The notes under the pieces are model-generated. The model did no database searches. It had not been told where the DNA came from and saw nothing but the letters and a program-made list of their open reading frames with translations. This document shows, one piece after another, positions 1 through 62,051 of a DNA stretch of 62,051 nucleotides (position 1 is the stretch's first letter; every line of letters starts with the position of its first letter). The stretch lies in the NCBI GenBank assembly GCA_035946335.1, contig DASYZL010000001.1, positions 1-62,051 of the forward strand, written 5' to 3'. The translations under genes were made by a program, and so were the position numbers. The stretch is from Patescibacteria group bacterium. Lineage in GTDB: Bacteria; Patescibacteriota; Microgenomatia; Levybacterales; UBA12049.

Positions 1-27
1 TACCTAGTTATTATAAGTGAATAAGAT

Positions 28-1164
28 CTACTTTTTACTATACTGTTTGTATAATTGCAAAATTACGTTAGCATTATTTTCAGTATAGTGAAGTTTTGCA
101 AATTTGAGGGCATTTGTAGCCTTTTCCCTCAGAATGTTAGGATGTGTATAAAAATACTCAATCGTTTTTTGAATATTTTCTGAAGTAATATCAATGATTT
201 TACCAACTGAATTATCCATTGCTTCCGGAACACCCCCTCTATTTGTTGCAACGACAGGTATGCCACAAGAAAGCGCTTCTATTATGACCCTTCCAAACCC
301 TTCCTCATTTAATGAAGGGACAATAAGTAAATCCGCGCTGTTATATACTGACGGTAAACTCTCCTGAGAAATGCCACCTAAGAAAATAATATTTCTATTT
401 TTTAGCGCGGCTTTTTTAACATTTTCTTCAAGAGGTCCTACTCCTGCAATAAGAAGACATATGGAATCTTTCCAATTACTTGCTGCGACCATTAAGGGAA
501 TTAATCCCTTCTCTTCAACAAGTCTTCCCACAAAAAGAACAATAAATTTTTTATCGAGTTTTAACAATGCTCTACATGTATTCTTATTAAGTGGTAAAAA
601 AACTTTTTGATCAACCCAATAAGTGAACGTCTTTATTTTATTTTCCGGAATACCGAGAGCTATAATTTCATTCTTGGACTGTCGGGATAAGGCGAGAACT
701 GAATCGGCATTTTGAAATACCCAACACGCGATATTGGTATATAAGCTAGATTTAGGAAATTGGTAAATTGAGTGAGTTGAAATAATCATTTTCTTCCTAA
801 ATACAATTGCCCAAATACATCCTACGAAACCCGCAATGATACCATGTGCATGAATTACTTTACTGTTTCTAACTATGAGCACAAAAGGTGTTACAATAAA
901 AAGACTAGGAAAGAGATATAAAAATTCAAGGAATGGATATTTTACAAAACGATAGAACAAACCTCGAATTATTGGAATTCTGACAACAGTAACAAATGGT
1001 CGCCGTTGAAGCACTTCTCCTTTTGTCCTTGTTTCCAGCGGTTGATAAGTTAGAACCGTTAGTGAAATCTTGTTCTTTTGAGTAATTTTAAGAAAATCAT
1101 CAAAATGAGTTTCAATACCACCAATATTTGGAGTAAAGCCAATGGCAAGCATGAGTATGCTCAT
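28..1164 (-). CDS. GT-B fold glycosyltransferase (family 4-like)
   Basis: 378-aa ORF. The C-terminal 'NEEGFGRVIIEALSCGIPVVATNRGG' is the E-x7-E nucleotide-sugar binding signature of GT4/GT1 enzymes. Its start overlaps the upstream stop by 4 nt. Confidence 0.8.
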   Translation of the reverse strand: MSILMLAIGFTPNIGGIETHFDDFLKITQKNKISLTVLTYQPLETRTKGEVLQRRPFVTVVRIPIIRGLFYRFVKYPFLEFLYLFPSLFIVTPFVLIVRNSKVIHAHGIIAGFVGCIWAIVFRKKMIISTHSIYQFPKSSLYTNIACWVFQNADSVLALSRQSKNEIIALGIPENKIKTFTYWVDQKVFLPLNKNTCRALLKLDKKFIVLFVGRLVEEKGLIPLMVAASNWKDSICLLIAGVGPLEENVKKAALKNRNIIFLGGISQESLPSVYNSADLLIVPSLNEEGFGRVIIEALSCGIPVVATNRGGVPEAMDNSVGKIIDITSENIQKTIEYFYTHPNILREKATNALKFAKLHYTENNANVILQLYKQYSKK

Positions 1165-2201
1165 AACTTAAATTTTGCTTTGAAAACAATGTAACCATAG
1201 AAAAATGTTGTTCCGATGCACATAATAGGTTGCAAAAACCATGCAACATCAGCTATCTGTGCAAATCCCCGACAAGAATCCCATAATGGTTTAATGAAAG
1301 TTATGCTGTAAAAAACAAATTTCAAAAGTTCGTAATTGTCACCTTTCATATACACACCCCATCTTCTTTTTGATTTTTCCGCAATTGCATACTGCTCAAC
1401 AAAAAGTATCCTTCTTCTCAAGAAGGATAAAATCCCTCTCGAACCAGTTAGGTGTATTATAGAGTTTTTTACAAATCCAAATTCGTTGTGGCCTTTTTGT
1501 ATAACGTCAACCATGACATCAATAGGATAGTGATATTCTGGACGAATATCGGCAAATTTATTTACAATATCTCTTCGCATTAAACATCCGTTTGTACCAA
1601 CTGACGGAATTTTTCTAGGATCCTTTTCAAAATGAACTAAGTAATATCTTCCTTTGTCTTCTGCTTTTCCGGTCAGAACCCATTTTTTCGCAGTTTGTGG
1701 CATACGATCAGCTTTGTGGAGATAATAAGGCAATGGTTCACTCGTACCAAATAAAGCAAAGTACCTATCAAGCAAACCGTAACTTCTGTTGTAATGATAA
1801 TAGCAGGTTGTTGTCGCTACCATATTTGGATTTTCATTAAGTGGCACTATCATTTCTTGCAGCCATTTTTTATTAGGCAAAAAGTTATCATGGTCAACAA
1901 CCAAAACCAGTTCTCCTCTCGCAGTGTTATATGCTACGCCCCTGTTGAATTCTGCGTTCTGCTTATGTGTTGGCACAGAAATAACTTTTGCTCTAAATTC
2001 TTTTGCAATTTTTTTTGTATTATCAGTTGACCCTCCATCTCCGAGGATAATTTCGATTTTATTTTGTGGATAATCTTGGTTTCTAATTGCAGTAAGACAT
2101 TTCCCTAAGGTTTTCTCAGAATTATAAGTAGGAATAATAACGGAAATGGTAAAAATTTTCTGTTTCACTTGCTCCATATATAAAACATAATCCTCTCCCA
2201 T
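1161..2201 (-). CDS. GT-A fold glycosyltransferase (family 2)
   Basis: 'ISVIIPTYNSEKTLGKCLTAIRNQ...IILGDGGSTDNT...LVVDHDN' is a typical GT2 N-terminal signature with a DxD-like motif. The start is uncertain: the ORF track uses 2201, and an internal Met at 2177 would shorten the overlap with the SDR gene. Confidence 0.8.
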   Translation of the reverse strand: MGEDYVLYMEQVKQKIFTISVIIPTYNSEKTLGKCLTAIRNQDYPQNKIEIILGDGGSTDNTKKIAKEFRAKVISVPTHKQNAEFNRGVAYNTARGELVLVVDHDNFLPNKKWLQEMIVPLNENPNMVATTTCYYHYNRSYGLLDRYFALFGTSEPLPYYLHKADRMPQTAKKWVLTGKAEDKGRYYLVHFEKDPRKIPSVGTNGCLMRRDIVNKFADIRPEYHYPIDVMVDVIQKGHNEFGFVKNSIIHLTGSRGILSFLRRRILFVEQYAIAEKSKRRWGVYMKGDNYELLKFVFYSITFIKPLWDSCRGFAQIADVAWFLQPIMCIGTTFFYGYIVFKAKFKL

Positions 2202-2968
2202 AAAAATCCTGGAAGGAACCTCTTAAGAAGGATTGTAATGTAAGCATCTGCTCCAAGGATTATTGTCTCCGGCGGATTTTCTGAGGCAATCACATTATCA
2301 ATTTTTTTCAGTATCGAATTATAGGTTAACATTGGCATAAATATTCTAGCGAGAAGAAACTTCTTTCTCAATGGCATATGAGGTAATTTCTTTTCTTTAG
2401 TTATTTGCTCATTCTTTATAGCGCCAGGAGCAAGCGTCGTAATCCAGATATTTTCCTTTTGTATTTCGTATTTCATTCCGTTGCTAAGAGCCTGTAGTGC
2501 AAATTTTGATGCGCTGTATAGAGCAAAGTTTGGCAGAGAAATTAATCCATTCAATGATGTTATATTAATAATTTTTCCTTTACCATTATCTATCATGACA
2601 GGTATTATCTCTTTCATCATACGAAAAGCACCCACAAGGTTTACCTCCAGTAACTTCTGGAGATTGCCTATCGATGATTCCATTGCCGGTTTGGAAATCG
2701 TAATGCCTGCATTATTAATAAGAATATCTATATCTTTTTCTTTTTGTAAGATTTTGCGGATAGCATTTTTACACTGAGTTTCATTCGTAACATCAAGCAA
2801 TATTGGATAAATAGATAGTTTCTCTTTTTGCCAAAGTCTCTCAAGGAAAAGTACGTCTTCATTACTCCTTACACCAGCAAAGACAGTATTTCCTTGTTTT
2901 GCAAGTTTCTCAGCCAAATATCTGCCAAGACCAGAAGAACAACCAGTAATTACAATATTATTGTTCAT
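2165..2968 (-). CDS. short-chain dehydrogenase/reductase (SDR)
   Basis: 'ITGCSSGLGRYLA' (TGxxxGxG), 'NNAG' and the catalytic 'YSASK' (Y-x3-K) are all present in canonical order. Confidence 0.85.
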   Translation of the reverse strand: MNNNIVITGCSSGLGRYLAEKLAKQGNTVFAGVRSNEDVLFLERLWQKEKLSIYPILLDVTNETQCKNAIRKILQKEKDIDILINNAGITISKPAMESSIGNLQKLLEVNLVGAFRMMKEIIPVMIDNGKGKIINITSLNGLISLPNFALYSASKFALQALSNGMKYEIQKENIWITTLAPGAIKNEQITKEKKLPHMPLRKKFLLARIFMPMLTYNSILKKIDNVIASENPPETIILGADAYITILLKRFLPGFLWERIMFYIWSK

Positions 2969-2979
2969 AACCTATTATA

Positions 2980-4086
2980 TTATAATGATTTTTTATAAAC
3001 ATCTTCAATAATCTCCCAGCTTTCAAGAACACTTTTGCTCCATGTGAATTGATCTGACCAATCTTTTGCAGCCCTAGACAATGTTCGCAACATTTTCTTA
3101 TTATTAATAAGTATATCCATTGCATTAGCTAATGCTTGAGGATTAGGATCTACAAGCAAACCTGTTTTATTGTCTCTTATAGAGTCTCTCAAACCTTCAA
3201 CGTTGTACCCAATTACTGGCGTGCCAACTGAGTTTGCTTCAATTACTGTAAGTCCCCACCCCTCTTTTTTTGATGGATGGATTAAAATCCAGGACTTCTG
3301 AAGCAACAGCCATTTTATTTTTTCATCAACAAATCCTAAATATTTAATACTCTCTCGGAGAGAGTATTTTTTTAAAAGTATTTTGGTGAAATGTTTCTTT
3401 TCCTCTTTTCCAGCAATAAAAAATTGCAGGTGAGGATTATTTTTTTTAACCATTTTAAATGCTACTAAAGCGTCCTCAATTCCTTTGTCTAAAGATATTC
3501 TATTCAGAAATAATATTGAAGGAAAAATTGTTTTCACTATATTTATATGTATTTTCGGAACCGACACGCCGTTGTGAACAACGAATATGTTGCATTCCGG
3601 AATATTCATTTTCATAATATCTAATTTTGTTGAGTTAGAAACCGTAATAAAAGTAACTTGTTTATAGAGGAAAAAGAAAAATGGTTCAGTTATATAGCCA
3701 ATTAATGCGAGTGGGAAAATAATATTGTCAAACCAAACTTTTCCAGCAACTTCATGAATTACTGCAATAATTTTTTTTCTATTAAAAAAGATAGGTGTAA
3801 AAAAAGGTAAGAAATGGAAACAGTCTATAACAACGTCCGCTGATGAAAATTCTCCTCGAATAGCATAAAGTAATACCCACATATGCACACTATATTGAGA
3901 ACCAAAACGTTTTACTGTAATCCCTTCTAATATTTCTTCCTTTTTGGCTCCCAAAAACTGAGAGGAAATCCATGTGATAGTACTCCCTTTTTTCTGCCAA
4001 AATAATGCGTGGTTCCACAACATTGTTTCAGCTCCTCCGGCCAAAGGATGCTTAATATCTCGCCAATTAAGAATAAGAATATTCAT
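2980..4086 (-). CDS. GT-B fold glycosyltransferase (family 4-like)
   Basis: 'SKKEGWGLTVIEANSVGTPVIGYNVEGLRDSI' E-x7-E motif. The N-terminal 'ILILNWRDIKHPLAGGAE' is typical of the family. Confidence 0.8.
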   Translation of the reverse strand: MNILILNWRDIKHPLAGGAETMLWNHALFWQKKGSTITWISSQFLGAKKEEILEGITVKRFGSQYSVHMWVLLYAIRGEFSSADVVIDCFHFLPFFTPIFFNRKKIIAVIHEVAGKVWFDNIIFPLALIGYITEPFFFFLYKQVTFITVSNSTKLDIMKMNIPECNIFVVHNGVSVPKIHINIVKTIFPSILFLNRISLDKGIEDALVAFKMVKKNNPHLQFFIAGKEEKKHFTKILLKKYSLRESIKYLGFVDEKIKWLLLQKSWILIHPSKKEGWGLTVIEANSVGTPVIGYNVEGLRDSIRDNKTGLLVDPNPQALANAMDILINNKKMLRTLSRAAKDWSDQFTWSKSVLESWEIIEDVYKKSL

Positions 4087-4116
4087 TTCTTGTTTGATGA
4101 AACAATACTTTAAAAT

Positions 4117-4935
4117 TTAATTCGTAACATTTATCCTGAAATTAAGCTCTTCATCATATCGCCATTTCCTCTTACTCTTATCATCGTAATAGTGCATAAT
4201 TTTCAGGCGATAGTAGACAGCAACTGTATCCCATGAAATATCATAAATCGCTTTCCAAAAATTTTTTGATGTGATAGATGACCAATTATTAAACCTTAAA
4301 TCTACAGGAGACTCTTCTATTTTTGTGTATCCTAAGTAATTTGCTACAGCCAAAATTTCGATATCAAATGCAAATTTTTTCACTAGAAGCCTTGGTAATA
4401 CATCTTCAAGCACTTTTCTTCTAAATAATTTTAACCCCACTTGAGTATCTCTGATTGATAGAGAAAATAACATTTTCACCATGGTACGATAGCCCCATGA
4501 AAGTACCCTTCGTTGCCAGGGATAATGAACGTTAGAATCGGGATGCAGCTTGGAACCAATGACTATATCCAACTTTTCGTCTTGAATCCGTTGGATCATT
4601 TGCTGAAGTCCCCGTGGATGAAGATCCATACCAGCATCAATAAAAGCTATTAGATTTCCTCTTGCTTTTGCCATACCATACCGGACTGCATACCCTTTTC
4701 CGTGATTATGGGCATATCCGACGACCTTTATTTTTCTTGATTTAATTTTCTTTACTTGCTCAACAGTCTTATCGATATATCCATCAACAACGATGATAAC
4801 TTCATAATTTTTTGTGATTGTATCCATGACTTTTTGAATTTGCCGTACGTCTTTTTGTATAGTTTTCTCTTGACAAAATGCAGGAACAATAAGCGAAATG
4901 AATGAAGATATATGCTGCGTTTTATTCATACTCAT
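4117..4935 (-). CDS. GT2 glycosyltransferase, polyprenyl-phosphate sugar synthase-like (DPM1/GtrB-like)
   Basis: 'LIVPAFCQEKTI...VIIVVDGYIDKT...AFIDAGMDLHP', then 'IRDTQVGLKLFRR' and 'FAFDIEILAVANYLG', as in dolichyl/undecaprenyl-phosphate glycosyltransferases. Confidence 0.65.
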   Translation of the reverse strand: MSMNKTQHISSFISLIVPAFCQEKTIQKDVRQIQKVMDTITKNYEVIIVVDGYIDKTVEQVKKIKSRKIKVVGYAHNHGKGYAVRYGMAKARGNLIAFIDAGMDLHPRGLQQMIQRIQDEKLDIVIGSKLHPDSNVHYPWQRRVLSWGYRTMVKMLFSLSIRDTQVGLKLFRRKVLEDVLPRLLVKKFAFDIEILAVANYLGYTKIEESPVDLRFNNWSSITSKNFWKAIYDISWDTVAVYYRLKIMHYYDDKSKRKWRYDEELNFRINVTN

Positions 4936-5041
4936 GTTATAGACTGTTTCCTTTGTATACGCAATGCAGAAGAATACATAGGTACTATATAAACATCTAA
5001 CACAAAAAAGACTAAAAATTATAGAGTTTCACTGAATTTTT

Positions 5042-5758
5042 TTATTTTTTAATCGTTTTTAGTAAATTTCGCATATGCTCAAGCCTTTCAGGAGTACCAA
5101 TATCTGTAATAAGTTCACTCGTGTCATATCCAAATATACGTCCATTTCTTTCTAATAATGCAGGCAAAAGGTCACGTGCAATGTCGTATGACGATTTACT
5201 TATCAAATTTGAAAAAACTTCCGGACTAAACATGTACAAAGCTGCAAGATTGTGTGGGTTTTCAGGTATCTTGTGATTTAAATGAGGTTTTGCAAGAATT
5301 TTTTTGATTTGAAAATTTGTGTCATATTCCACCAGATCACTGTCTTCAGGATGATAAGCATGGTGCATTGCCGCTGTAATCAGCGCATTGTGTTCTTTGT
5401 GAAAAGCTAATAACTTACTAAAATCAACGAATGCAATTACATCACCGTAGATAATAACCGTGTCTTCAGTTATATACTTTGCTATTCGATTAAGCGCCCC
5501 ACCTGTCCCAAGGAGTTCTTTTTCGAATGAATACCTTATAGAAACTCCGAATGCGCTACCGTCACCAAAATATTCGGTGATTTGTTCTGGCATATAGTGA
5601 AGATTTACAAATATATCGATAATATCGAATTGTCTTAAGTGTTCAATATGCCATTGCAATAGGGGCTTTCCACCAATAGGAACCATAACTTTTGTCATTA
5701 CACGAGAAATCTCTGGAAGTCTTGTTCCTTTTCCCGCTGACAAAATTACGGCTTGCAT
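5042..5758 (-). CDS. sugar-1-phosphate nucleotidyltransferase (HddC-like heptose-1-P guanylyltransferase candidate)
   Basis: N-terminal 'MQAVILSAGKGTRL' nucleotidyltransferase signature and 'GTGGAL'. The specific assignment rests only on adjacency to the GmhA and HddA-like genes. Confidence 0.7.
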   Translation of the reverse strand: MQAVILSAGKGTRLPEISRVMTKVMVPIGGKPLLQWHIEHLRQFDIIDIFVNLHYMPEQITEYFGDGSAFGVSIRYSFEKELLGTGGALNRIAKYITEDTVIIYGDVIAFVDFSKLLAFHKEHNALITAAMHHAYHPEDSDLVEYDTNFQIKKILAKPHLNHKIPENPHNLAALYMFSPEVFSNLISKSSYDIARDLLPALLERNGRIFGYDTSELITDIGTPERLEHMRNLLKTIKK

Positions 5759-5809
5759 GAGTAAATTTTATAGAATCAAAATGAAATCCGCAATGGAATA
5801 AGGCAGAAA

Positions 5810-6421
5810 TTATTTTTCTTGCTGCATAGATTTTTCAACGAGCAGGTCAAAAGCATCTTTAAAATATTTCGTCATCAAATGCAAAATAATGTCATGAATC
5901 CCCTCAACGATTTCATATTCCCCTTTTTGTGTAGGAACGAAAATCTTTGCATCAGCAAGCCTATTAAGCTTACCCCCATCAAATCCGGAAAGTCCAATTA
6001 CCGGAATTTTATGATGTTTCGCAAGTTCAACTGCTTTAATAATATTTGCCGAATTACCGGAACTCGAAATTGCAATGACCACATCACAATCCTGCAGGTA
6101 ATTTTTAAGAGGACCCGCAAATACCATATCATATCCTATATCATTGGCCCATGCTGTTAATTCTTCTTCTGTTGAAGGAACTCGAATTGCTTGAAAACGC
6201 CGATGTTGCGAGTCAAGATAGTGACTAAAAACTGTCTTATTAAAATCAGCAACCCAATGAGAAGCGAGAGCAAGTGAACCTCCGTTACCAAAAACATAAA
6301 TTCTCCCATCATGCTCATATACTGCCTGTAAGATATTGAGGGCTTTAGCAATTTCTTTCGTTGGTAATTGTGTTAGCGTGTCCTTCACATTGGTAATAAA
6401 ATTTTGAATATATTTTTCCAT
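5810..6421 (-). CDS. gmhA: phosphoheptose isomerase (SIS domain)
   Basis: 'IYVFGNGGSLALASHWVADF' and 'VVIAISSSGNSANIIKAVE' match the GmhA/SIS pattern. The length of about 200 aa is typical. Confidence 0.8.
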   Translation of the reverse strand: MEKYIQNFITNVKDTLTQLPTKEIAKALNILQAVYEHDGRIYVFGNGGSLALASHWVADFNKTVFSHYLDSQHRRFQAIRVPSTEEELTAWANDIGYDMVFAGPLKNYLQDCDVVIAISSSGNSANIIKAVELAKHHKIPVIGLSGFDGGKLNRLADAKIFVPTQKGEYEIVEGIHDIILHLMTKYFKDAFDLLVEKSMQQEK

Positions 6422-6435
6422 ATATTTCTACTTTA

Positions 6436-7446
6436 TTATTGCGTGTTCATTTGTATTTCTGCTCCCGATTGAACAAACTTTATGGGTAGCTCTTGAAAAT
6501 CCGCAACTGCATATTTCTTCGCAACTTTATACATTTTTTTTCTAATTCGATCTTTTGTACTAATTGGCGAAATAAACATTATGCAACCTCCACCACCCGC
6601 TCCGAGCAATTTTCCACCCCATGCTCCTGCATCCAAACCCATTTCATATAGTTCATCAATAAATGGACTCGATATCTTATTTGTTAAACTTTTTTTCATA
6701 ACCCATCCATTGTGAAGCATACGCCCTAAACCTTGGAAATTTCCTTTTAGCAATTTTTCCGAAAATTCATCTACCGAATATGCCATCTCTTTTAATGTGT
6801 TAAATCTCATTTCGTCTTTTTCTGTGTTTGCTTTCTGATCTGTAAGAATAGATGATGCATCTCTTGTAATACCTGTAAAAAAGAGGAGTAAATGTTCTTC
6901 AAGGGCTATGCGCTTTCGAAAATCAAGCAAGATAGGCTCTATCGATACACTTCCATCCTGGTTAAATTGGAAAATATTAAACCCCCCGAGCGAACTTGCA
7001 TATTGATCTTGTTTACCAATTGGCTCATGTAATAAATCGATTTCAAGTCTAGCCGCTTCTTCCGCGGTTTCTTCTTTTGTTAATTTTTTTCCTTGATATG
7101 CCGCAAGCCCCTTCATCAACGCAACAGAAAAACTGGAGGAAGAACCAAGGCCCGTTCGAGATGGTAAATCGGCAAACGAAGCAATTTCAATACCGCTGAA
7201 AATTTCTTTATCGATAAGCGCCGCCTTAATCCGAGTATTGTGTAGTTGCTTAGGATGATTGACTGTCTCAGAAACTGAGTATCGTGCTGCAACTTTATTA
7301 ATTAATGGCGTTCTATTGATAACCACATGAACATACTGATCTATTGTTGTAGAGATAACTCGTCCTGGACTCCTTTTATAAAACGCGGCAAGATCAGTAC
7401 CACCACCCAAAAAACTGATTCTCATTGGTGCCCGAACAACTATCAT
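6436..7446 (-). CDS. GHMP-family sugar kinase (HddA-like D-glycero-D-manno-heptose 7-phosphate kinase candidate)
   Basis: 'RAPMRISFLGGGTDL' N-terminus and GHMP ATP-binding motif 'PSRTGLGSSSSFSVAL', followed by 'KLLGAGGGG'. Confidence 0.75.
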   Translation of the reverse strand: MIVVRAPMRISFLGGGTDLAAFYKRSPGRVISTTIDQYVHVVINRTPLINKVAARYSVSETVNHPKQLHNTRIKAALIDKEIFSGIEIASFADLPSRTGLGSSSSFSVALMKGLAAYQGKKLTKEETAEEAARLEIDLLHEPIGKQDQYASSLGGFNIFQFNQDGSVSIEPILLDFRKRIALEEHLLLFFTGITRDASSILTDQKANTEKDEMRFNTLKEMAYSVDEFSEKLLKGNFQGLGRMLHNGWVMKKSLTNKISSPFIDELYEMGLDAGAWGGKLLGAGGGGCIMFISPISTKDRIRKKMYKVAKKYAVADFQELPIKFVQSGAEIQMNTQ

Positions 7447-7505
7447 AGACGTATTTTATTGAATACTAGAGATAGTAGCACACTTATTGTCAAATAGGAA
7501 ATACA

Positions 7506-8780
7506 TTAATGTCTATGCTTTCCATAACTCCATAATACATTTAGCAAAAGGAGGAGAGAAACTAACGAAACAAAAATCAACACATAAACAACCTGATAAA
7601 GCGTCTGGTGCAAAAAAGTAATAAGAACAATAAAAAGTATTGCCACGAATAAGTTGATTTTATAAACTTGTGTCTTACCTAATGAGAGTAAAAAATTATG
7701 TAAAAGCGTAACGAGAGAATAAACAAACATAAAGAGAGAATATATTCCAAGGTATTTTCCTACTCCTGCATATGCGGATGCGGGAAAAAATATTTTTAAA
7801 ATAAGTTGTGGAAAGAAAAAATACGCAAAAGATGCACTTAGGGAAATAAACGAAATGATACCAATTGCTAAAAGGAGTGTCCCTCGCAAACTTTCTTCTT
7901 TTTCTTTTTTTTGCGCTATAAGAGGAAAAAAAACAACATAAATTGGAGCAGTCACATAAAAAATTGATTTTCCCATTACCGAAACGGCAGCATAGTATCC
8001 TGCATTTTCAGGACTAAAAAAATGTCTTACAAACAGAATATCTGTACTGGAAATAATCGTTATTCCAAGTGTAGCAAGGAAAAATGGTAAACTAAATTTA
8101 ATGAACTCATGCTTAAAATTTGTTGAACCTTGTTGAAATAAATTGATCTTGTTCTTCTTGTATACATACCAACATAAAAGAATCAACGGGATAATGCCAG
8201 AAATGACCAATGCTATCATTGCTCCGAATACTTTCAAACCAAGTAAAATGAGCATGATGCCAAAAACAATTTTCAGTACCGGGCCGAGTATTGTGGTAGC
8301 TGAAAGGAAGAAAAAATGTAATTCTCCCTGAAGTACGCCTGATGGTAATGCAGTAAGAATAGAAAAATAAATTGTTAAAAAAATCAAAAATAACAGACGA
8401 ATATCTCCAATGTGTAAAAATGACTGCAACGACCACGAGCTCAAACATAAAACAAAAAGAATGGCTGTTGCAAGCAAAAAGAGAAAACGGAAACCTCCGC
8501 TTACCAGATCGCTTTTTCCTTGTTCATCTTTTCTCGCAGTATATTGAGCGGAAAATTTGGTAAAAATATTAGCCAAGGTTCCCTGAAAAATGCCGAAAAG
8601 AACAAGGAGGGACATTAAGGAAGAATACAATCCGTAGTCACTTACGGATAATAGATGGTGACCACCAATAAACAGATTAAATAACCAGTTAAATATATTT
8701 GAGATAAAGGTTCCAGTAAAAATAATAGCACTACCTGAAATAAGCGGATGTTCAACTATTCGTTTAATGTGACGTTTCAT
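7506..8780 (-). CDS. polysaccharide/oligosaccharide flippase (MOP/Wzx-like)
   Basis: 424-aa protein made almost entirely of hydrophobic helices (about 12 by eye). It lies in a glycosyltransferase cluster and has no enzymatic motif. Confidence 0.6.
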   Translation of the reverse strand: MKRHIKRIVEHPLISGSAIIFTGTFISNIFNWLFNLFIGGHHLLSVSDYGLYSSLMSLLVLFGIFQGTLANIFTKFSAQYTARKDEQGKSDLVSGGFRFLFLLATAILFVLCLSSWSLQSFLHIGDIRLLFLIFLTIYFSILTALPSGVLQGELHFFFLSATTILGPVLKIVFGIMLILLGLKVFGAMIALVISGIIPLILLCWYVYKKNKINLFQQGSTNFKHEFIKFSLPFFLATLGITIISSTDILFVRHFFSPENAGYYAAVSVMGKSIFYVTAPIYVVFFPLIAQKKEKEESLRGTLLLAIGIISFISLSASFAYFFFPQLILKIFFPASAYAGVGKYLGIYSLFMFVYSLVTLLHNFLLSLGKTQVYKINLFVAILFIVLITFLHQTLYQVVYVLIFVSLVSLLLLLNVLWSYGKHRH

Positions 8781-9822
8781 AAATTCGTTGATAGAATGAG
8801 AGAGTTTGTTCCGCAGCTTTTTTCCAAGAAAAAGTTTTTGCTTGTATCAATCCCTTTTCTACCATCTCTTTCCGCTTTCTTCCATCTGTAAATAGTTCAA
8901 CAATCGCTTCGCCTATCGAAGCCTCATTATACGCATCAACAAATTCTGCTGCATCCCCTGCAACTTCAGGCAGTGAACCCTCTTTAGAGGTAATTACGGG
9001 ACACCCACAACTCATTGCTTCAATGACACCGAGTCCAAACCCTTCGTAGAGACTAGGCATAGCAAATACGGTTGCACAATTGTAGAGCTGTACTAACTCG
9101 TCATTTTCCACAAATCCCAGACGATATATATTTGAATTTTTTTCTGCAATTTCTATAACAATATTTCTATCAACATTCCAAGGATTCGCTGTGTCATAAT
9201 CTTTTTCTACCAAAGCCTTCCCAACCATAACGAGTGGAACATGTTGAGTAATACAAGCTCTCATGAGTCTGGGAAGATTTTTATTCCACGTTACATCCCC
9301 TACGTACAGAGCAAAGTACTCTGGTAATCCATATTTATTAAAGAGTGCTTGTTTATTAATTGCCTTTTCAGAAAGTTTTTGAAATGTTTCTCCAGCTGCA
9401 AGATATACTACAGAGATTTTTTCATTAGAAATACCGATAAGTTTATGTATATCTTTTTTTGAACACACTGAATCAGTGAGAATTCCATCAACATTTTTGA
9501 GTAAATGCTTTTGTAGTTGCCAGATCAACTTTCCTTTTATTCCCGCCGGAAAATGTTTTTGGAAAACTAGTGGAGTAAGATCATGAACAGTAACAACAGT
9601 CAAGTGATGTTTCAGTAGTGGCAGCGTCTGAAAATATGGATCAAAATATGGGTAGTGCACAACGTTAACGTTTTGAGGAATTGATTTAGGGTCAGTAAAG
9701 AATGTATAAGAATGCTGCGGGAAGTACTTCTGCAATGCATCTTTCAAATGCAGCAGATAGAAACCTACTCCTCTGACCTTATGACCTGATGAAAGGGGGG
9801 AAATGTCAATTGCGATATTCAT
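8764..9822 (-). CDS. GT-B fold glycosyltransferase (family 4-like)
   Basis: 'PSLYEGFGLGVIEAMSCGCPVITSKEGSLPEV' E-x7-E motif. Confidence 0.8.
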   Translation of the reverse strand: MNIAIDISPLSSGHKVRGVGFYLLHLKDALQKYFPQHSYTFFTDPKSIPQNVNVVHYPYFDPYFQTLPLLKHHLTVVTVHDLTPLVFQKHFPAGIKGKLIWQLQKHLLKNVDGILTDSVCSKKDIHKLIGISNEKISVVYLAAGETFQKLSEKAINKQALFNKYGLPEYFALYVGDVTWNKNLPRLMRACITQHVPLVMVGKALVEKDYDTANPWNVDRNIVIEIAEKNSNIYRLGFVENDELVQLYNCATVFAMPSLYEGFGLGVIEAMSCGCPVITSKEGSLPEVAGDAAEFVDAYNEASIGEAIVELFTDGRKRKEMVEKGLIQAKTFSWKKAAEQTLSFYQRIYETSH

Positions 9823-10942
9823 ACATTTTTAAAAACCCTACAATCCCATACAATGCAACAACATACAAAACAGGAATTAGGATAACAAAATATCGTGAGG
9901 AAATTTGTCCAAAAGAAAAAAACAACATATAGCAAGCAATCCAAGCAAAAAGAATCTCTACTGTTTTTTTGTGAGGAATTTTTTTCAAGAAATAAAATAC
10001 CATTGTTACAATTGCAAGAACAGTAATAACAGGCCACGTTATACTCCACTGTGAATCAGAAATAACAGGCTTATTCCCGTACCAGACATACCATTTATTC
10101 AGTAGCAATAGCGGCCAGATAGACAGAGGTAAGATCAGTTGGCTTTTATGATATAAAAATATCCACTTCTGTATACCAAGAAACGATTTTATAGAATATC
10201 CATACCAGAAAGAACGAATATACGTTATGAGCAAAATAAAAACAGAAACTGGAAATGTTGCAAGCAAATAGTAGAATTTTTCTTTTTGCCCCTGAAGAAG
10301 CAACACGATAGATTCCGCTGCGAGAATGGTGATTCCGGTAATAAAAAACTTAATCGCAATAAAACATCCTAAGCAAATGCTTACAAGAATAAAGAAAAAA
10401 AATGACTTTCTAGCATTGAGAGCTTTGTTAAAAAAATAAAAACAACCAAGTAGAGCGACAAGTTGCATGATATCCAAAAGTGGCGTGTAGATGAATTGAT
10501 TAAGAAAAATCCTTTCACTACTTACCATAGCAACAGGAATAAGCGAAATGAGCTTGTTGGAAAAAATCTGATTTCCGACAAGAAACAACAAGATAAGCGA
10601 AAGAATACCACTGAGCAATGTGATCTCATTTGCATTATTAAAAACTACGGCTGATAATCCGATGAAATATCTTCCCAACGGTGGCGTATCAGGAGCAATC
10701 AGCTGCGGTAGTGTTCCTTGTATGTATTTACCTCCTGCATATGCATTGACAGTTTCATCAGGAATCCAACCGATTGGGTGCTTATTGACATACTGAGAAG
10801 ATATATATATCTTCTCTAGCGCTGGAAACCCTCTCCAATAATTAAATGAAAAATATGAATCTTTATGAAATAAAATAACATACAAAATGTTATATATAGT
10901 GATAATAAGGAGAATACCTCCGGCAATTTTCGTAAGTTTCAT
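9806..10942 (-). CDS. polytopic membrane protein, GT-C (PMT_2-like) glycosyltransferase candidate, family D
   Basis: First-loop 'PDETVNAYAGG...PPLGRYFIGLS' and 'LLDIMQLVALLGCFYF' align by eye with the N-terminal half of the 39142..41214 protein ('GDDGLFAYVG...GPLGKYLLGFS', 'SLDIMQVFFLLLSIWTF'). Confidence 0.6.
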   Translation of the reverse strand: MKLTKIAGGILLIITIYNILYVILFHKDSYFSFNYWRGFPALEKIYISSQYVNKHPIGWIPDETVNAYAGGKYIQGTLPQLIAPDTPPLGRYFIGLSAVVFNNANEITLLSGILSLILLFLVGNQIFSNKLISLIPVAMVSSERIFLNQFIYTPLLDIMQLVALLGCFYFFNKALNARKSFFFFILVSICLGCFIAIKFFITGITILAAESIVLLLQGQKEKFYYLLATFPVSVFILLITYIRSFWYGYSIKSFLGIQKWIFLYHKSQLILPLSIWPLLLLNKWYVWYGNKPVISDSQWSITWPVITVLAIVTMVFYFLKKIPHKKTVEILFAWIACYMLFFSFGQISSRYFVILIPVLYVVALYGIVGFLKMYEYRN

Positions 10943-11904
10943 TGCTTATGCTTCATTTGCCAATCCCATGCGGTACGTACGATAGATTCAAGATCTGAAT
11001 ATCTTGGACTAAACCCTAATACGCTTTTTGCTTTATTATTATCTGCGTATACAATTGGCGGATCACCAAGACGTCGGGAAACCTCAATAATACTGAGCAT
11101 TTTTCCACTTACCTTTTGTACCATATCTAAAATTTCACGATTTGAGTATCCAATTCCTGTACCAAGATTAATACTGTCACTTTCTTTTGTTGTTTGTAAT
11201 TTTTCTAATGCTTGAATATGTGCAGTTGCCAAATCTTCTACATGAATATAGTCACGAATGCATGTACCATCTTTCGTAGGATAGTCGGTTCCGAATAGAG
11301 AAAATGGCCTATTCGCCCGAAGCGCTTGCATTGCAACTGGAATAATGTGTGTTTCAGGACTATGCTCTTCCCCTAAGCTCCCATCAATAGACCCACCACA
11401 AGCATTAAAATAGCGAAGGTTGATATACTTGATCCCGAATAACCTATCATACCAACGAAGCACTGTTTCAAACATGAGTTTTGATTCACCATAAACACTT
11501 TCCGGTTTCTTTGACTCTTCCTCTGTGACTGGAATTTTTTCTGGAGTTCCGTATATTGCGCATGTTGACGAAAATATAATAAAGGGAATTTTATGTTCCT
11601 TCATGTACTCAAGGAGATTAAGTCCACCAAGAATATTATTGCGAAAGTATTTTTCCGGATTCTGCATGGATTCACCTGCTAGGGTGTATGCGGCAAAATG
11701 AATCACCGCATCAAAAGAGTACCCATTGAGCTTCAGCAAATCTTCTTTTTTGAGTAAATCTCCAATAACAAGTGGACATGATACTGTTTCTTTGTGTCCC
11801 TGACTCAGATTATCAAAAACGGTAACATCATTTCCTGCCTCCAAAAGCTGCTTAACAGTTATACTACCAATATAACCAGCTCCTCCAGTAACGAGAACTT
11901 TCAT
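10939..11904 (-). CDS. galE: UDP-glucose 4-epimerase
   Basis: 'MKVLVTGGAGYIGS' Rossmann motif, catalytic 'YGESKLM' (Y-x3-K), 'RYFNACG' and 'DGTCIRDYIHVEDLA'. This is the classical GalE pattern. Confidence 0.85.
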   Translation of the reverse strand: MKVLVTGGAGYIGSITVKQLLEAGNDVTVFDNLSQGHKETVSCPLVIGDLLKKEDLLKLNGYSFDAVIHFAAYTLAGESMQNPEKYFRNNILGGLNLLEYMKEHKIPFIIFSSTCAIYGTPEKIPVTEEESKKPESVYGESKLMFETVLRWYDRLFGIKYINLRYFNACGGSIDGSLGEEHSPETHIIPVAMQALRANRPFSLFGTDYPTKDGTCIRDYIHVEDLATAHIQALEKLQTTKESDSINLGTGIGYSNREILDMVQKVSGKMLSIIEVSRRLGDPPIVYADNNKAKSVLGFSPRYSDLESIVRTAWDWQMKHKQ

Positions 11905-12010
11905 AGTAGAATTGTAACATCTATCCTCAAAAAATAACAGCGAAAAACTTATTTACCAACCGCGCATTCTCTACAGAAATTTTCTTATAGTATGTTTGCT
12001 ATCCTGTAGT

Positions 12011-13591
12011 TTACAAAGAGTGGAGCCTCTCATATAGATATTTTTGCAGTGAGAACGGAGACGTAAGCCTTCCTCCTGTATTCCATGTTCGGTATTCCTC
12101 ATAGAAAGCCAATGAATTAACAAAGTACCAATTTTTTTTCGAAATGGATACCCTTGACAAATCAACAACGGTTGTCCCACGCATCTTCGCTAAAATTTTT
12201 GTATGTGGTGGCAGTGGTTTATTAGCTGCAACTACGCCGACCTTATGACCACTGCTTGCTTCTTTCCCCGCAAAACGAATCACCATTGCCAGAGGATAAC
12301 TATTATCCGGACTTGACCAGTAATAATCATATACCAAAATACCTTGTGGATATTGCTTTTCAAGCATTTGTGCCATACGTTGCACCTGTATTATGTCAGA
12401 TTGATCAGAAAAAAATGGAAGTATTGCCTGAAGGTTTACCCAAAATATGAAGAACGAAAAAAGAATAAGGAATATTCTTCCAAAGTTTCCTTTTTGCCAG
12501 ATAAATTTACCTATAATGAAAAAGGCATAGGCACTTAGAAGCAGCAAGAAGGGTGTAAGGTAGAGTAAGTAACCCTCTGACCGTTCTCCTCTGTAGTAGC
12601 GATTAATGATGAGTAGTATCCCCGTTACAATGAAGAAAAATTTTAAGACAAGCGGTGTATCTCTCTTAAGAATTGCATACACCGCAAAGATAATTCCGAC
12701 AATCATTTCAAAAAATCCTAATACATAACTACCACCAAATTCATTAGCCCAAAAATTCGGAAGAAAATGGAGAAGATACAGCCTCCAACTATTCGGAACA
12801 TAAATACGATACTCACCAATAAGAAAGTAGTCCAAAATATTTCGTATATTTGCATAAGATTGCTTACTATCCCAATAGACTATTGTCCCAATAACGATAA
12901 AAAATCCAAAAAGTATGCAAAAAAGATACGTCACTTTTTTTAAAAATGAAACATTGGGCAATAAGAACGGAAAAAGAAATAGGATAAGCAAGTTAAGCGA
13001 TTGATAATGTAGTCCCAAATCCATTCCTAGAAAAAATCCAGCAAGCAGAGCAAATATCGTCATTTGTTTTTTCCAGAGAAGGATTAAGCAATAGATGAGA
13101 AAAATTGTACCTATCCAGACAAATGAATGTTGACTTATACCTATGCTTCGAGTAATAAGATGTGGCGAGAATACACCGAGTATCATCAGGAGAAACCCAA
13201 AAACACTTCCTAATAATTCTTTCCCAATAAAGTAGAGTGCGCCGATTGCAATAGTGCTTAGCAACACGAGAAAGAATTGTGGCGCAAAAATCGTAAAAGG
13301 AAATATGACATAACTCAAAGCAAGAAGAAGATAATAATTACCACCAAACAAAAATGGACCCGCAGAGCTAAATGACCCAACAAATGGATAGACATGATGC
13401 TGCACGATCTGCCAAGTCAACATAATGTCTCGTGAATCATCCGATCCAAATCCGAAACGTTGTGAAAAATGAAAGAGACGTAAGAAAAGCGCAATAAATA
13501 GCGCGCAACAAAAGAAAATTGCTTCTTTCGTTAAAACAGAGTGAATAAATATAGAAAAGCGATGTTCCGTTTGTTGTCCGTTTCGCCGCAT
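12011..13591 (-). CDS. polytopic membrane protein, GT-C-like, family B (divergent member)
   Basis: 526 aa with many TM helices. 'GSDDSRDIMLTWQIVQHHVYPFVGSFSSAGPFLFGGNYYLL' parallels the family B motif seen in 13645, 15940 and 30620. Confidence 0.5.
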   Translation of the reverse strand: MRRNGQQTEHRFSIFIHSVLTKEAIFFCCALFIALFLRLFHFSQRFGFGSDDSRDIMLTWQIVQHHVYPFVGSFSSAGPFLFGGNYYLLLALSYVIFPFTIFAPQFFLVLLSTIAIGALYFIGKELLGSVFGFLLMILGVFSPHLITRSIGISQHSFVWIGTIFLIYCLILLWKKQMTIFALLAGFFLGMDLGLHYQSLNLLILFLFPFLLPNVSFLKKVTYLFCILFGFFIVIGTIVYWDSKQSYANIRNILDYFLIGEYRIYVPNSWRLYLLHFLPNFWANEFGGSYVLGFFEMIVGIIFAVYAILKRDTPLVLKFFFIVTGILLIINRYYRGERSEGYLLYLTPFLLLLSAYAFFIIGKFIWQKGNFGRIFLILFSFFIFWVNLQAILPFFSDQSDIIQVQRMAQMLEKQYPQGILVYDYYWSSPDNSYPLAMVIRFAGKEASSGHKVGVVAANKPLPPHTKILAKMRGTTVVDLSRVSISKKNWYFVNSLAFYEEYRTWNTGGRLTSPFSLQKYLYERLHSL

Positions 13592-13644
13592 CAGGTACTC
13601 TTATTGTACCATGTTTTCTTAGAACAAAATACATTGTGAATCGG

Positions 13645-15201
13645 ATGTACACTATGCTATGCTTTCTACAGGTGAAATTTTTAACTATAAAGAACATCTT
13701 TGCTGTACTTATCTGTTTGGGAATTCTTTCTGCTCTTTATCAGAGCAGTTGGTTTGTTTTGCACCATGATATTATGTTTAACACGGATATTGCCCGTGAT
13801 TTTTTGTTGATAGAAAATGCCGTTTCAGTACATAAACTTCCTCTTATCGGTCCTCGCTCAGGAGGAATTCCTGGTATCTTTCATGGTCCGTTGTGGTTAT
13901 ATATTAACTTACCTGCCTTTATACTGAGTAAAGGAAATCCTGTCGGTGTAGGCTGGTTTTGGGTATTACTTATTGCTAGCAGCATCGCTACAACTTACTT
14001 TGCTGGACGAAAACTTTTTTCTCAAACCACAGGACTATTAAGCGCACTGCTTATTGCATTTGTTTCCATAACGAATGCAAGTAGTCTTTTTAACCCATAT
14101 GGTGCGGTTATACTTTCTCCACTTTTTTTCCTTTTTTTCATTGATTATGTAAAAAAAGGGCAAGCAAGAGATTTGCTCATTACATTATTTCTCCTCGGGT
14201 GTATAGTTCAATTTCAAATTGCTTTCGGTGGTCCGATCCTTATTTTGTCAAGCATATGGGTTCTCGCTGTTATTTTCCTAAAGAAAAAATATACTCATCT
14301 ATTGTCATTTTTTATTCTCCTCATTCCATTTTCAACGTATATACTCTTTGACCTTCGCCATCAATTTCTTGAAGCACATTCGCTGATAGCATATATTAGT
14401 CATCCTTCTGGAATTCCTTTCCATGTAAACATTGTTCAGGACAGACTAAACGGAATAAAGAGTAATCTTACACTTGTTCCATATCCCTCTTTTCTCATGA
14501 ACACTATCCTCATTATCTTCTGGATATTTGTTGCTCTCCGATCAATCTTTCCTTCTGCCATAAAGCAGAGAATTTCCTATCTCTTCTTTGTATATATTTA
14601 CGTTGGCTATTGGATACTGACATTTGGATTTCGGGGAATTGTATGGGGATATTATTACTGGCCATTCCTACCTATGCTCGTAATTCTTTTTTGCGCAAGT
14701 TACCGTATTATCGGCAAGATAGCCTTTATAGTACTCTATATATGGGTACTCTTTGCCGCACAACAATATGCAAAAAGCATGACAGATTATTATCGTACCT
14801 TCAGTGGTAACGATAGTGGATCATGGCTCTTTAATCTTCACCTTGCACAAACTGTTTTTTCCCAACACGATAAAAATTTTGGGTATTATGTTTTTTCTCC
14901 TGATGAATTTGGATATAGCCCACGATATGCAATGGACTACCTTACGAAAATGCACCCAGAAGTAACAGTCTTTCCATATAAAAAAGAGTCTATAACTTAC
15001 CTACTCATTTCACCTCCTGGAGGAAAGAACAATAGTATTGCTGGGGGTTGGTGGAAAACAAACAGGGTAAAAATATCTGCGAAACCAATAAAAGTCTGGA
15101 AATACCCAAGCGGCTTTTCAATCGAGAAATATTATTTAACTCCTCAGGAAACTGCTATCCCTTCTGATCCATATCTTATTGATTCAATTTTTTTCCGCTA
15201 A
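13645..15201 (+). CDS. polytopic membrane protein, GT-C-like, family B
   Basis: 'NTDIARDFLLIENAVSVHKLPLIGPRSGGIPGIFHGPLWLYINLPAFILSKGNPVGV' matches 15940..17418 closely. The ORF track starts at GTG 13636 and the first ATG is 13645. ATG 13654 and GTG 13672 are also possible starts. Confidence 0.6.
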   Translation: MYTMLCFLQVKFLTIKNIFAVLICLGILSALYQSSWFVLHHDIMFNTDIARDFLLIENAVSVHKLPLIGPRSGGIPGIFHGPLWLYINLPAFILSKGNPVGVGWFWVLLIASSIATTYFAGRKLFSQTTGLLSALLIAFVSITNASSLFNPYGAVILSPLFFLFFIDYVKKGQARDLLITLFLLGCIVQFQIAFGGPILILSSIWVLAVIFLKKKYTHLLSFFILLIPFSTYILFDLRHQFLEAHSLIAYISHPSGIPFHVNIVQDRLNGIKSNLTLVPYPSFLMNTILIIFWIFVALRSIFPSAIKQRISYLFFVYIYVGYWILTFGFRGIVWGYYYWPFLPMLVILFCASYRIIGKIAFIVLYIWVLFAAQQYAKSMTDYYRTFSGNDSGSWLFNLHLAQTVFSQHDKNFGYYVFSPDEFGYSPRYAMDYLTKMHPEVTVFPYKKESITYLLISPPGGKNNSIAGGWWKTNRVKISAKPIKVWKYPSGFSIEKYYLTPQETAIPSDPYLIDSIFFR

Positions 15202-15943
15202 GATACTTTACATATCCAACTGGAAATCGTAAGGCAGAGAAAAATGCAAACACAAACCCCTGCCAACTATCAAGAAATCCTTTATGCCGTATGTACCCAA
15301 GAAAAAACCACCATATTGGCAGAATAATCATATATTTGCTAAATGTTACTGGATCTTTGCCTGTTTTCTTTTCCCGAAATTCCTCTGCAATGAGACTGGT
15401 ATAACGTTTATAACGCATAAGATAGCGGCCAAAGTATGGATCAGCTATATGTACAAGAGGATTCTGTAAATACCCAACTGATCCATTAACTACAGCCTGT
15501 TCGTGTACGTCTTTTTGCGGCAAATGACCTTTCCCTCTCCTGTACAACCGCAGTGTATAGTCAGGATACACGCCGCCTTTCATGAGGAATCGCCCCAAAA
15601 ACCAATTTTTCCGGGGAACCCAGTAGCCATCCATACTTTTCCTATCTTTTATTACTTCCTCTATTTCTGCTGCAAGTTGTGGCGTTACCCGCTCATCTGC
15701 ATCCAGCTGCAATACCCAGTCTTTTGTTGCCTTGTCGATTGCTTTTTGCTTATTAATGTGAAATATCGGCGGATTGTCAGTGATAATAACCCGCGCACCA
15801 AACGCTCTTGCTATTGCAACTGTTTTATCTGTTGACGTCCCATCGACAATGATGATTTCATTGGCAATATCCTTAACCGATGTGAGGCAATTAGGCAGAT
15901 TTTTTTCTTCATTATATGTTGCGAGAACAACAGAAAGACTCAT
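15176..15943 (-). CDS. GT2 glycosyltransferase
   Basis: 'LSVVLATYNEEKNLPNCLTSVKDIANEIIIVDGTSTDKT...VLQLDADERVTP'. It is paralogous to 41502..42254 and 53568..54476. Confidence 0.8.
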   Translation of the reverse strand: MSLSVVLATYNEEKNLPNCLTSVKDIANEIIIVDGTSTDKTVAIARAFGARVIITDNPPIFHINKQKAIDKATKDWVLQLDADERVTPQLAAEIEEVIKDRKSMDGYWVPRKNWFLGRFLMKGGVYPDYTLRLYRRGKGHLPQKDVHEQAVVNGSVGYLQNPLVHIADPYFGRYLMRYKRYTSLIAEEFREKKTGKDPVTFSKYMIILPIWWFFLGYIRHKGFLDSWQGFVFAFFSALRFPVGYVKYLSGKKLNQ

Positions 15944-17418
15944 ATTCGTGTTTGTACTATTATGCCACTTGGGAATTGTTTTGTCTTTATTATCAATCCA
16001 TCATGTTTTCTTACAGTAAGCCAATTCTGCAAACGGAACGGATATTGTAGATCCGGCTCAAGAATGAAAAACGCAAGATGAGTCTGCTGTAATGGCTGGT
16101 AATGATATGTTTTTTGCCCATACCAATGGAAAAGGTATTGATATGAATAATCGAAAACAGGTGGCGTATATACATTGATTTTAAACTGTCGTCCATGAGC
16201 TTCTTTATATATATAAGTGACGACCTGTAGCTGATTTCGGTAAACCGACGCATCACCTATCCATAAAGGTCTTGAAAAACTTGCAGCTAATTGTATAGGG
16301 CTTATCGCAACACAAGCAATAATTGCAATCAACGCAGTAATATATATTTTTCCCGTTGTTTCCTTCAATATTTCGTAGCAAAGTATTGTTACAATGAATA
16401 TATATACAACAGGCAATCCGACAACGTAGTGAGTGAACAGATCATGTTTAAAAAACGATAGGCCTATGAAGAAAACAGAAATGACAATATTACAATAGAC
16501 AAGAAAAAATTGTGATGTTTTTGCAAGGTGCTTACGAACAAAAAAGAACGAAGTTAACGAAAAAATAAGGACAAGAATACCAGCTAGCAGGTTATTTGCA
16601 AAAGTATAGTTCCATAAGCTAAAGAGCATATTCCAGCTTTGTTGTGCTTGATGAATAAGATTAAAAGTTTCACTTCCTGCTCCTTTAGTAAAAAGCGTGA
16701 AAAGACTTTTTGTCATTAAAAACTGATGACGTGCATCAAAAAAAATTCGCGGAGAAAGAATGAGAAGAAATCCGAGAATAAAACTGCAGATGGATTTGAA
16801 TGAAAGAAATCTTTTAAGTAATACGACTACGGCAAGTACTGTTCCTATGCAAAACAGCAAACCAAAAACAATTTCTATATCAAGGATTAATGAAAGCAGT
16901 AAACCAAGAATAAAAAAGGGAATGAAGGACTTATTTTTACTGCTACGGATTGTCTGTAACGTATAAAAGACAGCTAGAACAAAAATTGGCGCAATATTTG
17001 GATTCCATATTTGTGATGACCATGCAATAAGTACCGGCGAGATACTCAGAAATATACCAAAAATAACACCAAACAATGTCCCACCGATTTTTTTTCCAAG
17101 AAAGTAACCAGCTAGAATTGTCACGCAACCAACAAGGCCTAAAAATAGGGCAACACCTTGAGGATTACCACTTGAGAGGAAAAAGGCAGGAAGCAAAAAA
17201 TAGTACCACCAAGGACCATAGAAAACGCCGGGCAAACCAGTGGTCGGCCCAATAAGAAGTAATTTATGCTGTGAGATAATTTGAGAAAGTGTCAACATAT
17301 CGCGCCCAACATCATAGGTAAACGCAAATGAGTTGGATAATGCACCGGTAAGTCGCAGATAGCATCCTATGATAAAAATGAAGAGTAAACAGAATAAAAC
17401 CAGTTTTTGTTTTGTCAT
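15940..17418 (-). CDS. polytopic membrane protein, GT-C-like, family B
   Basis: 'TYDVGRDMLTLSQIISQHKLLLIGPTTGLPGVFYGPWWYYFLLPAFFLSSGNPQGV' in a hydrophobic multi-TM protein. Confidence 0.6.
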   Translation of the reverse strand: MTKQKLVLFCLLFIFIIGCYLRLTGALSNSFAFTYDVGRDMLTLSQIISQHKLLLIGPTTGLPGVFYGPWWYYFLLPAFFLSSGNPQGVALFLGLVGCVTILAGYFLGKKIGGTLFGVIFGIFLSISPVLIAWSSQIWNPNIAPIFVLAVFYTLQTIRSSKNKSFIPFFILGLLLSLILDIEIVFGLLFCIGTVLAVVVLLKRFLSFKSICSFILGFLLILSPRIFFDARHQFLMTKSLFTLFTKGAGSETFNLIHQAQQSWNMLFSLWNYTFANNLLAGILVLIFSLTSFFFVRKHLAKTSQFFLVYCNIVISVFFIGLSFFKHDLFTHYVVGLPVVYIFIVTILCYEILKETTGKIYITALIAIIACVAISPIQLAASFSRPLWIGDASVYRNQLQVVTYIYKEAHGRQFKINVYTPPVFDYSYQYLFHWYGQKTYHYQPLQQTHLAFFILEPDLQYPFRLQNWLTVRKHDGLIIKTKQFPSGIIVQTRI

Positions 17419-19133
17419 TTTATGGAAACGGCAACCACAAGATTGTCAGCTAGAAGCTTTCTAACAATTTCATTAACATTTTCTTTTCTTATATAGAGAT
17501 ATTTTTCCAAATCAACCCGTTGCGTTATGGGAATTGCTGAAATATATTTCGTCTTTCCATCACGATAATCGTATAATGTTACATAGTCTCTTGCCAGCAT
17601 GGTGTTAAAAAGCGGTGCATAGTCTGCAGGTTTTCTCCCAAGAATGTAAAAGTTAGGATTGTACCAGACAATTTTGGGCTTTGTCGTCTCAATATCAGTA
17701 ACTTGTCCCTGACTGATTCTATCTGATTCACCCATACCAGGATTTAAGATATCGTATCGAGAGGCAGGAGCAACATTGGTATAGAATAGTTCTTCAAACT
17801 CGAATGGACCAACCCATACATAATCTGTTGGCTTAAGGAGTAGGTTGATGATCGGTGCAACTTGTGGCCTGTCATAAATAAGCGGTGCTGTTCCCATGTA
17901 TTTTCCGTAGAATTTGTCACCAAACTTATTGAAAAAATATGTTCCAAGGAAAAGACTATAGAGAGCAAGTGGAATAAACAGAAATTGATAAATGAATTTT
18001 TTTGCACTTTCGGTTTCTTTCGAGATTTCCTTAAGCAGTGATACAAACAAGAAGCAAATAGCAAAGAGTGAAATAAAGATATACACTGCGCTTTGATAAT
18101 CCGTTTCACCTGAGGTTAATGGATTACTTCTTCCATTTGCATAAGTACAGAACAGGATAAAAAAACATGCGACAAGAAATTTCCGTTTTGAAATTAGGTA
18201 AATTGCCATAGTAACATCAGCAATAGCAAAGGTGATATTAGCGGGATAGGAAAAATTAAAGTCTCGTACCTGTACTAAGAGAGCGAAAAACCTGTCAAAA
18301 AAATCATGTGCAATGACTATTGCGAAACGGAGTGGATTAATTGTCGTTATCCCGGCAGGTCGAGGATAATTGTAGATATAGTATTTTTGATTGAATACGA
18401 ATGCATCGTAGTAATAGTCACTAAAACTTCGCGTTATAACCAAATATAAACCGAATAAAATATACGGCACAATAATAATTCCTATTGCAAGTACTGTTCT
18501 CCTGTTGAATAGTATTTCATTTCTGAAATACAAAATGAACGCAAAAAGATAGAGACACAGGACGAGGTAAATATACGTCAAAGAACATAATACTGCGAGC
18601 GTCGTTGAAACAGAAAGAAAAATAACATCAGGTATGGTTAACGATTTCTTTTGAACTGCTTTCATGCTAAGAAGTGCAATGCTAGGAAGTAATAAGAATG
18701 CAGAAACACTATCCGCAAGTAACATGTGAAACCAGTAATATGTTGCTGATAATGCAAGGATACCAACAAACAAAAAAATAACGTTTTTTATTTCTTTTCC
18801 AATACTTTTTATAAGAAAACGTGAGACAAACAACGTGTAGAGAAACAATAGGACTGCATATACGATACGGAACCGAACAAAAGACTGACCACTAAAAAGA
18901 ACAACAAGTGCAGCAATAAAGTATGCAACAGGTCCATGATGAGTAAAAAACCCAACGTACGGCAGGCGTCCGTGTAGAATATACCATCCACCTAAAATAT
19001 TATCGAATTCATCAGGATAGGATTCATGGAAGGTATTGATGAAAAAAATACAAAAAATAATTGCCCAATAAAATAGGTTTGAAAAATTTTCTTTTCGAAA
19101 AAAATGTGATAATTTCTGCAAAAACCCGTTCAT
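17415..19133 (-). CDS. polytopic membrane protein, GT-C-like candidate (singleton)
   Basis: 572 aa with many TM helices. It has an early loop 'SYPDEFDNILGGWYILHGRLPY' with an Asp-Glu pair, and a C-terminal soluble part of about 150 aa. Confidence 0.45.
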   Translation of the reverse strand: MNGFLQKLSHFFRKENFSNLFYWAIIFCIFFINTFHESYPDEFDNILGGWYILHGRLPYVGFFTHHGPVAYFIAALVVLFSGQSFVRFRIVYAVLLFLYTLFVSRFLIKSIGKEIKNVIFLFVGILALSATYYWFHMLLADSVSAFLLLPSIALLSMKAVQKKSLTIPDVIFLSVSTTLAVLCSLTYIYLVLCLYLFAFILYFRNEILFNRRTVLAIGIIIVPYILFGLYLVITRSFSDYYYDAFVFNQKYYIYNYPRPAGITTINPLRFAIVIAHDFFDRFFALLVQVRDFNFSYPANITFAIADVTMAIYLISKRKFLVACFFILFCTYANGRSNPLTSGETDYQSAVYIFISLFAICFLFVSLLKEISKETESAKKFIYQFLFIPLALYSLFLGTYFFNKFGDKFYGKYMGTAPLIYDRPQVAPIINLLLKPTDYVWVGPFEFEELFYTNVAPASRYDILNPGMGESDRISQGQVTDIETTKPKIVWYNPNFYILGRKPADYAPLFNTMLARDYVTLYDYRDGKTKYISAIPITQRVDLEKYLYIRKENVNEIVRKLLADNLVVAVSIK

Positions 19134-19151
19134 AGGATTTTCTGTATTGTA

Positions 19152-20753
19152 TCATTCAGACTGATAAATATACAGAGCGGGCTCTCCATTGTGATAGAAA
19201 ATGGTTTGTAATTTTGTAAGTGTTTTTTGATCCTGCTGTTGTGCAGTGATTAGAATAGCCTTTGCCGCTTTTCCGCATGCTCCAAAGTAAACGTGCTGTA
19301 TGTTAAAACATTTCTTTGTAGTTAACCATGATCCACCCTGTGCCTGATACCACTGAGGATCGATCTTGTTGTAAAATAAATAGAAAATATATCCCTGCTC
19401 TATTGAGTTATCCATAAAAACGGTCTTATTGTTTTTATTTATTTGATAGGCTTCCTGAACAGCTTGTTCATATCCATATTGCCAATCTGGTCCATCGTCC
19501 GTGTTTATATGCACAAAATACATATTACAGTAGTAGGCAAAATTGATGAAAAGCAAAACTCCTGCAAGGTTGAAAACAAAAATACGCTTAAAGTTTTCCA
19601 ATGATATTATTGATACCCATCCGATTGCTTCGAAAATTTGCCAAACTGGTAGAAAGACGAGTGTTCTGAGTGCGTGTGGTGAGCCGATAACCAGGGCGGA
19701 AGGAATCGGGGAGATCAAAAACCAGTATAAAATAATCCAAGCTTTCTTGAGATACTTTTCCAAAAAAATAAATATTCCTATCAGAAGAAACGGCAATGAT
19801 ACAAGATATAAATCACCCATACCAGGCGCATGATGACGGGCCAAGTCTCCTGTGATAAAGAGCCAATTCGGGTCGAAATGGGTTAGGTAATTTTGCAAAA
19901 AAACTCCTGCGTACACAACGCGCCTGTTTTCTAAAATCTGCCCGAAGATATCTCCATTTACCTTATCTTGCTGGAGTTCCTGAACTGAATGCTGTAATAG
20001 AGTGGTTTGTTGCGAAGTAAATGTAAGGCTTACCCCACGAGCTGTCGCATTTCCGCTGAAAAGCCAGAGAGCGTTGCTTGCAAGAAAAAATACGATTACT
20101 AGTGCAATAAAATGCTTGTGTTGCAACGCATATTTTCTTTGCCATATCAGAAAACCTAAAAGCAGTAACGGAACAAATATTTTTTCAGTTTGATACGTAT
20201 AGATACTGAGCAAAAAAGAAACAATTCCAAGGAGAAGAATCATTTTTTTATTCCTGTTAACACCCTTTACCAGCAGCCAGCCTCCGGTAGTTACAAAAAA
20301 GAGGGAAACATTCGCCTCAAACGCACCTCGGGAAAATTGAATAGACCAAGGAGAAATTGCAAAAAAAAGCATTGAAAAGAACGCGAGAAGCAGAGCATGT
20401 TTTTCTTTTTTGAAAAGCTCCCAAACAAATGAAAATACTGCAAGTATTGTCAGCGAGCCAAAAAACGCAGACGGAAAGCGTACAGCAAATTGTGTCAGAC
20501 CGAACACTTTTATTGACGGGACAGTCAGGTATATATACAATGGCGCTTTGTAATCACCGAATGACCGGAATGTCGCCGGCATAACATAACCATATTCATC
20601 TCTTCCTGTCAGAAGAATTGCATAGGCATTGTAACCCAGGGCTGCCTCATCCCAATCCAAAGAATTAGGAATACTATCAAGATTGTAAAAACGCAGGAAA
20701 ACACCAAAAAGAAAAACAAGAAAAAATCCAATGATACACAGTAATTTTTTCAT
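19152..20753 (-). CDS. GT39/PMT-like membrane glycosyltransferase, family A copy 1
   Basis: 'LDWDEAALGYNAYAILLTGRDEYGYVMPATFRSFGDYKAPLYIYLTVPSIKVFGLTQFAVRFPSAFFG'. The start is moved to Met6 (MKKLLCII), which abuts the upstream stop at 20755. Confidence 0.75.
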   Translation of the reverse strand: MKKLLCIIGFFLVFLFGVFLRFYNLDSIPNSLDWDEAALGYNAYAILLTGRDEYGYVMPATFRSFGDYKAPLYIYLTVPSIKVFGLTQFAVRFPSAFFGSLTILAVFSFVWELFKKEKHALLLAFFSMLFFAISPWSIQFSRGAFEANVSLFFVTTGGWLLVKGVNRNKKMILLLGIVSFLLSIYTYQTEKIFVPLLLLGFLIWQRKYALQHKHFIALVIVFFLASNALWLFSGNATARGVSLTFTSQQTTLLQHSVQELQQDKVNGDIFGQILENRRVVYAGVFLQNYLTHFDPNWLFITGDLARHHAPGMGDLYLVSLPFLLIGIFIFLEKYLKKAWIILYWFLISPIPSALVIGSPHALRTLVFLPVWQIFEAIGWVSIISLENFKRIFVFNLAGVLLFINFAYYCNMYFVHINTDDGPDWQYGYEQAVQEAYQINKNNKTVFMDNSIEQGYIFYLFYNKIDPQWYQAQGGSWLTTKKCFNIQHVYFGACGKAAKAILITAQQQDQKTLTKLQTIFYHNGEPALYIYQSE

Positions 20754-20754
20754 A

Positions 20755-22395
20755 TTATCTTGTTGCAAGAATAAAATCAGGCTTGCCGTTCAAAAAATCT
20801 ATTGATTGTATTATGTGGAAATTTAAAGGAATTTCTCCTGGTGCACCAACATACAAAACCTTTTTACCCACATCTGTTGACTCAATCAGTTGTGAGCGGA
20901 ATTGATACTTACCCACTGCAGTTACATTATAAAATCCAAAGACATCATGTGTTATCGAACCTATATTCCAATATGTTTGGGAAGGAATATTCCCAAACCA
21001 TAACAAGTAAATATATGGCCTACCGTAGTATGAAGTAAATGAAATGACATCGTACTGATTTTGCAGTTTTTGTGTTGCTATTATCGCCTGCTGGTATCCA
21101 TATTGCCAGTCATAAGAATATAATTTCGGAAAATTCACGAAATAATTATTAAGAAATGCTGCAACAGAAACAACAACGATTACAATTCCACCAATCCAGG
21201 TAAAACGAAGTATTTGTTTTCTTGCAGAAAGAAGTTGTGAAAGATACCATATTCCGTATGCTCCCATCATTTCATAAGTAGGAATATATGGTTCTCCACG
21301 GAGCGCATGGGGTGTTTCTTTTGCCGTAGCAGCTGCAACTGGCGCTAAAATAAACCAACCAAATAGCAATATAGTTGTTTTATTTTTATTTTTTGCGATC
21401 GCAAATGCACCAAATAAAATCAGCGGCAACTCAAAGAGAAATAACTCACCGCTATCTTGCATGGAAAACCGCGGATTGATATCGCCGGTAAAGAAAAGAA
21501 AATTTGGATTGAAAAAATCAAAGTAATGCCTCAGATATAATAGCGAAAAAATGACCCGTCTGTTGTGAATTATCTTTGCAAGAGTACTGTTATTTTCTTC
21601 CTGTATCCACGCATTTGACTCATGTACAACATCCTCTGCTGAGTAGGTAAAAATGCTCACCTCATTAAAACGCAGTTTACTCTCCGGAGTTCTGAGAAAC
21701 TGGATAAATGGCACGAGCAAAACCAACCCTACAATACAGGAAGCAATAATAGGAATTACTTTTTCTTTTTTCAAAAAATCTTTCCAATATAAGATTGTTA
21801 ATAAGATAATAAGTAACGGAATAAAAATCCGTTGCGCATTAAACGCATAAATTCCTATGGTAAAGGAAATACTGCTCGCAACTAATATCCATGGATTTTT
21901 TCGTTTTGCAAGTAAAAAAAGATAAACACCAAGAACAGTAAAAAATGTTGCAATGTTTCCTTCGTATGCAGCACGACTCAATTGAATATGCCAAGGGGAA
22001 ATTGCTAATAGAAAGGGTGCAGCAAGTGAAATAAGTGCATTCTTCCTCTCCCAAAACAATTCTCTTGCTAGAAAGTAAACAAATAATACCGTCAGCGTTC
22101 CGAAAAGTGCAGAAGGAAAACGAACCGCAAACGTATTTTTACCAAAAATCCTAATTGATGGAACAGTTAAGTAAATATTGACAGGTGCTTTGTAGTCGCC
22201 AAATGCAATAAATCGTGCAACTGGTAGAAATTCGTGGTGTTCGTCATAACCGCCAGTCGTCAGGAGTGAATATGCATTGTATCCTTGAGACACTTCATCC
22301 CAATATAGACTTTCAGGAACTGAACTGATTCCCCAAAAACGCAACAGAGCTGCAAGAGCAACAATGCCAATAAGCAGCCAATTACTTTTTCTCAT
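20755..22395 (-). CDS. GT39/PMT-like membrane glycosyltransferase, family A copy 2
   Basis: 'LYWDEVSQGYNAYSLLTTGGYDEHHEFLPVARFIAFGDYKAPVNIYLTVPSIRIFGKNTFAVRFPSALFG'. The start is moved to Met22 (MRKSNWLLIG), giving a 14-nt overlap with the upstream gene. Confidence 0.75.
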   Translation of the reverse strand: MRKSNWLLIGIVALAALLRFWGISSVPESLYWDEVSQGYNAYSLLTTGGYDEHHEFLPVARFIAFGDYKAPVNIYLTVPSIRIFGKNTFAVRFPSALFGTLTVLFVYFLARELFWERKNALISLAAPFLLAISPWHIQLSRAAYEGNIATFFTVLGVYLFLLAKRKNPWILVASSISFTIGIYAFNAQRIFIPLLIILLTILYWKDFLKKEKVIPIIASCIVGLVLLVPFIQFLRTPESKLRFNEVSIFTYSAEDVVHESNAWIQEENNSTLAKIIHNRRVIFSLLYLRHYFDFFNPNFLFFTGDINPRFSMQDSGELFLFELPLILFGAFAIAKNKNKTTILLFGWFILAPVAAATAKETPHALRGEPYIPTYEMMGAYGIWYLSQLLSARKQILRFTWIGGIVIVVVSVAAFLNNYFVNFPKLYSYDWQYGYQQAIIATQKLQNQYDVISFTSYYGRPYIYLLWFGNIPSQTYWNIGSITHDVFGFYNVTAVGKYQFRSQLIESTDVGKKVLYVGAPGEIPLNFHIIQSIDFLNGKPDFILATR

Positions 22396-24004
22396 AGATT
22401 CTCCAGAGAACTTGTAGGGGCTCAAGTCTATCCGTAATTGTTTCATCAGGGGCTGCATTGATAGTGCATGTTGAGCGAATCAGATAGAGAGATTTTTTTG
22501 GTAAGAATGCATGCGGATCACCAATTCCTGCAATACAATCAGGAAGAAATGTAACTTTACCGATTTTTCTCACTCCTCCCGTTTGCCAAACCTTTTGAAA
22601 AAGGTTTGGGTCAATTTGATTCCAAAAAACAAACTGAAGGAGGAACTTATCGTCTGAGCCGGAAACATATACATGATCATACATTGCATAGTTTTCCTTT
22701 ATTTCTGTCGCAACAGTTCTGCTACTTGCATTCCAAAACTCATTACCAGCACCGTTAAATTGAAACAAATAGCGATAAAGAAAAAGTCCAATACAAACAA
22801 CATACCCTATAATAATAGTCGCAGTGGTGATTAGAAAAAGTATCTTATTTTTTTTGGATATTTCAAACGCATAAAAAATACCACTCCCAATAATGATAGA
22901 AAAAAATGGCACCATTAGCAGCGCACGGATAATATATGTTGTACCAGAACCAATTGCAGAGGAAAGCGGCGCACAGAAGAGCCCTGCAGCAACGGTGAGG
23001 GCTGTTTGTTTACTTGTTTTTTTTGCAAGAAAAATAATACCAAACAAAAGCAGAGGAAATTCAATGATATAAAGAACACCTTTAAAGAAAATACCGTATG
23101 TATATACTGGACTAATATCACCGGTAATAAACAAATGCTGCATTGAAAATGCTCCTAAGTAGTTATCTATCATGCTACTTGCTAAAATAGTCACTTTATT
23201 AGTGACAATATCTTTCAGCAATGTCGGAGCAGAACTTTTTTCTCGGAAATAATTTACTTGCTTGGTCACTTGTTCAATGTTTTTCGGGTCTTTCCATGCA
23301 AGCACCTCTTCTCTACTGACTCCTTGTGTGATAGTTACCAGAAAAAAAGAAGCAAGAATAGTAAAACAGAGAAAAATGAACAAAAACAATTGCTGTTTCC
23401 TTTGCAGTAATTGTTTATAGTACAAAAAAATAAGGATGGGTACAAAACTAACCAAGAAAACCTTCATAGCGTGATAACTGTAAAACGCAAGGAGAAACGC
23501 TGGAATCGACCAGAGAATTGTCCCTTTCCTCAAACCCTTGAGCAGGAGATATGTCCCCAAAAGGTAAAAAAATACCCCCATGTTACCATCCCATGCACCT
23601 CTATTAATGACAGTGTTCCATGGAGAAAATACCATTACGAACCCGCTCAGACTCGCAATCATTTTATTCTGAAAAAGCAGATCAGCTAGTAAATACACCA
23701 GTATCACCGACCCAATACCAGCAAGAGCAAACGGTAATCGTCCAGTAAATGGCGACAGCCCGAATATACCTACAAAAGGTGCGCCAATATAGACCGGGGT
23801 TGGCGACAAGGAGCTATCTAAGTTAATGGAAAGCGGAAGGAACTTGCCCGAAATATCATGTCCACTAGTTTTCCAAATAGTATATGAACTATAAATATAA
23901 CTTATTTCATCATTGGCGAAGCCATATGAAAGTGAATCCAAGTGCCATAACCGCATAACTGCAGCAAATAAAACTATAATAATAAAACCAATCTGCTTTT
24001 TCAT
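22382..24004 (-). CDS. GT39/PMT-like membrane glycosyltransferase, family A copy 3 (most divergent)
   Basis: 'FANDEISYIYSSYTIWKTSGHDISGKFLPLSINLD...GIFGLSPFTGRLPFALAG' keeps the DE and the FG...R.P..AG frame but lacks 'FGDYK'. Confidence 0.65.
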   Translation of the reverse strand: MKKQIGFIIIVLFAAVMRLWHLDSLSYGFANDEISYIYSSYTIWKTSGHDISGKFLPLSINLDSSLSPTPVYIGAPFVGIFGLSPFTGRLPFALAGIGSVILVYLLADLLFQNKMIASLSGFVMVFSPWNTVINRGAWDGNMGVFFYLLGTYLLLKGLRKGTILWSIPAFLLAFYSYHAMKVFLVSFVPILIFLYYKQLLQRKQQLFLFIFLCFTILASFFLVTITQGVSREEVLAWKDPKNIEQVTKQVNYFREKSSAPTLLKDIVTNKVTILASSMIDNYLGAFSMQHLFITGDISPVYTYGIFFKGVLYIIEFPLLLFGIIFLAKKTSKQTALTVAAGLFCAPLSSAIGSGTTYIIRALLMVPFFSIIIGSGIFYAFEISKKNKILFLITTATIIIGYVVCIGLFLYRYLFQFNGAGNEFWNASSRTVATEIKENYAMYDHVYVSGSDDKFLLQFVFWNQIDPNLFQKVWQTGGVRKIGKVTFLPDCIAGIGDPHAFLPKKSLYLIRSTCTINAAPDETITDRLEPLQVLWRIYEKK

Positions 24005-25623
24005 GGTGTTTTAAAGAAATATTTCATTACCGGTTGTCCGTTTGGAAAGTTAATAGTCATATCCTTCGTGCCTATCCCCCGATAGTCAATATATAAAGTA
24101 TGCGGCCGCAAATGCGCATAGTCAATGTAATCAACGAAATGATATTTACCAAAGCTTTTTACTTCATCAAATGCGGCATAGTTTTTCGGATAATATACAA
24201 CTTCTTTTCGAAAAACTGCAGGATCATACTTTGTGTAAAGCAAGAAAGAAATGTAAGGAAAGTTCTCTGGCCCGAACATCACTACCTGATCGGAAGGATA
24301 TTTTTCTGAAAGTTCAACTGCTTGCTCAAATCCATAGTGAAGATATTGCGCTTTTTGATAGTTAATATGCAGATAATATGCATCAAAAAAATAGAGAATA
24401 TTAATCATATATCCAATAAGAAAGCAAAAAGAAAAGAGCTTAACCCAAGTATTTCTCTGAGCATATGATATGATTCCCTCTGCTCCGATGCTCATAACAA
24501 TAATGAACAAAGGTAGCAGGAGGAAAAGACGCGTAGATGACTGTGAGTCATTGGTGATGGCTGATGGTAGTATACCCAATAGAAACCATAGTACAAATAT
24601 AACTTTATTCTTCTCCTTTACCTGCATAATGCCGATACATCCAAATATCAAAAGTATTGCGTCAAGAAGGTAAAAATTACCAAAGTACCCAAGACTATTC
24701 ACTAATTTTGAACCACCGGTATCAAACAAGAAAGATGGCGAAAGTGCTTCGAGGTAGTTCTCTCCGATTTTATATGGAATTGCGAATGGTTTTGAGTAAA
24801 AAATTCTTCCTAAAATTTTATCATTTGAACCATCTATTCGAAAAACATCCGTAATTTCATGTACTATACCTTTATCATTCCATATTGCAAGACTTGATAT
24901 TTTTCCGGTGCTTGATAAATAAACACTCTTTCCCACTAGAATAATTACCACCAGAAAAATGCAGAGACCAGCATAAAAAAATACATTTTTTGGAAGTTTT
25001 TTCCAATATACGGAGAATAAGATCATGCAAAACAATGGGGTAAATATGACAAACGAATGATACGTAAACATTGTTGCTGAAAGCAGCAGACACGAGACAA
25101 GAAAAAGCAGTTTCTTTTTTACATTCTGAATATAATGCAAAAAAGCTAATAATCCCCCAAGGAAATACATAGTTGCAATATTGACCTCAAATGCCATTCG
25201 GGAAAAATAAATTCCCCAAGGTGATACGGTAAAAAACACTGCAGCAAAAAGTGCAACTCGCTTTTTCTGAAAGAGTTTTAAGACGAGAAAATAGGTAAGA
25301 ATAACTTGTACGACACCTGCTAGAGCACTGGGAAAACGGATTGAAAAATCATTTAAACCAAATATTGCGATTGAAGGAATAGTAACAAGCGGGTAGCCAA
25401 TGAGTTTCCAGTCACCAAATGACTCAAGGCTGATTGGAAAATATTTTCCATGTTCATCATACCCTGTTTTCATTAGGGAGTATGCATTATAACCTAACGC
25501 TTGTTCGTCTATGTTAAGGCTTGCAGGAATTTGTGTAAGTGCAATAAATCGTAAAGCAGCCGCGAAAAGGACAATACATATCAATAACCAATAATTCTCA
25601 AGAAATGTTTGCTTCATAAACAT
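24001..25623 (-). CDS. GT39/PMT-like membrane glycosyltransferase, family A copy 4
   Basis: 'LNIDEQALGYNAYSLMKTGYDEHGKYFPISLESFGDWKLIGYPLVTIPSIAIFGLNDFSIRFPSALAG'. Confidence 0.75.
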   Translation of the reverse strand: MFMKQTFLENYWLLICIVLFAAALRFIALTQIPASLNIDEQALGYNAYSLMKTGYDEHGKYFPISLESFGDWKLIGYPLVTIPSIAIFGLNDFSIRFPSALAGVVQVILTYFLVLKLFQKKRVALFAAVFFTVSPWGIYFSRMAFEVNIATMYFLGGLLAFLHYIQNVKKKLLFLVSCLLLSATMFTYHSFVIFTPLFCMILFSVYWKKLPKNVFFYAGLCIFLVVIILVGKSVYLSSTGKISSLAIWNDKGIVHEITDVFRIDGSNDKILGRIFYSKPFAIPYKIGENYLEALSPSFLFDTGGSKLVNSLGYFGNFYLLDAILLIFGCIGIMQVKEKNKVIFVLWFLLGILPSAITNDSQSSTRLFLLLPLFIIVMSIGAEGIISYAQRNTWVKLFSFCFLIGYMINILYFFDAYYLHINYQKAQYLHYGFEQAVELSEKYPSDQVVMFGPENFPYISFLLYTKYDPAVFRKEVVYYPKNYAAFDEVKSFGKYHFVDYIDYAHLRPHTLYIDYRGIGTKDMTINFPNGQPVMKYFFKTP

Positions 25624-25632
25624 GATATTTGA

Positions 25633-27291
25633 TTAGTATGAAAATGCGATCTCATAAAAAATTGGGTGATGCAGTCTATCGTAGATTATTGTATCGGGCT
25701 TTATTGTAGAAGGAAATTCTTTGGGATTGCTGACCAAAAGGATCTTTTTTCCCTGCATATTTTTGATAAGAGGCAGGTTGTGAACAAAATAAATATTATC
25801 AATTCTATCAACCGAAATCCACCCTCCTTGTTCAATGTGAAATGATTTTGTTGAAGACAATTGGTATTGTTTTGGATTATATTTTGCGTAAACCAAATAA
25901 TAAATATATTGCTTTGTATCATTAAGGTAATCAGATATATAAATACGGTCATAATGAGATCTTTTTTTGCTTATACTAGTCATAAGCTCCTGATATCCAT
26001 ACTGAGAAAAGTACCCATAATAGTCAGGGAAGTATGTTGTGTAGGAAATGAAAAATAACCCTATAGACGCAATATACCAAAATAGAAAGATTGTAATCAG
26101 CGATTTTTTAAAAAATATGCTCTTCATTGAACGGATCCGCTGGGTTAAGGAGTATGCACCAATAGCTTCAACGGTCACGAGAAATGGTATCATCGGAGAA
26201 GATCGCGCATAATGACCGTCTCCTGTCAAGGCATCAGCAACTGGTGCAAAAAGTAAAAGCAAGAATGGAAACATGAGTTGCTTTTCTTTTTTTGTTGTAA
26301 TGATAAAGACAATTCCTAAAATGAACAACGGTAGTTCTATAAGATATGCGAGATTGCGCGGAGGTAACAATGCATATTGCGTTGTTGTCCCATCTATATA
26401 AATATAATAAAGAGAAAAATGATGAAGATAGTTAATAAAAAATTGTGTGGCGAATGAACGCGGTTTTTCCATAATTATTTTACAGAAAAAAACAGGATAC
26501 TCTTTCATACAGCTTCCCCGCTTTGCATTAACTTTGTTAATAATGCCAATACTGTTAACATTTTGAAACATACCCACCTGTGAGAATCGTGTATTTGCAG
26601 TCATATTTCCTAAGAGCAGAAGCGGGGCAACGCATACTATAAATAAACTTGCACTAAACAATATAAGAAGTTTTCTTTGTAAGAATTGTTTTCTATAAAA
26701 TAAAAACGACACAAGAATCACTATAGGAATGAATAATGCATAGGCTGAATACGTGTACATACATAACGAAAGAAATACAATAGCAATCGGTAAAAAGTAT
26801 TTGTTTATCTTCCAACGAATAAGAAAATTTAGGCCGCAAAGAAGCAAGCATACGCCTAACGTTGCTTCAGTATTGATCCTGCTTATACCCACTGCCCATG
26901 GAAGTGTAGCAAGGAGGAAAGATGCAAATAATGCAGCAACATTATTGAATAATTTTTTTACAAAAAGATACACTAGCGGAATTGCAAAAACTCCGGCAAG
27001 AAAAGGAGGTACCCGCACTGCAAATTGTGTAAGACCGAAAAGTGCGACAAATGGCATTAAGATATACGTCGTACTAAATGCAGGCCGATAATCACCAAAC
27101 CCTTTAAGGAAGAGCCCTGGTGGATTACCCCATTGATCATGACCGGTATGCAAAAATGAATATGCATCATAGAGAAAATCTGCTTCATCATTTAAAAGTC
27201 CCGTGGGAATAGCACCAAATTTGTACGCACGCAAAAAAATTCCTAAAGAGATAGCAAGGAGCAATAATAAAATTAGTATATATTTATTCAT
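25633..27291 (-). CDS. GT39/PMT-like membrane glycosyltransferase, family A copy 5
   Basis: 'LLNDEADFLYDAYSFLHTGHDQWGNPPGLFLKGFGDYRPAFSTTYILMPFVALFGLTQFAVRVPPFLAG'. Confidence 0.7.
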   Translation of the reverse strand: MNKYILILLLLLAISLGIFLRAYKFGAIPTGLLNDEADFLYDAYSFLHTGHDQWGNPPGLFLKGFGDYRPAFSTTYILMPFVALFGLTQFAVRVPPFLAGVFAIPLVYLFVKKLFNNVAALFASFLLATLPWAVGISRINTEATLGVCLLLCGLNFLIRWKINKYFLPIAIVFLSLCMYTYSAYALFIPIVILVSFLFYRKQFLQRKLLILFSASLFIVCVAPLLLLGNMTANTRFSQVGMFQNVNSIGIINKVNAKRGSCMKEYPVFFCKIIMEKPRSFATQFFINYLHHFSLYYIYIDGTTTQYALLPPRNLAYLIELPLFILGIVFIITTKKEKQLMFPFLLLLFAPVADALTGDGHYARSSPMIPFLVTVEAIGAYSLTQRIRSMKSIFFKKSLITIFLFWYIASIGLFFISYTTYFPDYYGYFSQYGYQELMTSISKKRSHYDRIYISDYLNDTKQYIYYLVYAKYNPKQYQLSSTKSFHIEQGGWISVDRIDNIYFVHNLPLIKNMQGKKILLVSNPKEFPSTIKPDTIIYDRLHHPIFYEIAFSY

Positions 27292-28934
27292 TGTGCAATT
27301 GCCTCAAACGCAATGCTGCCATCAGGAAAGTATATATTGTGTAATGACTTGACAGTATCAGGGACTTCATGAGGCGAAGCAATAATGAGAGTATTTTTTC
27401 TTCCACGCATTGCGGACCAATCGATTGGTAAAAATTCATATTTACCAATTTTCCGGTACATTCTAATAGCACTCATTCGTTCTGTTGTCTGCCAATAATG
27501 CTGATACCAAGACGGGTTTATTTTGTTAAAGAACAAATAGTAAATATAGGGTTGATCATAATAGTAGGTAACAAGAATATGCTGGTAATTCTTTTCTTGC
27601 AGTTTGGCATATGCAAAAACTTGCTGATATCCGTATTGCCAATATAATGCATTATCCCTTGGTGTGACAACGTAGTATTGATGCAGGTAGTATAAAAAAT
27701 TACAGAAGAGCACTACGCTCGCGAGTATGACAAATCCAAAATAGAGCATTTGCGAAAAATGTTTTTTTAGAAAGAGACTACTTGTAAATACTCCAATTGC
27801 AACAGCAATTTGCATGAAAGGGAGTGAACCGATATCTCTCACTGCATGAGGAGCACCAGTTGCAACAGCAGATGGCACCGGTGCAATAAGGATTAGAAAA
27901 AAAACAAGAAATGATTTTTTATTGCGAAACGTAACCAACGCATAGATTCCGATCAAGAGAAATGGCAAATCCCATAGATATAACATGCCCATACCTATCG
28001 CCTGATGCTGCTGTCCGCTGTCACCTTGGAGGAACAAAAAATCAGGAGAAAAATGTTCAAGGTAATTTTTTGTTAGAGTACTTATCCATACTATTCGTCT
28101 GTTTGCAAGTATTTCTCCTGCTATATCGTGGTATTTTTGCGCTTTTTCCAGTTGTTTTATACTAGAATCGAGTGTCGTTTGATCGGAAAAAATAGTGACA
28201 GTTGCAAACCGTGCATCAGTAGTGGACGAAGATAAAATGAGACTTTGCAGGATAGGAAGACTGCCAAAGAAACAAATCGCAAAGGCAATAAGTACCACTA
28301 TAAACTGCTTTTTCAACTCTTTCCAATACAAAACTCCCAAGGCAATGAATAATAATGGCACTAAAAGACGAAAACTGTGGTATGAGTACAAAACGATTAA
28401 AAATGAAATTGACGAAATAAAATAGTACCATTTATTTTTCAACCCCTGGAAAAAGAAAAAAAGCCCTAATGCAAAAAAGAAAACGCCGATATTGCCTTCA
28501 AATGCGGCCCTACTAAACTGCAATGACCAAGGAGAAATTGCAAAGAAAAAGCTGGTCAGTAAAGCAACAGGATGAAAATGTTTTTTCTTGAAAATATCTT
28601 CTTCTATTTCTTTTGTCAGCAAGAAAACGACAATAATCGTAAATGTTCCAATAACTGCTGACGGTAAGCGTACGGCAAATAATGTTAGCCCAAATAGCGC
28701 AACCGAAGAAGCAGTTAAATACGTATATGCAGGGGGCTTGTAGTCATCAAATGAACGAATAGAAAGAGGAAGAAGATTACCATATTCATCCTTTCCCGTT
28801 GTTAAAATCGAATAGGCATTATATCCTTGTGATGCTTCATCCCAATCAAGGCTCGGTGGATTTATTCCAAGTTGATAAAAGCGCAAGCACATACCGAGCA
28901 GAAGAATACTAACAAGAATTATCTTTTCTTTCAT
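27288..28934 (-). CDS. GT39/PMT-like membrane glycosyltransferase, family A copy 6
   Basis: 'LDWDEASQGYNAYSILTTGKDEYGNLLPLSIRSFDDYKPPAYTYLTASSVALFGLTLFAVRLPSAVIG'. The start is moved to Met8 (MKEKIILV), just after the upstream stop at 28936. Confidence 0.75.
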   Translation of the reverse strand: MKEKIILVSILLLGMCLRFYQLGINPPSLDWDEASQGYNAYSILTTGKDEYGNLLPLSIRSFDDYKPPAYTYLTASSVALFGLTLFAVRLPSAVIGTFTIIVVFLLTKEIEEDIFKKKHFHPVALLTSFFFAISPWSLQFSRAAFEGNIGVFFFALGLFFFFQGLKNKWYYFISSISFLIVLYSYHSFRLLVPLLFIALGVLYWKELKKQFIVVLIAFAICFFGSLPILQSLILSSSTTDARFATVTIFSDQTTLDSSIKQLEKAQKYHDIAGEILANRRIVWISTLTKNYLEHFSPDFLFLQGDSGQQHQAIGMGMLYLWDLPFLLIGIYALVTFRNKKSFLVFFLILIAPVPSAVATGAPHAVRDIGSLPFMQIAVAIGVFTSSLFLKKHFSQMLYFGFVILASVVLFCNFLYYLHQYYVVTPRDNALYWQYGYQQVFAYAKLQEKNYQHILVTYYYDQPYIYYLFFNKINPSWYQHYWQTTERMSAIRMYRKIGKYEFLPIDWSAMRGRKNTLIIASPHEVPDTVKSLHNIYFPDGSIAFEAIAQ

Positions 28935-28935
28935 A

Positions 28936-30630
28936 CTATAGCTTGTCTCCAACAATGAACACTAAATCACCATTATGATTATAAATCTTTTTCAACACTC
29001 TGACATTCGATTTCTGATGCTCATATTCACTTGGCGAAAGCGCAATGAGTACATTATGAACCCCTCCCGCCATTTTCTTGAGATCAATATAATCAAGTTC
29101 GTGTTCTCCAGCTCCCCAGCTTGTTCCTCCAAATAGGTATTTTCCAAATCCATACCAGTGCCCGTTTTTTTGGTATTGCGAGGGGTCATATTTGCTATAA
29201 TAAAGTACATACATATATGGCTTCCAGTAATGACCCGAAATAATAATTTTTCCATACTTATTTTGTACTGGGAATACATATTGTAACAATTCTTTGTACC
29301 CATCAGCAAAATCAGCACTCGTCCCCCTTGCAGAAGGACCGTAATATAAGTAGAGGTATTTGGAAAAAAATCCGATAACAATACATAATAAACACATTAC
29401 AAAGATAATCCGCCATTTCCCTTGTAGCAAAAAGAAAATCCATGCTACCCCAAGTCCAGTAATTAGTTGCGGTATCGGTAGTACATTGAGGATTCGAAGC
29501 GCATGGGGATTTGGCACAGAGATTGCAGCAGGAATTGGTGCGAGCAGCATCCATGAAAGAACAACCCATTTTGCTTTTTTCGGCAATTTCCAAAACACGA
29601 CATATAACCCAACAAGGACGAATGGAAATTCCCAGAGATAGAGCATGCCCATTCCGCTTGTTGACTGACGGCCTTGCGGATCACCCTTCGTAAAGAGAAA
29701 ATCCCAACTGAAATTTGCAAAATACCCTTGTACAATCATTTCCGCATAAATAACTCGTCTGTTGTCAATAATTTTATTCATAAAAGTGGGGTGTTTTTCG
29801 AGATCTACTGATGCTGAATAAACTGCTTGTTGGGCATTATCAAAAACACTTACCTGATTAGCTCGAATGCTTCCCTGGGGTGTGGCAAGCGCTTTGTACA
29901 TTGGAAACGAAACGATAAGGAAGAAGAGTACTGCAAGAAAAACAGTTTTTTTCTTCTGTAATAATTCCTTGTGAAAGATAATAAGTAGAGCAATAAGTAT
30001 AAGTGGCGCAAAAACGACAATGCTTCGGTAAAAATAAACACTTACCGCAAAGAGAAACATTGAGAAAAAAAGAAGTGTTATTTTCTTTTTACGTAAAGCG
30101 ACAAGAAATATTATTATGCCACCAATAACAAATGGTGTTCCAATATTTGCTTCAAATTCAGTTCTTGAATACTGAATAGCCCATGGTGCTATTGCAAGAA
30201 AAAATACAATGAGTAAACTGATAGGAGTTCGGTATTTTTGCAGTATACCTGTACCTTTCTCTTCCAGAAGAAGCAATTCGTTCACAAGAAAAAAAGTAAG
30301 AACAACGTCACTGATTCCGGCAAATGCAGATGTAAATCGCGTTGCAAACTCATTTAAACCGAAAAGTGCTATCGGAATAACAGAAAGATAAATATTAGCA
30401 GGCATTTTATAATCGTCATATGATCTGAATAGGATTGGCATAAATGTTCCATACTCGTCACGTCCTGTTTTGAGAATCGAATAGGAATTATAAGAAAACG
30501 CTGCTTCATCCCAATAGATAGATACTGGTACTTCGGTGATCCGATAAAACCGCAGAAAGGCTGCCAGGAAAACAAGCAAAAACAGACAAAGCTGTACCCA
30601 ATATGTTTTTATAAAGACATTAATCTTCAT
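28936..30630 (-). CDS. GT39/PMT-like membrane glycosyltransferase, family A copy 7
   Basis: 'IYWDEAAFSYNSYSILKTGRDEYGTFMPILFRSYDDYKMPANIYLSVIPIALFGLNEFATRFTSAFAG'. Confidence 0.75.
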   Translation of the reverse strand: MKINVFIKTYWVQLCLFLLVFLAAFLRFYRITEVPVSIYWDEAAFSYNSYSILKTGRDEYGTFMPILFRSYDDYKMPANIYLSVIPIALFGLNEFATRFTSAFAGISDVVLTFFLVNELLLLEEKGTGILQKYRTPISLLIVFFLAIAPWAIQYSRTEFEANIGTPFVIGGIIIFLVALRKKKITLLFFSMFLFAVSVYFYRSIVVFAPLILIALLIIFHKELLQKKKTVFLAVLFFLIVSFPMYKALATPQGSIRANQVSVFDNAQQAVYSASVDLEKHPTFMNKIIDNRRVIYAEMIVQGYFANFSWDFLFTKGDPQGRQSTSGMGMLYLWEFPFVLVGLYVVFWKLPKKAKWVVLSWMLLAPIPAAISVPNPHALRILNVLPIPQLITGLGVAWIFFLLQGKWRIIFVMCLLCIVIGFFSKYLYLYYGPSARGTSADFADGYKELLQYVFPVQNKYGKIIISGHYWKPYMYVLYYSKYDPSQYQKNGHWYGFGKYLFGGTSWGAGEHELDYIDLKKMAGGVHNVLIALSPSEYEHQKSNVRVLKKIYNHNGDLVFIVGDKL

Positions 30631-32230
30631 GCAAAAGCGGGCTATTTAAGAGCATCGCAGGAGGGGTTGGGATTGGCTTGTTCTTATGGAATCTCCTCAT
30701 TTGCACAATATAGTCACCGAAGTGTTTTTCTTCAATGATATCGGATACTTTATCTTCGTCGTATGCAATTTTTATTGGGTAGATGTACGGAATACCTTCA
30801 TTTGGTTCAAAAATAAGGAAACGAATATCAGTTGCAAACGTTTTTTCTGGTAAATTGCCCAATTGCCCTGTCTGGCCTCTCCCGGCGAAGTAGGGAAGGT
30901 ATCCATATTGTGTCATTCCGTAATGCTGATAAAGGTATGCCCACGTTGTATTAATATAAAGAGGGTTTGTCATGGTGATAATAGAAAAGGGCTTGTTGTA
31001 TGCCTTTTGATAAGTATAGTTCACAATTGCTTTTTCTTCTGGTAACGTTGCCCCTTGCTGTACGGTGAAGATTACAAAATTATTTGTAAGATACGTTTGG
31101 GAAAGCTGTATCTGACAAAAGAAGAGAAAAATAATCCCCAGAAAGAAAATGAATTTGTTTTTTAAAAAAGTAATAAGCAAGTAAGCCGTCGCGATAACTC
31201 CAGAAGGGAAAAAAGCATAAAAAAGAAAGTAGCTTGTTGAAATTCCGCTGCTAAAAAATTGAAAAAGTAATAGACTTCCCAACCAGATGCCTACAAACAG
31301 GAGTGGTTTCTTGTCTTCTCCCTTCATTTTCCTTATGAGTGCACAAGTAAAAATTCCCAGAAGGAACAGGACAATAGTAGAGGAAAATGCAAATGTTGTT
31401 GTTGTAAAAAAGTCAGTTGAACGCTTCAGAAAATTCTCCAAGAGCAGTTGTAGGGTAACATGTCCATGATCTGTGTTATACAAAAAGGATACAGCTCCCT
31501 TAATCCCTTGAAAATGGAATTTTATTTCTGCAATAAAAAATGAACTGAGGAGGAGTAATAATCCGATAAGGAAAGCGGCACATTGTTTAATGGTAATATG
31601 AGTCTTAAAGATAAATAGAAAGAGCGGTAAGCAGATAAGTAACAACGCAAAGGCAAATTCCCCTTGTATAAAAATACCGAACAGTACCCCGCTCAGCAAT
31701 GCAGATAAGGCACGAGGTTTTTCTAAAAAATCCCAAAGAAAGAATAATAGCACTGGGACAGCGAGGAGACTGAGAATCGGGTTTGACAACCAGTGTGTTG
31801 ACATTTGAAAGAGTGGAGAAAGTATGTAGAGCAGGAACGCAACAATTGTTATCTTTGTCTGGGAAAATAATCTCTGTGTTAATAGTGCGAGAACTCCAGC
31901 ACTTACATATAGCAATATACTAAAAAATAGCGCTGCAAACTCTGGCTGATTGTAAAGCATATATGGCACAGCAAGAGCGTAGTACCATAACACACCGTGA
32001 AATACACCCGGAATATCAGTGGAAGGTCCAAGAATTTTTAAGTGATCGTCATGTAAGATACTGTTCGCTTCGAATGCATCGCGTGCTTGATCATAGGAGA
32101 AAAAAACATGATAGATGATACCTTGTGCAGTAATAAAAATTGCGCAAGCAAACCCAGCAATAAGAAGTAACTGCAAGAGCATTGGGATGCTTCTCCAAGA
32201 GTTCGTGATAGCCGTTACTGTTCTTTTCAT
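30620..32230 (-). CDS. polytopic membrane protein, GT-C-like, family B
   Basis: 'SYDQARDAFEANSILHDDHLKILGPSTDIPGVFHGVLWYYALAVPYMLYNQPEFAA' is the same motif as 13645 and 15940. Confidence 0.6.
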   Translation of the reverse strand: MKRTVTAITNSWRSIPMLLQLLLIAGFACAIFITAQGIIYHVFFSYDQARDAFEANSILHDDHLKILGPSTDIPGVFHGVLWYYALAVPYMLYNQPEFAALFFSILLYVSAGVLALLTQRLFSQTKITIVAFLLYILSPLFQMSTHWLSNPILSLLAVPVLLFFLWDFLEKPRALSALLSGVLFGIFIQGEFAFALLLICLPLFLFIFKTHITIKQCAAFLIGLLLLLSSFFIAEIKFHFQGIKGAVSFLYNTDHGHVTLQLLLENFLKRSTDFFTTTTFAFSSTIVLFLLGIFTCALIRKMKGEDKKPLLFVGIWLGSLLLFQFFSSGISTSYFLFYAFFPSGVIATAYLLITFLKNKFIFFLGIIFLFFCQIQLSQTYLTNNFVIFTVQQGATLPEEKAIVNYTYQKAYNKPFSIITMTNPLYINTTWAYLYQHYGMTQYGYLPYFAGRGQTGQLGNLPEKTFATDIRFLIFEPNEGIPYIYPIKIAYDEDKVSDIIEEKHFGDYIVQMRRFHKNKPIPTPPAMLLNSPLLHED

Positions 32231-32231
32231 G

Positions 32232-32954
32232 TTAATCAGTAAAGCGATACTTCAATAGTGTCCAGAGAGCAATCGGTCCATCCTTCATCGCAACAAGCTT
32301 TTTCCCTTCTTCATAGTTTCGGGGTACTGTTTCGATAGGAAGCTCTATAACACGAAGATGTAATTTAAGCAACTTAGCTGTTATTTCTGGTTCAAATGCA
32401 AATCCTTTTGCATGAATTGCCAGATGCTGTAATGCGTTACGGGGAAATAACTTATAACAAGTCTCCATATCAGTAATCCACGTCCCATATAGTACACTCG
32501 TCACTAAACTTAAAAATCTGTTACCGATATAGTGGAGAAGAAATTGGAGATTTTTTTCTTCTTTTGTAAAATGAGGAAGCCTTTTCAAGCGTGTTCCATA
32601 AACAATGTCTGCTTTTTTGAGTAAAATTGGTTGTACTAACTCTTTTAAGAACTTTGGGTCATATTCGAGATCTGCATCTTGAATAACAATGTAATCTCCT
32701 GTTGCTTTTCTAATACCAGTTATTACCGTTGCACCTTTCCCGGCATTTTTTTTATGTTGTGTGAATGAAATATTTTTCAATTTTTCTTTTTTGAGAAAGC
32801 TTGTTACTTTTTCAGCAGTCTTATCTATCGACCCATCATTAATAATGATTATTTCCTTTGTGATACCAGGGATAGTAACTGCAATAACTTTCTGCAGTAC
32901 TTCAAGTATAGTCTTCTCCTCATTAAAGACCGGGATAATAATTGATAATTTCAT
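32232..32954 (-). CDS. GT2 glycosyltransferase, polyprenyl-phosphate sugar synthase-like (DPM1/GtrB-like)
   Basis: 'LSIIIPVFNEEKTILEVL...IIIINDGSIDKT...NAGKGATVITGIRKATGDYIVIQDADLEYDP...FAFEPEITAKLLK'. Confidence 0.75.
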   Translation of the reverse strand: MKLSIIIPVFNEEKTILEVLQKVIAVTIPGITKEIIIINDGSIDKTAEKVTSFLKKEKLKNISFTQHKKNAGKGATVITGIRKATGDYIVIQDADLEYDPKFLKELVQPILLKKADIVYGTRLKRLPHFTKEEKNLQFLLHYIGNRFLSLVTSVLYGTWITDMETCYKLFPRNALQHLAIHAKGFAFEPEITAKLLKLHLRVIELPIETVPRNYEEGKKLVAMKDGPIALWTLLKYRFTD

Positions 32955-34864
32955 AGCTTAAAAAGCATTTCCTGCCCTCTCGTTCCAAGTAGCATACCCG
33001 GAAAACAATGTGACTGCTGCAACAGTAATGCATAATGAACATTCGGATCACCGATAAGTTTGTTCAGCTCAGTCCCAGTTAACGAACAATTATGGAGTAA
33101 CATATTGATATTTCCCATATTCGCTAGTCTTTTCCGCCTGATAGATGCTGTAGCATTATTGTCAAGACTTGGTGTCTCATAATATATTTGTCTCCCGGTT
33201 AGGGCTGAAAATACAGGAAATGAATTTCCTGATTGATCCAGCACTATTATAGCATCAGTTACAGGGATTTCACGTTGAATAACTTCACTCATAGCAAGTG
33301 TCTGAAGAGGAACAATAAAGGGTTGAGAAGCAAAAAATGATCTAAAAAATACAAAAAGATCTGGAACAATTACGATAAAAATGAGTGATACAAGAAGGAT
33401 TTGACTAACAACCTGTTTCTTTACATAGATTGATCCAATGACAAACCCTGTTGGAATCAAAAGGAAAATATATGTTAGCCAAATAAACTGGAAAACGTTA
33501 AAAACACCGCTTATTTGGACAAAAAATGTCGGTAGTAATAATCCGACAAGGATAACAATAAGCCAGAACACATGTACATAGTTTTGATAAAATGATTTTC
33601 GAAATAGATTCTGTATACGCAAAAGGGATAGAAAGCGGATATTAAGCGACGGGACAAAATACCAGAAAACCGCAACCAGGTATAGAAATGCGATGTGCAG
33701 CTGGTTATTATGCGCTGCGAAAACCTGGTATTTCAACCCCCATGCATATGAAGAGAGTGCAAGGGAACCTTCAATAAAATGACGGTACAAGAGAAATGGC
33801 GCGAATAACAATCCACCTGCTCCATAATTTATGGGAAGATAGAGAAAAGCACCTAGAAGAAATCCGAATAAACACATAAACAGAAATCGTGTATTTCTCT
33901 CACGGAGAAACGAAATTCCTGAAACAACGAAGACAGCCACATATACCATGACAGCTGCGTAGATTTTTGTTGATGGTAATACTCCGAGAAGCAGAATAGG
34001 AAATAGCATTTCTTTTTTTGTTTTTACTGAAAAAAACGTAGGAACAAGCAAGAACACAAAACATGTACCAAAAAGTACAGTCGGATCAAAAATATGCGAA
34101 TATCCCTGTATAATACCAGGATTATAATTAAGAAATTCCCTATCAAGCAGAAATGAAGTTATTGCGGTTAACCCCTGTCCAAAATAGAGAAGAATAAGAA
34201 ATATCAATATCCCCGCCTTTGACATTTTCATGTATTTTGCCGTTGCCAGTGCGGAAAATCCAAAGAAAAGCATTAGAAAGACTGGGAAGAAACGGAAAAA
34301 TAAGTCGTAGACAGAAAAAACAGGAAAAAGGTTAAAAAAATTCGCAATGAGGAAATCGTAGAGAAAATGATATCCGTGGAACGGCACATCACTCAGATAA
34401 GGTGTTTTTGGTGGAAATTGAGCGATAAACTGACGGATTAGACTCACATGGAAAAATCCGTCAATGGCATTTGCTCCATAGAGCTGCATTCCCCGCTTTG
34501 TGATAATGCCACTCGTTATAGTAAACAAAACAGCAGCAAATGAACCGATAAGGATAACAAAGACATTCTTATCCCAGGTGATTTTTTGTTTCGTCAGCAA
34601 ACGAGACACTTCTTGTATCAGGCAAAATAAAAGAAAAAAATAGTAGAGAAAAGTCACATGTATCCACGATAATATATACACTGTAACAAGAAAAAAACTG
34701 ATACCTAATCCAAATGCACATATCTCTCTTATTAAACCATCGAATTGCTTATCATATAATAAATCGAATAGATATCTCCCGGGAATGTAGATTGCGACCA
34801 AAAAAAACAAAATGAATAAAAGTACTGAGATAACTATCATATTAGGAAGCGAGAATGACATCAT
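32951..34864 (-). CDS. large polytopic membrane protein of unknown family (possible GT-C or polymerase)
   Basis: 637 aa and hydrophobic almost throughout (more than 12 helices by eye), with a short C-terminal soluble tail. I recognise no motif. The start could be the internal Met at 34840. Confidence 0.35.
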   Translation of the reverse strand: MMSFSLPNMIVISVLLFILFFLVAIYIPGRYLFDLLYDKQFDGLIREICAFGLGISFFLVTVYILSWIHVTFLYYFFLLFCLIQEVSRLLTKQKITWDKNVFVILIGSFAAVLFTITSGIITKRGMQLYGANAIDGFFHVSLIRQFIAQFPPKTPYLSDVPFHGYHFLYDFLIANFFNLFPVFSVYDLFFRFFPVFLMLFFGFSALATAKYMKMSKAGILIFLILLYFGQGLTAITSFLLDREFLNYNPGIIQGYSHIFDPTVLFGTCFVFLLVPTFFSVKTKKEMLFPILLLGVLPSTKIYAAVMVYVAVFVVSGISFLRERNTRFLFMCLFGFLLGAFLYLPINYGAGGLLFAPFLLYRHFIEGSLALSSYAWGLKYQVFAAHNNQLHIAFLYLVAVFWYFVPSLNIRFLSLLRIQNLFRKSFYQNYVHVFWLIVILVGLLLPTFFVQISGVFNVFQFIWLTYIFLLIPTGFVIGSIYVKKQVVSQILLVSLIFIVIVPDLFVFFRSFFASQPFIVPLQTLAMSEVIQREIPVTDAIIVLDQSGNSFPVFSALTGRQIYYETPSLDNNATASIRRKRLANMGNINMLLHNCSLTGTELNKLIGDPNVHYALLLQQSHCFPGMLLGTRGQEMLFKL

Positions 34865-35789
34865 CGTCTTTTTTACAGAAAAGTTTTTTATTTTTCCTTC
34901 GTACTTTCAATGCCTGTGGCAATAACTGGACTGCTTGAAAAAATCCACTGAGCAACTCCCAATTTTTTCCTTTTAATGAAGTGAGCAAATGATACGGAAG
35001 CCATAGTATGTGCTCAGTTATCAAATGAGTATCTGTTGCGTTTACCCAAACAAATAAAAATTGATTGCGATACGCAAGTTTCTGGATCCTTGTGGCAGTA
35101 TAATTCTTCTTGATTGCACCTCCCTCGTGTTCGTGGGTAACAATACTCTCCTTTTCAAATAGTGTTTTATACCCTGCTTTTCTTGCCCTGTAGGATACAT
35201 CAACATCTTCCCAGTAGAAGGGATTATAGATATTGCAAAGACCATGCAACGTATCCCAGATAGATTTACGGAATGCACCGCTTCCGCAACTCACCCATAG
35301 TGTATCTTCTTTATCAAGATCTCCTGCAGCATGTACCAGAAATCCCCGTTTCCATTGTCCTATTCCCCTTCCTCGTAGAATTGTTTTCCCGTCTTCAATA
35401 CTTTCATCCAAACAGCCAACGCCAAACACATCCTTTTCTTCAAAGTGCTTGAGAAGCGGTTCAAGAAATCCTTTCTTGGGAATTACATCGGTATTTAAAA
35501 GGAGCAAAATATCTCCGCTTGCAAGACTAACTCCTCTATTCACATTTGCTGAAAAACCACCATTACGTCTATCTGTATTGGTAATCGTTTTTACTAGTAT
35601 ATTTTTCTCTTTGGAATGTTCAATGAAATCTTTTATAACTGCAACAGAATTATCAGATGAAGCATCATCTGGAATAATCATCTCTATTGTTCCTTTTCTG
35701 TAATCCTTTACCGCTTCAAGAACTTTCGGAAGATTTTTCTTTAATAGTCTTTCTCCATTATAATTAGGAATAATAATACTGATGTTCAT
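34842..35789 (-). CDS. GT2 glycosyltransferase
   Basis: 'ISIIIPNYNGERLLKKNL...IIPDDASSDNS...NGGFSANVNRGV...LLLNTDV...WEDVDVSYRARKAGY'. Confidence 0.8.
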   Translation of the reverse strand: MNISIIIPNYNGERLLKKNLPKVLEAVKDYRKGTIEMIIPDDASSDNSVAVIKDFIEHSKEKNILVKTITNTDRRNGGFSANVNRGVSLASGDILLLLNTDVIPKKGFLEPLLKHFEEKDVFGVGCLDESIEDGKTILRGRGIGQWKRGFLVHAAGDLDKEDTLWVSCGSGAFRKSIWDTLHGLCNIYNPFYWEDVDVSYRARKAGYKTLFEKESIVTHEHEGGAIKKNYTATRIQKLAYRNQFLFVWVNATDTHLITEHILWLPYHLLTSLKGKNWELLSGFFQAVQLLPQALKVRRKNKKLFCKKDDDVILAS

Positions 35790-35798
35790 AAATCAATC

Positions 35799-38063
35799 TT
35801 AAAGTAATCGGTCTGAAAATACTACTCTATGGACCCCTTTCGGCACATAAACACCCCTGAGCGCAAGATCTGTTTGAAGTATACTGGTTTTATTACCATC
35901 AATGGCAACCTGCCATGTTGGATAAAATGTATCAGTTAAAACAAGAAATCCATCAGCTGAGTTATTTGTATTGATAGTGATGCTATTTGGTGAGTAAGCA
36001 AGAATACGTACCGTTCCTTTTGTGGGGGAAAATGGAGGAATTGTATCTTGAACAAATGCAACATCATTTAATGAATATTGCATGTTAAAAATGTTTTCTA
36101 TTGTTTCCTGATCTGAATGTGTTTGAATAACTTTATTGACAAAAAAGGCGCGTGGCAACACATTTTTATTTTCAAAAATTCTCGTCTGTCCTTCCTGGAA
36201 AACTTTTGTTAATGCAGGGTTTTTTTCTTCATGCAATGACAAAACATATTTCACTCCCAATAAATCCATGATGCGGCTATTGTATGAATGAGGTGTAATA
36301 ATCCTATTAAAACCAAATGGCTCATTAATATCCGGCTTTCCTCTTTCAGATGCAACAACCAATTCTCCGTATCGCAATAAATATAACGGGTCATATCCGT
36401 CAACGCTTTGCAAATGGTAATAGGATGAAACATTTGGTGGAAATATTTGTGAATCAGTTGTCATGTAACGGTAGTTGCCTAGATTATTTTGTAAAAAGGA
36501 AATTGTTTGCGTTTGAGGAAAAAGATATTGAGCAGGAGTAAACGGGATAAATTTTTCAGCAAAGCGCACAATATCAAAAACAAACAGAATTGTCAAACAA
36601 AAGAGGAGTGCGTATTGTACATTCTTTTTTTGTTGCGTCAGGAGAAAAAACATTACAAGTACTGCAAAAGCAACGAATGTAACAGATGGAAAAATAAGAT
36701 TTTGTTTGGCAATTTGTAAATCCATAAGGGGAATGGCAAAGGTAACACCTTCCTTCAAAACAAAGACCCACAATCCTCCGAAAAGAAGCGCAAAAAATCC
36801 GATAATAATAAGTATTTTTTTGTCCTGTTTTTTCAAGAAATAATCAGCTCCCACTGCCGCAAGTATTGCAAGGGAAAAATCCGTTACATATAGAAGCCGG
36901 GTTGGCTGCGAAGTTGAAAGAAAAGGAATTTTTAATAGAAACGGAATTACTGCAACAGGTGTTGGGAGAGCAAAAAGAAGTGAAAGAAAGAAAAGAACAC
37001 TGAAAAAAAATGTTTTTTTGTCATGGCGGAAGAACAAAGCATACATGGCAAATAAAAGAGGGATAATGCCAATATATCCAACGAACTCGGCGTAATTCCA
37101 AATTCCCCAGTAATTCAATGTTGCTGGATTGCCAAAAAAGTCAGGCGCAACAAATTGCACGAGGTGCTGCCATGGAAGAAACCATCCTTGTGTTGTAAAC
37201 GGATTTTGATCAACACTCCGGGCAGAAAATTGGATGAATTGTAACGTTGGTAACCATTGTGCAGCTGTTACGACAAGAATTGCAATGCCTACTAAAAGAA
37301 ACGGGATATATATCCTGAATATCGATAAAATGACTGAAGACTTTTTTTCTTTTTTTGCTTTTTGAGAAATTCTAACGAATAAATATAGGTTACTGATACA
37401 CAAACTATAAAACAACACTTGTATATGGCCACCTAAGAACTCACAGACTTCAGCAAAGAAAAAAATGAATCCCCACCCAATCGTCCATTTTCGTAACAAT
37501 TTATCTTTGGCAAGCAGGATGAGCGGGAGCCAGATGACGACTTGTAACACCGTATTCCACTCGAGCCATGCAACAAAAAATCCGGAAAAACAAAATGCAA
37601 GAGCTCCCAAAACTCCCGCACGCCAATCTAATCTTAAAGATTGTAAATAGAAAAATAAAAAAATGGCACCTAAGAACGGCTGCAATATGATAAGCAGACT
37701 CCAAGCAAAGTGGAAGGGCAAAAGGAAGAAAAAAATATTAAGAGGATAGAAAGGAGCTGATTGAAAATTTGCAAGTAGCGGATACCCGGCAAAGCTGTAA
37801 GGATTCCATAAGGGAAGCTGTCCAAGTTTTTCCATAGCAATCACAATGAATCGCCAAGGATATTGTTGCCTGATTGGATCGGTAATCAAATAGTTCTTAT
37901 AAGGAATTCCATTGGGATTTGTTTTTGCATACAAATCACGAAATGGGTGATACAGTCCGATAAGATCATCCGAAGGAATTGGCAAGAAACCAGACAGGAG
38001 AAACTGCCGAAAAAAAATAAGAATGATAAGGAAAATAAAAAGAACCGGGAAAATTTTTTTCAT
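35799..38063 (-). CDS. YfhO-like polytopic membrane protein (GT-C candidate)
   Basis: About 750 aa. 'SDDLIGLYHPFRDLYAK...ITDPIRQQYPWRF' and the C-terminal 'LVLTDTFYPTWQVAIDGNKT...VYVPKGVHRVVF' resemble the YfhO family layout. The start is moved to Met30 (MKKIFPVLF), giving an ATGA overlap with the upstream stop. Confidence 0.6.
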   Translation of the reverse strand: MKKIFPVLFIFLIILIFFRQFLLSGFLPIPSDDLIGLYHPFRDLYAKTNPNGIPYKNYLITDPIRQQYPWRFIVIAMEKLGQLPLWNPYSFAGYPLLANFQSAPFYPLNIFFFLLPFHFAWSLLIILQPFLGAIFLFFYLQSLRLDWRAGVLGALAFCFSGFFVAWLEWNTVLQVVIWLPLILLAKDKLLRKWTIGWGFIFFFAEVCEFLGGHIQVLFYSLCISNLYLFVRISQKAKKEKKSSVILSIFRIYIPFLLVGIAILVVTAAQWLPTLQFIQFSARSVDQNPFTTQGWFLPWQHLVQFVAPDFFGNPATLNYWGIWNYAEFVGYIGIIPLLFAMYALFFRHDKKTFFFSVLFFLSLLFALPTPVAVIPFLLKIPFLSTSQPTRLLYVTDFSLAILAAVGADYFLKKQDKKILIIIGFFALLFGGLWVFVLKEGVTFAIPLMDLQIAKQNLIFPSVTFVAFAVLVMFFLLTQQKKNVQYALLFCLTILFVFDIVRFAEKFIPFTPAQYLFPQTQTISFLQNNLGNYRYMTTDSQIFPPNVSSYYHLQSVDGYDPLYLLRYGELVVASERGKPDINEPFGFNRIITPHSYNSRIMDLLGVKYVLSLHEEKNPALTKVFQEGQTRIFENKNVLPRAFFVNKVIQTHSDQETIENIFNMQYSLNDVAFVQDTIPPFSPTKGTVRILAYSPNSITINTNNSADGFLVLTDTFYPTWQVAIDGNKTSILQTDLALRGVYVPKGVHRVVFSDRLL

Positions 38064-39133
38064 TGTATAAGCTTTTGAACCGATTCGCAGAATTGCTTTT
38101 CTGAAAAATCTGCTGCACGTTTTTTTGCGTTTTTTGAAAAAGATTCCCATAGTTTTTTATCTTCTATCAGTTTTTCTGTTTTTTCTTGTAACTCATCAAG
38201 GGTTGTCCACAACAATCCATTTTTTCCGTCTTGGACAATCTCTGTTTGGCCTCCGGCATGAATAACAACTGGCACGCATCCTGCTCCCATTGCTTCAACT
38301 GTTGCTATACCGAAGTGCTCAGCATATTCCGGATGTTTTTCAAGATCTTCCCCATACCCGCTTGCGTGCCAGTAAATTTTCGCTCTGGAGTAGATATCCC
38401 ATAATTCCTCATTTGTCTGGTTTATGAGAAACCGTATCGGATACCCTTTTGCACTCATCTGCATTGTTGCGAATGCTTCCTTATCGCGTTCTTTGATACT
38501 TACTGCCAAAACAAAATTCCACCCCTTTAATCCGTTATCAACCATATGTTTAAACGCATCAATCATGATATCCTGTTTCTTGTAATTGCCTCCATATATT
38601 GAAACATTTGCTACACGAAATCTTCCAACATGCAAAATGATATTTTCTTTTTTGATTTGCCTTGGATGTAACGCTACCGGTGGATATAAAACTGTTGTTT
38701 GTAAATGAAATTGTTTATCGATAAATGATTTTGTGTACTGGGAATTGCAGAAAAACTTGTAAATCCTTGCAACTTTTAGTTTATCAACAAGAGTAACCGT
38801 CTGCATTGCTTCAAGAGGCTGCTGGATATGAAGAAGTACTTTTTTTGTTAGTAAAAGCGGAATACTTCCGTCACTTAATACAATAATGACATCGTACTGT
38901 TTACTTTGGAAAAACCGTTCCCAAAACGAAACATGAGGAGAAAATATATTCTTTACGAGTTTTAGTTGTGATATATCGACAGCAAAGCGTTCATGAATAT
39001 CGCGAAGATCCTGTGGATTATCCCAAAAAATTGAAACGCTATTGTTCTCTGCTAAACATGCAGCAATAGTCATCATGTATTTTTCTCCGCCACCCAAATC
39101 ATCAAGATACGGGTCATAAATGCCAATGTTCAT
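38060..39133 (-). CDS. GT-B fold glycosyltransferase (family 4-like)
   Basis: 'EHFGIATVEAMGAGCVPVVIHAGGQTEIV' E-x7-E motif. Confidence 0.75.
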   Translation of the reverse strand: MNIGIYDPYLDDLGGGEKYMMTIAACLAENNSVSIFWDNPQDLRDIHERFAVDISQLKLVKNIFSPHVSFWERFFQSKQYDVIIVLSDGSIPLLLTKKVLLHIQQPLEAMQTVTLVDKLKVARIYKFFCNSQYTKSFIDKQFHLQTTVLYPPVALHPRQIKKENIILHVGRFRVANVSIYGGNYKKQDIMIDAFKHMVDNGLKGWNFVLAVSIKERDKEAFATMQMSAKGYPIRFLINQTNEELWDIYSRAKIYWHASGYGEDLEKHPEYAEHFGIATVEAMGAGCVPVVIHAGGQTEIVQDGKNGLLWTTLDELQEKTEKLIEDKKLWESFSKNAKKRAADFSEKQFCESVQKLIQ

Positions 39134-39141
39134 ACAATCTA

Positions 39142-41214
39142 TTATAGAGGAAGCGTGATGTTTTCTCCATCATGTGCTTGTTTTTTCAGGATTGTTCTTG
39201 CGGTGTTTCCTTTTTTGTCGATAAGTATTAAACTTCCACCATCACTGCCGTGTAAGCGCGATTGATATTGTTTTTCAAATCCATTTACTCCCTGGTATGT
39301 CGTGCTGCTGTAAATAGCTGTACAGCATTCGTTCGTATTCATAACATCCACAGGGATGCTTTGTGTATACACGCGTGATGGGTAGGGAATAACTGATAAA
39401 CCTTGAAATGAAAGAATTGCAGATTTTGTTGCTTCATTCCATAGATAAAAAGATGTGAACAGCGGAATTACTTGTCCAGGGTATGGATTCTCAAGATAGG
39501 CATTTTGTATGTGCTCTTTTTCAATTCCCGATAGGTTACTTAAGTATAAGAGCATGTGTATCTCTTTTTGCCTGCTATATTTTTGAGGATCAATCAAAAC
39601 CTCATAGCCATCAATATCCTGCACAAGAATGTTGCCAGTTTTATCTGTTACTGATCCTCTTTTACCAAAAGTAACTCTTGCTATTAATATGTCTCCAGGC
39701 TGGAAACTATTCAGTAAATCATTCCAATCCCAAATAACTTTCCAGACATTATCTGTTTTTTGAAACCGGATTGTTTTTTTCTCCTGAAAACTACCTAAAT
39801 TCCTTGTTGCATAGGTCATGACACCCGAAACAATAAGCGAATCGTGTGCTTGCGTTTCTCCTGTTTGATGAAATGAGACAGACTGTATTTGCCCCTCTTC
39901 ATAGGCCTTTTGTGCAATAAGACGAAATACAGACCTGTTTGGAAGATGTTGATTATTGTCTATGTCTTCCATATATACATCCTGAAAATATCCATGAGAC
40001 ATATTGTAGAGAAAATAAGAAAGTACCGGCTGCACTGAAGGAGTAAGAAAGCTGTGTAGATAGACGAAAAAACCTATGCCAACGATATACAAACTACTTA
40101 TAACCATAACACGCCACTTTTCAATACCTTTTGTAATGTATTGGGCAGTAAAAAAATACAGAAATGGAAGAACAAGAAGTATATAACGCGTATAAACAGG
40201 GATGAAGAGGAATAGAAATATTGCAGCAATAACATACAGAGTAAGCATTTTTTTAACCAAGGAGTGATGCGTAATCCAGATGTTAATCATTCCAAAAATA
40301 CTGACAATAATACTAATGGGCCAAATGATCCACCATTCCTGTATTACAGTTAACACCCCGTTGCTAATATCCGGAAATTTTCCTAAAAAGAAAATATCAA
40401 ATAATGCTTTATGATGAACAGGTAGGTGTGATTTTGCATAAAATGCAATAATATACTTTTGCAATTTCAAAAAATCCTTAATGGAATAACCCAAGGCAAA
40501 GTACCTGCCATACGGAAAGAGAAATCCTGTGATACATCCCAAACAAAGCAAGAGAAACGGGAACAGTTTATGCTTTTTATAGTAAGCAAATGCAAAGAGG
40601 AAAAATAGAATAGGTGAAAGAATGGGAAATTTAATGGTGGAAAACAATCCGAGTGAAATTCCTGATAGAAGCGAAAAATACTGAGAAGCAGAAAGCGATT
40701 TTAGAAATGTCCAAATACTGAGAAGAAGAAAGAATACCTGCATGATATCTAATGAGCTGCTAACCAGTTGCGAGGCAAAAAGCGGATCACTAGCAAGAAG
40801 GAACGTAGCGAATAAACCGACCATGGACTTACCGGATACTGTTTTACCAATGAGAAACAGCAGAATAATACTGCCAATCCCAAGGAAAAGTGTTGCATAA
40901 TATGGATTGCCAAAAAGTAAAATAGAAAAACCTAGTAAGTATTTTCCAAGCGGTCCGGTTTCAGGATTAAACTGTGAGGGGTCAGCTCCATGCACCAATG
41001 TATATCCGACATAGGCAAACAATCCATCATCACCAACAGTTCTTTGGGACAGTGGTAAAACCCACTGCGAATGCTCTACCCTATCTTTCCAATACAATCC
41101 GTCGTATTTACTGAAAAGTAAACTTCTCTGGGAAAAAATAATTTGTCCAAGTTGCAGTAAAATGAAAAGGGAAAGAACGAATGAAGCTATTTTTTCTGAT
41201 TTGAGGAGAATCAT
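39142..41214 (-). CDS. fusion protein: N-terminal GT-C (PMT_2-like, family D) membrane domain plus C-terminal class B PBP-like non-catalytic (NTF2-like and dimerisation/pedestal) region
   Basis: The N-terminal half of about 430 aa is homologous to 9806..10942. The C-terminal 250 aa ('FQKTDNVWKVIWDWNDLL...GKRGSVTDKTGNILV...GVNGFEKQYQSRLHGSDGGSLILIDKKGNTARTILKKQAHDGENITLPL') reads like the N-terminal half of PBP2a-type class B PBPs. It ends where the transpeptidase would begin. Confidence 0.6.
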   Translation of the reverse strand: MILLKSEKIASFVLSLFILLQLGQIIFSQRSLLFSKYDGLYWKDRVEHSQWVLPLSQRTVGDDGLFAYVGYTLVHGADPSQFNPETGPLGKYLLGFSILLFGNPYYATLFLGIGSIILLFLIGKTVSGKSMVGLFATFLLASDPLFASQLVSSSLDIMQVFFLLLSIWTFLKSLSASQYFSLLSGISLGLFSTIKFPILSPILFFLFAFAYYKKHKLFPFLLLCLGCITGFLFPYGRYFALGYSIKDFLKLQKYIIAFYAKSHLPVHHKALFDIFFLGKFPDISNGVLTVIQEWWIIWPISIIVSIFGMINIWITHHSLVKKMLTLYVIAAIFLFLFIPVYTRYILLVLPFLYFFTAQYITKGIEKWRVMVISSLYIVGIGFFVYLHSFLTPSVQPVLSYFLYNMSHGYFQDVYMEDIDNNQHLPNRSVFRLIAQKAYEEGQIQSVSFHQTGETQAHDSLIVSGVMTYATRNLGSFQEKKTIRFQKTDNVWKVIWDWNDLLNSFQPGDILIARVTFGKRGSVTDKTGNILVQDIDGYEVLIDPQKYSRQKEIHMLLYLSNLSGIEKEHIQNAYLENPYPGQVIPLFTSFYLWNEATKSAILSFQGLSVIPYPSRVYTQSIPVDVMNTNECCTAIYSSTTYQGVNGFEKQYQSRLHGSDGGSLILIDKKGNTARTILKKQAHDGENITLPL

Positions 41215-41238
41215 TTTGTCACATTATTCTAGCAAGTT

Positions 41239-41268
41239 TTGACAACGTAAAAAAGGCTATGCTATTAT
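41239..41268 (+). promoter_or_regulatory. sigma70-like promoter candidate (TTGACA, 18 nt, TATTAT) giving a leaderless or near-leaderless transcript
   Basis: TTGACA is at 41239..41244 and TATTAT at 41263..41268. The ATG of the small membrane protein gene is at 41275, only 6 nt past the -10 box, and there is no Shine-Dalgarno sequence. Confidence 0.45.
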
Positions 41269-41274
41269 CAAAGC

Positions 41275-41499
41275 ATGAATTTCAATTTGCCCTTTCCGCC
41301 AATTGTTTTATTCATTTTGTTTGTCTGGTCAATTTTCTGGAACGGTTTGGCACTCTGGCACGCAGCGAAAAATAATCAAAAAAACTGGTTTGTAGTCTTA
41401 TTGGTTATCCACACAGCTGGTATTCTGGAGCTTCTTTATTTATTTATTTTTGCAAAGAAAAAGTTCAAGATTGAAACAATACAATTCTGGAAACAATAG
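41275..41499 (+). CDS. small two-helix membrane protein (DUF5652-like)
   Basis: 74 aa. 'WSIFWNGLALWHAAKNNQKNWFVVLLVIHTAGILELLYLF' matches my recollection of a small membrane protein family common in candidate-phyla bacteria. A good sigma70-like promoter lies directly upstream. Confidence 0.55.
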   Translation: MNFNLPFPPIVLFILFVWSIFWNGLALWHAAKNNQKNWFVVLLVIHTAGILELLYLFIFAKKKFKIETIQFWKQ

Positions 41500-41501
41500 T
41501 A

Positions 41502-42254
41502 TTATTGTAACGAGTGCTCTTGCTGCATTTCCCACAATCGTGCGTAAGTGATAAACATACTGAATGACTGGTAGATGCTCTCAATTAATCCTACTGTCCC
41601 AACTTTCCACCCTTCTTGTAGAATGTATGAATCAAAGAATGCTGTTGCCATGACTCGGAGGAATCGCCACCATGTCATTCTCGGATGTTTTGCGTCATAC
41701 CGAAGTTTTGCCTCTATTTCGGACCATTCCACTGTTTTTGCAAGCATTGACGATAAATCTCGATGGGTATAGTGCAGTAAGTATCCATCGAGTTCGCCAA
41801 TTCTTCCTTTTGTGACTGGACTTTCGTGCACTTTTCCTTTCCAGTTTATTAGAGCTTCACGTTTAAAAAGCCGCTCCAATTTTTCTATTTTTGGCCAGGG
41901 GTGGTCACCCAGATAAAAATTCTGCCTGAGGATTTTATATACATACACTTCCTGTAATTCTTTTCGTGTTGTTGCAATAATTGTATTTTGCAACTCTGTG
42001 CTTACCCGCTCATCCGTATCAATGTAAAAAATCCATTCTCCTTTTGATGCACTCAATCCAATGTTACGCTGTTCAGCAAAATCCCTCTCAACGCCTTTTA
42101 TGATACGTGCGCCCATCCGTTTTGCGACATCACTTGTGCGATCCGTTGAGCCACCATCAATTATCAAAATTTCATCACAAAACTGAATAGAATCTATGCA
42201 GTCGGCAATAAGATGTTCCGCATTTTTTGCTATGATAATTGCTGAGAGTTTCAT
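41502..42254 (-). CDS. GT2 glycosyltransferase
   Basis: 'LSAIIIAKNAEHLIADCIDSIQFCDEILIIDGGSTDRT...FYIDTDERVS'. It is a paralogue of 15176 and 53568. Confidence 0.8.
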   Translation of the reverse strand: MKLSAIIIAKNAEHLIADCIDSIQFCDEILIIDGGSTDRTSDVAKRMGARIIKGVERDFAEQRNIGLSASKGEWIFYIDTDERVSTELQNTIIATTRKELQEVYVYKILRQNFYLGDHPWPKIEKLERLFKREALINWKGKVHESPVTKGRIGELDGYLLHYTHRDLSSMLAKTVEWSEIEAKLRYDAKHPRMTWWRFLRVMATAFFDSYILQEGWKVGTVGLIESIYQSFSMFITYARLWEMQQEHSLQ

Positions 42255-42309
42255 TTGTCCTAGTATAGCAGATGTTATCTAGATTTTAATCTCTTGTCAT
42301 TTATCAACA

Positions 42310-45300
42310 TCAATGTAGTTTCAAAGCTTCTATTTCTCCATTACTCGCTTCTGCATTATTTGGATCAATAAGTAGGGCATTTTCAAATGCTTGTAGCGCA
42401 TTATGATAATCTTTCATATCTAAGTAAGCATATCCAATACAACTATGTAAACGACTCCTTCTTGGTTCAATATCCAGTGCCCTTTTATATTCTTCATATG
42501 CTTCTGTTGGCTTACCTAATAATCTCAATGCATCACCTCTATACATAATGGACATCCAATTATTTGGATTAAGTGACAGTGCAAGGTTAAATTGATCGAG
42601 TGCTTCTTGATATTGCTTTTGTTGCAATTGCACATTTCCCTTGCCATTCATCGCCCAAATATCTACTGGATTTAGATCTAACGCTCTATCAAAATCTTGA
42701 AGTGCTTCGCTATATCGTTGTAAATGATGATGCGCTTCTCCTCTACGAAAAAACGCAATATCGTTTTCCGGATTAAGAGCGATAACTTTATCGTGAGAAC
42801 TCATGGCTTCTTGATACCTCCCGAGTTCATTTAATGCATTTCCTCTCCCTAAATGAGCTTCAATATTTTCAGGATCAAGCTGTGCTGCGCGGTCAAATTG
42901 CTCTAACGCATCATCATATTGCTCTAGTGATTCATAATCTAATCCTGATAATACAAGAGCGCTCGCCTCACGAACCCTGATATCATGCACGATACCCTCA
43001 GTTCTAGTTTTCGCTGCTATGACATCTGGATAGTTTATCATCCGTTTATTTGGATTATCAACCCGAAGTGAACTTGTTAAAGCAATAAGTGCTTCTTCAT
43101 ATCGTTGAAGATCTAATAAGACAAAACCTTTTTTCATCCATGCAACACTATCTTGATACTGACAAGCCTGTAATGCTTGCTCGTAAACTGCTAATGCTTC
43201 ATCTGGTCTCATAAGTTGCCTGAGCATATCCCCCTTACCCTTTAATGCGTCAATGTACTGTGGGTCAATTTGGATAGCCTTTTCAAATGCTTCCAAGGCA
43301 GCTTCATGTTCATCAATCGTAATACTTACATTGCCAATATTAAAATAAGCTAACTTATTCTCAGGAAATATTTTTATTGCTTCATCATATTTTCCTAGTG
43401 CTTCTGTTAGTTGATCTTTGTCTTCAAGCTCTTTAGCTTCCCTAACTAAATTCATTGAGTCCCTTTTATTTTGAATAGAAACACTTTTTTCTAAACTCTG
43501 AATTCTTTTTGCAAGGCTTTTATCGTGACCATTTAATGAATATGCAATATTATATGATTTTAACGCTTCAGGTAACCTATTTTGTATTTCTAATATTTCT
43601 CCTATACTTACTAATACAGATATATTTGCTTTATTTTTTGAGAGTATTTGTGCATACACCTGCAAAGCTTCTTCATATTTTTTCATGTACGTCAGCAATT
43701 TACCTTTACGAAAAGATGGCTCATAATTTCCTGGATTAAGTGCGGTTGCTTTATCATATTCTACTAGTGCATCTTCAAACCGGAACATTCTCGTGAATAT
43801 GTCACCTCTTTGCAAAAAGTAGTACTCATGAGGAGCAAGGGCAATAGCCTGATCGTATGCGGCAAGTGCCGTCGGATACTCTTTCATTTTGAATAAAATA
43901 TCACCACGATACTCATGATGGGAAACATCGTCTGGTTCAATTTGAATCAATGCATCAACTGCTGAGAGCATTCCATTTAAATCTCCAACTTTACCACTTG
44001 CTTCAAGTTTTCCATCTAATGCTACCTTATTTGAAGGATCTATTTTTAATGCTCGTTCATAAGCTTTCAATGCGGTAACAGGATTATTGCTCCGCAAGAG
44101 AATATTACCTTGCTCAACTTCCCTGTTTACCTCCTCTAAATCTTGACCAGCACGTATTTCCCTTACTTCTGACCTTGTTTTTCTCCAGACTTTTGACAAT
44201 AAAGCCATAGGACCTACCCCATCAGGTGGCGCAAGTTGCAATATTTGCTGATCACCGCTCATTTGCACATCGCCCTGAGAAACATTTGGCTCAGTTTGTG
44301 TGACATTGTATGAACGTCTCGGTTGATTCCTAGGATTTTGCCAAACTCCTAGTGTTGTTCTCTCCGGTAGAGTAACAACAGTCATCTGATCTGCAACAAT
44401 AGGATTTGGAAGATTACCAACGGTACTACTAATAGATATATATCCTACAGGTTGTTCCGGTTCACTAAGAACTCTTAAGTACGCATTGATTCTTGCTTTT
44501 CCATAATCTTCTACTGTTGCATATCTATCTTCCTGCTTTGGTGCCATACCTCTTCTTACTACCGGCCAACCTTCTTCAGGTATAGGACCAGATAATCCTT
44601 TCTGTGTGAAGGAAGGCGGTTCAACAGTTTCATGAAGTTCTAGCCAATAATCATTTTTTGCCTCTTGACTCAATTTTCCGTATTCTTTTTCATAGGACTT
44701 AGGAATTCTAAAAGGTGTCTCACCAACAGCAGACCAATAGTCTGTAACCGCAAGTCCATATTGATCACTAAAAGATGACGCTTTATTCCGGAATTGCTCT
44801 GGAGCCATAAAGAAAACTGTCCCTCTTAGTTCCTTATGCTTTGCGGGTTCAGCTCCTTTAAGCAAAGAACTGATAAGAGCAATATCAAAATCATTTAACC
44901 AAAGATTACCCTCATTCAATAATAAATTACCGAGTTTGACGTCACAATGAATTATCCCTTTTCCATGCGCAGCTTGCAGAGCACTTGCAGCCTGATATAT
45001 ATACCTCGGTAAATCATGCTGCTGAAACCTGCCGTAAACGCTAACGACATCTTTCATCGACCCATCCCTTGCGTAACCTAATGCAACAAAGTTAACTCTT
45101 CTTCCTCTCTCAAATCCCGAGCCATAATATGGCACAACATATGGATGCTGCAAGGCACTTAACCGTTCTAATGCAGTTTTTTCTATTTCAAAGCCATTTC
45201 TGACATCTTCCCCTCCCATTAGACCGTTTTGCGATTCGTTTGCAAATGCTTTTATTACCACTGGAAAACCTGTAGGCGTTTCAGTAAAGTATACTTCAGC

Positions 45301-45387
45301 ACCTCCTCCTTTACCCAATAGTCCTTGCACACGATATCCCGGATGCCCTGAATCGTTTACAATATAGCCTTGTTCAAACATACTCAT
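42310..45387 (-). CDS. Ser/Thr protein kinase (Hanks-type) fused to about 16 tetratricopeptide repeats
   Basis: The kinase has 'GKGGGAEVY' (Gly loop), 'VVIKAF' (Lys), 'IIHCDVKLGNLLL' (catalytic loop), 'NDFDIA' and 'MAPEQF'. From about aa 430 there are repeated 34-aa 'G..l....y.eAl..y..Al.ldP.n' units. No TM segment is visible. Confidence 0.85.
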   Translation of the reverse strand: MSMFEQGYIVNDSGHPGYRVQGLLGKGGGAEVYFTETPTGFPVVIKAFANESQNGLMGGEDVRNGFEIEKTALERLSALQHPYVVPYYGSGFERGRRVNFVALGYARDGSMKDVVSVYGRFQQHDLPRYIYQAASALQAAHGKGIIHCDVKLGNLLLNEGNLWLNDFDIALISSLLKGAEPAKHKELRGTVFFMAPEQFRNKASSFSDQYGLAVTDYWSAVGETPFRIPKSYEKEYGKLSQEAKNDYWLELHETVEPPSFTQKGLSGPIPEEGWPVVRRGMAPKQEDRYATVEDYGKARINAYLRVLSEPEQPVGYISISSTVGNLPNPIVADQMTVVTLPERTTLGVWQNPRNQPRRSYNVTQTEPNVSQGDVQMSGDQQILQLAPPDGVGPMALLSKVWRKTRSEVREIRAGQDLEEVNREVEQGNILLRSNNPVTALKAYERALKIDPSNKVALDGKLEASGKVGDLNGMLSAVDALIQIEPDDVSHHEYRGDILFKMKEYPTALAAYDQAIALAPHEYYFLQRGDIFTRMFRFEDALVEYDKATALNPGNYEPSFRKGKLLTYMKKYEEALQVYAQILSKNKANISVLVSIGEILEIQNRLPEALKSYNIAYSLNGHDKSLAKRIQSLEKSVSIQNKRDSMNLVREAKELEDKDQLTEALGKYDEAIKIFPENKLAYFNIGNVSITIDEHEAALEAFEKAIQIDPQYIDALKGKGDMLRQLMRPDEALAVYEQALQACQYQDSVAWMKKGFVLLDLQRYEEALIALTSSLRVDNPNKRMINYPDVIAAKTRTEGIVHDIRVREASALVLSGLDYESLEQYDDALEQFDRAAQLDPENIEAHLGRGNALNELGRYQEAMSSHDKVIALNPENDIAFFRRGEAHHHLQRYSEALQDFDRALDLNPVDIWAMNGKGNVQLQQKQYQEALDQFNLALSLNPNNWMSIMYRGDALRLLGKPTEAYEEYKRALDIEPRRSRLHSCIGYAYLDMKDYHNALQAFENALLIDPNNAEASNGEIEALKLH

Positions 45388-45393
45388 AAAATA

Positions 45394-47016
45394 TTAAGTA
45401 AAATCTTCTTCATCGAGTTTTTCTCGTTCTTTATTAACATGTTGCTGTGTTTGCACTAAAGGTTCAAACAAGTGATTCAATATGGTAAATCTACCCAAAT
45501 AGTCGGTAAATGTTTGTAAGTTTCCGGCTATTTGTTCTCTATTTGGAAGTAATTGTCCATAATAAGAACTTACTTCACTCCAACCATTTTGATCCGCAGT
45601 GCGTTTCATCCTTGTTAATAAAACTCCGATATCTTCGCTAGTCATGTCAGAAGAAATAAGTGATACTGAACCTTCACCAAGAAATAATCTTATATTTCCT
45701 TTAATAATATCTGCTAGATTTGTTACAGCTAACCGTTTTACTTCTTCTACATCTGGAGTTTCAATTCCCCTTTTTCTTGGTTCGGTAAGTTTTGCATCAT
45801 ACACTTGATCAATAAGCTCCATTCTATATTGTGAAGCTCTTGGAGAAGAACGTAATACCTGTAGTTCATTTTCTGTAAGGGAATATTTGAGGTATGCTTC
45901 AGGGTTCCATTGATACTCTTGTGTTAATGAAGCATTAATACTCTCAATATCACCTTTCAACTGACTCGTTAAGAGATAATGAAGAAAAAACAAATAATTA
46001 ACTGGAGAACCTGGAAATTCAAGGTGCACTTTTTCGTCGTTATCCTCAGTTTTCTCAGGAGAAACTTTAGGACGTTGAAGTTGTAATACGTTTTCTTGGT
46101 AAACTGGTTCTTCAACTTCTTCTATGATCTTATATTCCCCTTCGATTGATTCTTGTGGTATTGACTCTTGTTCTAGTCCAGCAATCTGACGTGCTTTTGT
46201 TTTAGCTTTTGAATGATTAGGTTGAGGTTTTTCAGAAACAACTAAAGCATTTGATTGAACATTTTGTGGCTCTGGAACAGTTGGAGTTTTTATGACACTT
46301 TCTGTCTCACTTTCATCTTCGATTATGCTTCGTTTCCTAGTAATTTCTTCATCAACTTGTTCATTGAACGTTTGCTGATGAATATCATTCCTTAGTAAAC
46401 CTTCCTCTGTACTCACAAACCTTCTTGGGCTATCCTGGATTTCAGTATTATATACACTTTCTAATGTTGGAGAAAATTGAGGTTCATTGGTTGTTCTTAA
46501 TGTTACTGTATCTTGGTCTGCTAGGAAAAAATCAACTCGAGCTACTTGCACTGACCCCAAAGTTGGAGTCATTGTCGGGTAGGATCCTGTTATTTTTTGA
46601 GTTAATTCAGACTCAGTTAAGGAAAGTTTGTTCTCATAATACTGAGTCATTGCCTTAATTAGTGCGAGTCGAATCTCGCTTTGGATTCTCACTTTCGTTG
46701 GATCATTTCTTGTTTCAGAAGTTATTCTTGAAAACTCTTGTCCAATCGTATTAATCCCCTGATGTACTTCTGAAAGTTCGTTGCAAAGTGCAATGACAAA
46801 ACCAGGATTATATAGTTCCATACTAAAATGTTGAGATTCTGGATCAGCTACATCAAGAGTAAATCGTAAACCTTGTAAAATAGCAATATCCGACATTTTA
46901 GAAATATCCACTATACTCTGTTGATTTTTTCTCCTCTCAACTCCAGTTACTTTTCTAAGAAGACTCCCTGCTCTATATAGCAATTTACTTTTTCCTGATT
47001 CAACTTGATCTTTCAT
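45394..47016 (-). CDS. hypothetical protein (acidic, no recognisable domain)
   Basis: 540-aa ORF sitting tightly between the kinase and phosphatase genes (6-nt and 19-nt gaps). The central part is E/Q/S/T/P-rich and low in complexity. There is no TM segment and no motif I recognise. Confidence 0.6.
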   Translation of the reverse strand: MKDQVESGKSKLLYRAGSLLRKVTGVERRKNQQSIVDISKMSDIAILQGLRFTLDVADPESQHFSMELYNPGFVIALCNELSEVHQGINTIGQEFSRITSETRNDPTKVRIQSEIRLALIKAMTQYYENKLSLTESELTQKITGSYPTMTPTLGSVQVARVDFFLADQDTVTLRTTNEPQFSPTLESVYNTEIQDSPRRFVSTEEGLLRNDIHQQTFNEQVDEEITRKRSIIEDESETESVIKTPTVPEPQNVQSNALVVSEKPQPNHSKAKTKARQIAGLEQESIPQESIEGEYKIIEEVEEPVYQENVLQLQRPKVSPEKTEDNDEKVHLEFPGSPVNYLFFLHYLLTSQLKGDIESINASLTQEYQWNPEAYLKYSLTENELQVLRSSPRASQYRMELIDQVYDAKLTEPRKRGIETPDVEEVKRLAVTNLADIIKGNIRLFLGEGSVSLISSDMTSEDIGVLLTRMKRTADQNGWSEVSSYYGQLLPNREQIAGNLQTFTDYLGRFTILNHLFEPLVQTQQHVNKEREKLDEEDFT

Positions 47017-47035
47017 ATATTTCTTATCATAATTA

Positions 47036-50000
47036 TCAAGTTCTTCTAGTTCTAAGTAATCTATCTTCTTCTTCTATTTTTGCTCTGAGTTTTTTTTGTC
47101 TTTCTTCTTCGGATTCTACAAGAAGATCAACTACCTGTATTGTCAAATTATCACCTGCTAAATTTCTGGATCTATAATTATTATTAAAATAGTCATATTC
47201 ATCTATCGCTCTTTGATATAAAAATCTAGCAGCATCTCGAGGATCTTTTATATTTGAAATAATATTGGCTACATATTGATTTACTTCATCATGGGAAACA
47301 GTATACCGTCTAGACAACAAAGGTATTAGATTTCTTAAAGCCTTTTTGCGCAATAATTCACGTTTCATTGTATTCCATAATCCATCAGAGGCTATTATCA
47401 ATCGTTTATGTTGTGGCTGTAAAATAATATATCTAACATCGGGCACTACCGAGCTACCAGGAAAGGTCATGCGGTCTCCAAAAGCCCTTGCTACATTTAC
47501 ACCAGCACTTCTATCTTGATACGCAAGCCTTTTTCCTCTGCTAGTATCTTCAGAAACATATTCTTTAAGTTTTCGATCCCTTTTCATCTCGCTTTCTACA
47601 TCGTGATCTACTGTGAGTTGCACCGCCCTGTTATTGCCATCAACTAATATCGCACGAGAATCACCTACATTGCCTGTAAAAAGATTATTTCCTTGAATTA
47701 ATACTGCAACTGCTGTTGCCCCATGAGGAATACTAAAGTCTTCCATTGCTTCTAACATATTTTCTGCATCTTCGAAGCTATTGTACATTGCCCTTCCCTC
47801 AGGTTCACCTTTTTTCAAATTATCGAGCAACATCTTTGGATGCAATAGAGTTAGATCCCTTGCTATAGTTATGCCTGCATTTTGATGACCTGAATGTGCA
47901 TCAACAGTTAAAAGATATACCGAATCTTTACGTCCTCCAAATTCTTCAATGTAAATCTGGTTATCTTCATTTCTTTCTCTAACGTACTCCTCAGTTCCTG
48001 GCTTCTTTGGTCCTTGACCATGGGCTATTCCTACTCCTGTTATAGGTAACTTCTCATAATGAATGCTTGCTTCAACTTTTATTTTTCCATCACTTCCAGC
48101 TGGATTAAAGACAGCATCTGGGTCTTCCACTTCAACTAATGCACTTCCATCCAAAATTGGGCTATCAGGTTTGGCACTTTTTTTATCATGTATCTCATCT
48201 ATTTTTCTTAAAAGTAATGGATTTGACTGAGAATCATCTGATAACTTGTTTTCTCTGTTTTTTAACCATTGAGCTAAAGTTTCTCTTTCCGATTCACTCT
48301 GAAGGAGTTCATCAAACAATTCGCGTACAACATCTTCATCCAAAATATTATTAAGCTGATGAATTCTATTATATTCTTCACTAAATGGACTTTCTTCATT
48401 AAAGGTAAGAAAATTAACTAAGTTTTCTCTTGTCGTATACGCTCCACCATTTCCGTGTATGTCGCTCGTGAGAAAGTTAATATCTTCTAGTATCTCCTTC
48501 CAAAATTCTCTATGTTGCTTTAATTTTGGATGAAAACCAAAAGTACCCGCAAGATCATCGATTGCTCTCCTTGATTCTCCTCGCTCTCTTACTCCATCAA
48601 TAACAGCTACTCCTCCTCTACCAATAAGCATAAGAGCCTCTTCCCCTCCATGCAGAGCCAATTCAAGTGCCGATTTGAATACATTTCTATTTGCTGACTG
48701 AGATCGTACTACTGCTGGTGTTACTGATGTGCTACTGCTTATTTTACCTTTCTTATCTTCTTCATCTTCACTAGATGTCGGAGGATTAACTGTGGCATCA
48801 ATGGAAGGATTGTTGCTGCCCCCGCTAACTGGTTGATTACCAATACGTATGCGTTTTATTCTATTTTTTTCATAAAAATGATATCCAACCCACGTTACTG
48901 TAATCAATGCAAGAGTACCAAGTGCTATACCCACACCGAGCAAGCCTCCATTTTTGCATTCTCCAGCGATTGTACTGCCACAGTCACCATCTGACGGTAG
49001 TGGATTAGTAGGCGGTGTTCCACTATGTTTTGTGGTACTCGTCTGCGTTAGTGTAGGATTTGGCTTCGCAGTGTTGGTTGGAACAGGCGTAGAATTTTCC
49101 GTAGAAGATGGAGTCGGACTGGGATTTGGAGTAGGCGTTTGGGTACCAGTAGGATGAGTTATTACTCCAGAGGTGTTGTTGGCAGTATCAACAGTAACCT
49201 GAGATAAATGATTTCCAACTTCGCCGTGTGCTGATAATCCTGAAATGTGATCTATTAACTCCATGCTTTGAATAGTTCCGTCCCGGTTATAGACTATATG
49301 CACATTTTCCCCATCCAGATATAACTCGTGTTGGTCTGTCATTTCGCTCGCTCTTCCAAAAGCAGATTTGGTTACATCAAGCGTTTTATGGTCATTACTA
49401 CCAAGAATTAACTGTGCCAATTCTTTTTGTGACATTTTTGCAGACTTACCATTTTCAATTACTGTAACTAATTCGTTTGAATTTGGATTGAACTGTTCAT
49501 TATTTCCCTCAACAACTATTGCTTTCTGATATCCTTTGGTATGATCATAATATATCCATGCATTTCCTTTCGTGTTTTCTCCCCAGTCATGGTATCCCTG
49601 GGTTTGAGACCAGTTGTCACGTCCTGTTTGCCAATCAGCTTGATTTTGATCTACTGTGATTTGCGTGTGACTGAGATCAGTTTCAACTTTTTTCAATACA
49701 CTGGTATAATCAACTGGCTGCGCAGTCAGTTGCTCAGCATGTAATTCTGTTGCAGATACTGCATCATGTGTAGCTAGTGATGTGATATGTTCAGCGTGAT
49801 CAACCGCAAGAGAAGCAGCATGAACAGTTTGCGACAATAGTTCAGCGGCTGTTGCGGTAGCTGCAATTAATCCACTTGCAGATAGCACACCCCGAACAAT
49901 TGTCCTGTTTCTTGCAAATCGTGCTTGCCATTTTGCGTCTTCCCGGGCTCGATCATCAAGTTGTTGCGATACTTCCAGAGCAATTTGATTCAGCGTCGCT

Positions 50001-50929
50001 TGATTAACATCTCCAATTTCTTGTGCAAGCTGTTTTCTTTTTTCCACTAATTCAGGGAGCATAGATTCATCACGGTAATATCCTCTTTGTATCCGCTGAT
50101 CTATTTCTTCATAAAGACGGATACGTTGCGAGTCAGATCCTTCTAGAAGTAATTGATTGCTTGCTTCAATATCTTCCTGGACATCTTTTAGTCTTTTGTG
50201 TCCTTTCGCTCCGGCAGTTGCAACCGCTGCTTCTTGGCTTAACGGAGAAGCAAGAGCGCCAACATAGGAAAAACCTTTTTGTATTACTTCCTTTACGTTT
50301 CTTGGCTTATATGCGTTCACTGCCGCTACATTTGCTTTAATTCGCTGTAACCAATGCATATACTTTTCTCCTCTTCCCGTTGCCTGCAATTGTAGCCGTG
50401 CAATCTCAACAGCTTCCTCAGCTTTCCTATGCGCTTCATGCATATCTCCTATAGATTTTGCGGCTCTGTGCGCTACGACCAATCCCGCACCAATCGGAGG
50501 CGCTACTATTCCTGCTGCAGTCAACGCTCCCGCGATTGCGTAGGTCGCGAACTGTTCACGTTTTCTGAATGTGTTTGCGACAGCATTAGCAAGATCTCTT
50601 GCATTATTTCTATCTGCTACCTGTAGCGTACTATTTTGCTGTAACGCTGCATAATTTGTTCTCTCAGCAGTCTGCATTACTAAAGCTGCATCAGCAACTA
50701 TTGGAGATTGGGCAAACTGTTGTCGCTGCTCTCTCCTGAGTTCCGCCACTACATCTCCTCTGATAAATGGTGTTAAATCATAGGTAAACGGCCGTTCATA
50801 CCAATGAAGCTCTTTCACCCTCGAAGCAACGATGTCTTCAACTTTAGCGCCAAACTGAGCTTCTGACTGCAAATAATCAGCTTGGGCAGGAGAAACTACT
50901 GGTTTAGATTGTAATTCGATTTGTGACAT
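47036..50929 (-). CDS. large receptor-like PP2C (PPM-family) Ser/Thr phosphatase
   Basis: The C-terminal domain carries the full ordered PPM motif set: 'RERNED', 'LTVDAHSGH', 'HGATAVAVLI', 'NVGDSRAIL', 'LTVDHD', 'ARAFGD', 'IIASDGLWN', 'AGDNLTIQVV'. A TM helix 'LLGVGIALGTLALITVTWVGY' is followed by 'KNRIKRIR', and a Pro/Thr-rich linker precedes it. Confidence 0.85.
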   Translation of the reverse strand: MSQIELQSKPVVSPAQADYLQSEAQFGAKVEDIVASRVKELHWYERPFTYDLTPFIRGDVVAELRREQRQQFAQSPIVADAALVMQTAERTNYAALQQNSTLQVADRNNARDLANAVANTFRKREQFATYAIAGALTAAGIVAPPIGAGLVVAHRAAKSIGDMHEAHRKAEEAVEIARLQLQATGRGEKYMHWLQRIKANVAAVNAYKPRNVKEVIQKGFSYVGALASPLSQEAAVATAGAKGHKRLKDVQEDIEASNQLLLEGSDSQRIRLYEEIDQRIQRGYYRDESMLPELVEKRKQLAQEIGDVNQATLNQIALEVSQQLDDRAREDAKWQARFARNRTIVRGVLSASGLIAATATAAELLSQTVHAASLAVDHAEHITSLATHDAVSATELHAEQLTAQPVDYTSVLKKVETDLSHTQITVDQNQADWQTGRDNWSQTQGYHDWGENTKGNAWIYYDHTKGYQKAIVVEGNNEQFNPNSNELVTVIENGKSAKMSQKELAQLILGSNDHKTLDVTKSAFGRASEMTDQHELYLDGENVHIVYNRDGTIQSMELIDHISGLSAHGEVGNHLSQVTVDTANNTSGVITHPTGTQTPTPNPSPTPSSTENSTPVPTNTAKPNPTLTQTSTTKHSGTPPTNPLPSDGDCGSTIAGECKNGGLLGVGIALGTLALITVTWVGYHFYEKNRIKRIRIGNQPVSGGSNNPSIDATVNPPTSSEDEEDKKGKISSSTSVTPAVVRSQSANRNVFKSALELALHGGEEALMLIGRGGVAVIDGVRERGESRRAIDDLAGTFGFHPKLKQHREFWKEILEDINFLTSDIHGNGGAYTTRENLVNFLTFNEESPFSEEYNRIHQLNNILDEDVVRELFDELLQSESERETLAQWLKNRENKLSDDSQSNPLLLRKIDEIHDKKSAKPDSPILDGSALVEVEDPDAVFNPAGSDGKIKVEASIHYEKLPITGVGIAHGQGPKKPGTEEYVRERNEDNQIYIEEFGGRKDSVYLLTVDAHSGHQNAGITIARDLTLLHPKMLLDNLKKGEPEGRAMYNSFEDAENMLEAMEDFSIPHGATAVAVLIQGNNLFTGNVGDSRAILVDGNNRAVQLTVDHDVESEMKRDRKLKEYVSEDTSRGKRLAYQDRSAGVNVARAFGDRMTFPGSSVVPDVRYIILQPQHKRLIIASDGLWNTMKRELLRKKALRNLIPLLSRRYTVSHDEVNQYVANIISNIKDPRDAARFLYQRAIDEYDYFNNNYRSRNLAGDNLTIQVVDLLVESEEERQKKLRAKIEEEDRLLRTRRT

Positions 50930-50949
50930 AGTCTTTATTTAGTTTCCAT

Positions 50950-51276
50950 TCAGCCTTGTAAATAGTTTTTTCTGAAATCTGAAAACGCGACAATATATAC
51001 TTCCTGTATATTTGGCACATTCGATTTGAGAAACGTATCAACCTGTTCTTTCGATGGAGACTGCTGCATGAAAGTGCAAAATTCGCCAAGCTTATCAACC
51101 GGCACATAATCAACAACACGCTCAATAAGAAAATCATCGAACTTGATAAATAACTCCAGAATTATATCTTCTTTGGTAGCATCATAAACAGTAGTTATGC
51201 CGGATTGAACGAGAATATCTTCCAGATATGAACGAACTTCTTTCGATATGGCGGCTGTTTTTTGTCCTGTTTTCAT
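50950..51276 (-). CDS. hypothetical small acidic protein
   Basis: 108-aa ORF that is the first gene of the signalling operon, ending 20 nt upstream of the PP2C gene start. It looks helical and has no recognisable motif. Confidence 0.5.
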   Translation of the reverse strand: MKTGQKTAAISKEVRSYLEDILVQSGITTVYDATKEDIILELFIKFDDFLIERVVDYVPVDKLGEFCTFMQQSPSKEQVDTFLKSNVPNIQEVYIVAFSDFRKNYLQG

Positions 51277-51416
51277 GGAATGTTGTAATGCTAAAAACGA
51301 ATTACTATTATAGGACGCTGAGGTTGTAAAGTCAATGTAATATACGAAAAATGTGTCTCATTACCGCATTCTTTAAAATAGCCTCGGACGCCTATTGACT
51401 GCATTGGACGGCCAAG

Positions 51417-51540
51417 CAAAATTAGTCTACCACTTTCTTATAATAATGCAAGTCTTATGCCAAGCAAGCTATATTTACCTCTTTTACCATTATTTTTAGT
51501 TTTCATTTAATGGAAGGGATAAATTCTCCAAAATTAGTCT
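51417..51540. repeat. 12-nt direct repeat CAAAATTAGTCT (copies at 51417..51428 and 51529..51540)
   Basis: Both copies were read directly from the sequence. They belong to a cluster of short repeats in the same intergenic region, which also includes ATAGCCTCG at 51379..51387 and 51669..51677. Confidence 0.35.
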
Positions 51541-51564
51541 CAAAATAAGTATTTTCCAGTGGTC

Positions 51565-51579
51565 ATTGTCTGAGACAAT
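51565..51579. promoter_or_regulatory. perfect 7-1-7 palindrome ATTGTCT-G-AGACAAT (operator-like)
   Basis: Read directly from the sequence. It lies in the 505-bp non-coding gap between the divergent genes 50950..51276 and 51782..52600. Confidence 0.4.
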
Positions 51580-51633
51580 TTTCCAGCCTTCCCTCCTTTT
51601 GAGGCGAAGCACCTGGAAATTTTTCACTTTTTC

Positions 51634-51653
51634 TGTCTCATACATCTGAGACA
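51634..51653. promoter_or_regulatory. inverted repeat TGTCTCA-6 nt-TGAGACA (same half-site as the 51565 palindrome)
   Basis: Read directly from the sequence. The half-site TGTCT(C/G)A recurs at 51354..51360, 51536..51542 (AGTCTCA) and 51783..51788. Confidence 0.4.
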
Positions 51654-51781
51654 CTATTTTTAGCTATATAGCCTCGTTTTTACGGCAATATTTCGCTTTA
51701 GTCCTTGTAAAGAGTAGGAAGATAGGTGCTCGTGATTATGACTGATGTGATAAAATACTCTCTAATCCCTACCCTTATGCA

Positions 51782-52600
51782 ATGTCTCTACCGCATATTA
51801 CTAAAAAACAATTCGAAATACTTACGCTTATCTATTCCTACAGATTCATTAACCGCATACACATACAAACCATCCTTAACCACAAAAACCACCGACGGAT
51901 ACATGCATGGCTCAATGACTTAGGAGAAAAGGAATGTATCGGAAGAATTTACTCAAAGAAAATGCCGGAGAACACCAAACCCGCAGTGTATTTTCTTGGG
52001 AAATATGGCCGCAAAATCCTGCAGAAACATTTTAGTGAACTAAAGAATAAAGAGGGGAAAAACAAACCGGACAAAATAGCATTGTATCAACTCACCAAAA
52101 CATACAAAGATAATCAGAGAACTGAAGTTTTCCGCCTCAGTTGTCTTGCGCTTGTCGATATATCCATCACAACCACAGCGTATGGCATCAGAGAAAGAGT
52201 GCATATTGCATTCCGATCACTCACTGAATGTGCCAAAACCCAGTTGATTGAAAAATTTGATTCATATGTACGAGTACAGAAGAAAAACGGAAAGAAGAAA
52301 CGCTACGCTTTTTTATATATTTCAAATAGAACACCCCGCAGGTTTATTCGCTACCGCATCGCTGAAATTATTAAGTTGCTTGATCGCGAATGGGACTCTG
52401 AAACAGATATTCCCCGACCGGTAGTTTTGTGCATCTGTTCCAATTTTTCTATCCGTAATTACGCCTGTAAAATCTATGAAACAAAAATGAAATACTATAA
52501 GAGAACTGACAAGCAGGTTACCTTCCGACTAACTACCCTTCATGAATATAAAACACAAGGGTTAGGCGGTAGTTACTGGTTGCTACCAAAGACTCCATAA
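51782..52600 (+). CDS. replication-relaxation (Replic_Relax)-like protein
   Basis: The N-terminal 'ITKKQFEILTLIYSYRFINRIHIQTIL...RRIHAWLNDLGEKECIGRIY...KPAVYFLGKYGRKIL' has the winged-helix layout of replication-relaxation family proteins from plasmids and integrated elements. It is one of only three plus-strand genes. Confidence 0.45.
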   Translation: MSLPHITKKQFEILTLIYSYRFINRIHIQTILNHKNHRRIHAWLNDLGEKECIGRIYSKKMPENTKPAVYFLGKYGRKILQKHFSELKNKEGKNKPDKIALYQLTKTYKDNQRTEVFRLSCLALVDISITTTAYGIRERVHIAFRSLTECAKTQLIEKFDSYVRVQKKNGKKKRYAFLYISNRTPRRFIRYRIAEIIKLLDREWDSETDIPRPVVLCICSNFSIRNYACKIYETKMKYYKRTDKQVTFRLTTLHEYKTQGLGGSYWLLPKTP

Positions 52601-52656
52601 GCGTTATAATGCTTTTTAGCTTCCTAAAAATCAAAATAAGCATGCGATCCTTTTTT

Positions 52657-53571
52657 CTACTGCAGGTATGTCCCTTTCCCGAATTTCCGTAAGTAAAAGT
52701 CCAGGATACCTTTCTGCTGCATCACCCTGCCATTGAATAATAATCTTATGCTTTCCCGAAGCAGTGAGAGTTTCGTCCGAAGCGGCGCATACGACATACC
52801 AAACAGCATCCGGTTACGGGTGAGGAAATAATCTTGGAGCTTGTTCCCTGAACCTCCCGATGAAGCTGCATTAATGTGCCACATGACTGCTTTTGGCGCA
52901 TACATCATACTGTATCCTGCTCTTTGTACTCGCTCACACAAATCAGCATCTTCATAATAGAGAAAATACCGTTCGTCAAATAGTCCCACTTTTTTCAGAA
53001 CTTCTTTTTTGATTAGCATGCAGCAGCCGCTTGCGAAACTGACTTTCTGAATTGTGTCATATTGTCCATAGTCAACTTCATCAACACCTCTATGCACACT
53101 CATCACATTCGCCCAGTCGGTGTGACCACCAGCGTACCAGAACACTTTTCCTGTTTCCTCTTTAGCGTACCGCTCTTTATGAAACTCATGGCCTTTTGCG
53201 AAATATATTTTTGGCGCTGCTATCCCTATTTTTTCATCCGAGTCCAAAACGCTGAGCAACTCTTTCAGCAAGTTTTTCTCCACAATCGTATCGTTATTAA
53301 TAACCATCACGAAATCAGCGCCGTTTTTCAGACTATAACGGATGCCAATATTATTCCCTCCGGCAAAACCGGTATTTGTGCCACTTCTAATAAGATGCGT
53401 CTTGTCATCCTGCTCATTCTTAGAAAGAACAAAAGGAATTTTTGAGGCATTGTCGACAATAACAAACTGCACGTCAAATCCTGCCTTATCCATTTTTTTG
53501 ACTGAATGAAGCCAGTCATGGGTTTCTTTGTCTGTGTTGTACTGCAGGGTAACCAGAAAGATTTTTTTCAT
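52657..53571 (-). CDS. GT2 glycosyltransferase (rhamnosyltransferase-like)
   Basis: 'FVIVDNASK...NTGFAGGNNIGIRY...VMVINNDT...YYEDADLCERVQRAGY'. Confidence 0.8.
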   Translation of the reverse strand: MKKIFLVTLQYNTDKETHDWLHSVKKMDKAGFDVQFVIVDNASKIPFVLSKNEQDDKTHLIRSGTNTGFAGGNNIGIRYSLKNGADFVMVINNDTIVEKNLLKELLSVLDSDEKIGIAAPKIYFAKGHEFHKERYAKEETGKVFWYAGGHTDWANVMSVHRGVDEVDYGQYDTIQKVSFASGCCMLIKKEVLKKVGLFDERYFLYYEDADLCERVQRAGYSMMYAPKAVMWHINAASSGGSGNKLQDYFLTRNRMLFGMSYAPLRTKLSLLRESIRLLFNGRVMQQKGILDFYLRKFGKGTYLQ

Positions 53572-54476
53572 AGCATCTTTCTTCGTATTTTCATTCCTAA
53601 TTTTTTCAGGGGACTTTTTGTTTTTTCAAGAAGTGATGTCAGGTACCAGTAACGTAACTCTTTGTGGATTTTTGTCATTTCTTTTCCCAGTTGCTGATAT
53701 GCTTTTTCTTCTTGTATCTCCTGAAACCCTTCTTCCTGCCAGGCGTTTAGGACAACAAGGAGATAATAAAATGCCATCAGAAGCGATAGAGCAAATCCAT
53801 GGAGTCCGTCTTTATATCCCTCCTGGGCAAAGAACCGTTTCATAAACTCTTTGGAAGGCAACGTTACCACATCTAAATAAGAAACCCTATATCCTTTATC
53901 TCTCAGGTTTTTTGCCTCATTTGGCGTATAAATCGTACTCATCTTTGCAACAAACTGCTGAATTGTCTCATAATTAAGATGCAGCATGGGGTTTGTGAGT
54001 TGCGCTGTTTCTCCTGCGACCACAATCATTTCGTGCACATGCTTTTGGGGAAATTTCCCTTTTCCTTTTTGAAATAACCGCAACTGATGATCCGGATACC
54101 ATCCCGTATGTTCTATCCATTTCCCAAACACAATATTTTTCCGTGGAATCCAGTAGCCAACAACGCTGCCTTCGCGTTCAATAACTTCCTGTATTTCTTT
54201 TTCCAGTCCCGGTGTGACCCGTTCATCTGCGTCAAGACACAGAATCCATTCACCTGTTGCTTTAGAAAACCCGTAATTTTTATTAACGTTGAGCATCAGG
54301 TTATTTTTACGGGTAAAAACATGAGAGGTAAATTCCTTGGCTATTGTTGCTGTCTTGTCAGAAGACTCGTTGTCAACAATAATAATTTCATCAGCGAGGT
54401 TTTTCACACTGGCTAAACAATCATGCAGTTTCTTTTCTTCGTTATATGCGGAAACAACGACAGAAAGTTTTTTCAT
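53568..54476 (-). CDS. GT2 glycosyltransferase
   Basis: 'LSVVVSAYNEEKKLHDCLASVKNLADEIIIVDNESSDKT...LCLDADERVTP'. It is a paralogue of 15176 and 41502. Confidence 0.8.
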   Translation of the reverse strand: MKKLSVVVSAYNEEKKLHDCLASVKNLADEIIIVDNESSDKTATIAKEFTSHVFTRKNNLMLNVNKNYGFSKATGEWILCLDADERVTPGLEKEIQEVIEREGSVVGYWIPRKNIVFGKWIEHTGWYPDHQLRLFQKGKGKFPQKHVHEMIVVAGETAQLTNPMLHLNYETIQQFVAKMSTIYTPNEAKNLRDKGYRVSYLDVVTLPSKEFMKRFFAQEGYKDGLHGFALSLLMAFYYLLVVLNAWQEEGFQEIQEEKAYQQLGKEMTKIHKELRYWYLTSLLEKTKSPLKKLGMKIRRKML

Positions 54477-54478
54477 AA

Positions 54479-55936
54479 TTACCTAGCAAATTGACGTTTG
54501 ATTGTCTTAACGTCTTCTATCATCTCATCTTTACTTAAAAAATACAAAATACCAAAGTATATGAAAGCACCAAACACTATCGCAAGAAGTGTTGTCAGTA
54601 AATTAGTTACAAAATACTTTGCGGCAAAAAACAGGATAATTCCCATGACGCCTGTTGAAAATGCTGAGGGGAAAATAGGGAGAATAGAAAACGGAATATA
54701 CTTTTTGGTCAGCCAGACAACGTAGACAACGGAAAACGCAATCACCGCATTTGCCAGCGCAAAGCCGTTAAATCCAAATCGCCATATCGCAATGGGTGTT
54801 AATACCCATGTTGCGATAGTCCAGAATATCATTAGGTGAAGTGACACTTTTATCTTCCCGATTGCATTTAAGGCATTTGTGAGAGGCGTGGAAATAGCAG
54901 AAAATGCAGCATTTACGGCAAAAAGGGAAAGAGAAATAAGTGTCGGTTCCCATTTCAGATATCTTGGCGTAAACAAAAATGAGATAAAATACGGACCCAA
55001 AATGACTAAACCCATCAGGGAGGGGAAAATGATTGATACAAGCGCCACGAGTGATTTTTCAACGGCAATGGAAAGGTTTTTAGTATCATGCTGCAAACGG
55101 GCAAATGAAGGGAAGGTAATGCGGATAATATTGTCCATGATAAGGCGAAGCGGCGCAAATGCCCACTTTTGGGCGAACACAATGTAGCCAACCTGGGAAA
55201 ACGGTAAGACTTTTCCGATATACGCAAATAACAAATCATCCTTCAGAAGACCAAGAAAACTGTTCATCTGAAAGGGGATACCAAATGAAAGCAGTTTTCT
55301 CGCAACATCTTTTGAGAAACCAAAACGGGGTCGCCACGGAGAAATGATATAGATAGTAATAACACCCGCAATACCCCTGGCGAGAACACCATAGGTAAAA
55401 CTACTAATACCAAATCCTTTCACAGCGAGAACGAGAACAACGGTATCAAAAACCAGTATTTCAACGATTTCAGGAATCACAAGCTTTTCAAATCGCAAAT
55501 ACCGCTCTAAAAGAATAGAGGGAATTGTTTTTAACGATGAAAGGAAAAATGACACAACAAGTGCCTGAAAAAGCAAAATGCCTGAGGGAGGAAGGCGGTA
55601 GAAAGAACCAACCACAGGAGACAGCAAGAGCGCAATAACAGATACTGATATCACCAGTGTTTGCTGAAGGGTAAATGTCGTCGAAAGATCTTTTTCTGTT
55701 ATCTGGTCCTTCTTTTGAATCAACGCACCTGCGAGTCCTATGTCGGAAAAGTAATTGAGGAACGCAATGACTGCCAATACCACCCCATAGACACCAAACG
55801 TGGTAGGAGAAAACAGAATGGTAAGAAAAATATTGACGACGAAGTTAACAATTTGCACAAAGAATGTTCTACTTACCAAAGCAATAACGCCATGTATTGA
55901 ACGTTTTGTTACTGCTGCTATATCAAGTTCTTCCAT
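54479..55936 (-). CDS. polysaccharide flippase (MOP/Wzx-like)
   Basis: 485 aa with about 12-14 TM helices. The N-terminal 'AAVTKRSIHGVIALVSRTFFVQIVNFVVNIFLT' and 'DIGLAGALIQKK' are typical of the polysaccharide biosynthesis (Wzx) family. Confidence 0.7.
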   Translation of the reverse strand: MEELDIAAVTKRSIHGVIALVSRTFFVQIVNFVVNIFLTILFSPTTFGVYGVVLAVIAFLNYFSDIGLAGALIQKKDQITEKDLSTTFTLQQTLVISVSVIALLLSPVVGSFYRLPPSGILLFQALVVSFFLSSLKTIPSILLERYLRFEKLVIPEIVEILVFDTVVLVLAVKGFGISSFTYGVLARGIAGVITIYIISPWRPRFGFSKDVARKLLSFGIPFQMNSFLGLLKDDLLFAYIGKVLPFSQVGYIVFAQKWAFAPLRLIMDNIIRITFPSFARLQHDTKNLSIAVEKSLVALVSIIFPSLMGLVILGPYFISFLFTPRYLKWEPTLISLSLFAVNAAFSAISTPLTNALNAIGKIKVSLHLMIFWTIATWVLTPIAIWRFGFNGFALANAVIAFSVVYVVWLTKKYIPFSILPIFPSAFSTGVMGIILFFAAKYFVTNLLTTLLAIVFGAFIYFGILYFLSKDEMIEDVKTIKRQFAR

Positions 55937-55938
55937 AA

Positions 55939-56664
55939 TTATGCTTTCCAGGGACGCGTCGTGAGAAGACGGTACATAACCCTGATATCTCCAAGGATCG
56001 TTGAGTACAGTCTGACTGTTGAACCCGGATTGTCAACCCAGTGTACCGGCTCTTCATAGATTTTGTACCCCATTTTTTCCCCAACTATTAACAGTTCCCC
56101 ATCAAAAAACCAGCCGTTATCAAGTATTTTGGGAATTAAGGTATCGACTGTATGTCTAGTTACCCCTTTAAAACCACATTGCGCGTCGGTAAAATGCGTT
56201 TGGAAAAATAGTTGAATAAAAAAGAAATTCATAGTCCGTGATATAAATTCGCGAAGCATGGACCTTCCCTCAACTTTTGATTCTTTTTTTAACCTTGAAC
56301 CTATTGCAATGTCATACCCGTCTTGCAATTTTTCCAAAAGGTGTGGTAAATGCTGTAAATCAGTTGATAAATCAAGATCCATATAGACACAAAAATCGGC
56401 GTTAGAATCACTCCAGACACGTTTCACTGCTCTTCCCCGTCCTTTAATTTCAAGGCGAAACAGGGAAACATTCGGATACTTTCGAGCAAGGGTTGAGGCT
56501 ATTATCGGCGTATTGTCATCTGATGCGTTATCAGCAATGGTAATATGCCAGTCATACGCTTTCAGATGTTCAGAACAATAATCAGCAAGTATGGTAATGT
56601 GTTTTTCCAGCTCTTTTTCTTCATTATACACAGGAACGGTAATTTCAACTGTTTTCTTCGTCAT
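55939..56664 (-). CDS. GT2 glycosyltransferase, polyprenyl-phosphate sugar synthase-like
   Basis: 'VEITVPVYNEEKELEKHI...ITIADNASDDNT...GRGRAVKRVW...VYMDLDLSTDL...DAQCGFKG'. Confidence 0.7.
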   Translation of the reverse strand: MTKKTVEITVPVYNEEKELEKHITILADYCSEHLKAYDWHITIADNASDDNTPIIASTLARKYPNVSLFRLEIKGRGRAVKRVWSDSNADFCVYMDLDLSTDLQHLPHLLEKLQDGYDIAIGSRLKKESKVEGRSMLREFISRTMNFFFIQLFFQTHFTDAQCGFKGVTRHTVDTLIPKILDNGWFFDGELLIVGEKMGYKIYEEPVHWVDNPGSTVRLYSTILGDIRVMYRLLTTRPWKA

Positions 56665-58291
56665 AGTATATTATACCAAGGAACAGGAAAACGATGCCAG
56701 CAAGAGAAAGCGTGTCACCTGTTTTTTCAAGATTCGTTTGCTGAAATTCAAGACGAATCGTGTGGTTGCCACTAGGAATACGGGCAGACATACCATTTTT
56801 AACCTGTTGGAGAAAAATTTCAGTACTGCCGCTATACAGATGCCAGGCAGGAAAATATGTGAGATTGACATGCATTGTCTGAGGAGTAGTAAAATGGGTT
56901 ATGAATACTTTCTCCTGCGTTTTATCTAAAATAACCGTAACCTGCTTTGCAGTGATAAAACCTTGCGGAACGTTTTTAATGGTTTTTGGTTTGGAAAACG
57001 TTTTGGGCATATATTCATCAGATATCTTTGACGCGGTAAAACGAAGCATGGAAGAAGTTGTGTAGTACGAAGACGGATACGATGTGTAATACTCCGGGAT
57101 AAAAAATTTTGTTTGCAACAAGAGAACGGAAAGAACAAGCGGAGCGGTATACAACGGGATGAGAAGATGCTTTTGAGGGATAGGTATATTGTGTAAAAAT
57201 ACCATACAGCTTCCTGCAAGAAGAGAGGTAAAAAAGGAACTGAGAATAAGAAACCGCCACGGGTATTGAAAGTATGCCATAAGTTTTATTGCGTTCCAGA
57301 TAACCAGAGCATACTGGGTTTGGATAAAAAGTGAAAAGAGAAAGCCGAAAAAAAGAACAAAAACAAGAAGCGAAACTGCTTTATTTTTTCTAAAAAATAA
57401 CACTGCCAACAGAAGCGCTACAAAGGAAAAGATAATATGTAACTTTCCAACCATAAATGACAACCCATCGTTACACCCTGGCACTGATCCGCCATATTCC
57501 CATGGCGAATACCAGAATTGCATTGGGCAAACAAAATTGTTGTGAAAGTCAGCTCCACCAGTAATTTGCGATAACACATTTGTATAGACACTTTCTGTTA
57601 GTGCCGGTAACCAATAGAACGAAGCAATAAACAATCCCAAAAGAAAAGTAACAAAACCACTCCATGTTTTTTTTGCAACAACTCCCCATATGGCAAGAAG
57701 CAAAAGAAGCGGGGAAACCATTAGCGCTGATAAATTGTGTGAACAAATAAGCAGAGCAAATGAGATTGCGCCAGTAACAAGGTATTGCCATTTTTTTTCC
57801 TGGATAAATGCAATGAATCCAAAAATAGCCAATGGCAGCAATCCATACGCATACAATTCTCCAATATCTCCTCTGACAAATATATCCACTGCATGATATG
57901 TTGCATAAGTATAAAAAACTGCTGCCAGCATACCCCCATATATTCCCCACAAATATTTTCCCAAAACATATATCCCGATACCTGATAAAAGTATGCCAAT
58001 ACCGATCATCATTTTTGTTGCAACTAAAGCAGAAAATCCGGATAACAGAAACAATGCACCAATATAATACGCAAAGGGACCATAAAAATTAAAAATAGGA
58101 TACCCGTACCCGTATCCCAAGTCCCTCACCCATCTGACTGGAAACATGCCGTCTTTGAGTGATTGAGTCATTTCATAGACACGTTGCACTTGTACATTAT
58201 CATGCACGGGAAAAAAGCCGGGGTAAAACAGTGGCTTCACTGCAAAAAAAGAAAGCAAGAGAATAATGATAAACGGAACGAGTTTTTTCAT
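56645..58291 (-). CDS. polytopic membrane protein, GT-C-like, family C
   Basis: 'FPVHDNVQVQRVYEMTQSLKDGMFPVRWVRDLGYGYGYPIFNFYGPFAYYIGALF' is paralogous to 58296..59945. The C-terminus is a beta-rich soluble domain. Confidence 0.5.
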   Translation of the reverse strand: MKKLVPFIIILLLSFFAVKPLFYPGFFPVHDNVQVQRVYEMTQSLKDGMFPVRWVRDLGYGYGYPIFNFYGPFAYYIGALFLLSGFSALVATKMMIGIGILLSGIGIYVLGKYLWGIYGGMLAAVFYTYATYHAVDIFVRGDIGELYAYGLLPLAIFGFIAFIQEKKWQYLVTGAISFALLICSHNLSALMVSPLLLLLAIWGVVAKKTWSGFVTFLLGLFIASFYWLPALTESVYTNVLSQITGGADFHNNFVCPMQFWYSPWEYGGSVPGCNDGLSFMVGKLHIIFSFVALLLAVLFFRKNKAVSLLVFVLFFGFLFSLFIQTQYALVIWNAIKLMAYFQYPWRFLILSSFFTSLLAGSCMVFLHNIPIPQKHLLIPLYTAPLVLSVLLLQTKFFIPEYYTSYPSSYYTTSSMLRFTASKISDEYMPKTFSKPKTIKNVPQGFITAKQVTVILDKTQEKVFITHFTTPQTMHVNLTYFPAWHLYSGSTEIFLQQVKNGMSARIPSGNHTIRLEFQQTNLEKTGDTLSLAGIVFLFLGIIYYDEENS

Positions 58292-58295
58292 AGCA

Positions 58296-59945
58296 TCATG
58301 TTTGAAACTGCTTCATAGCGCTAAAGAAAAATAGTCCAATTACTATGCAGATACCAATCAAACTGATGATATCCGCACTGAGACGAAGTGGTGTTTCACG
58401 AAACACGCCTTTTATCACGTGCTGACCCCTGGGAACCTGTATGTACATGACTCCCTGTGGGTTGGCATAGGAGATGCCTACCGGGGTTGCATCGACAAAA
58501 AATTTCCAGCCGGGATAATAAATGGTATTAATCTTCACGGATTCATTTTTAGGAAGATTGAGTGAAAAAGCTATTTCTCTAGAATTCCAAAAATGATTCG
58601 TAACGCTACCCTCTTGTACGACAACTTTTTGTAAGGGACTTTGTAAGGGCAACTGTTTTACCCAAACAGGGGTATATTCTGATGAAGATGTCGTTGTCGC
58701 CTGGTTGGTAAGATACCAGTTATCTGGTTGAAAGATATATGTTTCCGGTTTTGCGTAAGAGAATACAACTATCCCCTGAAAAATAACAACTAAAACCAGC
58801 ATGGCAGTCATGATTTCCGTATGTTTTCCAATAGCATACCCACCTAAAAGAGAAAGCACAAAACCTATGGGACCTAAAAATGTCCACGGGTAATCAATAA
58901 TGGAAAACAGCGGCATATGCTGCCACAGGAAATTACTCCATGAGAACAGCATCGATATCATGAGAAAAACAAGAACAATAAAAAAGACAGCCAATAACAA
59001 TCGGAATACATCTTTTTCTTTTGTGATAAAACTTTTCCCTGCCAATACAAGTGCCAAAAGGAATCCGAACAGCTGCGCAAAACCAATTTGATAGGTAAAC
59101 CCATTTTGCGAACCCGGATTGCCATAGTTCCATGAAGAAAAAAGCAGTTGTGGTAGTGAAACAAAATTGATACTCCTGTTCGCTATAGAGATTTTTGAAA
59201 GCAGAATAAGATTTTTTTCCAACAAAGCTGGAATCCAGAAAAACGCGGCGAGAAAAAGACCGAGAAAAAATGAAACAAGAAGCGGAATGAAGGCTTGTCT
59301 GTTTTGTACAAAACAGACGATACCAATACCAAGTAGAACAGGAAGAAACAGTAATGCCATGATGTTGTGACTGGTTATGAGAATGGCAAATGCCAAACCG
59401 CCAATACCTATCCACAGGTTTTTTTGTTTTTCGAATGCGATATTCCGTATTGCAAGCACAAGGAGCGGAAAACAAACGAAGGCAAATGATTCACCAATCG
59501 AACCTCGTACGTACAAATCAACCATCCGGTATGGCAGGTAGATGTATAAAAGGGCACTGACAACTCCTCCCAGTTTATTTTTCCACAAGGCACATGAGGC
59601 GAAATACATAAAAACTGCCGACAAAGGGACAGTGAGACCAAACAATATTTTTATCGTAGTAACAAAAGGGATTTTTGCAAGATGAAACAGGATACCAAAG
59701 TAATAGGGAAACGGATACGCAAAGTTAAACAATGGGTATCCATAACCAAAATCCAGATTCCCGCTATAACGCGCAGGAAACTGATGATCACGAAGTTCCC
59801 GGAACATGTCTCCCAGTCGCACAACTGCCCATAAGCCGTCATGTGTTAAGAAATAACCGGAGTGGATATACGGCAAAATGAGTGGCATGCTGACAAGCAC
59901 GAGAAAAAGAACAACTACCATATGCAATACACTATTTTGTCTCAT
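58296..59945 (-). CDS. polytopic membrane protein, GT-C-like, family C
   Basis: 'LTHDGLWAVVRLGDMFRELRDHQFPARYSGNLDFGYGYPLFNFAYPFPYYFGILF'. The ORF-track N-terminus (to 60083) overlaps the upstream gene by 150 nt and is Arg-rich, so I call Met47 at 59945. Met55 at 59921 is also possible. Confidence 0.5.
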   Translation of the reverse strand: MRQNSVLHMVVVLFLVLVSMPLILPYIHSGYFLTHDGLWAVVRLGDMFRELRDHQFPARYSGNLDFGYGYPLFNFAYPFPYYFGILFHLAKIPFVTTIKILFGLTVPLSAVFMYFASCALWKNKLGGVVSALLYIYLPYRMVDLYVRGSIGESFAFVCFPLLVLAIRNIAFEKQKNLWIGIGGLAFAILITSHNIMALLFLPVLLGIGIVCFVQNRQAFIPLLVSFFLGLFLAAFFWIPALLEKNLILLSKISIANRSINFVSLPQLLFSSWNYGNPGSQNGFTYQIGFAQLFGFLLALVLAGKSFITKEKDVFRLLLAVFFIVLVFLMISMLFSWSNFLWQHMPLFSIIDYPWTFLGPIGFVLSLLGGYAIGKHTEIMTAMLVLVVIFQGIVVFSYAKPETYIFQPDNWYLTNQATTTSSSEYTPVWVKQLPLQSPLQKVVVQEGSVTNHFWNSREIAFSLNLPKNESVKINTIYYPGWKFFVDATPVGISYANPQGVMYIQVPRGQHVIKGVFRETPLRLSADIISLIGICIVIGLFFFSAMKQFQT

Positions 59946-61602
59946 ATACCTTATACGCAATATCTGTAACCGGATACTGCGCATACATTGTACTAAGCGG
60001 CAAGACAATATGTCTTTGCGGATACGGAAACGTTGCGAGGAGGTGAATATTCGACGGGGCAGTTGCTGTGCCCTTGACAACAAGAAGTGTACGTTTCATG
60101 GTACTCACCTTTGACCAGTCAATAGGCGCAAAAGCATATTTACCAACCTGTTGCAAATGAATAAAGAGTGAATCCGGCTCATGGCGAGCTGTAGCAAGAA
60201 AGTTTTTTGCAGGATATTGCTGGTAAAAAAGGAGTGACGTATAAATAAAATCGGCATCAGTTGCAATAACAATATGCTGATATGTTCCTTCCCTGCTTTT
60301 GAGAAATAAGGCGAGCGGTTTATCTTCAGCCCGATACGTTTGTGCTGAAAGTGCTGGAAATTGCTGGGTATACGAAGCAGCAAAATAGACGAGCGAATAA
60401 CCAATGAGAAGAAAACATACCGTAAACAACATGTTTCGAATAACGGTTGGTTGTTTTTGTATCCAGGAAAATATACATAACAAGCCTGCAGCGGAAAAAA
60501 CAGTAAGTGGAATAATCGCGACAAAATCTCTCGTTGCATGAGGCGTTTCAGCGCTCAGAGAAACGATACATAAAACAATAAGAAACCATCCAGTAAATAC
60601 CCGAAGACGTTTATCAGTAAACGCAAGAAAGCATCCTGCAGCAATTGCTATGGCTTCAAACGGGTAAAACATGCCGACGTTACCAACGCTTACTGAAAAG
60701 GTACTTCCCTGCAGGAAGAAAAAACCAGGCGAGAAAAACCCGATGAGATTTCCCAAATAAACCCAAACCCACAATACAATGTTATTGAAAAAGAGTTTGG
60801 TAATAAGATTCGGGAGAGATACAAGATAGCTTCGAAACATAAGGATATTCGCCTGTGATTGTCCACCAAAAATCAAAACATTTTTCTGCATAGTGAATCC
60901 TGAAGAGGAAAAAAGCGTCATGACAAACGGGGAGAGTATGATAAAGAATAGTACTACAGAAAATACTTTCCAGAATAAAGGGGTATTATGTATTTCTTTC
61001 CACTTAAGAGAGATCAGAAAACACAGCATAACCGGCGCGACAAATCTTGCTACATTATAGGAATACAAAGATAGACCAAATGAAAGAAGCGAAAGGGTAA
61101 GGAGTAATAATTTTTTTTTATCTATTCCCATCAAAAATAACAAAACACCCAGCGTTAAGAAAAAATTTGCAATATTTACTTCCAATGCAATACGAGAGAA
61201 AAAAAGCTGCCAGGGATTTACCGTAAGCAGTGCAGCCGTAGTAAAGCTTAACCATTTATTACGAGCAATATATGCAACAAGAAAAAAAGCTATAACAATG
61301 GTACATGAACCAAGCAAGGCAGACCAGAAACGTACGGCAAAGGCAGTAAAACCAAACAGTTTTTCTGAAAAGGATGTCAAGTAGATATATACCGGTAGCT
61401 TGTAGTCTCCAAAGGATTTGAAATACAATGGCAGGAAATGCCCATATTCATCTCTACCTGTTTGCAAAATAAGAGATGCATTATAGCCAATTGCTGTTTC
61501 GTCCTGATTGAGGCCCATTGGTAAATCCGAAAAATGATAAAAACGCAGAAAAAAAGCAACGCAAAATGTTGCAATAACGAAGAATAAATACAAATTTTTC
61601 AT
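59932..61602 (-). CDS. GT39/PMT-like membrane glycosyltransferase, family A copy 8
   Basis: 'LNQDETAIGYNASLILQTGRDEYGHFLPLYFKSFGDYKLPVYIYLTSFSEKLFGFTAFAVRFWSALLG'. The start is moved to Met35 (MKNLYLFFV), 17 nt after the upstream stop. Confidence 0.7.
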   Translation of the reverse strand: MKNLYLFFVIATFCVAFFLRFYHFSDLPMGLNQDETAIGYNASLILQTGRDEYGHFLPLYFKSFGDYKLPVYIYLTSFSEKLFGFTAFAVRFWSALLGSCTIVIAFFLVAYIARNKWLSFTTAALLTVNPWQLFFSRIALEVNIANFFLTLGVLLFLMGIDKKKLLLLTLSLLSFGLSLYSYNVARFVAPVMLCFLISLKWKEIHNTPLFWKVFSVVLFFIILSPFVMTLFSSSGFTMQKNVLIFGGQSQANILMFRSYLVSLPNLITKLFFNNIVLWVWVYLGNLIGFFSPGFFFLQGSTFSVSVGNVGMFYPFEAIAIAAGCFLAFTDKRLRVFTGWFLIVLCIVSLSAETPHATRDFVAIIPLTVFSAAGLLCIFSWIQKQPTVIRNMLFTVCFLLIGYSLVYFAASYTQQFPALSAQTYRAEDKPLALFLKSREGTYQHIVIATDADFIYTSLLFYQQYPAKNFLATARHEPDSLFIHLQQVGKYAFAPIDWSKVSTMKRTLLVVKGTATAPSNIHLLATFPYPQRHIVLPLSTMYAQYPVTDIAYKVYETK

Positions 61603-61619
61603 GCAATCCGGATGACACT

Positions 61620-62051
61620 CTACTCTCCCGGTATAACTTGATATACCGTTAAGTACATAGTGCCAATACCGCGTTGATACGAGACGATTTTTTTGAGTGG
61701 CCAATTCGATGGCGCTTCATCGGTATTACTGCACGAAGGACACGGTTCATAAAATACAAAGTATGTTGGCATTGCGATGCTCGTTTTTGCGACATCTTTC
61801 GGTAACATATCATTAATGGGCCAATACCCTTTTATCGTCACATTTGTGTTATTCACCAGGTACATTTCAACTGCTTCAGGCAGTAAACCGTAGGTTCCTT
61901 CTGTCGCGATAAAAATTTTATGTGTTTGTGCCTGTTTGGCAAAAAATGCATTCGCTTCTTTGATTCCTCCCCCTGATGGCCAGCTATTGATAAACTGCAC
62001 CAGATCTGACTGTGGAATCGGTGCGTGAGCAAAATCAAAAAGAATAAAACG
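61620..62051 (-). CDS. 3' end of a gene running off the window, probably the C-terminal soluble domain of another envelope or GT-C protein
   Basis: The ORF-track start at 62000 is a GTG. I translated 62001..62051 in the same frame (RFILFDFAHAPIPQSDL) and found no stop, so the reading frame is open to the window edge. Confidence 0.5.
   Translation of the reverse strand, partial: RFILFDFAHAPIPQSDLVQFINSWPSGGGIKEANAFFAKQAQTHKIFIATEGTYGLLPEAVEMYLVNNTNVTIKGYWPINDMLPKDVAKTSIAMPTYFVFYEPCPSCSNTDEAPSNWPLKKIVSYQRGIGTMYLTVYQVIPGE

What the first reader, a model, noticed from the sequence alone, without database searches (positions are those of the whole stretch)
19152..30630. Seven head-to-tail GT39/PMT-like paralogues in an unbroken 11.5-kb array
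Seen in sequence: seven consecutive minus-strand genes of 530-565 aa each have junctions ranging from a 14-nt overlap to a 9-nt gap. All share an N-terminal extracytoplasmic-loop block '(L/I)xWDE..xGYNAYS.L.TG.DE.G...P...(R/K)SFGDYK.P.Y.YL......FG...FA.R.PSA..G'. They also share a mid-protein block 'NRR(V/I)...Y..HF.P.FLF..GD......GMG.LYL...PF.L.G', a 'PHA(L/V)R' block and a C-terminal soluble domain containing '(W)QYGY(E/Q)Q'. Local nucleotide identity survives too. For example, 'gcaaattgtgtcagaccgaa' near 20486 resembles 'gcaaattgtgtaagaccgaa' near 27019. Elsewhere the copies have diverged strongly, and copy 3 (22382..24004) has lost FGDYK and reads 'NDE'. Established knowledge: GT39/GT83-type GT-C enzymes (PMTs, ArnT) use polyprenyl-phosphate sugars, and an Asp-Glu pair in the first external loop is essential. 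Inference: this is a tandem-duplication array in which each copy probably has a different acceptor or donor specificity. It would act as a combinatorial surface-glycosylation toolkit.
Basis: partly seen in the sequence, partly recalled or inferred. Interest (0 to 1): 0.62.

Follow-up and report, generated by a model that had tools for sequence, protein, structure and literature searches.

The report
Ancient seven-gene membrane glycosyltransferase operon
Seven neighbouring genes in a tiny uncultured bacterium (Levybacteria, candidate phyla radiation) encode related membrane enzymes that most likely attach sugars to cell-surface molecules outside the cell; they are ancient specialised paralogues kept together in one operon across related lineages, not recent duplicates, and their targets are unknown.

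Summary
Seven intact minus-strand genes (19152..30630, 538-567 aa) are full-length paralogues with 25-40% identity. An eighth lies at 59932..61704 and a distant ninth on another contig. They hit Pfam PMT_2. An AlphaFold model (pLDDT 90.9) matches only GT-C enzymes (STT3/AglB/PglB, ArnT, Pmt4). The invariant Asp-Glu pair lies in the first extracytoplasmic loop, so neither refutation criterion is met.

The interpretation needs correcting. The copies are not recent duplicates: synonymous sites are saturated and there is no sign of gene conversion. In a careful tree each copy sits in its own 100/100 clade with orthologues from other genera, families and orders. Each subfamily has its own conserved external-loop motifs. 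Related Microgenomates carry the same cassette: a Dpm1-like GT2, then 3-7 family members, always ending in the ordered pair c2-type then c1/c6-type (21 of 21). Seven was the longest unbroken run found.

Most likely these are polyprenyl-phosphate-sugar-dependent enzymes that share a donor and differ in acceptor or linkage. Donor and acceptors remain unknown. The genes are already annotated as "GT39 family", so this is a new, uncharacterised member of a known kind, of moderate interest.

The parts
19152..20768 (-). Copy 1 (c1), 538 aa, family A GT-C. It is the last gene of the array and the downstream member of the invariant c2->c1 pair.
   Evidence: PMT_2 38 bits. Family HMM 703 bits. Sits in a 100/100 clade with orthologues from G001, G011 and L019.
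20755..22458 (-). Copy 2 (c2), 567 aa (546 aa if it starts at Met22, coordinate 22395), family A GT-C.
   Evidence: Pfam PMT 55.1 bits and PMT_2 48.4 bits. The c2-type clade (100/100) includes a Gottesmanbacteria orthologue. All 21 c2-type genes sampled are followed by a c1/c1'/c6-type gene.
22382..24004 (-). Copy 3 (c3), 540 aa, the most divergent family A copy. It keeps Asp-Glu but lacks the 'DYK' lysine, 'NRR' and 'PHA'.
   Evidence: PMT_2 30.2 bits. The subfamily motifs 'NDE', 'DSSLSP', 'SNK' and 'TYIIR' are shared with orthologues in G001, G011 and G023. 100/100 clade.
24001..25623 (-). Copy 4 (c4), 540 aa, family A GT-C.
   Evidence: PMT_2 43.4 bits. Subfamily motifs 'GDWKL', 'FLFD.GG' and 'NSTR' are conserved in orthologues. 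100/100 clade.
25633..27291 (-). Copy 5 (c5), 552 aa, family A GT-C.
   Evidence: PMT_2 48.9 bits. Subfamily motifs 'NDEAD', 'DQWG', 'GDYR' and 'GDGHY.R'. 100/100 clade with G006 and G033. The c5->c4 order recurs in G033 and G030.
27288..28955 (-). Copy 6 (c6), 555 aa (548 aa as called in the public set), family A GT-C. This is the most widely conserved subfamily and the copy that was modelled.
   Evidence: Homologues at about 50% identity in many Levybacteria and other candidate phyla radiation MAGs. AF2 pLDDT 90.9 and pTM 0.90. GT-C fold matches only. In other Levybacteria its orthologue sits in a different cassette, next to family C GT-Cs.
28936..30630 (-). Copy 7 (c7), 564 aa, family A GT-C, the first gene of the seven.
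   Evidence: PMT_2 22.3 bits in hmmscan, just under the 26.1-bit cut-off, and 26.2 bits in the six-frame genome search. Family HMM 710 bits. Clade with G006, G012, G011 and G027.
30620..32230 (-). Distant GT-C ('family B', 536 aa) between the donor-synthase candidate and the array.
   Evidence: PMT_2 26.8 bits. BLASTP finds no match to family A but does match 15940..17418 and 13636..15201.
32232..32954 (-). Dpm1/GtrB/ArnC-like GT2 (240 aa, no TM segment). Candidate polyprenyl-phosphate-sugar synthase that feeds the array.
   Evidence: Glycos_transf_2 116.9 bits. Best NCBIfam similarities are AglJ, PgfS, PpgS, ArnC-type and dolichyl-phosphate hexose transferase, all below their cut-offs. A 52-64% identical orthologue lies directly upstream of the family A array in G011, G006, G012, G023 and G034.
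34842..35789 (-). Second GT2 (315 aa) at the head of the cassette.
   Evidence: Glycos_transf_2 84.8 bits. Orthologues at 52-56% identity lie upstream of the Dpm1-like GT2 in G006, G012 and G023.
17415..19133 (-). Uncharacterised polytopic membrane protein (572 aa) that closes the cassette.
   Evidence: No Pfam or NCBIfam hit. About 11 hydrophobic segments. Orthologues at 44-52% identity follow c1 in G011, G006 and G012. An invariant 'YPDEFDN' follows TM1. No profile similarity to family A.
59932..61704 (-). Copy 8 (c8), 590 aa, family A member outside the array. It heads a second cassette with two PTPS_related GT-Cs, a Dpm1-like GT2 (55939..56664) and a Wzx-type flippase.
   Evidence: PMT_2 38.6 bits and PMT 30.5 bits. 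23-35% identity to c1-c7. 100/100 clade with G001, L009 and L019.

Best explanation
The seven genes encode polytopic GT-C glycosyltransferases of the PMT_2 (GT39/GT83-like) group. Each has about 11 transmembrane helices, with the N-terminus inside the cell, plus a roughly 120-residue extracytoplasmic C-terminal domain. They form one translationally coupled operon in a Levybacteria (Microgenomates, candidate phyla radiation) genome of about 1 Mb. Inferred mechanism: the Dpm1-like GT2 encoded two genes upstream loads a sugar onto polyprenyl phosphate at the cytoplasmic face. After the lipid-linked sugar is flipped, each GT-C uses the invariant Asp-Glu of external loop 1 to transfer that sugar to an acceptor on the outer face of the membrane. 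The seven proteins are ancient, separately conserved subfamilies. They differ mainly in external loop 4 and the C-terminal domain, so they most likely share a donor and differ in acceptor site or linkage. Comparable cases are the serotype-specific Gtr* enzymes and the mycobacterial Emb, Aft and Mpt GT-Cs. Shown here: family and fold, topology, the age of the duplications, the subfamily signatures and the conserved synteny. Inferred: donor type, catalysis, the shared-donor logic and the nature of the acceptors (a surface glycan, lipoglycan or proteins).
For: Pfam PMT_2 and PMT hits for all seven copies. The AF2 model has pLDDT 90.9 and matches only GT-C enzymes in the PDB: STT3/AglB/PglB at E about 1e-8, ArnT at 1e-5 and Pmt4 at 5e-5. 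Asp39-Glu40 is invariant across 70 sequences. K+R content is 0.23-0.38 in the predicted inside loops against 0.006-0.126 outside, over 117 family members, which places Asp-Glu outside the cell. The 'DYKPP' lysine aligns with the 'KPP' lysine of ArnT, which contacts the carrier phosphate (PMC7801869). Each copy sits in its own 100/100 clade with orthologues from other genera, families and orders. Synonymous sites are saturated. Subfamily-specific motifs in EL1, EL4, EL5 and the C-domain are conserved among orthologues. The ratio of within-clade to between-copy identity is highest in EL4 (2.13) and the C-domain (2.26). The cassette of Dpm1-like GT2 followed by 3-7 family A genes recurs in five other genera. 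Gene overlaps leave no room for internal promoters or terminators.
Against: No biochemical data exist for any member of this subfamily. The donor sugar and the acceptors could not be inferred. The Dpm1-like GT2 falls below every NCBIfam equivalog cut-off. No GtrA-type flippase is encoded in the window; the only GtrA_DPMS_TM match is on another contig. Copy 3 lacks the lysine and several motifs, so it may use another donor or be non-catalytic. Copy 7 falls just below the PMT_2 cut-off in hmmscan.
Confidence: 0.72

Rival explanations
1. The copies are protein O-glycosyltransferases like eukaryotic and actinobacterial PMTs (GT39). Each would recognise a different set of secreted or surface proteins, such as S-layer proteins, pilins or the giant surface fibres of this genome.
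For: Copy 2 exceeds the Pfam PMT (PF02366) cut-off, and copies 3 and 4 give weak PMT hits. The roughly 11-TM topology and the Asp-Glu motif resemble PMTs. NCBI annotates homologues as 'glycosyltransferase family 39'. A bacterial GT39 that glycosylates secreted proteins is known in Caldicellulosiruptor (PMC6151902, seen).
Against: There is no MIR domain and no PMT_4TMC domain. Fold matches to Pmt4 and Pmt1-Pmt2 are no better than those to ArnT or STT3. The window is full of polysaccharide genes (Wzx, GT4s, GT2s, a heptose-type activation set) rather than obvious Ser/Thr-rich substrates. An earlier follow-up found no link between the neighbouring Pro/Thr-rich PP2C stalk and the glycosyltransferases.
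Confidence: 0.3
2. The array is an extracytoplasmic assembly line. The copies act in sequence, each making one linkage of a single surface glycan or lipoglycan from the same lipid-linked sugar, as the mycobacterial Emb, Aft and Mpt GT-Cs build arabinan and mannan.
For: One Dpm1-like synthase heads several GT-Cs in a conserved order. The invariant ordered pair c2-type then c1/c6-type occurs 21 of 21 times. The genome invests heavily in such enzymes, with 23 PMT_2 matches in 1.02 Mb. embCAB is a precedent for tandem GT-C paralogues that share one donor and differ in acceptor (established knowledge; see also PMC11127046).
Against: Copy number varies from 0 to 10 among close relatives, which is unusual for an obligatory linear pathway. 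No polymer product is known in any candidate phyla radiation bacterium. Nothing in the sequences indicates processivity.
Confidence: 0.3
3. Adjacent copies, above all c2 and c1, are subunits of obligate hetero-oligomers like Pmt1-Pmt2. The array would then encode complexes rather than seven independent enzymes.
For: Every one of the 21 c2-type genes sampled is immediately followed by a c1/c1'/c6-type gene, usually with overlapping stop and start codons. An x-type gene precedes a c6-type gene nine times. Eukaryotic PMTs work as dimers (PMC7759382 and PMC12705809 abstracts).
Against: No interaction evidence exists, and no multimer modelling was available. Both partners keep all catalytic-looking residues. 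Conserved gene order can equally reflect consecutive reaction steps.
Confidence: 0.25
4. The array is a young, locally generated tandem-duplication cluster. It is still exchanging sequence by gene conversion and produces rapidly diversifying surface-glycosylation variants.
For: Head-to-tail arrangement of the genes.
Against: No two window copies are sister sequences, and each has orthologues in other genera, families and orders. Codon identity at conserved residues equals the random expectation in all 28 pairs, and the longest run of identical codons is 6. The quoted 20-mers encode the same FGLTQF peptide.
Confidence: 0.03
5. Some copies, especially copy 3, are non-catalytic pseudoenzymes or decaying genes kept only by operon position.
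For: Copy 3 lacks the 'DYK' lysine, Glu57, 'NRR' and 'PHA'. Several relatives carry family members with in-frame stop codons.
Against: Copy 3 is an intact ORF that keeps Asp-Glu, Arg96, Pro-Trp, Arg149 and Arg373. Its deviant motifs are themselves conserved among orthologues in at least three genera. This points to selection for an altered function, not to decay.
Confidence: 0.15

Closest known systems
ArnT (CAZy GT83; Cupriavidus metallidurans, PDB 5EZM/5F15), the undecaprenyl-phosphate-L-Ara4N:lipid A transferase
   Same: ArnT is the only PDB chain found by sequence profile (E 0.008). The whole chains align in the fold search with TM-score 0.47-0.50. Both have the PMT_2-type N-terminal module and an acidic residue at the start of external loop 1. 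The family's 'KPP' lysine aligns with that of ArnT. Overall size is similar, and both carry a C-terminal domain outside the membrane. Both are paired with a Dpm1/ArnC-like GT2.
   Different: This family has about 11 TM helices rather than 13. Its C-terminal domain has no detectable structural relative, ArnT's periplasmic domain included (best E 2.2). The host is a monoderm-like candidate phyla radiation bacterium in which lipid A is not expected. The family occurs as seven to nine paralogues rather than one gene.
Protein O-mannosyltransferases (CAZy GT39): yeast Pmt1-Pmt2 (PDB 6P25), Pmt4 (9I5K), and actinobacterial Pmt
   Same: Both have an Asp-Glu motif in loop 1, about 11 TM helices and a polyprenyl/dolichyl-phosphate-sugar logic. 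Copy 2 passes the Pfam PMT cut-off. Pmt4 is a fold match at E 5e-5. Both families diversify into paralogous subfamilies, and PMTs pair as dimers.
   Different: This family has no MIR domain and no PMT_4TMC domain. It has its own C-terminal domain. Sequence identity is only about 14-17% over the aligned parts. No protein acceptor is known.
Mycobacterial embCAB and the Aft/Mpt GT-C set
   Same: Both are tandem paralogous GT-C genes in one locus. The mycobacterial enzymes use one lipid-linked donor made by a dedicated synthase, and each has a distinct acceptor or linkage (established knowledge; PMC11127046). This is the closest analogue of the operon logic proposed here.
   Different: The mycobacterial enzymes belong to different GT-C families (GT53, GT85, GT87 and GT89). 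They are much larger, carry carbohydrate-binding modules, and match the model only weakly in the fold search (AftA E 0.019). They form three tandem genes rather than seven.
Three-component extracytoplasmic glycosylation systems (GtrB-GtrA-Gtr* of Shigella/Salmonella; GacI-GacL; CsbB-YfhO; Citrobacter GT136 system)
   Same: Both combine a GT2 polyprenyl-phosphate-sugar synthase with a GT-C transferase acting outside the membrane. Different Gtr* enzymes place the same sugar at different positions (PMC11127046).
   Different: No flippase gene lies in this cassette. Here many GT-Cs accompany one synthase within a single genome, rather than one serotype-specific GT-C per element. The locus is not phage-borne.
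Oligosaccharyltransferases STT3/AglB/PglB (GT66)
   Same: These are the best Foldseek E-values (1.5e-8 to 2e-6) with TM-score 0.47-0.51, and they share the same GT-C_A core.
   Different: The seven array copies give no Pfam STT3 match at the threshold used; two of the 120 homologues of copy 6 carry a precomputed STT3 (PF02516) entry. The WWDYG-type C-terminal motif was not looked for. The C-terminal domain is far smaller. The sequence-level affinity is to PMT_2, not to STT3.

Membership tests
Pfam PMT_2 (PF13231), GT-C clan | Score at or above the gathering cut-off (26.1 bits) | tested here: met
   Copies 1-6 score 30.2-48.9 bits. Copy 7 scores 22.3 bits in hmmscan and 26.2 bits in the six-frame genome search. 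All seven are tied together by a family HMM at 614-719 bits.
GT-C fold (GT-C_A class) | Polytopic membrane core with the first external loop carrying juxtamembrane helices, and structural similarity to solved GT-C enzymes | tested here: met
   AF2 model with pLDDT 90.9 and pTM 0.90. All 28 best Foldseek matches (ranks 1-28, E <= 0.02) are GT-C enzymes, with TM-scores of about 0.3-0.5.
GT-C fold (GT-C_A class) | Conserved acidic catalytic residue(s) at the start of external loop 1, facing the extracytoplasmic side | tested here: met
   Asp39-Glu40 is invariant in 70 sequences. The positive-inside analysis over 117 members places this loop outside the cell.
CAZy GT39 (protein O-mannosyltransferases) | Pfam PMT (PF02366) domain above its cut-off | tested here: inconclusive
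   Only copy 2 passes (55.1 bits against a 22.7-bit cut-off). Copies 3 and 4 score 18.8 and 20.8 bits. Copies 1, 5, 6 and 7 give no hit.
CAZy GT39 (protein O-mannosyltransferases) | MIR domain in the large luminal loop and a C-terminal PMT_4TMC module (eukaryotic members) | tested here: not met
   No MIR or PMT_4TMC hit in any copy. External loop 4 is only about 87 residues long. Bacterial Pmt enzymes also lack MIR (established knowledge), so this does not exclude a bacterial-type GT39.
CAZy GT39 (protein O-mannosyltransferases) | Transfers mannose from polyprenyl/dolichyl-phosphate-mannose to Ser/Thr of proteins | not testable with these tools
   This needs biochemistry or glycoproteomics.
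CAZy GT83 (ArnT) | Conserved lysine of the EL1 'EKPP' motif that contacts the carrier phosphate | tested here: met
   The family's 'DYKPP' lysine aligns with the ArnT 'KPP' lysine. Its role is taken from PMC7801869, and the offset between SEQRES and paper numbering was not verified. The lysine is present in copies 1, 2, 4, 6 and 7, is Arg in copy 5 and is absent in copy 3.
CAZy GT83 (ArnT) | 13 TM helices plus an ArnT-type periplasmic C-terminal domain | tested here: not met
   About 11 TM helices in the model. The C-domain modelled alone (pLDDT 88.9) has no PDB match (best E 2.2, TM <= 0.31).
Three-component / Dpm1-GT-C extracytoplasmic glycosylation systems | A GT2 polyprenyl-phosphate-sugar synthase genetically linked to the GT-C | tested here: met
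   The GT2 at 32232..32954 resembles AglJ, PpgS, ArnC-type and dolichyl-phosphate hexose transferase models, all below their equivalog cut-offs. Its orthologue lies directly upstream of the family A array in five other genera. The activity itself was not tested.
Three-component / Dpm1-GT-C extracytoplasmic glycosylation systems | A dedicated flippase (GtrA, MATE or SMR type) in the locus | tested here: not met
   The only GtrA_DPMS_TM match in the genome is at C6:51896-52273, beside a different PMT_2 gene. The Wzx-type gene at 54479..55936 belongs to the second cassette.

The most novel reading that the evidence does not exclude
Microgenomates build a major cell-surface glycan or glycoprotein coat entirely outside the membrane. 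One lipid-linked sugar would be made by a single Dpm1-like synthase and used by an ordered set of up to seven specialised GT-C enzymes. The invariant terminal pair (c2-type then c1/c6-type) would be an obligate bacterial heterodimer analogous to Pmt1-Pmt2. The family's C-terminal domain, which has no solved structural relative, would be the acceptor-recognition module. This would be a lineage-defining envelope pathway of these ultra-small bacteria.
Probability: 0.2. Interest if true: 0.65.

Novelty: new member of a known kind. Interest (0 to 1): 0.4.

Why it matters
Candidate phyla radiation bacteria have pared-down genomes, yet this one carries 23 PMT_2-type matches in about 1 Mb. Eighteen large polytopic membrane-protein genes, sixteen of them with GT-C family matches, take up about half of this 62-kb contig. 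Surface glycosylation is therefore probably central to how these probable epibionts present themselves to hosts, phages and the environment. This study shows that the seven genes are distinct and very old subfamilies. They have conserved order, subfamily-specific external loops and a linked donor synthase. That turns a vague 'GT39 family' annotation into testable hypotheses: which sugar is used, which acceptors are modified, and whether c2 and c1 form a complex. It also defines a large uncharacterised GT-C subfamily, with about 2,900 clusters at 50% identity, whose C-terminal domain has no solved relative. No new mechanism is demonstrated.

Tried and rejected
1. Gene conversion or recent duplication is rejected. 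All-against-all blastn found only 64-73% identity over motif regions, and the codon-identity test was flat.
2. A non-glycosyltransferase membrane family is rejected by the Pfam and fold results.
3. A cytoplasmic location for Asp-Glu is rejected by the positive-inside analysis.
4. A sequence search of copy 2 against the PDB gave only a spurious weak hit, so no residue-level alignment to Pmt1/2 was obtained.
5. The profile-based locus search with the eight-copy alignment failed because no conserved stretch was found. It was replaced by a single-protein search.
6. hhalign of family A against the neighbours 17415..19133, 32951..34864 and 30620..32230 found nothing significant. Whether the first two are GT-Cs remains open.
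7. The C-terminal domain was modelled alone to find an acceptor-binding homologue, but no PDB match was found.
8. The promoter and terminator scan was at background level and uninformative.
10. Four literature searches found no paper describing these arrays in Microgenomates or the candidate phyla radiation. Absence from the held library is not proof of absence.
11. dN/dS was not attempted, because orthologues are 47-60% identical and synonymous sites are saturated.

Full report
**What is there.** The window is an entire 62,051-bp contig of a 1.02-Mb, 97%-complete genome. The titles of the nearest public loci name Candidatus Levybacteria / Levyibacteriota and other Microgenomates-group candidate phyla radiation bacteria. 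Between 19152 and 30630 lie seven intact minus-strand ORFs of 538-567 aa. With the longest ORFs the junctions are -14, -77, -4, +9, -4 and -20 nt. All pairs align over nearly full length at 25-40% identity. An eighth member lies at 59932..61704. A distant ninth lies on another contig.

**Family and fold.** All seven copies hit Pfam PMT_2, and copy 2 also hits PMT. Copy 7 is marginal in hmmscan but passes the cut-off in the six-frame search. NCBIfam gives only a weak Agl23-like similarity. A profile of the eight copies finds only ArnT in the PDB (E 0.008). In that alignment the family's 'DYKPP' lysine lines up with the ArnT 'KPP' lysine, which contacts the carrier phosphate according to PMC7801869. 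An AlphaFold2 model of copy 6, built from 70 sequences, has pLDDT 90.9 and pTM 0.90. Its significant Foldseek matches in the PDB are exclusively GT-C enzymes: STT3/AglB/PglB (E about 1e-8), ArnT (1e-5), Pmt4 (5e-5), then ALG9, DPY19 and AftA, with TM-scores of about 0.3-0.5.

**Topology.** The model shows about 11 transmembrane helices, a 65-residue first external loop, an external loop 4 of about 87 residues and a C-terminal domain of about 120 residues. Over 117 family members the loops predicted to be cytoplasmic have a K+R fraction of 0.23-0.38. The loops predicted to be external have 0.006-0.126. The invariant Asp39-Glu40 pair therefore faces outward.

**Age of the copies.** Nucleotide similarity between copies is confined to motif regions, at 64-73%. 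At identical residues the number of identical codons equals the codon-usage expectation in all 28 pairs (z from -1.4 to +2.3), and the longest run of identical codons is 6. There is thus no residual synonymous similarity and no sign of gene conversion.

Two trees were built: a quick tree of 117 family members and a careful LG+C20 tree of 49. No two window copies are sisters in either. Each sits in its own 100/100 clade with orthologues from other genera, families and orders. The clades of copies 2, 3 and 6 include Gottesmanbacteria sequences. The duplications therefore predate the radiation of Levybacteria, and in part that of the Microgenomates.

**Subfamily signatures.** Each clade has its own motif variants, conserved among its orthologues:
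- c3: 'NDE', 'DSSLSP', 'SNK', 'TYIIR'
- c4: 'GDWKL', 'FLFD.GG', 'NSTR'
- c5: 'NDEAD', 'DQWG', 'GDYR', 'GDGHY.R'
- c2: 'YWDEVSQ', 'DEHH', 'ETPHALR'
- c8: 'N.DET', 'PLYFKSF', 'NPW..FFSR'

The ratio of within-clade identity to between-copy identity is highest in external loop 4 (2.13) and the C-terminal domain (2.26). It is 1.58 in external loop 1, which is the most conserved region overall. This is the pattern expected for long-standing functional specialisation in the extracytoplasmic parts. The family-wide invariants are Arg25, Asp39, Glu40, Tyr45, Thr53, Arg96, Pro142, Trp143, Arg149, Gly311, Gly336, Arg373 and Tyr427.

**Synteny.** Of 41 relatives, 34 carry the family, with 1-10 copies each, nearly always in tandem runs of 2-6. 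A recurrent cassette is seen in G011, G006, G012, G023 and G034. It reads, in order:
- a GT2 like 34842..35789 (in three of the five genera: G006, G012 and G023);
- a Dpm1-like GT2 that is 52-64% identical to 32232..32954;
- three to five family A genes (three in G012 and G034, four in G006, five in G011 and G023);
- either the unknown membrane protein (orthologue of 17415..19133) or a family B GT-C.

Every one of the 21 c2-type genes sampled is immediately followed by a gene of the c1/c1'/c6 super-clade. An x-type gene precedes a c6-type gene nine times, and c5 precedes c4 three times. In other Levybacteria the c6 orthologue sits in a different cassette, beside the two PTPS_related GT-Cs, a Dpm1-like GT2 and a Wzx gene. 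In this genome that slot holds copy 8. The order c7-c6-c3-c2-c1 is shared with the same-genus genome G001.

The seven-gene run is therefore a concatenation of older modules. It is the longest uninterrupted run seen among the roughly 55 genomes and contigs inspected. It is the top of a continuum rather than a unique feature.

**Distribution.** Copy 6 has about 2,900 relatives at E <= 1e-30 among representatives of 50%-identity clusters. Public annotations call them 'glycosyltransferase family 39 protein' or 'ArnT-like'. In an even sample of 201 Patescibacteria genomes, multi-copy full-length matches occur almost only within the same class. Nine of the 10 same-class or same-family genomes have matches, mostly 4-8 copies, although at most 7 candidates were scored per genome. 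Outside the class, 19 of 190 genomes have matches, mostly a single hit confined to the N-terminal half.

**Mechanism (inferred).** The 240-aa GT2 at 32232..32954 resembles AglJ, PgfS, PpgS, ArnC-type and dolichyl-phosphate hexose transferases, all below their equivalog cut-offs. It is syntenically bound to the array. By analogy with GtrB/Gtr*, ArnC/ArnT and Ppm1/Pmt (PMC11127046 and established knowledge), it would make a polyprenyl-phosphate sugar. The GT-Cs would use that sugar outside the membrane.

With one synthase and several anciently specialised GT-Cs, a shared donor with differing acceptor sites or linkages is the most economical reading. Three questions cannot be decided from sequence:
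- whether the acceptors are proteins (PMT-like);
- whether the acceptor is one glycan built stepwise (Emb/Mpt-like);
- whether adjacent copies form heteromers (Pmt1-Pmt2-like).

No flippase gene is present in the cassette. Copy 3 lacks the lysine and several motifs, but in a clade-conserved way. The C-terminal domain, modelled alone at pLDDT 88.9, has no PDB relative (best E 2.2).

**Limits.** The promoter and terminator scan was at background level. Four literature searches found no description of these arrays. Earlier notes of this scan on the same contig were read as context only. They cover the GT-C-PBP pedestal fusion, the PP2C/kinase operon and family B.

**Verdict.** The assignment to GT-C/PMT_2 is correct, and the Asp-Glu pair faces outward. 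The array is an ancient, conserved, specialised operon, not a recent tandem expansion. It is a new, uncharacterised member of a known kind and of moderate interest.

Noticed in passing
window 17415..19133 (-): A 572-aa polytopic membrane protein with no Pfam or NCBIfam hit closes the conserved cassette in G011, G006 and G012. It has an invariant 'YPDEFDN' just after TM1, which resembles a GT-C loop-1 acidic motif, but it shows no profile similarity to family A.
   Followed up: partly
window 52657..61704 and loci L005-L009, L015, L018: A second conserved cassette has this order: a family A GT-C, two PTPS_related GT-Cs (58296..60083 and 56645..58291), a Dpm1-like GT2 (55939..56664), a Wzx-type flippase (54479..55936) and two GT2s. 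In other Levybacteria the family A slot holds the orthologue of copy 6; here it holds copy 8. Copy 6 therefore appears to have been relocated into the big array.
   Followed up: partly
whole genome G000: There are 23 PMT_2 matches in a 1.02-Mb genome. The 62-kb contig alone carries 18 large polytopic membrane-protein genes. Sixteen of these have GT-C family matches (8 family A, 4 family B, 2 PTPS_related, 1 YfhO and 1 GT-C-PBP pedestal fusion) and two are unassigned. Together they take up about half of its length.
   Followed up: partly
copy 6 residues 432-555 (window 27291..27662): The extracytoplasmic C-terminal domain is a small alpha/beta domain containing the 'WQYGY' motif. It models confidently (pLDDT 88.9) but has no structural match in the PDB (best Foldseek E 2.2).
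   Followed up: yes
G000:C6:50255..52273: A canonical-looking pair lies elsewhere in the genome. A 407-aa frame with the only GtrA_DPMS_TM match, probably a GT2-GtrA fusion, sits directly beside the gene with the best PMT_2 score.
   Followed up: no
loci L003, L010, L011, L013, L017: MAG records titled 'uncultured Gammaproteobacteria' (binchicken and SRP co-assemblies) carry Microgenomates-type family A arrays with the same synteny as Levybacteria and Gottesmanbacteria contigs. Their taxonomic labels are probably wrong.
   Followed up: no
relatives G005, G011, G014, G025, G026, G039, G040, G043, G098: Some family A copies in related genomes contain one or more in-frame stop codons or are split. 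Copy number therefore changes partly by pseudogenisation.
   Followed up: no
window 32951..34864 (-): A 637-aa protein with about 13 hydrophobic segments and no family assignment lies between the two GT2 genes at the head of the cassette. Weakly similar proteins (22-24% identity) precede arrays in G033, G030 and a Gottesmanbacteria contig.
   Followed up: no

What the first reader, a model, noticed from the sequence alone, without database searches (positions are those of the whole stretch)
39142..39950. GT-C membrane glycosyltransferase fused to a PBP-like pedestal region that lacks a transpeptidase domain
Seen in sequence: the N-terminal ~430 aa of the 690-aa product of 39142..41214 form a multi-TM domain homologous to the stand-alone 9806..10942 protein. 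Shared elements include the first-loop 'DD/DE' pair, 'PLGKYL(L/I)G' and 'LDIMQ'. The last ~250 aa are soluble and read 'FQKTDNVWKVIWDWNDLLNSFQPGDILIARVTFGKRGSVTDKTGNILVQDIDGYEVLIDPQK ... YQGVNGFEKQYQSRLHGSDGGSLILIDKKGNTARTILKKQAHDGENITLPL'. Established knowledge, from my recollection of staphylococcal PBP2a: class B PBPs begin with an NTF2-like MecA_N domain ('FVKEDGMWKLDWDHS...') and then a dimerisation/pedestal domain ('ERGKILDRNN...GKKGLEKLYDKKLQHEDGY...[29 protein letters not shown]'). The transpeptidase starts immediately after that. The protein here matches this order segment by segment and stops exactly at the pedestal/transpeptidase boundary. The next gene is a GT4, not a transpeptidase. 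Inference: in class B PBPs the pedestal is the part that contacts and regulates the partner SEDS polymerase. Grafting it onto a GT-C enzyme suggests either a glycosyltransferase that docks on the peptidoglycan synthesis machinery or a pedestal reused as a carbohydrate or protein recognition module. I do not know of this architecture being described.
Basis: partly seen in the sequence, partly recalled or inferred. Interest (0 to 1): 0.78.

Follow-up and report, generated by a model that had tools for sequence, protein, structure and literature searches.

The report
Membrane glycosyltransferase fused to PBP pedestal
A membrane sugar-transferring enzyme of an uncultured ultra-small (CPR) bacterium carries on its outer face the non-catalytic stalk of a penicillin-binding protein, without the penicillin-binding part. 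The fusion is real, is conserved in about a hundred related lineages, was not found described in the papers searched, and may link wall building to wall glycosylation.

Summary
Window 39142..41214 (minus strand) encodes a 690-aa protein.

- **N-terminal part (aa 1-365):** a compact 10-helix GT-C(A) glycosyltransferase. Foldseek matches AglB, STT3 and ArnT. The family keeps an invariant D62 and a near-invariant D63 in the first outer loop.
- **C-terminal part (aa ~366-690):** one further membrane helix plus the complete non-penicillin-binding module of a PBP2a/PBP3-type class B PBP, that is, an NTF2-like MecA_N domain followed by the pedestal.
  - Pfam PBP_dimer: E=2e-13.
  - Family profile against B. 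subtilis PBP3: E=5e-27.
  - Foldseek against PBP2a: E=1e-15.
  - hhalign against a clostridial PBP: 99.6%.
- **End point:** the protein stops at the "LTID" pedestal/transpeptidase junction. No transpeptidase remnant exists in the window or in 67 related loci.

It is not an artefact. About 100 clusters at 50% identity share the ~690-aa architecture, all in Microgenomates-type CPR bacteria. Both halves are equally conserved. In the closest clade the gene sits in a conserved operon: GT2 - this gene - GT4 - YfhO - GT2 - polyprenyl-P-sugar-synthase-like GT2.

The most likely function is an outward-facing, polyprenyl-phosphate-sugar-dependent glycosyltransferase whose PBP-derived module targets it to nascent peptidoglycan or to the wall-synthesis machinery. 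That role is inferred, not shown. I rate it a new variant of known kinds, of moderate to high interest.

The parts
39142..41214 (-). Whole gene: 690-aa GT-C glycosyltransferase fused to a transpeptidase-less class B PBP N-terminal module (stop codon 39142..39144)
   Evidence: ORF list; Pfam; AF2 model pLDDT 92, pTM 0.89; about 90 full-length homologues at 30-43% identity
40120..41214 (-). aa 1-365: compact GT-C(A) membrane domain, 10 TM helices with N-terminus inside, equivalent to the stand-alone ~378-aa paralogues
   Evidence: Model pLDDT 94. Foldseek: AglB 3wak E=3.8e-5; ArnT 5f15 TMq 0.57, rmsd 6.1; STT3, ALG12, Pmt1/2, AftA, Emb. Pfam PMT 22.3 bits, cut-off 22.7. Precomputed PMT_2 hit. 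Paralogues end right after TM10.
41026..41031 (-). D62-D63, the acidic pair in the first extracytoplasmic loop; putative catalytic/metal site of GT-C(A) enzymes
   Evidence: D62 invariant and D63 >=90% conserved in 45 fused and 53 fused-plus-stand-alone sequences. Role inferred from established GT-C(A) knowledge (ArnT, PglB, PMT).
40042..40119 (-). aa 366-391: K/R-rich cytoplasmic turn plus TM11, the extra helix that carries the chain back outside; absent from stand-alone paralogues
   Evidence: Helix 368-390 in both models. Paralogue ends. Positive-inside count: 13.7 K+R in proposed inner loops against 1.5 in short outer loops, averaged over 45 sequences.
39700..40041 (-). aa 392-505: NTF2-like MecA_N-type domain
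   Evidence: Family profile aligns from ~395 to PBP2a chain residue 4 and PBP3 residue 25. NCBIfam PBP4(5) match starts at aa 390. Pfam MecA_N hits 8 of 13 family members, best 3.9e-9, but not this copy. Helices plus 5-strand sheet in the model.
39145..39699 (-). aa 506-690: PBP pedestal (PBP_dimer) with class B boxes 1-3 (GKRGS..D..G; R614-x-Y; G642..E647..L654..G659-G660); ends at the pedestal/transpeptidase junction
   Evidence: PF03717 E=2.2e-13 and 13 of 13 members. hhalign ends at 'LTID' of a 676-aa PBP. Conservation.
39322..39327 (-). C630-C631: vicinal cysteine pair in the family-specific motif N-T-x-Y-x-E-C-C-T-R-I-Y-S-S; function unknown
   Evidence: >=90% conserved. 39 of 45 members have exactly two Cys in the whole outer domain. 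Absent at this position in PBP2a and in the five nearest PBPs.
38060..39133 (-). Downstream GT4 (cytoplasmic, no TM); conserved partner gene
   Evidence: Pfam Glycos_transf_1 1.1e-21. Immediately downstream of the fusion gene in 9 of the 10 operon loci (a GT2 lies between them in L028).
35799..38063 (-). YfhO-type GT-C; its likely start ATG overlaps the GT4 stop (ATGA)
   Evidence: Pfam YfhO 1e-17. Synteny. Sequence CAATGAAA read.
32232..35789 (-). Rest of the conserved operon: GT2 (315 aa), a polytopic membrane protein of 637 aa with no Pfam match, and a 240-aa GT2 resembling polyprenyl-phosphate-sugar synthases
   Evidence: Pfam and NCBIfam: AglJ 1.8e-28, PpgS 5.4e-17, dolichyl-P-hexose transferase. 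12 hydrophobic stretches in ORF637, counted as about 14 TM. Synteny.
41502..42254 (-). Upstream 250-aa GT2, conserved neighbour
   Evidence: Pfam Glycos_transf_2 1.6e-16. 47-64% identical orthologue next to the fusion gene, or to the YfhO gene that precedes it, in all 10 operon loci (upstream in 9, downstream in L028).
9806..10942 (-). Stand-alone paralogue of the GT-C domain (378 aa, no TM11, no PBP module), itself followed by a GT4
   Evidence: BLASTP 30% identity, E=4e-25. C-terminal end. GT4 at 8764..9822.

Best explanation
The gene encodes an active GT-C glycosyltransferase that faces the outside of the cell.

Proposed steps:
1. It takes a sugar from a polyprenyl-phosphate-sugar donor. 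The donor is made in the cytoplasm by a DPM1/AglJ-like GT2 of the same operon and is flipped across the membrane.
2. It transfers that sugar to a cell-envelope acceptor.
3. Its extracytoplasmic domain is the N-terminal half of a PBP2a/PBP3-type class B PBP (membrane helix, NTF2-like MecA_N domain, pedestal), captured by gene fusion and cut exactly where the transpeptidase would start.
4. I propose that this module plays the role that C-terminal periplasmic domains play in other GT-C(A) enzymes (PglB/AglB, EmbB/C, AftD). It would be an acceptor- or wall-targeting domain that places the active site on nascent peptidoglycan or on a peptidoglycan-linked glycopolymer, at the height and place where the wall is made.

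Shown: the two folds, their order, the conserved catalytic-type residues, the truncation point, family conservation and the operon.

Inferred: topology (positive-inside rule plus homology), the donor type, the acceptor, and the targeting role.
For: Architecture:
- Pfam PBP_dimer.
- PDB sequence and profile hits to PBP2a, PBP3 and PBP5 over the whole non-penicillin-binding module.
- Foldseek E=1e-15.
- hhalign 99.6%.
- GT-C(A) fold.

Active enzyme:
- D62 invariant; D63, D143, D156, K195, R343 invariant or nearly so.
- D62, D63, D156, K195 and R343 stay conserved when the stand-alone paralogues are added.

Both halves are under equal constraint: 39% against 36% mean identity.

Outward orientation:
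- 11 TM helices.
- 13.7 against 1.5 K+R in the proposed inner against short outer loops.
- All GT-C(A) C-terminal domains and all PBP pedestals are extracytoplasmic (established knowledge).

Donor supply and glycan context:
- Conserved operon with a GT2 resembling AglJ/PpgS, a GT4 and YfhO in 10 loci.
- Wzx-type flippases in the window.
- An EamA/DMT transporter lies within about 2 kb upstream on the same strand in about 21 loci of the other clade.

Peptidoglycan binding by the homologous module is documented for PBP2a: PDB entries 3zg5, 3zg0 and 3zfz, whose titles name peptidoglycan analogue or muramic acid at the allosteric site, are among the Foldseek hits.

The stand-alone paralogue shows that the GT-C core works without the module, so the module adds targeting or regulation rather than catalysis.
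Against: - No acceptor is identified.
- No peptidoglycan-synthesis gene (SEDS, MreC, Mur, PBP) appears next to the gene in the six loci with precomputed Pfam annotation or in the window.
- Gene context differs between clades, and one member sits among unrelated housekeeping genes.
- PMT-type enzymes glycosylate proteins, so the acceptor may be a protein.
- The nearest PBPs appear to be lipoproteins (a lipobox is readable), so the idea that TM11 descends from a PBP anchor is uncertain.
Confidence: 0.45

Rival explanations
1. Protein-protein docking or regulation. The pedestal keeps its class B PBP job of contacting a SEDS polymerase (RodA/FtsW) or an MreC/FtsQLB-type regulator. The GT-C enzyme would then ride on, or compete for, the peptidoglycan synthase complex. 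Alternatively the pedestal allosterically gates its own GT-C domain in cis, mirroring a SEDS-bPBP pair.
For: The three conserved class B boxes of the pedestal are retained. The module begins with a membrane helix, as in bPBPs whose helix packs on SEDS TM8/9 (established knowledge of RodA-PBP2). pTM 0.89 for the whole chain suggests a fixed arrangement of pedestal and membrane domain. Natural SEDS-bPBP chimeras are reported (PMC12516126).
Against: There is no synteny with SEDS, MreC or dcw genes in any annotated locus. The boxes are structural-core motifs and say nothing about partner surfaces. No complex prediction could be run. The closest PBP relatives are PBP3/PBP2a-type accessory PBPs, not the MrdA or FtsI proteins known to pair with RodA and FtsW.
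Confidence: 0.25
2. Generic lid or acceptor-binding domain with no link to peptidoglycan. The PBP module was recruited merely as a stable extracytoplasmic scaffold. Examples would be binding a protein acceptor for PMT-like O-glycosylation of pilins or S-layer proteins, or a lipid-linked glycan in a stepwise GT-C assembly line.
For: Pfam's best match for the membrane domain is PMT/PMT_2. The operon GT2 also resembles PgfS of a protein-glycosylation system. The window holds 13 PMT_2-type GT-C genes (12 in the run 12011..32230, two of whose 14 ORFs have no Pfam hit, plus 59932..61704), which suggests a large extracytoplasmic glycan assembly line. A family-specific E-C-C-T-R-I-Y-S-S motif absent from PBPs suggests a new binding site.
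Against: It does not explain why the complete TM-NTF2-pedestal unit, with all PBP core motifs, is kept at 36% mean identity across about 100 clusters rather than replaced by a simpler domain. Homologous modules bind peptidoglycan fragments (PDB titles).
Confidence: 0.2
3. Decayed ordinary PBP, or an assembly/gene-calling chimera.
For: None beyond the unusual architecture.
Against: There are only 8 nt between the stop codon and the next gene. No transpeptidase-like sequence is found in the window (best E=0.4) or in 67 related loci. About 100 clusters at 50% identity from independent assemblies have the same length and end point. 40 species-level genomes carry a full-length copy. Both halves are equally conserved.
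Confidence: 0.01

Closest known systems
PBP2a (MecA) / E. faecium PBP5 / E. faecalis PBP4 / B. subtilis PBP3 (PbpC): class B PBPs with a MecA_N extension
   Same: Same order of membrane anchor, NTF2-like MecA_N domain and pedestal. Boxes 1-3 are conserved. These are the best sequence, profile and structure matches.
   Different: There is no transpeptidase domain, so it is not a penicillin-binding protein. The anchor is preceded by a 10-TM glycosyltransferase. A family-specific ECC motif is present. Identity is only ~18-20%.
ArnT / PMT / AglB-STT3 type GT-C(A) glycosyltransferases (Pfam PMT, PMT_2)
   Same: Fold. Acidic pair in the first outer loop. PLGKY-type motif at the start of the next helix. 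Predicted N-in/C-out topology with an extracytoplasmic C-terminal domain. Operon with a polyprenyl-P-sugar-synthase-like GT2.
   Different: The membrane core is much smaller (~365 aa, 10+1 TM, against 11-13 TM and ~550 aa). The C-terminal domain is unrelated to those of ArnT or PglB. Sequence similarity is at or below Pfam thresholds. Donor and acceptor are unknown.
SEDS-bPBP synthase pairs (RodA-PBP2, FtsW-FtsI) and the natural SEDS-bPBP chimeras reported in PMC12516126
   Same: A polytopic glycosyltransferase using a lipid-linked sugar is combined with a PBP pedestal and its membrane helix.
   Different: The membrane enzyme here has a GT-C(A) fold, not SEDS. The partner lacks the transpeptidase. 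The combination is covalent. No evidence shows that the pedestal regulates catalysis.
EmbA/B/C and AftD arabinosyltransferases of mycobacteria
   Same: GT-C enzymes with C-terminal extracytoplasmic modules that hold the growing wall glycan. They work in multi-GT-C assembly lines fed by polyprenyl-P-sugars. They appear among the weaker Foldseek hits.
   Different: Their accessory domains are carbohydrate-binding modules, not a PBP module. They come from a different phylum and are far larger.
Pedestal-only proteins (PF03717 without PF00905), 2572 counted in InterPro (PMC12516126)
   Same: A pedestal without a transpeptidase.
   Different: The passages of that survey I searched do not mention any GT-C fusion. 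Its supplementary tables were not available to check.

Membership tests
GT-C(A) fold glycosyltransferase | Polytopic membrane fold superimposable on ArnT/PglB/AglB/PMT | tested here: met
   Foldseek with a pLDDT-94 model: AglB E=3.8e-5; ArnT 5f15 TMq 0.57, rmsd 6.1 over 388 columns; probability 1.00 for 15 GT-C entries
GT-C(A) fold glycosyltransferase | Conserved acidic residue(s) in the first extracytoplasmic loop | tested here: met
   D62 invariant and D63 >=90% conserved in 53 sequences, including stand-alone paralogues
GT-C(A) fold glycosyltransferase | Uses a polyprenyl-phosphate-linked sugar donor on the outer face | not testable with these tools
   Circumstantial only: AglJ/PpgS-like GT2 and flippase genes in the operon or window; conserved K195 and R343 on predicted outer loops
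Pfam PMT (PF02366) / PMT_2 (PF13231) | Score at or above the curated gathering threshold | tested here: inconclusive
   PMT 22.3 bits against a 22.7 cut-off; PMT_2 not reported in my scan. A precomputed PF13231 hit is listed for this protein and many homologues.
Class B penicillin-binding protein | Pedestal / PBP_dimer domain (PF03717) following a membrane anchor | tested here: met
   E=2.2e-13, 51.4 bits against a 24.4 cut-off; 13 of 13 members
Class B penicillin-binding protein | Transpeptidase domain (PF00905) with SxxK, SxN and KTG motifs | tested here: not met
   The protein ends at the 'LTID'-equivalent junction. No Pfam transpeptidase hit. tblastn with two transpeptidase domains finds nothing in the window or in 67 loci. 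It is therefore not a PBP.
MecA_N (PF05223) NTF2-like domain | Significant match to the Pfam model, or equivalent homology, N-terminal to the pedestal | tested here: inconclusive
   This copy has no hit at E<=0.01. 8 of 13 family members hit, best 3.9e-9. The family profile and hhalign cover the region: PBP3 residues 25 onward, PBP2a chain residue 4 onward, 99.6%. NCBIfam PBP4(5) match from aa 390.
SEDS-bPBP type synthase | SEDS (FtsW/RodA/SpoVE) membrane domain | tested here: not met
   The listed Pfam and Foldseek matches name GT-C(A) enzymes; no RodA or FtsW entry is among them

The most novel reading that the evidence does not exclude
The PBP pedestal may be a portable control module for membrane glycosyltransferases that use lipid-linked sugars. 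In this CPR family it would either gate a non-SEDS, GT-C(A) enzyme in cis, as bPBP pedestals gate RodA/FtsW. Or it would plug the enzyme into the SEDS/MreC machinery, so that wall glycosylation is mechanically coupled to peptidoglycan polymerisation. Either way the pedestal-glycosyltransferase partnership would be older and more general than the SEDS-bPBP pair.
Probability: 0.2. Interest if true: 0.85.

Novelty: new variant of a known kind. Interest (0 to 1): 0.6.

Why it matters
The pedestal of class B PBPs is currently understood only as the stalk and allosteric partner of the SEDS peptidoglycan polymerases. Here the same module, with its NTF2-like extension, has been separated from its transpeptidase and welded to a different class of lipid-linked-sugar glycosyltransferase. 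That arrangement has been kept under selection across a whole class of ultra-small, uncultured bacteria.

If the module binds peptidoglycan or the synthase complex, this would be a natural example of wall glycosylation coupled physically to wall synthesis. It would also give a transpeptidase-free system for studying what the pedestal and the MecA_N domain, which form the allosteric domain of PBP2a in MRSA, actually recognise.

It also adds a defined, testable component to the almost unknown cell-envelope biology of CPR bacteria, whose genomes, like this window, are crowded with GT-C genes.

Tried and rejected
- **Decayed PBP or assembly chimera:** rejected.
- **Pfam MecA_N on the window copy itself:** no hit at E<=0.01. 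The assignment rests on family members, profile and structure.
- **Sequence or profile search of the N-terminal domain against PDB:** all 60 matches shown were PBPs. The GT-C identity needed a structure search.
- **Conserved link to peptidoglycan genes:** none in the six Pfam-annotated loci or in the window. Context is conserved only within clades.
- **Other C-terminal fusions of this GT-C subfamily, or a GT-C plus full-length PBP intermediate:** none among 97 word-indexed hits or among the top 150 of the exhaustive search.
- **Promoter and terminator scan around the gene:** counts equal to shuffled controls, uninformative.
- **tRNA and Rfam scans of the window:** nothing.
- **Literature:** five searches found no description. 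The supplementary tables of PMC12516126, which list pedestal-only proteins, are not held.
- **Inter-domain contacts:** I could not inspect them, nor map PBP2a allosteric-site or SEDS-contact residues, because model coordinates and PAE are not exposed.
Full report
**What is there**

The finding lies in a 690-aa ORF on the minus strand, 39142..41214. The window has 37% G+C and no tRNA or Rfam hit. Nearly every large ORF is on the minus strand, and most of those scanned against Pfam are glycosylation genes.

**The C-terminal half is a PBP module without its enzyme**

Evidence that the C-terminal half is homologous to the non-penicillin-binding part of a class B PBP:
- Pfam gives PBP_dimer at E=2.2e-13 over aa 517-674, covering almost the whole profile.
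- A profile of the family reaches B. subtilis PBP3 at E=4.7e-27 and PBP2a at ~6e-21. The match starts at profile position ~397, directly after the last membrane helix, and runs to the last residues.
- MrdA, FtsI and PBP2x match more weakly and only over the pedestal.
- NCBIfam's enterococcal PBP4(5) model aligns aa 390-688 to its positions 33-337.
- hhalign of the C-terminal family alignment against a Caldicoprobacter-type PBP gives 99.6% probability over residues 24-336 of 676. It stops at '...DGNDVMLTID', where the transpeptidase domain begins.
- Pfam MecA_N is matched by 8 of 13 family members, best 3.9e-9, but not by the window copy at E<=0.01.
- An AlphaFold2 model built on 45 homologues is confident throughout: pLDDT 92, pTM 0.89. 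All 50 listed Foldseek hits are PBP2a, E. faecium PBP5 or B. subtilis PBP3, best E=1.1e-15 over ~310 columns.
- The three conserved boxes of class B N-terminal modules, recalled from my own knowledge of Goffin and Ghuysen's classification, are recognisable and conserved: GKRGS..D..G; R614-x-Y; G642..E647..L654..G659-G660.

**The N-terminal half is a compact GT-C enzyme**

- Sequence methods are marginal: PMT scores 22.3 bits against a 22.7 cut-off, and a precomputed PMT_2 hit exists.
- A separate model of aa 1-430 (pLDDT 94) matches GT-C(A) structures: AglB, STT3, ArnT (TM-score 0.57, rmsd 6.1), ALG12, Pmt1/2, AftA and Emb.
- D62 is invariant in 53 sequences. D63, D156, K195, R343 and Y344 are at least 90% conserved in the same set, which includes stand-alone paralogues. 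This supports a working enzyme.
- The stand-alone protein at 9806..10942 is 30% identical over aa 60-353, E=4e-25.
- That paralogue and others end just after the tenth helix with a K/R-rich tail. The fusion therefore adds one helix (aa 368-390) plus the PBP module.
- Taking the helices from the model, the loops I assign to the cytoplasm carry on average 13.7 K+R in 47.5 residues. The short outer loops carry 1.5 in 19, of which 1.0 is the invariant K195.
- This supports an 11-TM topology with the N-terminus inside and the C-terminus outside. That is also the orientation of every known GT-C(A) C-terminal domain and every PBP pedestal (established knowledge).
- Topology is thus inferred, not demonstrated.

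**Not an artefact, not a wreck**

- The stop codon is 8 nt from the next gene, a GT4.
- tblastn with two transpeptidase domains finds only chance hits in the window (E>=0.4) and nothing in 67 related loci.
- A word-indexed search found about 90 full-length homologues of 30-43% identity, nearly all ~690 aa.
- An exhaustive profile search with the C-terminal module alone gave 104 representatives below 1e-30. The top ~100 clusters at 50% identity are all ~690 aa with the match at ~390-690, or are fragments.
- Below them lies a score gap. Ordinary ~655-685-aa PBPs follow, with the match at residues ~25-340.
- No ~1000-aa intermediate combining GT-C with a full PBP appeared in the top 150.
- The nearest named PBPs are from Clostridia (Mahella, Caldicoprobacter, 'PBP3') and Chloroflexota.
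- The two halves are equally conserved, at 39% and 36% mean identity to the query.

**Who has it and where**

A scan of species-representative genomes found about 40 full-length copies. All are in Microgenomates-type CPR assemblies: Levybacteria/Levyibacteriota, Roizmanbacteria, Gottesmanbacteria, Woesebacteria and 'Patescibacteria group'. About 20 further loci hold only the stand-alone GT-C.

- **Clade closest to the window (>=35% identity):** the order GT2(250 aa) - [YfhO] - fusion - GT4 - YfhO - GT2 - (membrane ORF) - GT2(240 aa) recurs in 10 loci.
  - The 240-aa GT2 resembles polyprenyl- or dolichyl-phosphate sugar synthases: AglJ 1.8e-28, PpgS 5e-17.
  - The GT4 stop overlaps the likely YfhO start in an ATGA.
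- **Gottesmanbacteria/Woesebacteria-type clade (28-34% identity):** these neighbours are absent. An EamA/DMT transporter lies within about 2 kb upstream on the same strand in about 21 loci. A conserved unrelated gene downstream shows that general synteny is also high there.
- **One member** sits among housekeeping genes.
- **No locus with Pfam annotation** shows SEDS, MreC, Mur or PBP genes nearby.

**How it most likely works**

*Shown:*
- A GT-C(A) fold with conserved catalytic-type residues.
- An extra helix followed by a complete NTF2-plus-pedestal module.
- Truncation at the transpeptidase boundary.
- Selection on both parts.
- A glycosylation operon that includes a likely lipid-phosphate-sugar synthase.

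*Inferred:*
- The enzyme uses a polyprenyl-phosphate sugar on the outer face.
- The PBP module acts as its extracytoplasmic targeting or acceptor domain, as the C-terminal domains of PglB/AglB or the carbohydrate-binding modules of Emb/AftD do.
- The homologous region of PBP2a binds peptidoglycan fragments, according to the PDB titles of 3zg5, 3zg0 and 3zfz among the hits.
- The pedestal is built to reach the wall layer, so the most economical reading is targeting to nascent peptidoglycan or to a peptidoglycan-linked polymer.
- I put this at about 0.45.

*Rivals:*
- The pedestal keeps a protein-protein role with SEDS- or MreC-type partners, or gates the GT-C domain in cis (0.25).
- It is a generic scaffold or lid for a protein or lipid-linked acceptor unrelated to peptidoglycan (0.2).
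- Lack of synteny with wall-synthesis genes, and my inability to inspect model coordinates, prevent a decision.

**Comparison with what is known**

- It is not a PBP. The defining transpeptidase was tested for and is absent.
- It is a GT-C(A) glycosyltransferase by fold and by the loop-1 acidic motif, but only borderline by Pfam thresholds.
- It resembles a SEDS-bPBP pair in logic but not in the membrane fold.
- A 2025 survey of morphogenetic synthases counted 2572 InterPro proteins with a pedestal but no transpeptidase, including 'Bacteria incertae sedis'. It also described SEDS-bPBP chimeras. The passages found do not mention a GT-C fusion, and its tables were not available.
- Five full-text searches found no description.
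- NCBI labels one member simply 'phospholipid carrier-dependent glycosyltransferase'.
- The architecture is certainly present in public databases, so novelty lies in recognition and interpretation.

**Verdict**

- The function is plausible but unproven.
- I rate it a new variant of known kinds, with interest 0.6.

Noticed in passing
window 12011..32230 and 59932..61704: Thirteen ~520-590-aa PMT_2-type GT-C genes: 12 in a run of 14 tandem ~490-570-aa ORFs at 12011..32230 (broken only by a 255-aa GT2 at 15176..15943), plus one at 59932..61704. All are on the minus strand except 13636..15201. Two ORFs of the run (15940..17418 and 17415..19133) have no Pfam hit but are predicted 10-11 TM proteins. 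This is an unusually dense GT-C paralogue array and suggests stepwise extracytoplasmic glycan assembly.
   Followed up: partly
window 42310..52600: Relative to L003, L004 and L027, where the GT2 genes are adjacent, the operon here is interrupted by a ~10-kb block. It holds a Ser/Thr kinase with a long TPR array (1025 aa), a 540-aa ORF with no family, a 1297-aa protein with a C-terminal PP2C phosphatase domain, and a Replic_Relax-like gene on the opposite strand (51782..52600). It may be an inserted mobile or regulatory segment.
   Followed up: partly
window 39322..39327 (C630-C631): A vicinal Cys-Cys pair lies in the family-specific motif NTxYxECCTRIYSS of the pedestal. These are the only cysteines of the outer domain in 39 of 45 members and are absent from PBP2a and the nearest PBPs. 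The function is unexplained; it could be a redox or ligand site.
   Followed up: partly
L014-L045 (for example L045 4994..5905, L037 4292..5191, L031 4932..5843): In the Gottesmanbacteria/Woesebacteria-type clade an EamA/DMT transporter gene lies within about 2 kb upstream of the fusion gene, on the same strand in all but one (~21 loci). It could be the flippase for the lipid-linked donor. A 138-aa Nuc_deoxyrib_tr-like gene is conserved downstream on the other strand, so plain synteny is an alternative explanation.
   Followed up: partly
window 5042..7446: Adjacent NTP_transferase, SIS-domain isomerase and GHMP-kinase genes look like a nucleotide-activated heptose (GmhA/HddA/HddC-type) pathway. 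They sit next to a Wzx-type flippase (7506..8780), GT4 and GT2 genes and an epimerase (10939..11904).
   Followed up: no
window 38060..38063: The GT4 stop codon TGA overlaps an ATG of the YfhO gene (CAATGAAA). This is typical translational coupling. The mechanical ORF call (start at 38150) probably over-extends YfhO by 29 codons.
   Followed up: yes
L008, L010-L013 and others; L041: Many CPR-like contigs carrying this family are titled 'uncultured Gammaproteobacteria bacterium' (binchicken/co-assembly MAGs), and one is titled 'Candidatus Pacearchaeota archaeon'. These labels look like placeholder or mis-binned taxonomy, given 30-42% identity and shared operon structure with Levybacteria/Roizmanbacteria contigs.
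   Followed up: no
proteins P0181, P0183, P0185, P0190: The nearest full-length PBPs to the module have lipobox-like N-termini (LAGC, LNGC, VPAC, VGC). They appear to be lipoproteins rather than TM-anchored. The origin of the fusion's TM11, a PBP anchor or signal helix versus a new helix, is therefore open.
   Followed up: no
window 8764..10942: The stand-alone GT-C paralogue (9806..10942) is also followed directly by a GT4 gene (8764..9822), overlapping it by 17 nt. This mirrors the GT-C-then-GT4 order of the fused gene. In the paralogue-only loci a YfhO gene lies ~2.5 kb downstream.
   Followed up: partly

Follow-up and report, generated by a model that had tools for sequence, protein, structure and literature searches.

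The window (the whole stretch of DNA that was analysed, 62,051 nucleotides of a Patescibacteria group bacterium) carries a cassette of four minus-strand genes separated by spacers of only 20, 19 and 6 nt (Table 1). In order they encode a protein of 108 aa (P0001), a protein of 1297 aa with a PP2C phosphatase domain (P0002), a protein of 540 aa (P0003) and a Ser/Thr kinase (P0004). Coordinates, strand and spacers agreed with the initial annotation of the locus, and so did its surroundings: GT2 glycosyltransferase genes on both sides, confirmed by family matches, and at the upstream end a 505-bp gap followed by a Replic_Relax-like gene on the opposite strand. Four of the window's 14 TGTCTCA heptamers lie inside this gap (Poisson p ~6e-6), which also contains inverted repeats at 51567-51577/51634-51644 and 51634-51653.

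Table 1. Coordinates of the cassette, of the insertion that contains it and of the adjoining features
Feature	Positions	Strand	Remarks
GT2 gene, left edge of insertion site	41502..42254	-	PF00535; in four relatives its orthologue abuts that of the 304-aa GT2 gene
Insertion	42255..52656		Empty site in G001, G015, G014 and G004
Soluble Hanks-type Ser/Thr kinase, 1025 aa (P0004)	42310..45387	-	Kinase residues 18-300, linker, 16 TPRs (420-1011)
Acidic orphan protein, 540 aa (P0003)	45394..47016	-	No family match; pI 4.9
Membrane protein with C-terminal PP2C head, 1297 aa (P0002)	47036..50929	-	PF00481, 107 bits; three hydrophobic segments
Acidic five-helix DUF5663-like protein, 108 aa (P0001)	50950..51276	-	PF18908, 21.3 bits
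Non-coding gap with TGTCTCA/TGAGACA palindromes	51277..51781		505 bp; possible operator or oriT-like sequence
Promoter-like site ahead of the cassette, TTGACT-17-TATAAT	51307..51335	-	Consensus match 11/12; pattern match only
Replic_Relax/MOBC-type relaxase-like protein, 272 aa, basic (pI 10)	51782..52600	+	PF13814, 25.5 bits
GT2 gene, right edge of insertion site	52657..53571	-	GT2 family matches; synteny in relatives

The insertion and its relaxase-like gene

Synteny comparison with four related genomes identified 10,402 bp of the window as an insertion, present in single copy in the genome and comprising the cassette, the 505-bp gap and the PF13814 (MOBC-type) relaxase-like gene. In these relatives the two GT2 genes that now border it (250 and 304 aa) have orthologues that abut each other, 0-3 nt apart or overlapping, within a colinear operon. 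The empty site is thus found in four genera, that of the present bacterium among them, and judged by this synteny the segment is an insertion into a conserved glycosylation operon. GC3 is discontinuous across its boundaries. In the three large cassette genes it is 0.20-0.26, which places them among the lowest 3% of the genome (the kinase gene, at 0.25, lies in the 2nd percentile); the genome averages 0.339 (sd 0.041), and the genes flanking the insertion reach 0.37-0.46. GC3 singles out the cassette genes, whereas tetranucleotide distance over the whole sequence does not make the block an outlier. At 0.41, the GC3 of the relaxase-like gene does not resemble that of the cargo; the insertion may therefore be mosaic, assembled in more than one step.

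The PF13814 match of the relaxase-like protein is borderline, at 25.5 bits against a cut-off of 25.3, and covers only its N-terminal 76 residues; all six aligned homologues match the family, with a best E of 3.3e-9. In relatives these homologues adjoin VirD4-like coupling proteins and serine recombinases. A plasmid search with the protein gave no match, and PHROG and PADLOC scans returned one weak replication-initiation match. Genes of 243 and 231 aa that neighbour DUF5663 genes in relatives, in divergent orientation, proved to be unrelated to the relaxase-like gene.

Integrative mobilizable elements of class 8 combine a PF13814/MOBC relaxase with a VirD4 coupling protein and a serine integrase (PMC5357655). 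The relaxase-like family is common to these elements and to the present insertion, and relatives show the complete set of coupling protein, relaxase and serine recombinase. The insertion has the PF13814 gene and the empty site; it differs in that neither integrase nor recombinase nor coupling protein was found inside it, nor a remnant of a coupling protein or recombinase in the 505-bp gap. Terminal repeats, junction repeats of at least 8 nt and att-like ends are likewise absent. Since coupling protein, serine recombinase and recognisable ends are all missing, the element looks decayed, at best a decayed remnant of an integrative mobilizable element, and its mobile origin is suggested by one borderline relaxase-like gene together with synteny and GC3. 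The earlier proposal of a horizontally inserted module is strongly supported by the empty site, the GC3 break and the occurrence of this relaxase family in mobile-element modules.

The four cassette proteins

The kinase P0004 matches Pkinase (PF00069) over residues 18-241 with 85.6 bits against a cut-off of 31.7, in addition to TPR families. Its catalytic motifs are intact (GKGGGA25, K46, HCD147, N154, DFD166 and APE195), the Asp being kept both in HCD147, where Arg is replaced by Cys, and in DFD166, where Gly is replaced by Asp; the DFD variant is common to the homologue P0011, which has HRD. Fourteen TPR units reach at least six of eight consensus positions and two more (454-487 and 842-875) were added by eye, which bears out the number of about 16 given in the initial annotation. 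No hydrophobic segment was found by hydropathy, in agreement with a soluble kinase, and no PASTA domain. A word-index search of 5.8 billion proteins with the linker returned the query alone, and scanning with the kinase alignment yielded nothing beyond generic kinases of 25-37% identity.

The phosphatase P0002 matches PF00481 above the cut-off over residues 982-1191. The metal-binding residues E988-D989, D1010, D1182 and D1260 are kept (within RERNED984-989, DAHSG1010, DGLW1182 and DNLT1260), and the domain aligns to HAB1/ABI1, the nearest solved structures being plant-type PP2Cs. Hydrophobic segments lie at 128-153, at 344-365 (weak) and at 661-686 (strong, followed by KNRIKRIR). Hydropathy, the basis of this topology in place of a dedicated topology program, indicates that residues 1-343 and 687-1297 are likely cytoplasmic and that the external part is likely only ~295 residues long (367-660, including a Pro/Thr-rich stalk at 586-660). 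Hence, of the receptor-like PP2C with a large external domain described earlier, the membrane segments and the intact PP2C stand, but there is no N-terminal signal sequence and the external part is probably modest. Residues 1-960 have no homologue, a word-index search of 5.8 billion proteins having given the query alone.

P0003 consists of a helical N-domain, a disordered Ser/Thr/Glu-rich region (135-333) and a helical C-domain (334-537) modelled by AF2 with a pLDDT of 80-90. That it is acidic and of no assigned family, as first described, held throughout: it has no Pfam, NCBIfam, PADLOC, PHROG or PDB match, the fold search against PDB gave nothing significant (the AF2 C-domain included), a phage search gave no match, and a word-index search of 5.8 billion proteins returned only the query. 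Pattern scans of metagenome, genome and viral contigs with the orphan alignment also gave nothing; among 1.84 billion representatives a single homologue was found. The DUF5663 (PF18908) match of P0001 is weak, below the cut-off of 23.7 bits, but the protein is 28-38% identical to proteins of relatives (38% at E 1e-22), and the two of these that were scanned exceed that cut-off. Its AF2 model has a pLDDT of 84.7, and PDB sequence and fold searches gave nothing significant.

Distribution and the pairing of DUF5663 genes with giant proteins

Hanks kinases and PP2C phosphatases are rare in the class, each exceeding the curated Pfam cut-off in ~7% of 401 genomes, and nearly missing from the family. 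At E <= 1e-5, PP2C was found in 27 of the 401 class genomes, all above the curated Pfam cut-off, and Pkinase in 41, of which 27 exceed their curated cut-off; the class search detected no PP2C in the other genomes of the family that it sampled (20 listed). In 40 relatives, no orthologue was detected for P0002, for P0003 or for the kinase domain. The order PP2C-orphan-kinase recurs once outside this genome, on a metagenome contig (L030, from sequencing run SRR22387911) with 34-36% identity and spacers of 8 and 7 nt. This contig is cut inside the PP2C gene, and its homologous genes have GC3 values of 0.21-0.28.

The pairing of a DUF5663 gene with a giant protein was present in five of five relatives and in G049, a genome of another family. 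In the latter the DUF5663 gene precedes a 2442-aa giant in which kinase and PP2C are fused, situated among cohesin/dockerin-type genes and outside any glycosyltransferase operon. The giants of G018 and G049 have a homologous N-terminal chassis, to which a GT9 head is attached in the former genome and kinase and PP2C heads in the latter. In the window, the DUF5663-like gene stands immediately upstream of P0002, on the same strand and with a 20-nt spacer, and P0002 combines hydrophobic segments that are weak and rich in Gly/Ala with an enzyme head at its C-terminus. Its N-terminal part was compared with the chassis of the G018/G014/G017/G049 type and showed no detectable homology: for the first 960 residues and the G018/G049-type chassis, BLASTP gave no match and hhalign a probability of 1.4%. 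A 1900-aa giant in G011 is likewise not homologous to the G018-type chassis, which implies that DUF5663 genes pair with more than one chassis. By partner gene and architecture only, P0002 would thus belong to the class of DUF5663-partnered giants. A literature search found no paper on this pair.

This distribution bears on the earlier suggestion that the cassette is a dedicated regulator of the surrounding glycosylation, in which kinase and phosphatase would control the neighbouring glycosyltransferases or flippase and location would reflect function. The cassette does lie inside the operon and in the same orientation, and no convincing terminator separates the kinase gene from the GT2 gene that follows it; the external stalk of P0002 might plausibly serve as substrate of PMT-like enzymes that are encoded in the vicinity, and kinase/PP2C pairs control envelope synthesis in other phyla. 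However, four relatives have the same operon but no cassette in it, both enzymes are nearly missing from the family, the fused version of G049 lies elsewhere and GC3 marks the cassette genes as foreign. The suggestion is not supported and is regarded as quite unlikely.

A set of effectors directed at a host was also considered, in which DUF5663 would chaperone the giant PP2C, and perhaps the kinase, for T4SS-like export to the membrane or cytoplasm of a host cell. DUF5663-giant pairs adjoin T4SS pilin and PrgI genes in G018, heads are swapped on one chassis, and the affinity of the PP2C domain to plant-type enzymes points the same way. Against it, the strong membrane segment with its positive-inside flank fits the producer's own membrane, the T4SS genes of the genome are on other contigs, a secretion signal is missing, and the co-encoding of a kinase with the phosphatase suggests a single compartment, all of which makes such export very unlikely. 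A broader proposal would see DUF5663-partnered giants as a Patescibacteria-wide chassis with interchangeable heads (GT9, kinase, PP2C, DnaJ, FHA) moved by mobile elements, and the cassette as a mobile, possibly exported or host-directed set of phospho-signalling effectors instead of a housekeeping regulator; we regard this as improbable.

Proposed function of the cassette and comparison with known systems

The reading that we favour, as a probable one, takes the cassette for a phospho-switch that is mobile, self-contained and based on the module of DUF5663 and giant protein found in Patescibacteria, and not for the operon's own regulator. It would be cargo of a decayed integrative mobilizable element and a PP2C-headed version of that membrane protein module, and it would switch phosphorylation reversibly within the cytoplasm of the cell that encodes it. 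Partners would dock to the 16-TPR array of the soluble kinase, which would write Ser/Thr phosphates; P0003, with its Ser/Thr-rich disordered middle, is the first candidate for an adaptor or substrate. The PP2C, anchored in the membrane, would erase these marks there, possibly gated by the external loop of ~295 residues, and the small helical DUF5663 protein may serve as partner or chaperone of the giant. The downstream target would not specifically be the glycosyltransferases on either side; incidentally, transcription of the operon's downstream half, beyond the split, may now start from the promoter-like site of the cassette.

The same cargo might instead defend against phages or mobile elements, with TPRs that sense an invader protein, a kinase that halts growth by phosphorylating targets in the host and a PP2C that restrains this kinase. 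It is carried beside a mobile-element gene whose family, in relatives, also neighbours GmrSD/HEPN and KAP NTPase genes, and the kinase domain scores 111 bits on the PADLOC model PD-T4-6 and 93 bits on mad6. These matches to models of the anti-phage kinase systems PD-T4-6 and MADS, however, are confined to the generic kinase fold and would be obtained with any Hanks kinase; PADLOC and PHROG scans of the cassette gave kinase, TPR or low-complexity matches only, and PADLOC matches are lacking for P0001, P0002, P0003 and the relaxase-like protein. The composition is not known from any defence system, DUF5663-giant pairs are widespread chromosomal modules atypical of defence islands, and phage and viral searches found no phage or viral copy. 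A defence role is hence considered unlikely.

Because the empty site is clean, the locus shows how signalling capacity can be gained in the tiny genomes of CPR/Patescibacteria, with kinase, phosphatase and putative adaptor arriving together, as a ready-made unit, in an insertion of mobile-element type. The locus further connects Ser/Thr signalling enzymes with the undescribed modules of DUF5663 and giant protein, and since the enzyme activities can be assayed it offers a tractable entry point to the function of these modules. Moreover, it counsels caution in deducing function from neighbourhood, the glycosylation context here being, on the favoured reading, an accident of insertion.

Hanks kinases and PP2C phosphatases share one operon in PknB/PstP of Mycobacterium and PrkC/PrpC of Bacillus. 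The present cassette resembles them in co-encoding both enzymes, but its kinase has neither membrane segment nor PASTA domains, so that a receptor kinase is lacking, its phosphatase reaches 1297 aa with ~960 residues that are unique, and in place of a conserved division/cell-wall cluster there is an insertion missing in relatives, with no conserved linkage to envelope genes. In PknG of Mycobacterium and Corynebacterium a soluble Hanks kinase leads into TPRs that form a docking scaffold, an arrangement shared by P0004; the latter differs in its 16 TPRs, the HCD/DFD variant and the lack of a rubredoxin domain and of a nearby gene for an FHA-type substrate. The inverted layout noted in the initial annotation, with a soluble TPR kinase and a membrane phosphatase, was overstated: PstP of M. 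tuberculosis, too, is a PP2C anchored in the membrane with a domain outside the cell, and PknG is a soluble kinase that carries TPRs. The TerY-P triad, reportedly described by Anantharaman, Iyer and Aravind in 2012 as a vWA protein, a PP2C and a Ser/Thr kinase, is likewise a horizontally travelling three-gene unit of phosphatase, kinase and third protein; P0003, in contrast, is helical and disordered without a vWA match, and gene order and accessory domains differ. With respect to the DUF5663 (PF18908) and giant protein pairs, the kinase is here a separate gene and an extra orphan gene lies in between, but the likeness extends from the small acidic helical gene 20 nt upstream of a protein of >1000 aa to the weak Gly/Ala-rich hydrophobic segments and the C-terminal enzyme head, which in G049 comprises kinase and PP2C.

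Genes and proteins of the cassette

The four closely spaced minus-strand genes of the initial annotation were recovered in the ORF table with exactly the same coordinates and with spacers of 20, 19 and 6 nt. Pfam agreed on the PP2C, on the kinase with its roughly 16 TPRs (16 were counted, 14 from scoring and two added by eye) and on the GT2 assignment of both genes flanking the block, and the replication-relaxation-like gene proposed beside the cassette matches Replic_Relax. P0003 matched no Pfam family.

Coordinates of the cassette genes, the adjoining features and two loci with DUF5663-giant pairs
Feature	Coordinates	Strand	Description
P0001	50950-51276	minus	108 aa; sub-threshold DUF5663, 21.3 vs 23.7 bits (Pfam)
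P0002	47036-50929	minus	1297 aa; PP2C at residues 982-1191, 107 bits (Pfam)
P0003	45394-47016	minus	540 aa; orphan
P0004	42310-45387	minus	1025 aa; Pkinase at residues 18-241, 85.6 bits, and many TPR families (Pfam)
Promoter-like site	51335-51307		near-consensus, in the 505-bp gap; pattern match
505-bp gap	51277-51781		between divergent relaxase-like gene and cassette; TGTCTCA/TGAGACA heptamers, palindromes
Relaxase-like gene	51782-52600	plus	272 aa; Replic_Relax match (Pfam)
L026 (G018:C30)	1013-11464		T4SS pilin, DUF5663, 1612-aa GT9-headed giant, 574-aa HipA/PI3K-like, PrgI-family
L227 (G049:C2)	9091-16791		DUF5663 gene, 15 nt, then 2442-aa giant

The P0004 kinase retains the Gly loop, K46, the catalytic Asp (HCD147), N154, the Mg-binding Asp (DFD166) and APE; the DFD is common to its single close homologue, where the HRD is normal. 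The P0002 PP2C, best aligned among solved structures with plant-type PP2Cs, retains E988-D989, D1010, D1182 and D1260. Judged by sequence, both enzymes appear active. Hydropathy located hydrophobic segments in P0002 at residues 128-153, 344-365 (weak) and 661-686 (strong, then KNRIKRIR), and none in P0001, P0003, P0004 or the relaxase-like protein. Because P0002 has these three segments and no N-terminal signal sequence, its simplest topology would leave residues 1-343 and 687-1297, including the PP2C, in the cytoplasm and place ~295 residues, terminating in a Pro/Thr-rich stalk, at the exterior. The AF2 model of P0001 is a confident arrangement of five helices (pLDDT 84.7), and that of P0003 comprises a helical C-domain (pLDDT 80-90), a Ser/Thr/Glu-rich disordered middle and a helical N-domain at lower confidence; neither model found a match in a PDB fold search. 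The TPR-kinase would write phosphate marks that the membrane PP2C would erase at the membrane, possibly under the control of its external loop, while P0003 may act as adaptor or substrate and P0001 as partner of the giant P0002.

Relatives of the cassette proteins

When 1.84 billion representatives were searched exhaustively with HMMER, a single P0003 homologue emerged (P0007, 35% identity). The 4.4-kb metagenome contig that carries it encodes, in order, a PP2C protein, the orphan homologue and a kinase with TPRs. The spacers are 8 and 7 nt, GC3 of the three genes is likewise low, and the kinase is 36% identical to P0004 and colinear across the linker and first TPRs; the contig ends within the PP2C gene, so the comparison covers the triad without its upstream part. 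Three of the four cassette genes thus stay together as a unit over deep divergence. P0003, a P0002-like PP2C and a P0004-like kinase domain are each absent from all of 40 relatives.

Such enzymes are rare in the class. At E <= 1e-5, PF00481 was found in 27 of 401 genomes, all exceeding the curated cut-off. PF00069 was found in 41, of which 27 exceed its cut-off; the two families coincide in six genomes, where 2.8 would be expected (p = 0.045). Other same-family genomes in this sample gave no PP2C hit, and one of them gave a sub-threshold kinase hit; among the 40 relatives the sole kinase-domain match was a weak one in G005. The source genome encodes three Hanks kinases and P0002 as its sole PP2C. 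The second kinase (C21:1793-2848, 351 aa, HGD catalytic loop) lies beside a Cys-rich, secreted-looking 669-aa protein and the third (C11:43500-45194, 564 aa) is HRD/DFG; neither has a PP2C nearby. Elsewhere in the class we observed a 4136-aa ORF with PP2C and two FHA domains (G344:C6, 1-12410), a 734-aa DnaJ-PP2C fusion (G361:C62, 4375-6579) and an open frame of 16,236 aa with kinase-like matches (G198:C2).

P0001 homologues occur in five of the 40 relatives, each with a large gene within 41 nt downstream. Three of these giants are complete (996, 1612 and 1900 aa) and two run off contig ends (at least 293 and 720 aa). The G018 giant carries a C-terminal GT9 domain and is followed by a HipA/PI3K-like gene, with T4SS pilin and PrgI genes nearby, a locus that connects DUF5663-giant pairs with type IV secretion-like genes; a host-directed effector is one less likely alternative for the output of the cassette. 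The family-distant G049, from the class-wide PP2C search, has a genuine DUF5663 gene (27.3 bits) and a giant bearing tandem Pkinase (93.6 bits) and PP2C domains, whose first ~830 residues share 37% identity with the G018 giant (E 1e-139). A single chassis thus bears GT9 in one lineage and kinase with PP2C in another. As the unique 960 residues of P0002 have no detectable relation to that chassis, the partner gene and the architecture are the sole grounds for placing the P0001-P0002 pair in this class. Among the papers searched, none mentions DUF5663.

Insertion into a glycosylation operon

The source genome (1.02 Mb, 97% complete) is consistent in size and gene content with Patescibacteria (CPR), and this entire 62-kb contig forms one long glycosylation island on the minus strand, with PMT-like, YfhO, GT1, GT2 and Wzx genes. 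Within 1-47000 GC is 0.34-0.38, below the genome value of 0.396, and several 5-kb windows are tetranucleotide outliers. Gene-by-gene comparison showed the operon to be colinear in four genera (G001, G015, G014 and G004), in all of which the orthologues of the 250-aa and 304-aa GT2 genes abut, 0-3 nt apart or overlapping; therefore 42255-52656 (10,402 bp) is extra DNA in the source genome. From the 690-aa gene to the Wzx flippase the distance is 2.9 kb in the same-genus G001 and 13.3 kb here. The single-copy insertion holds the four cassette genes, the 505-bp gap and the relaxase-like gene, and its junctions have no direct or inverted repeats. The 690-aa GT-C/PBP-pedestal gene is separated from the GT2 gene by a small plus-strand ORF (41275-41499), which has a positional equivalent in the same-genus genome (L191, 9533-9787, plus).

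In composition, three cassette genes are distinct in GC3 (kinase 0.25, orphan 0.20, PP2C 0.26; percentiles 0-3 against 509 long ORFs, mean 0.339, sd 0.041), but overall GC and tetranucleotides do not set the block apart. The abutting GT2 genes have GC3 of 0.37 and 0.46. The initial annotation had weighed a dedicated regulator of the surrounding glycosylation machinery against an inserted module. Contiguity of the two glycosylation blocks in four relatives without the cassette, together with the low GC3, favours insertion; a regulator that arose to serve the flanking glycosyltransferases is not favoured, since relatives keep the operon without the cassette, and glycosylation control as the output is a less likely alternative. 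The favoured reading is a self-contained phospho-switch that was delivered horizontally.

The insertion made a 55-nt spacer (42255-42309), containing a TG-extended -10-like TATACT, upstream of the 250-aa GT2 gene; in relatives, translational coupling links this gene to the GT2 gene that precedes it. On pattern matches only, the downstream half of the divided operon may have come to rely on the cassette promoter-like site.

The relaxase-like gene and mobile elements

The gap, flagged earlier as repeat-rich, contains four of the 14 TGTCTCA heptamers in the window against 0.11 expected (~35-fold enriched), and may be the operator or oriT of a mobilizable element. The insertion contains no coupling protein or recombinase gene, and the gap no remnant of one; such genes are present on other contigs of the source genome. 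The relaxase-like gene has a GC3 of 0.41, unlike the cargo, and the insertion may therefore be a mosaic.

Homologues of the 272-aa protein are patchy (8 of 41 genomes, with as many as four places matched in one genome). In relatives they adjoin GmrSD/HEPN and KAP NTPase genes; two loci (G006:C11, 6986-12306; G006:C21, 3189-9092), with GmrSD and HEPN, KAP NTPase and large serine recombinases, look like mobile elements with defence cargo. Defence is a further, less likely alternative for the output of the cassette. All six aligned members of the family match PF13814, which a study of streptococcal mobilizable elements equated with the MOBC relaxase superfamily and found compactly grouped, as the relaxase, with a VirD4 coupling protein and a serine integrase (PMC5357655). 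The setting in relatives is similar: among five loci, three have a ~920-aa VirD4/TraG-like gene immediately upstream of the homologue and three have large serine recombinases 1-4 kb away. We read the insertion as a decayed mobilizable element.
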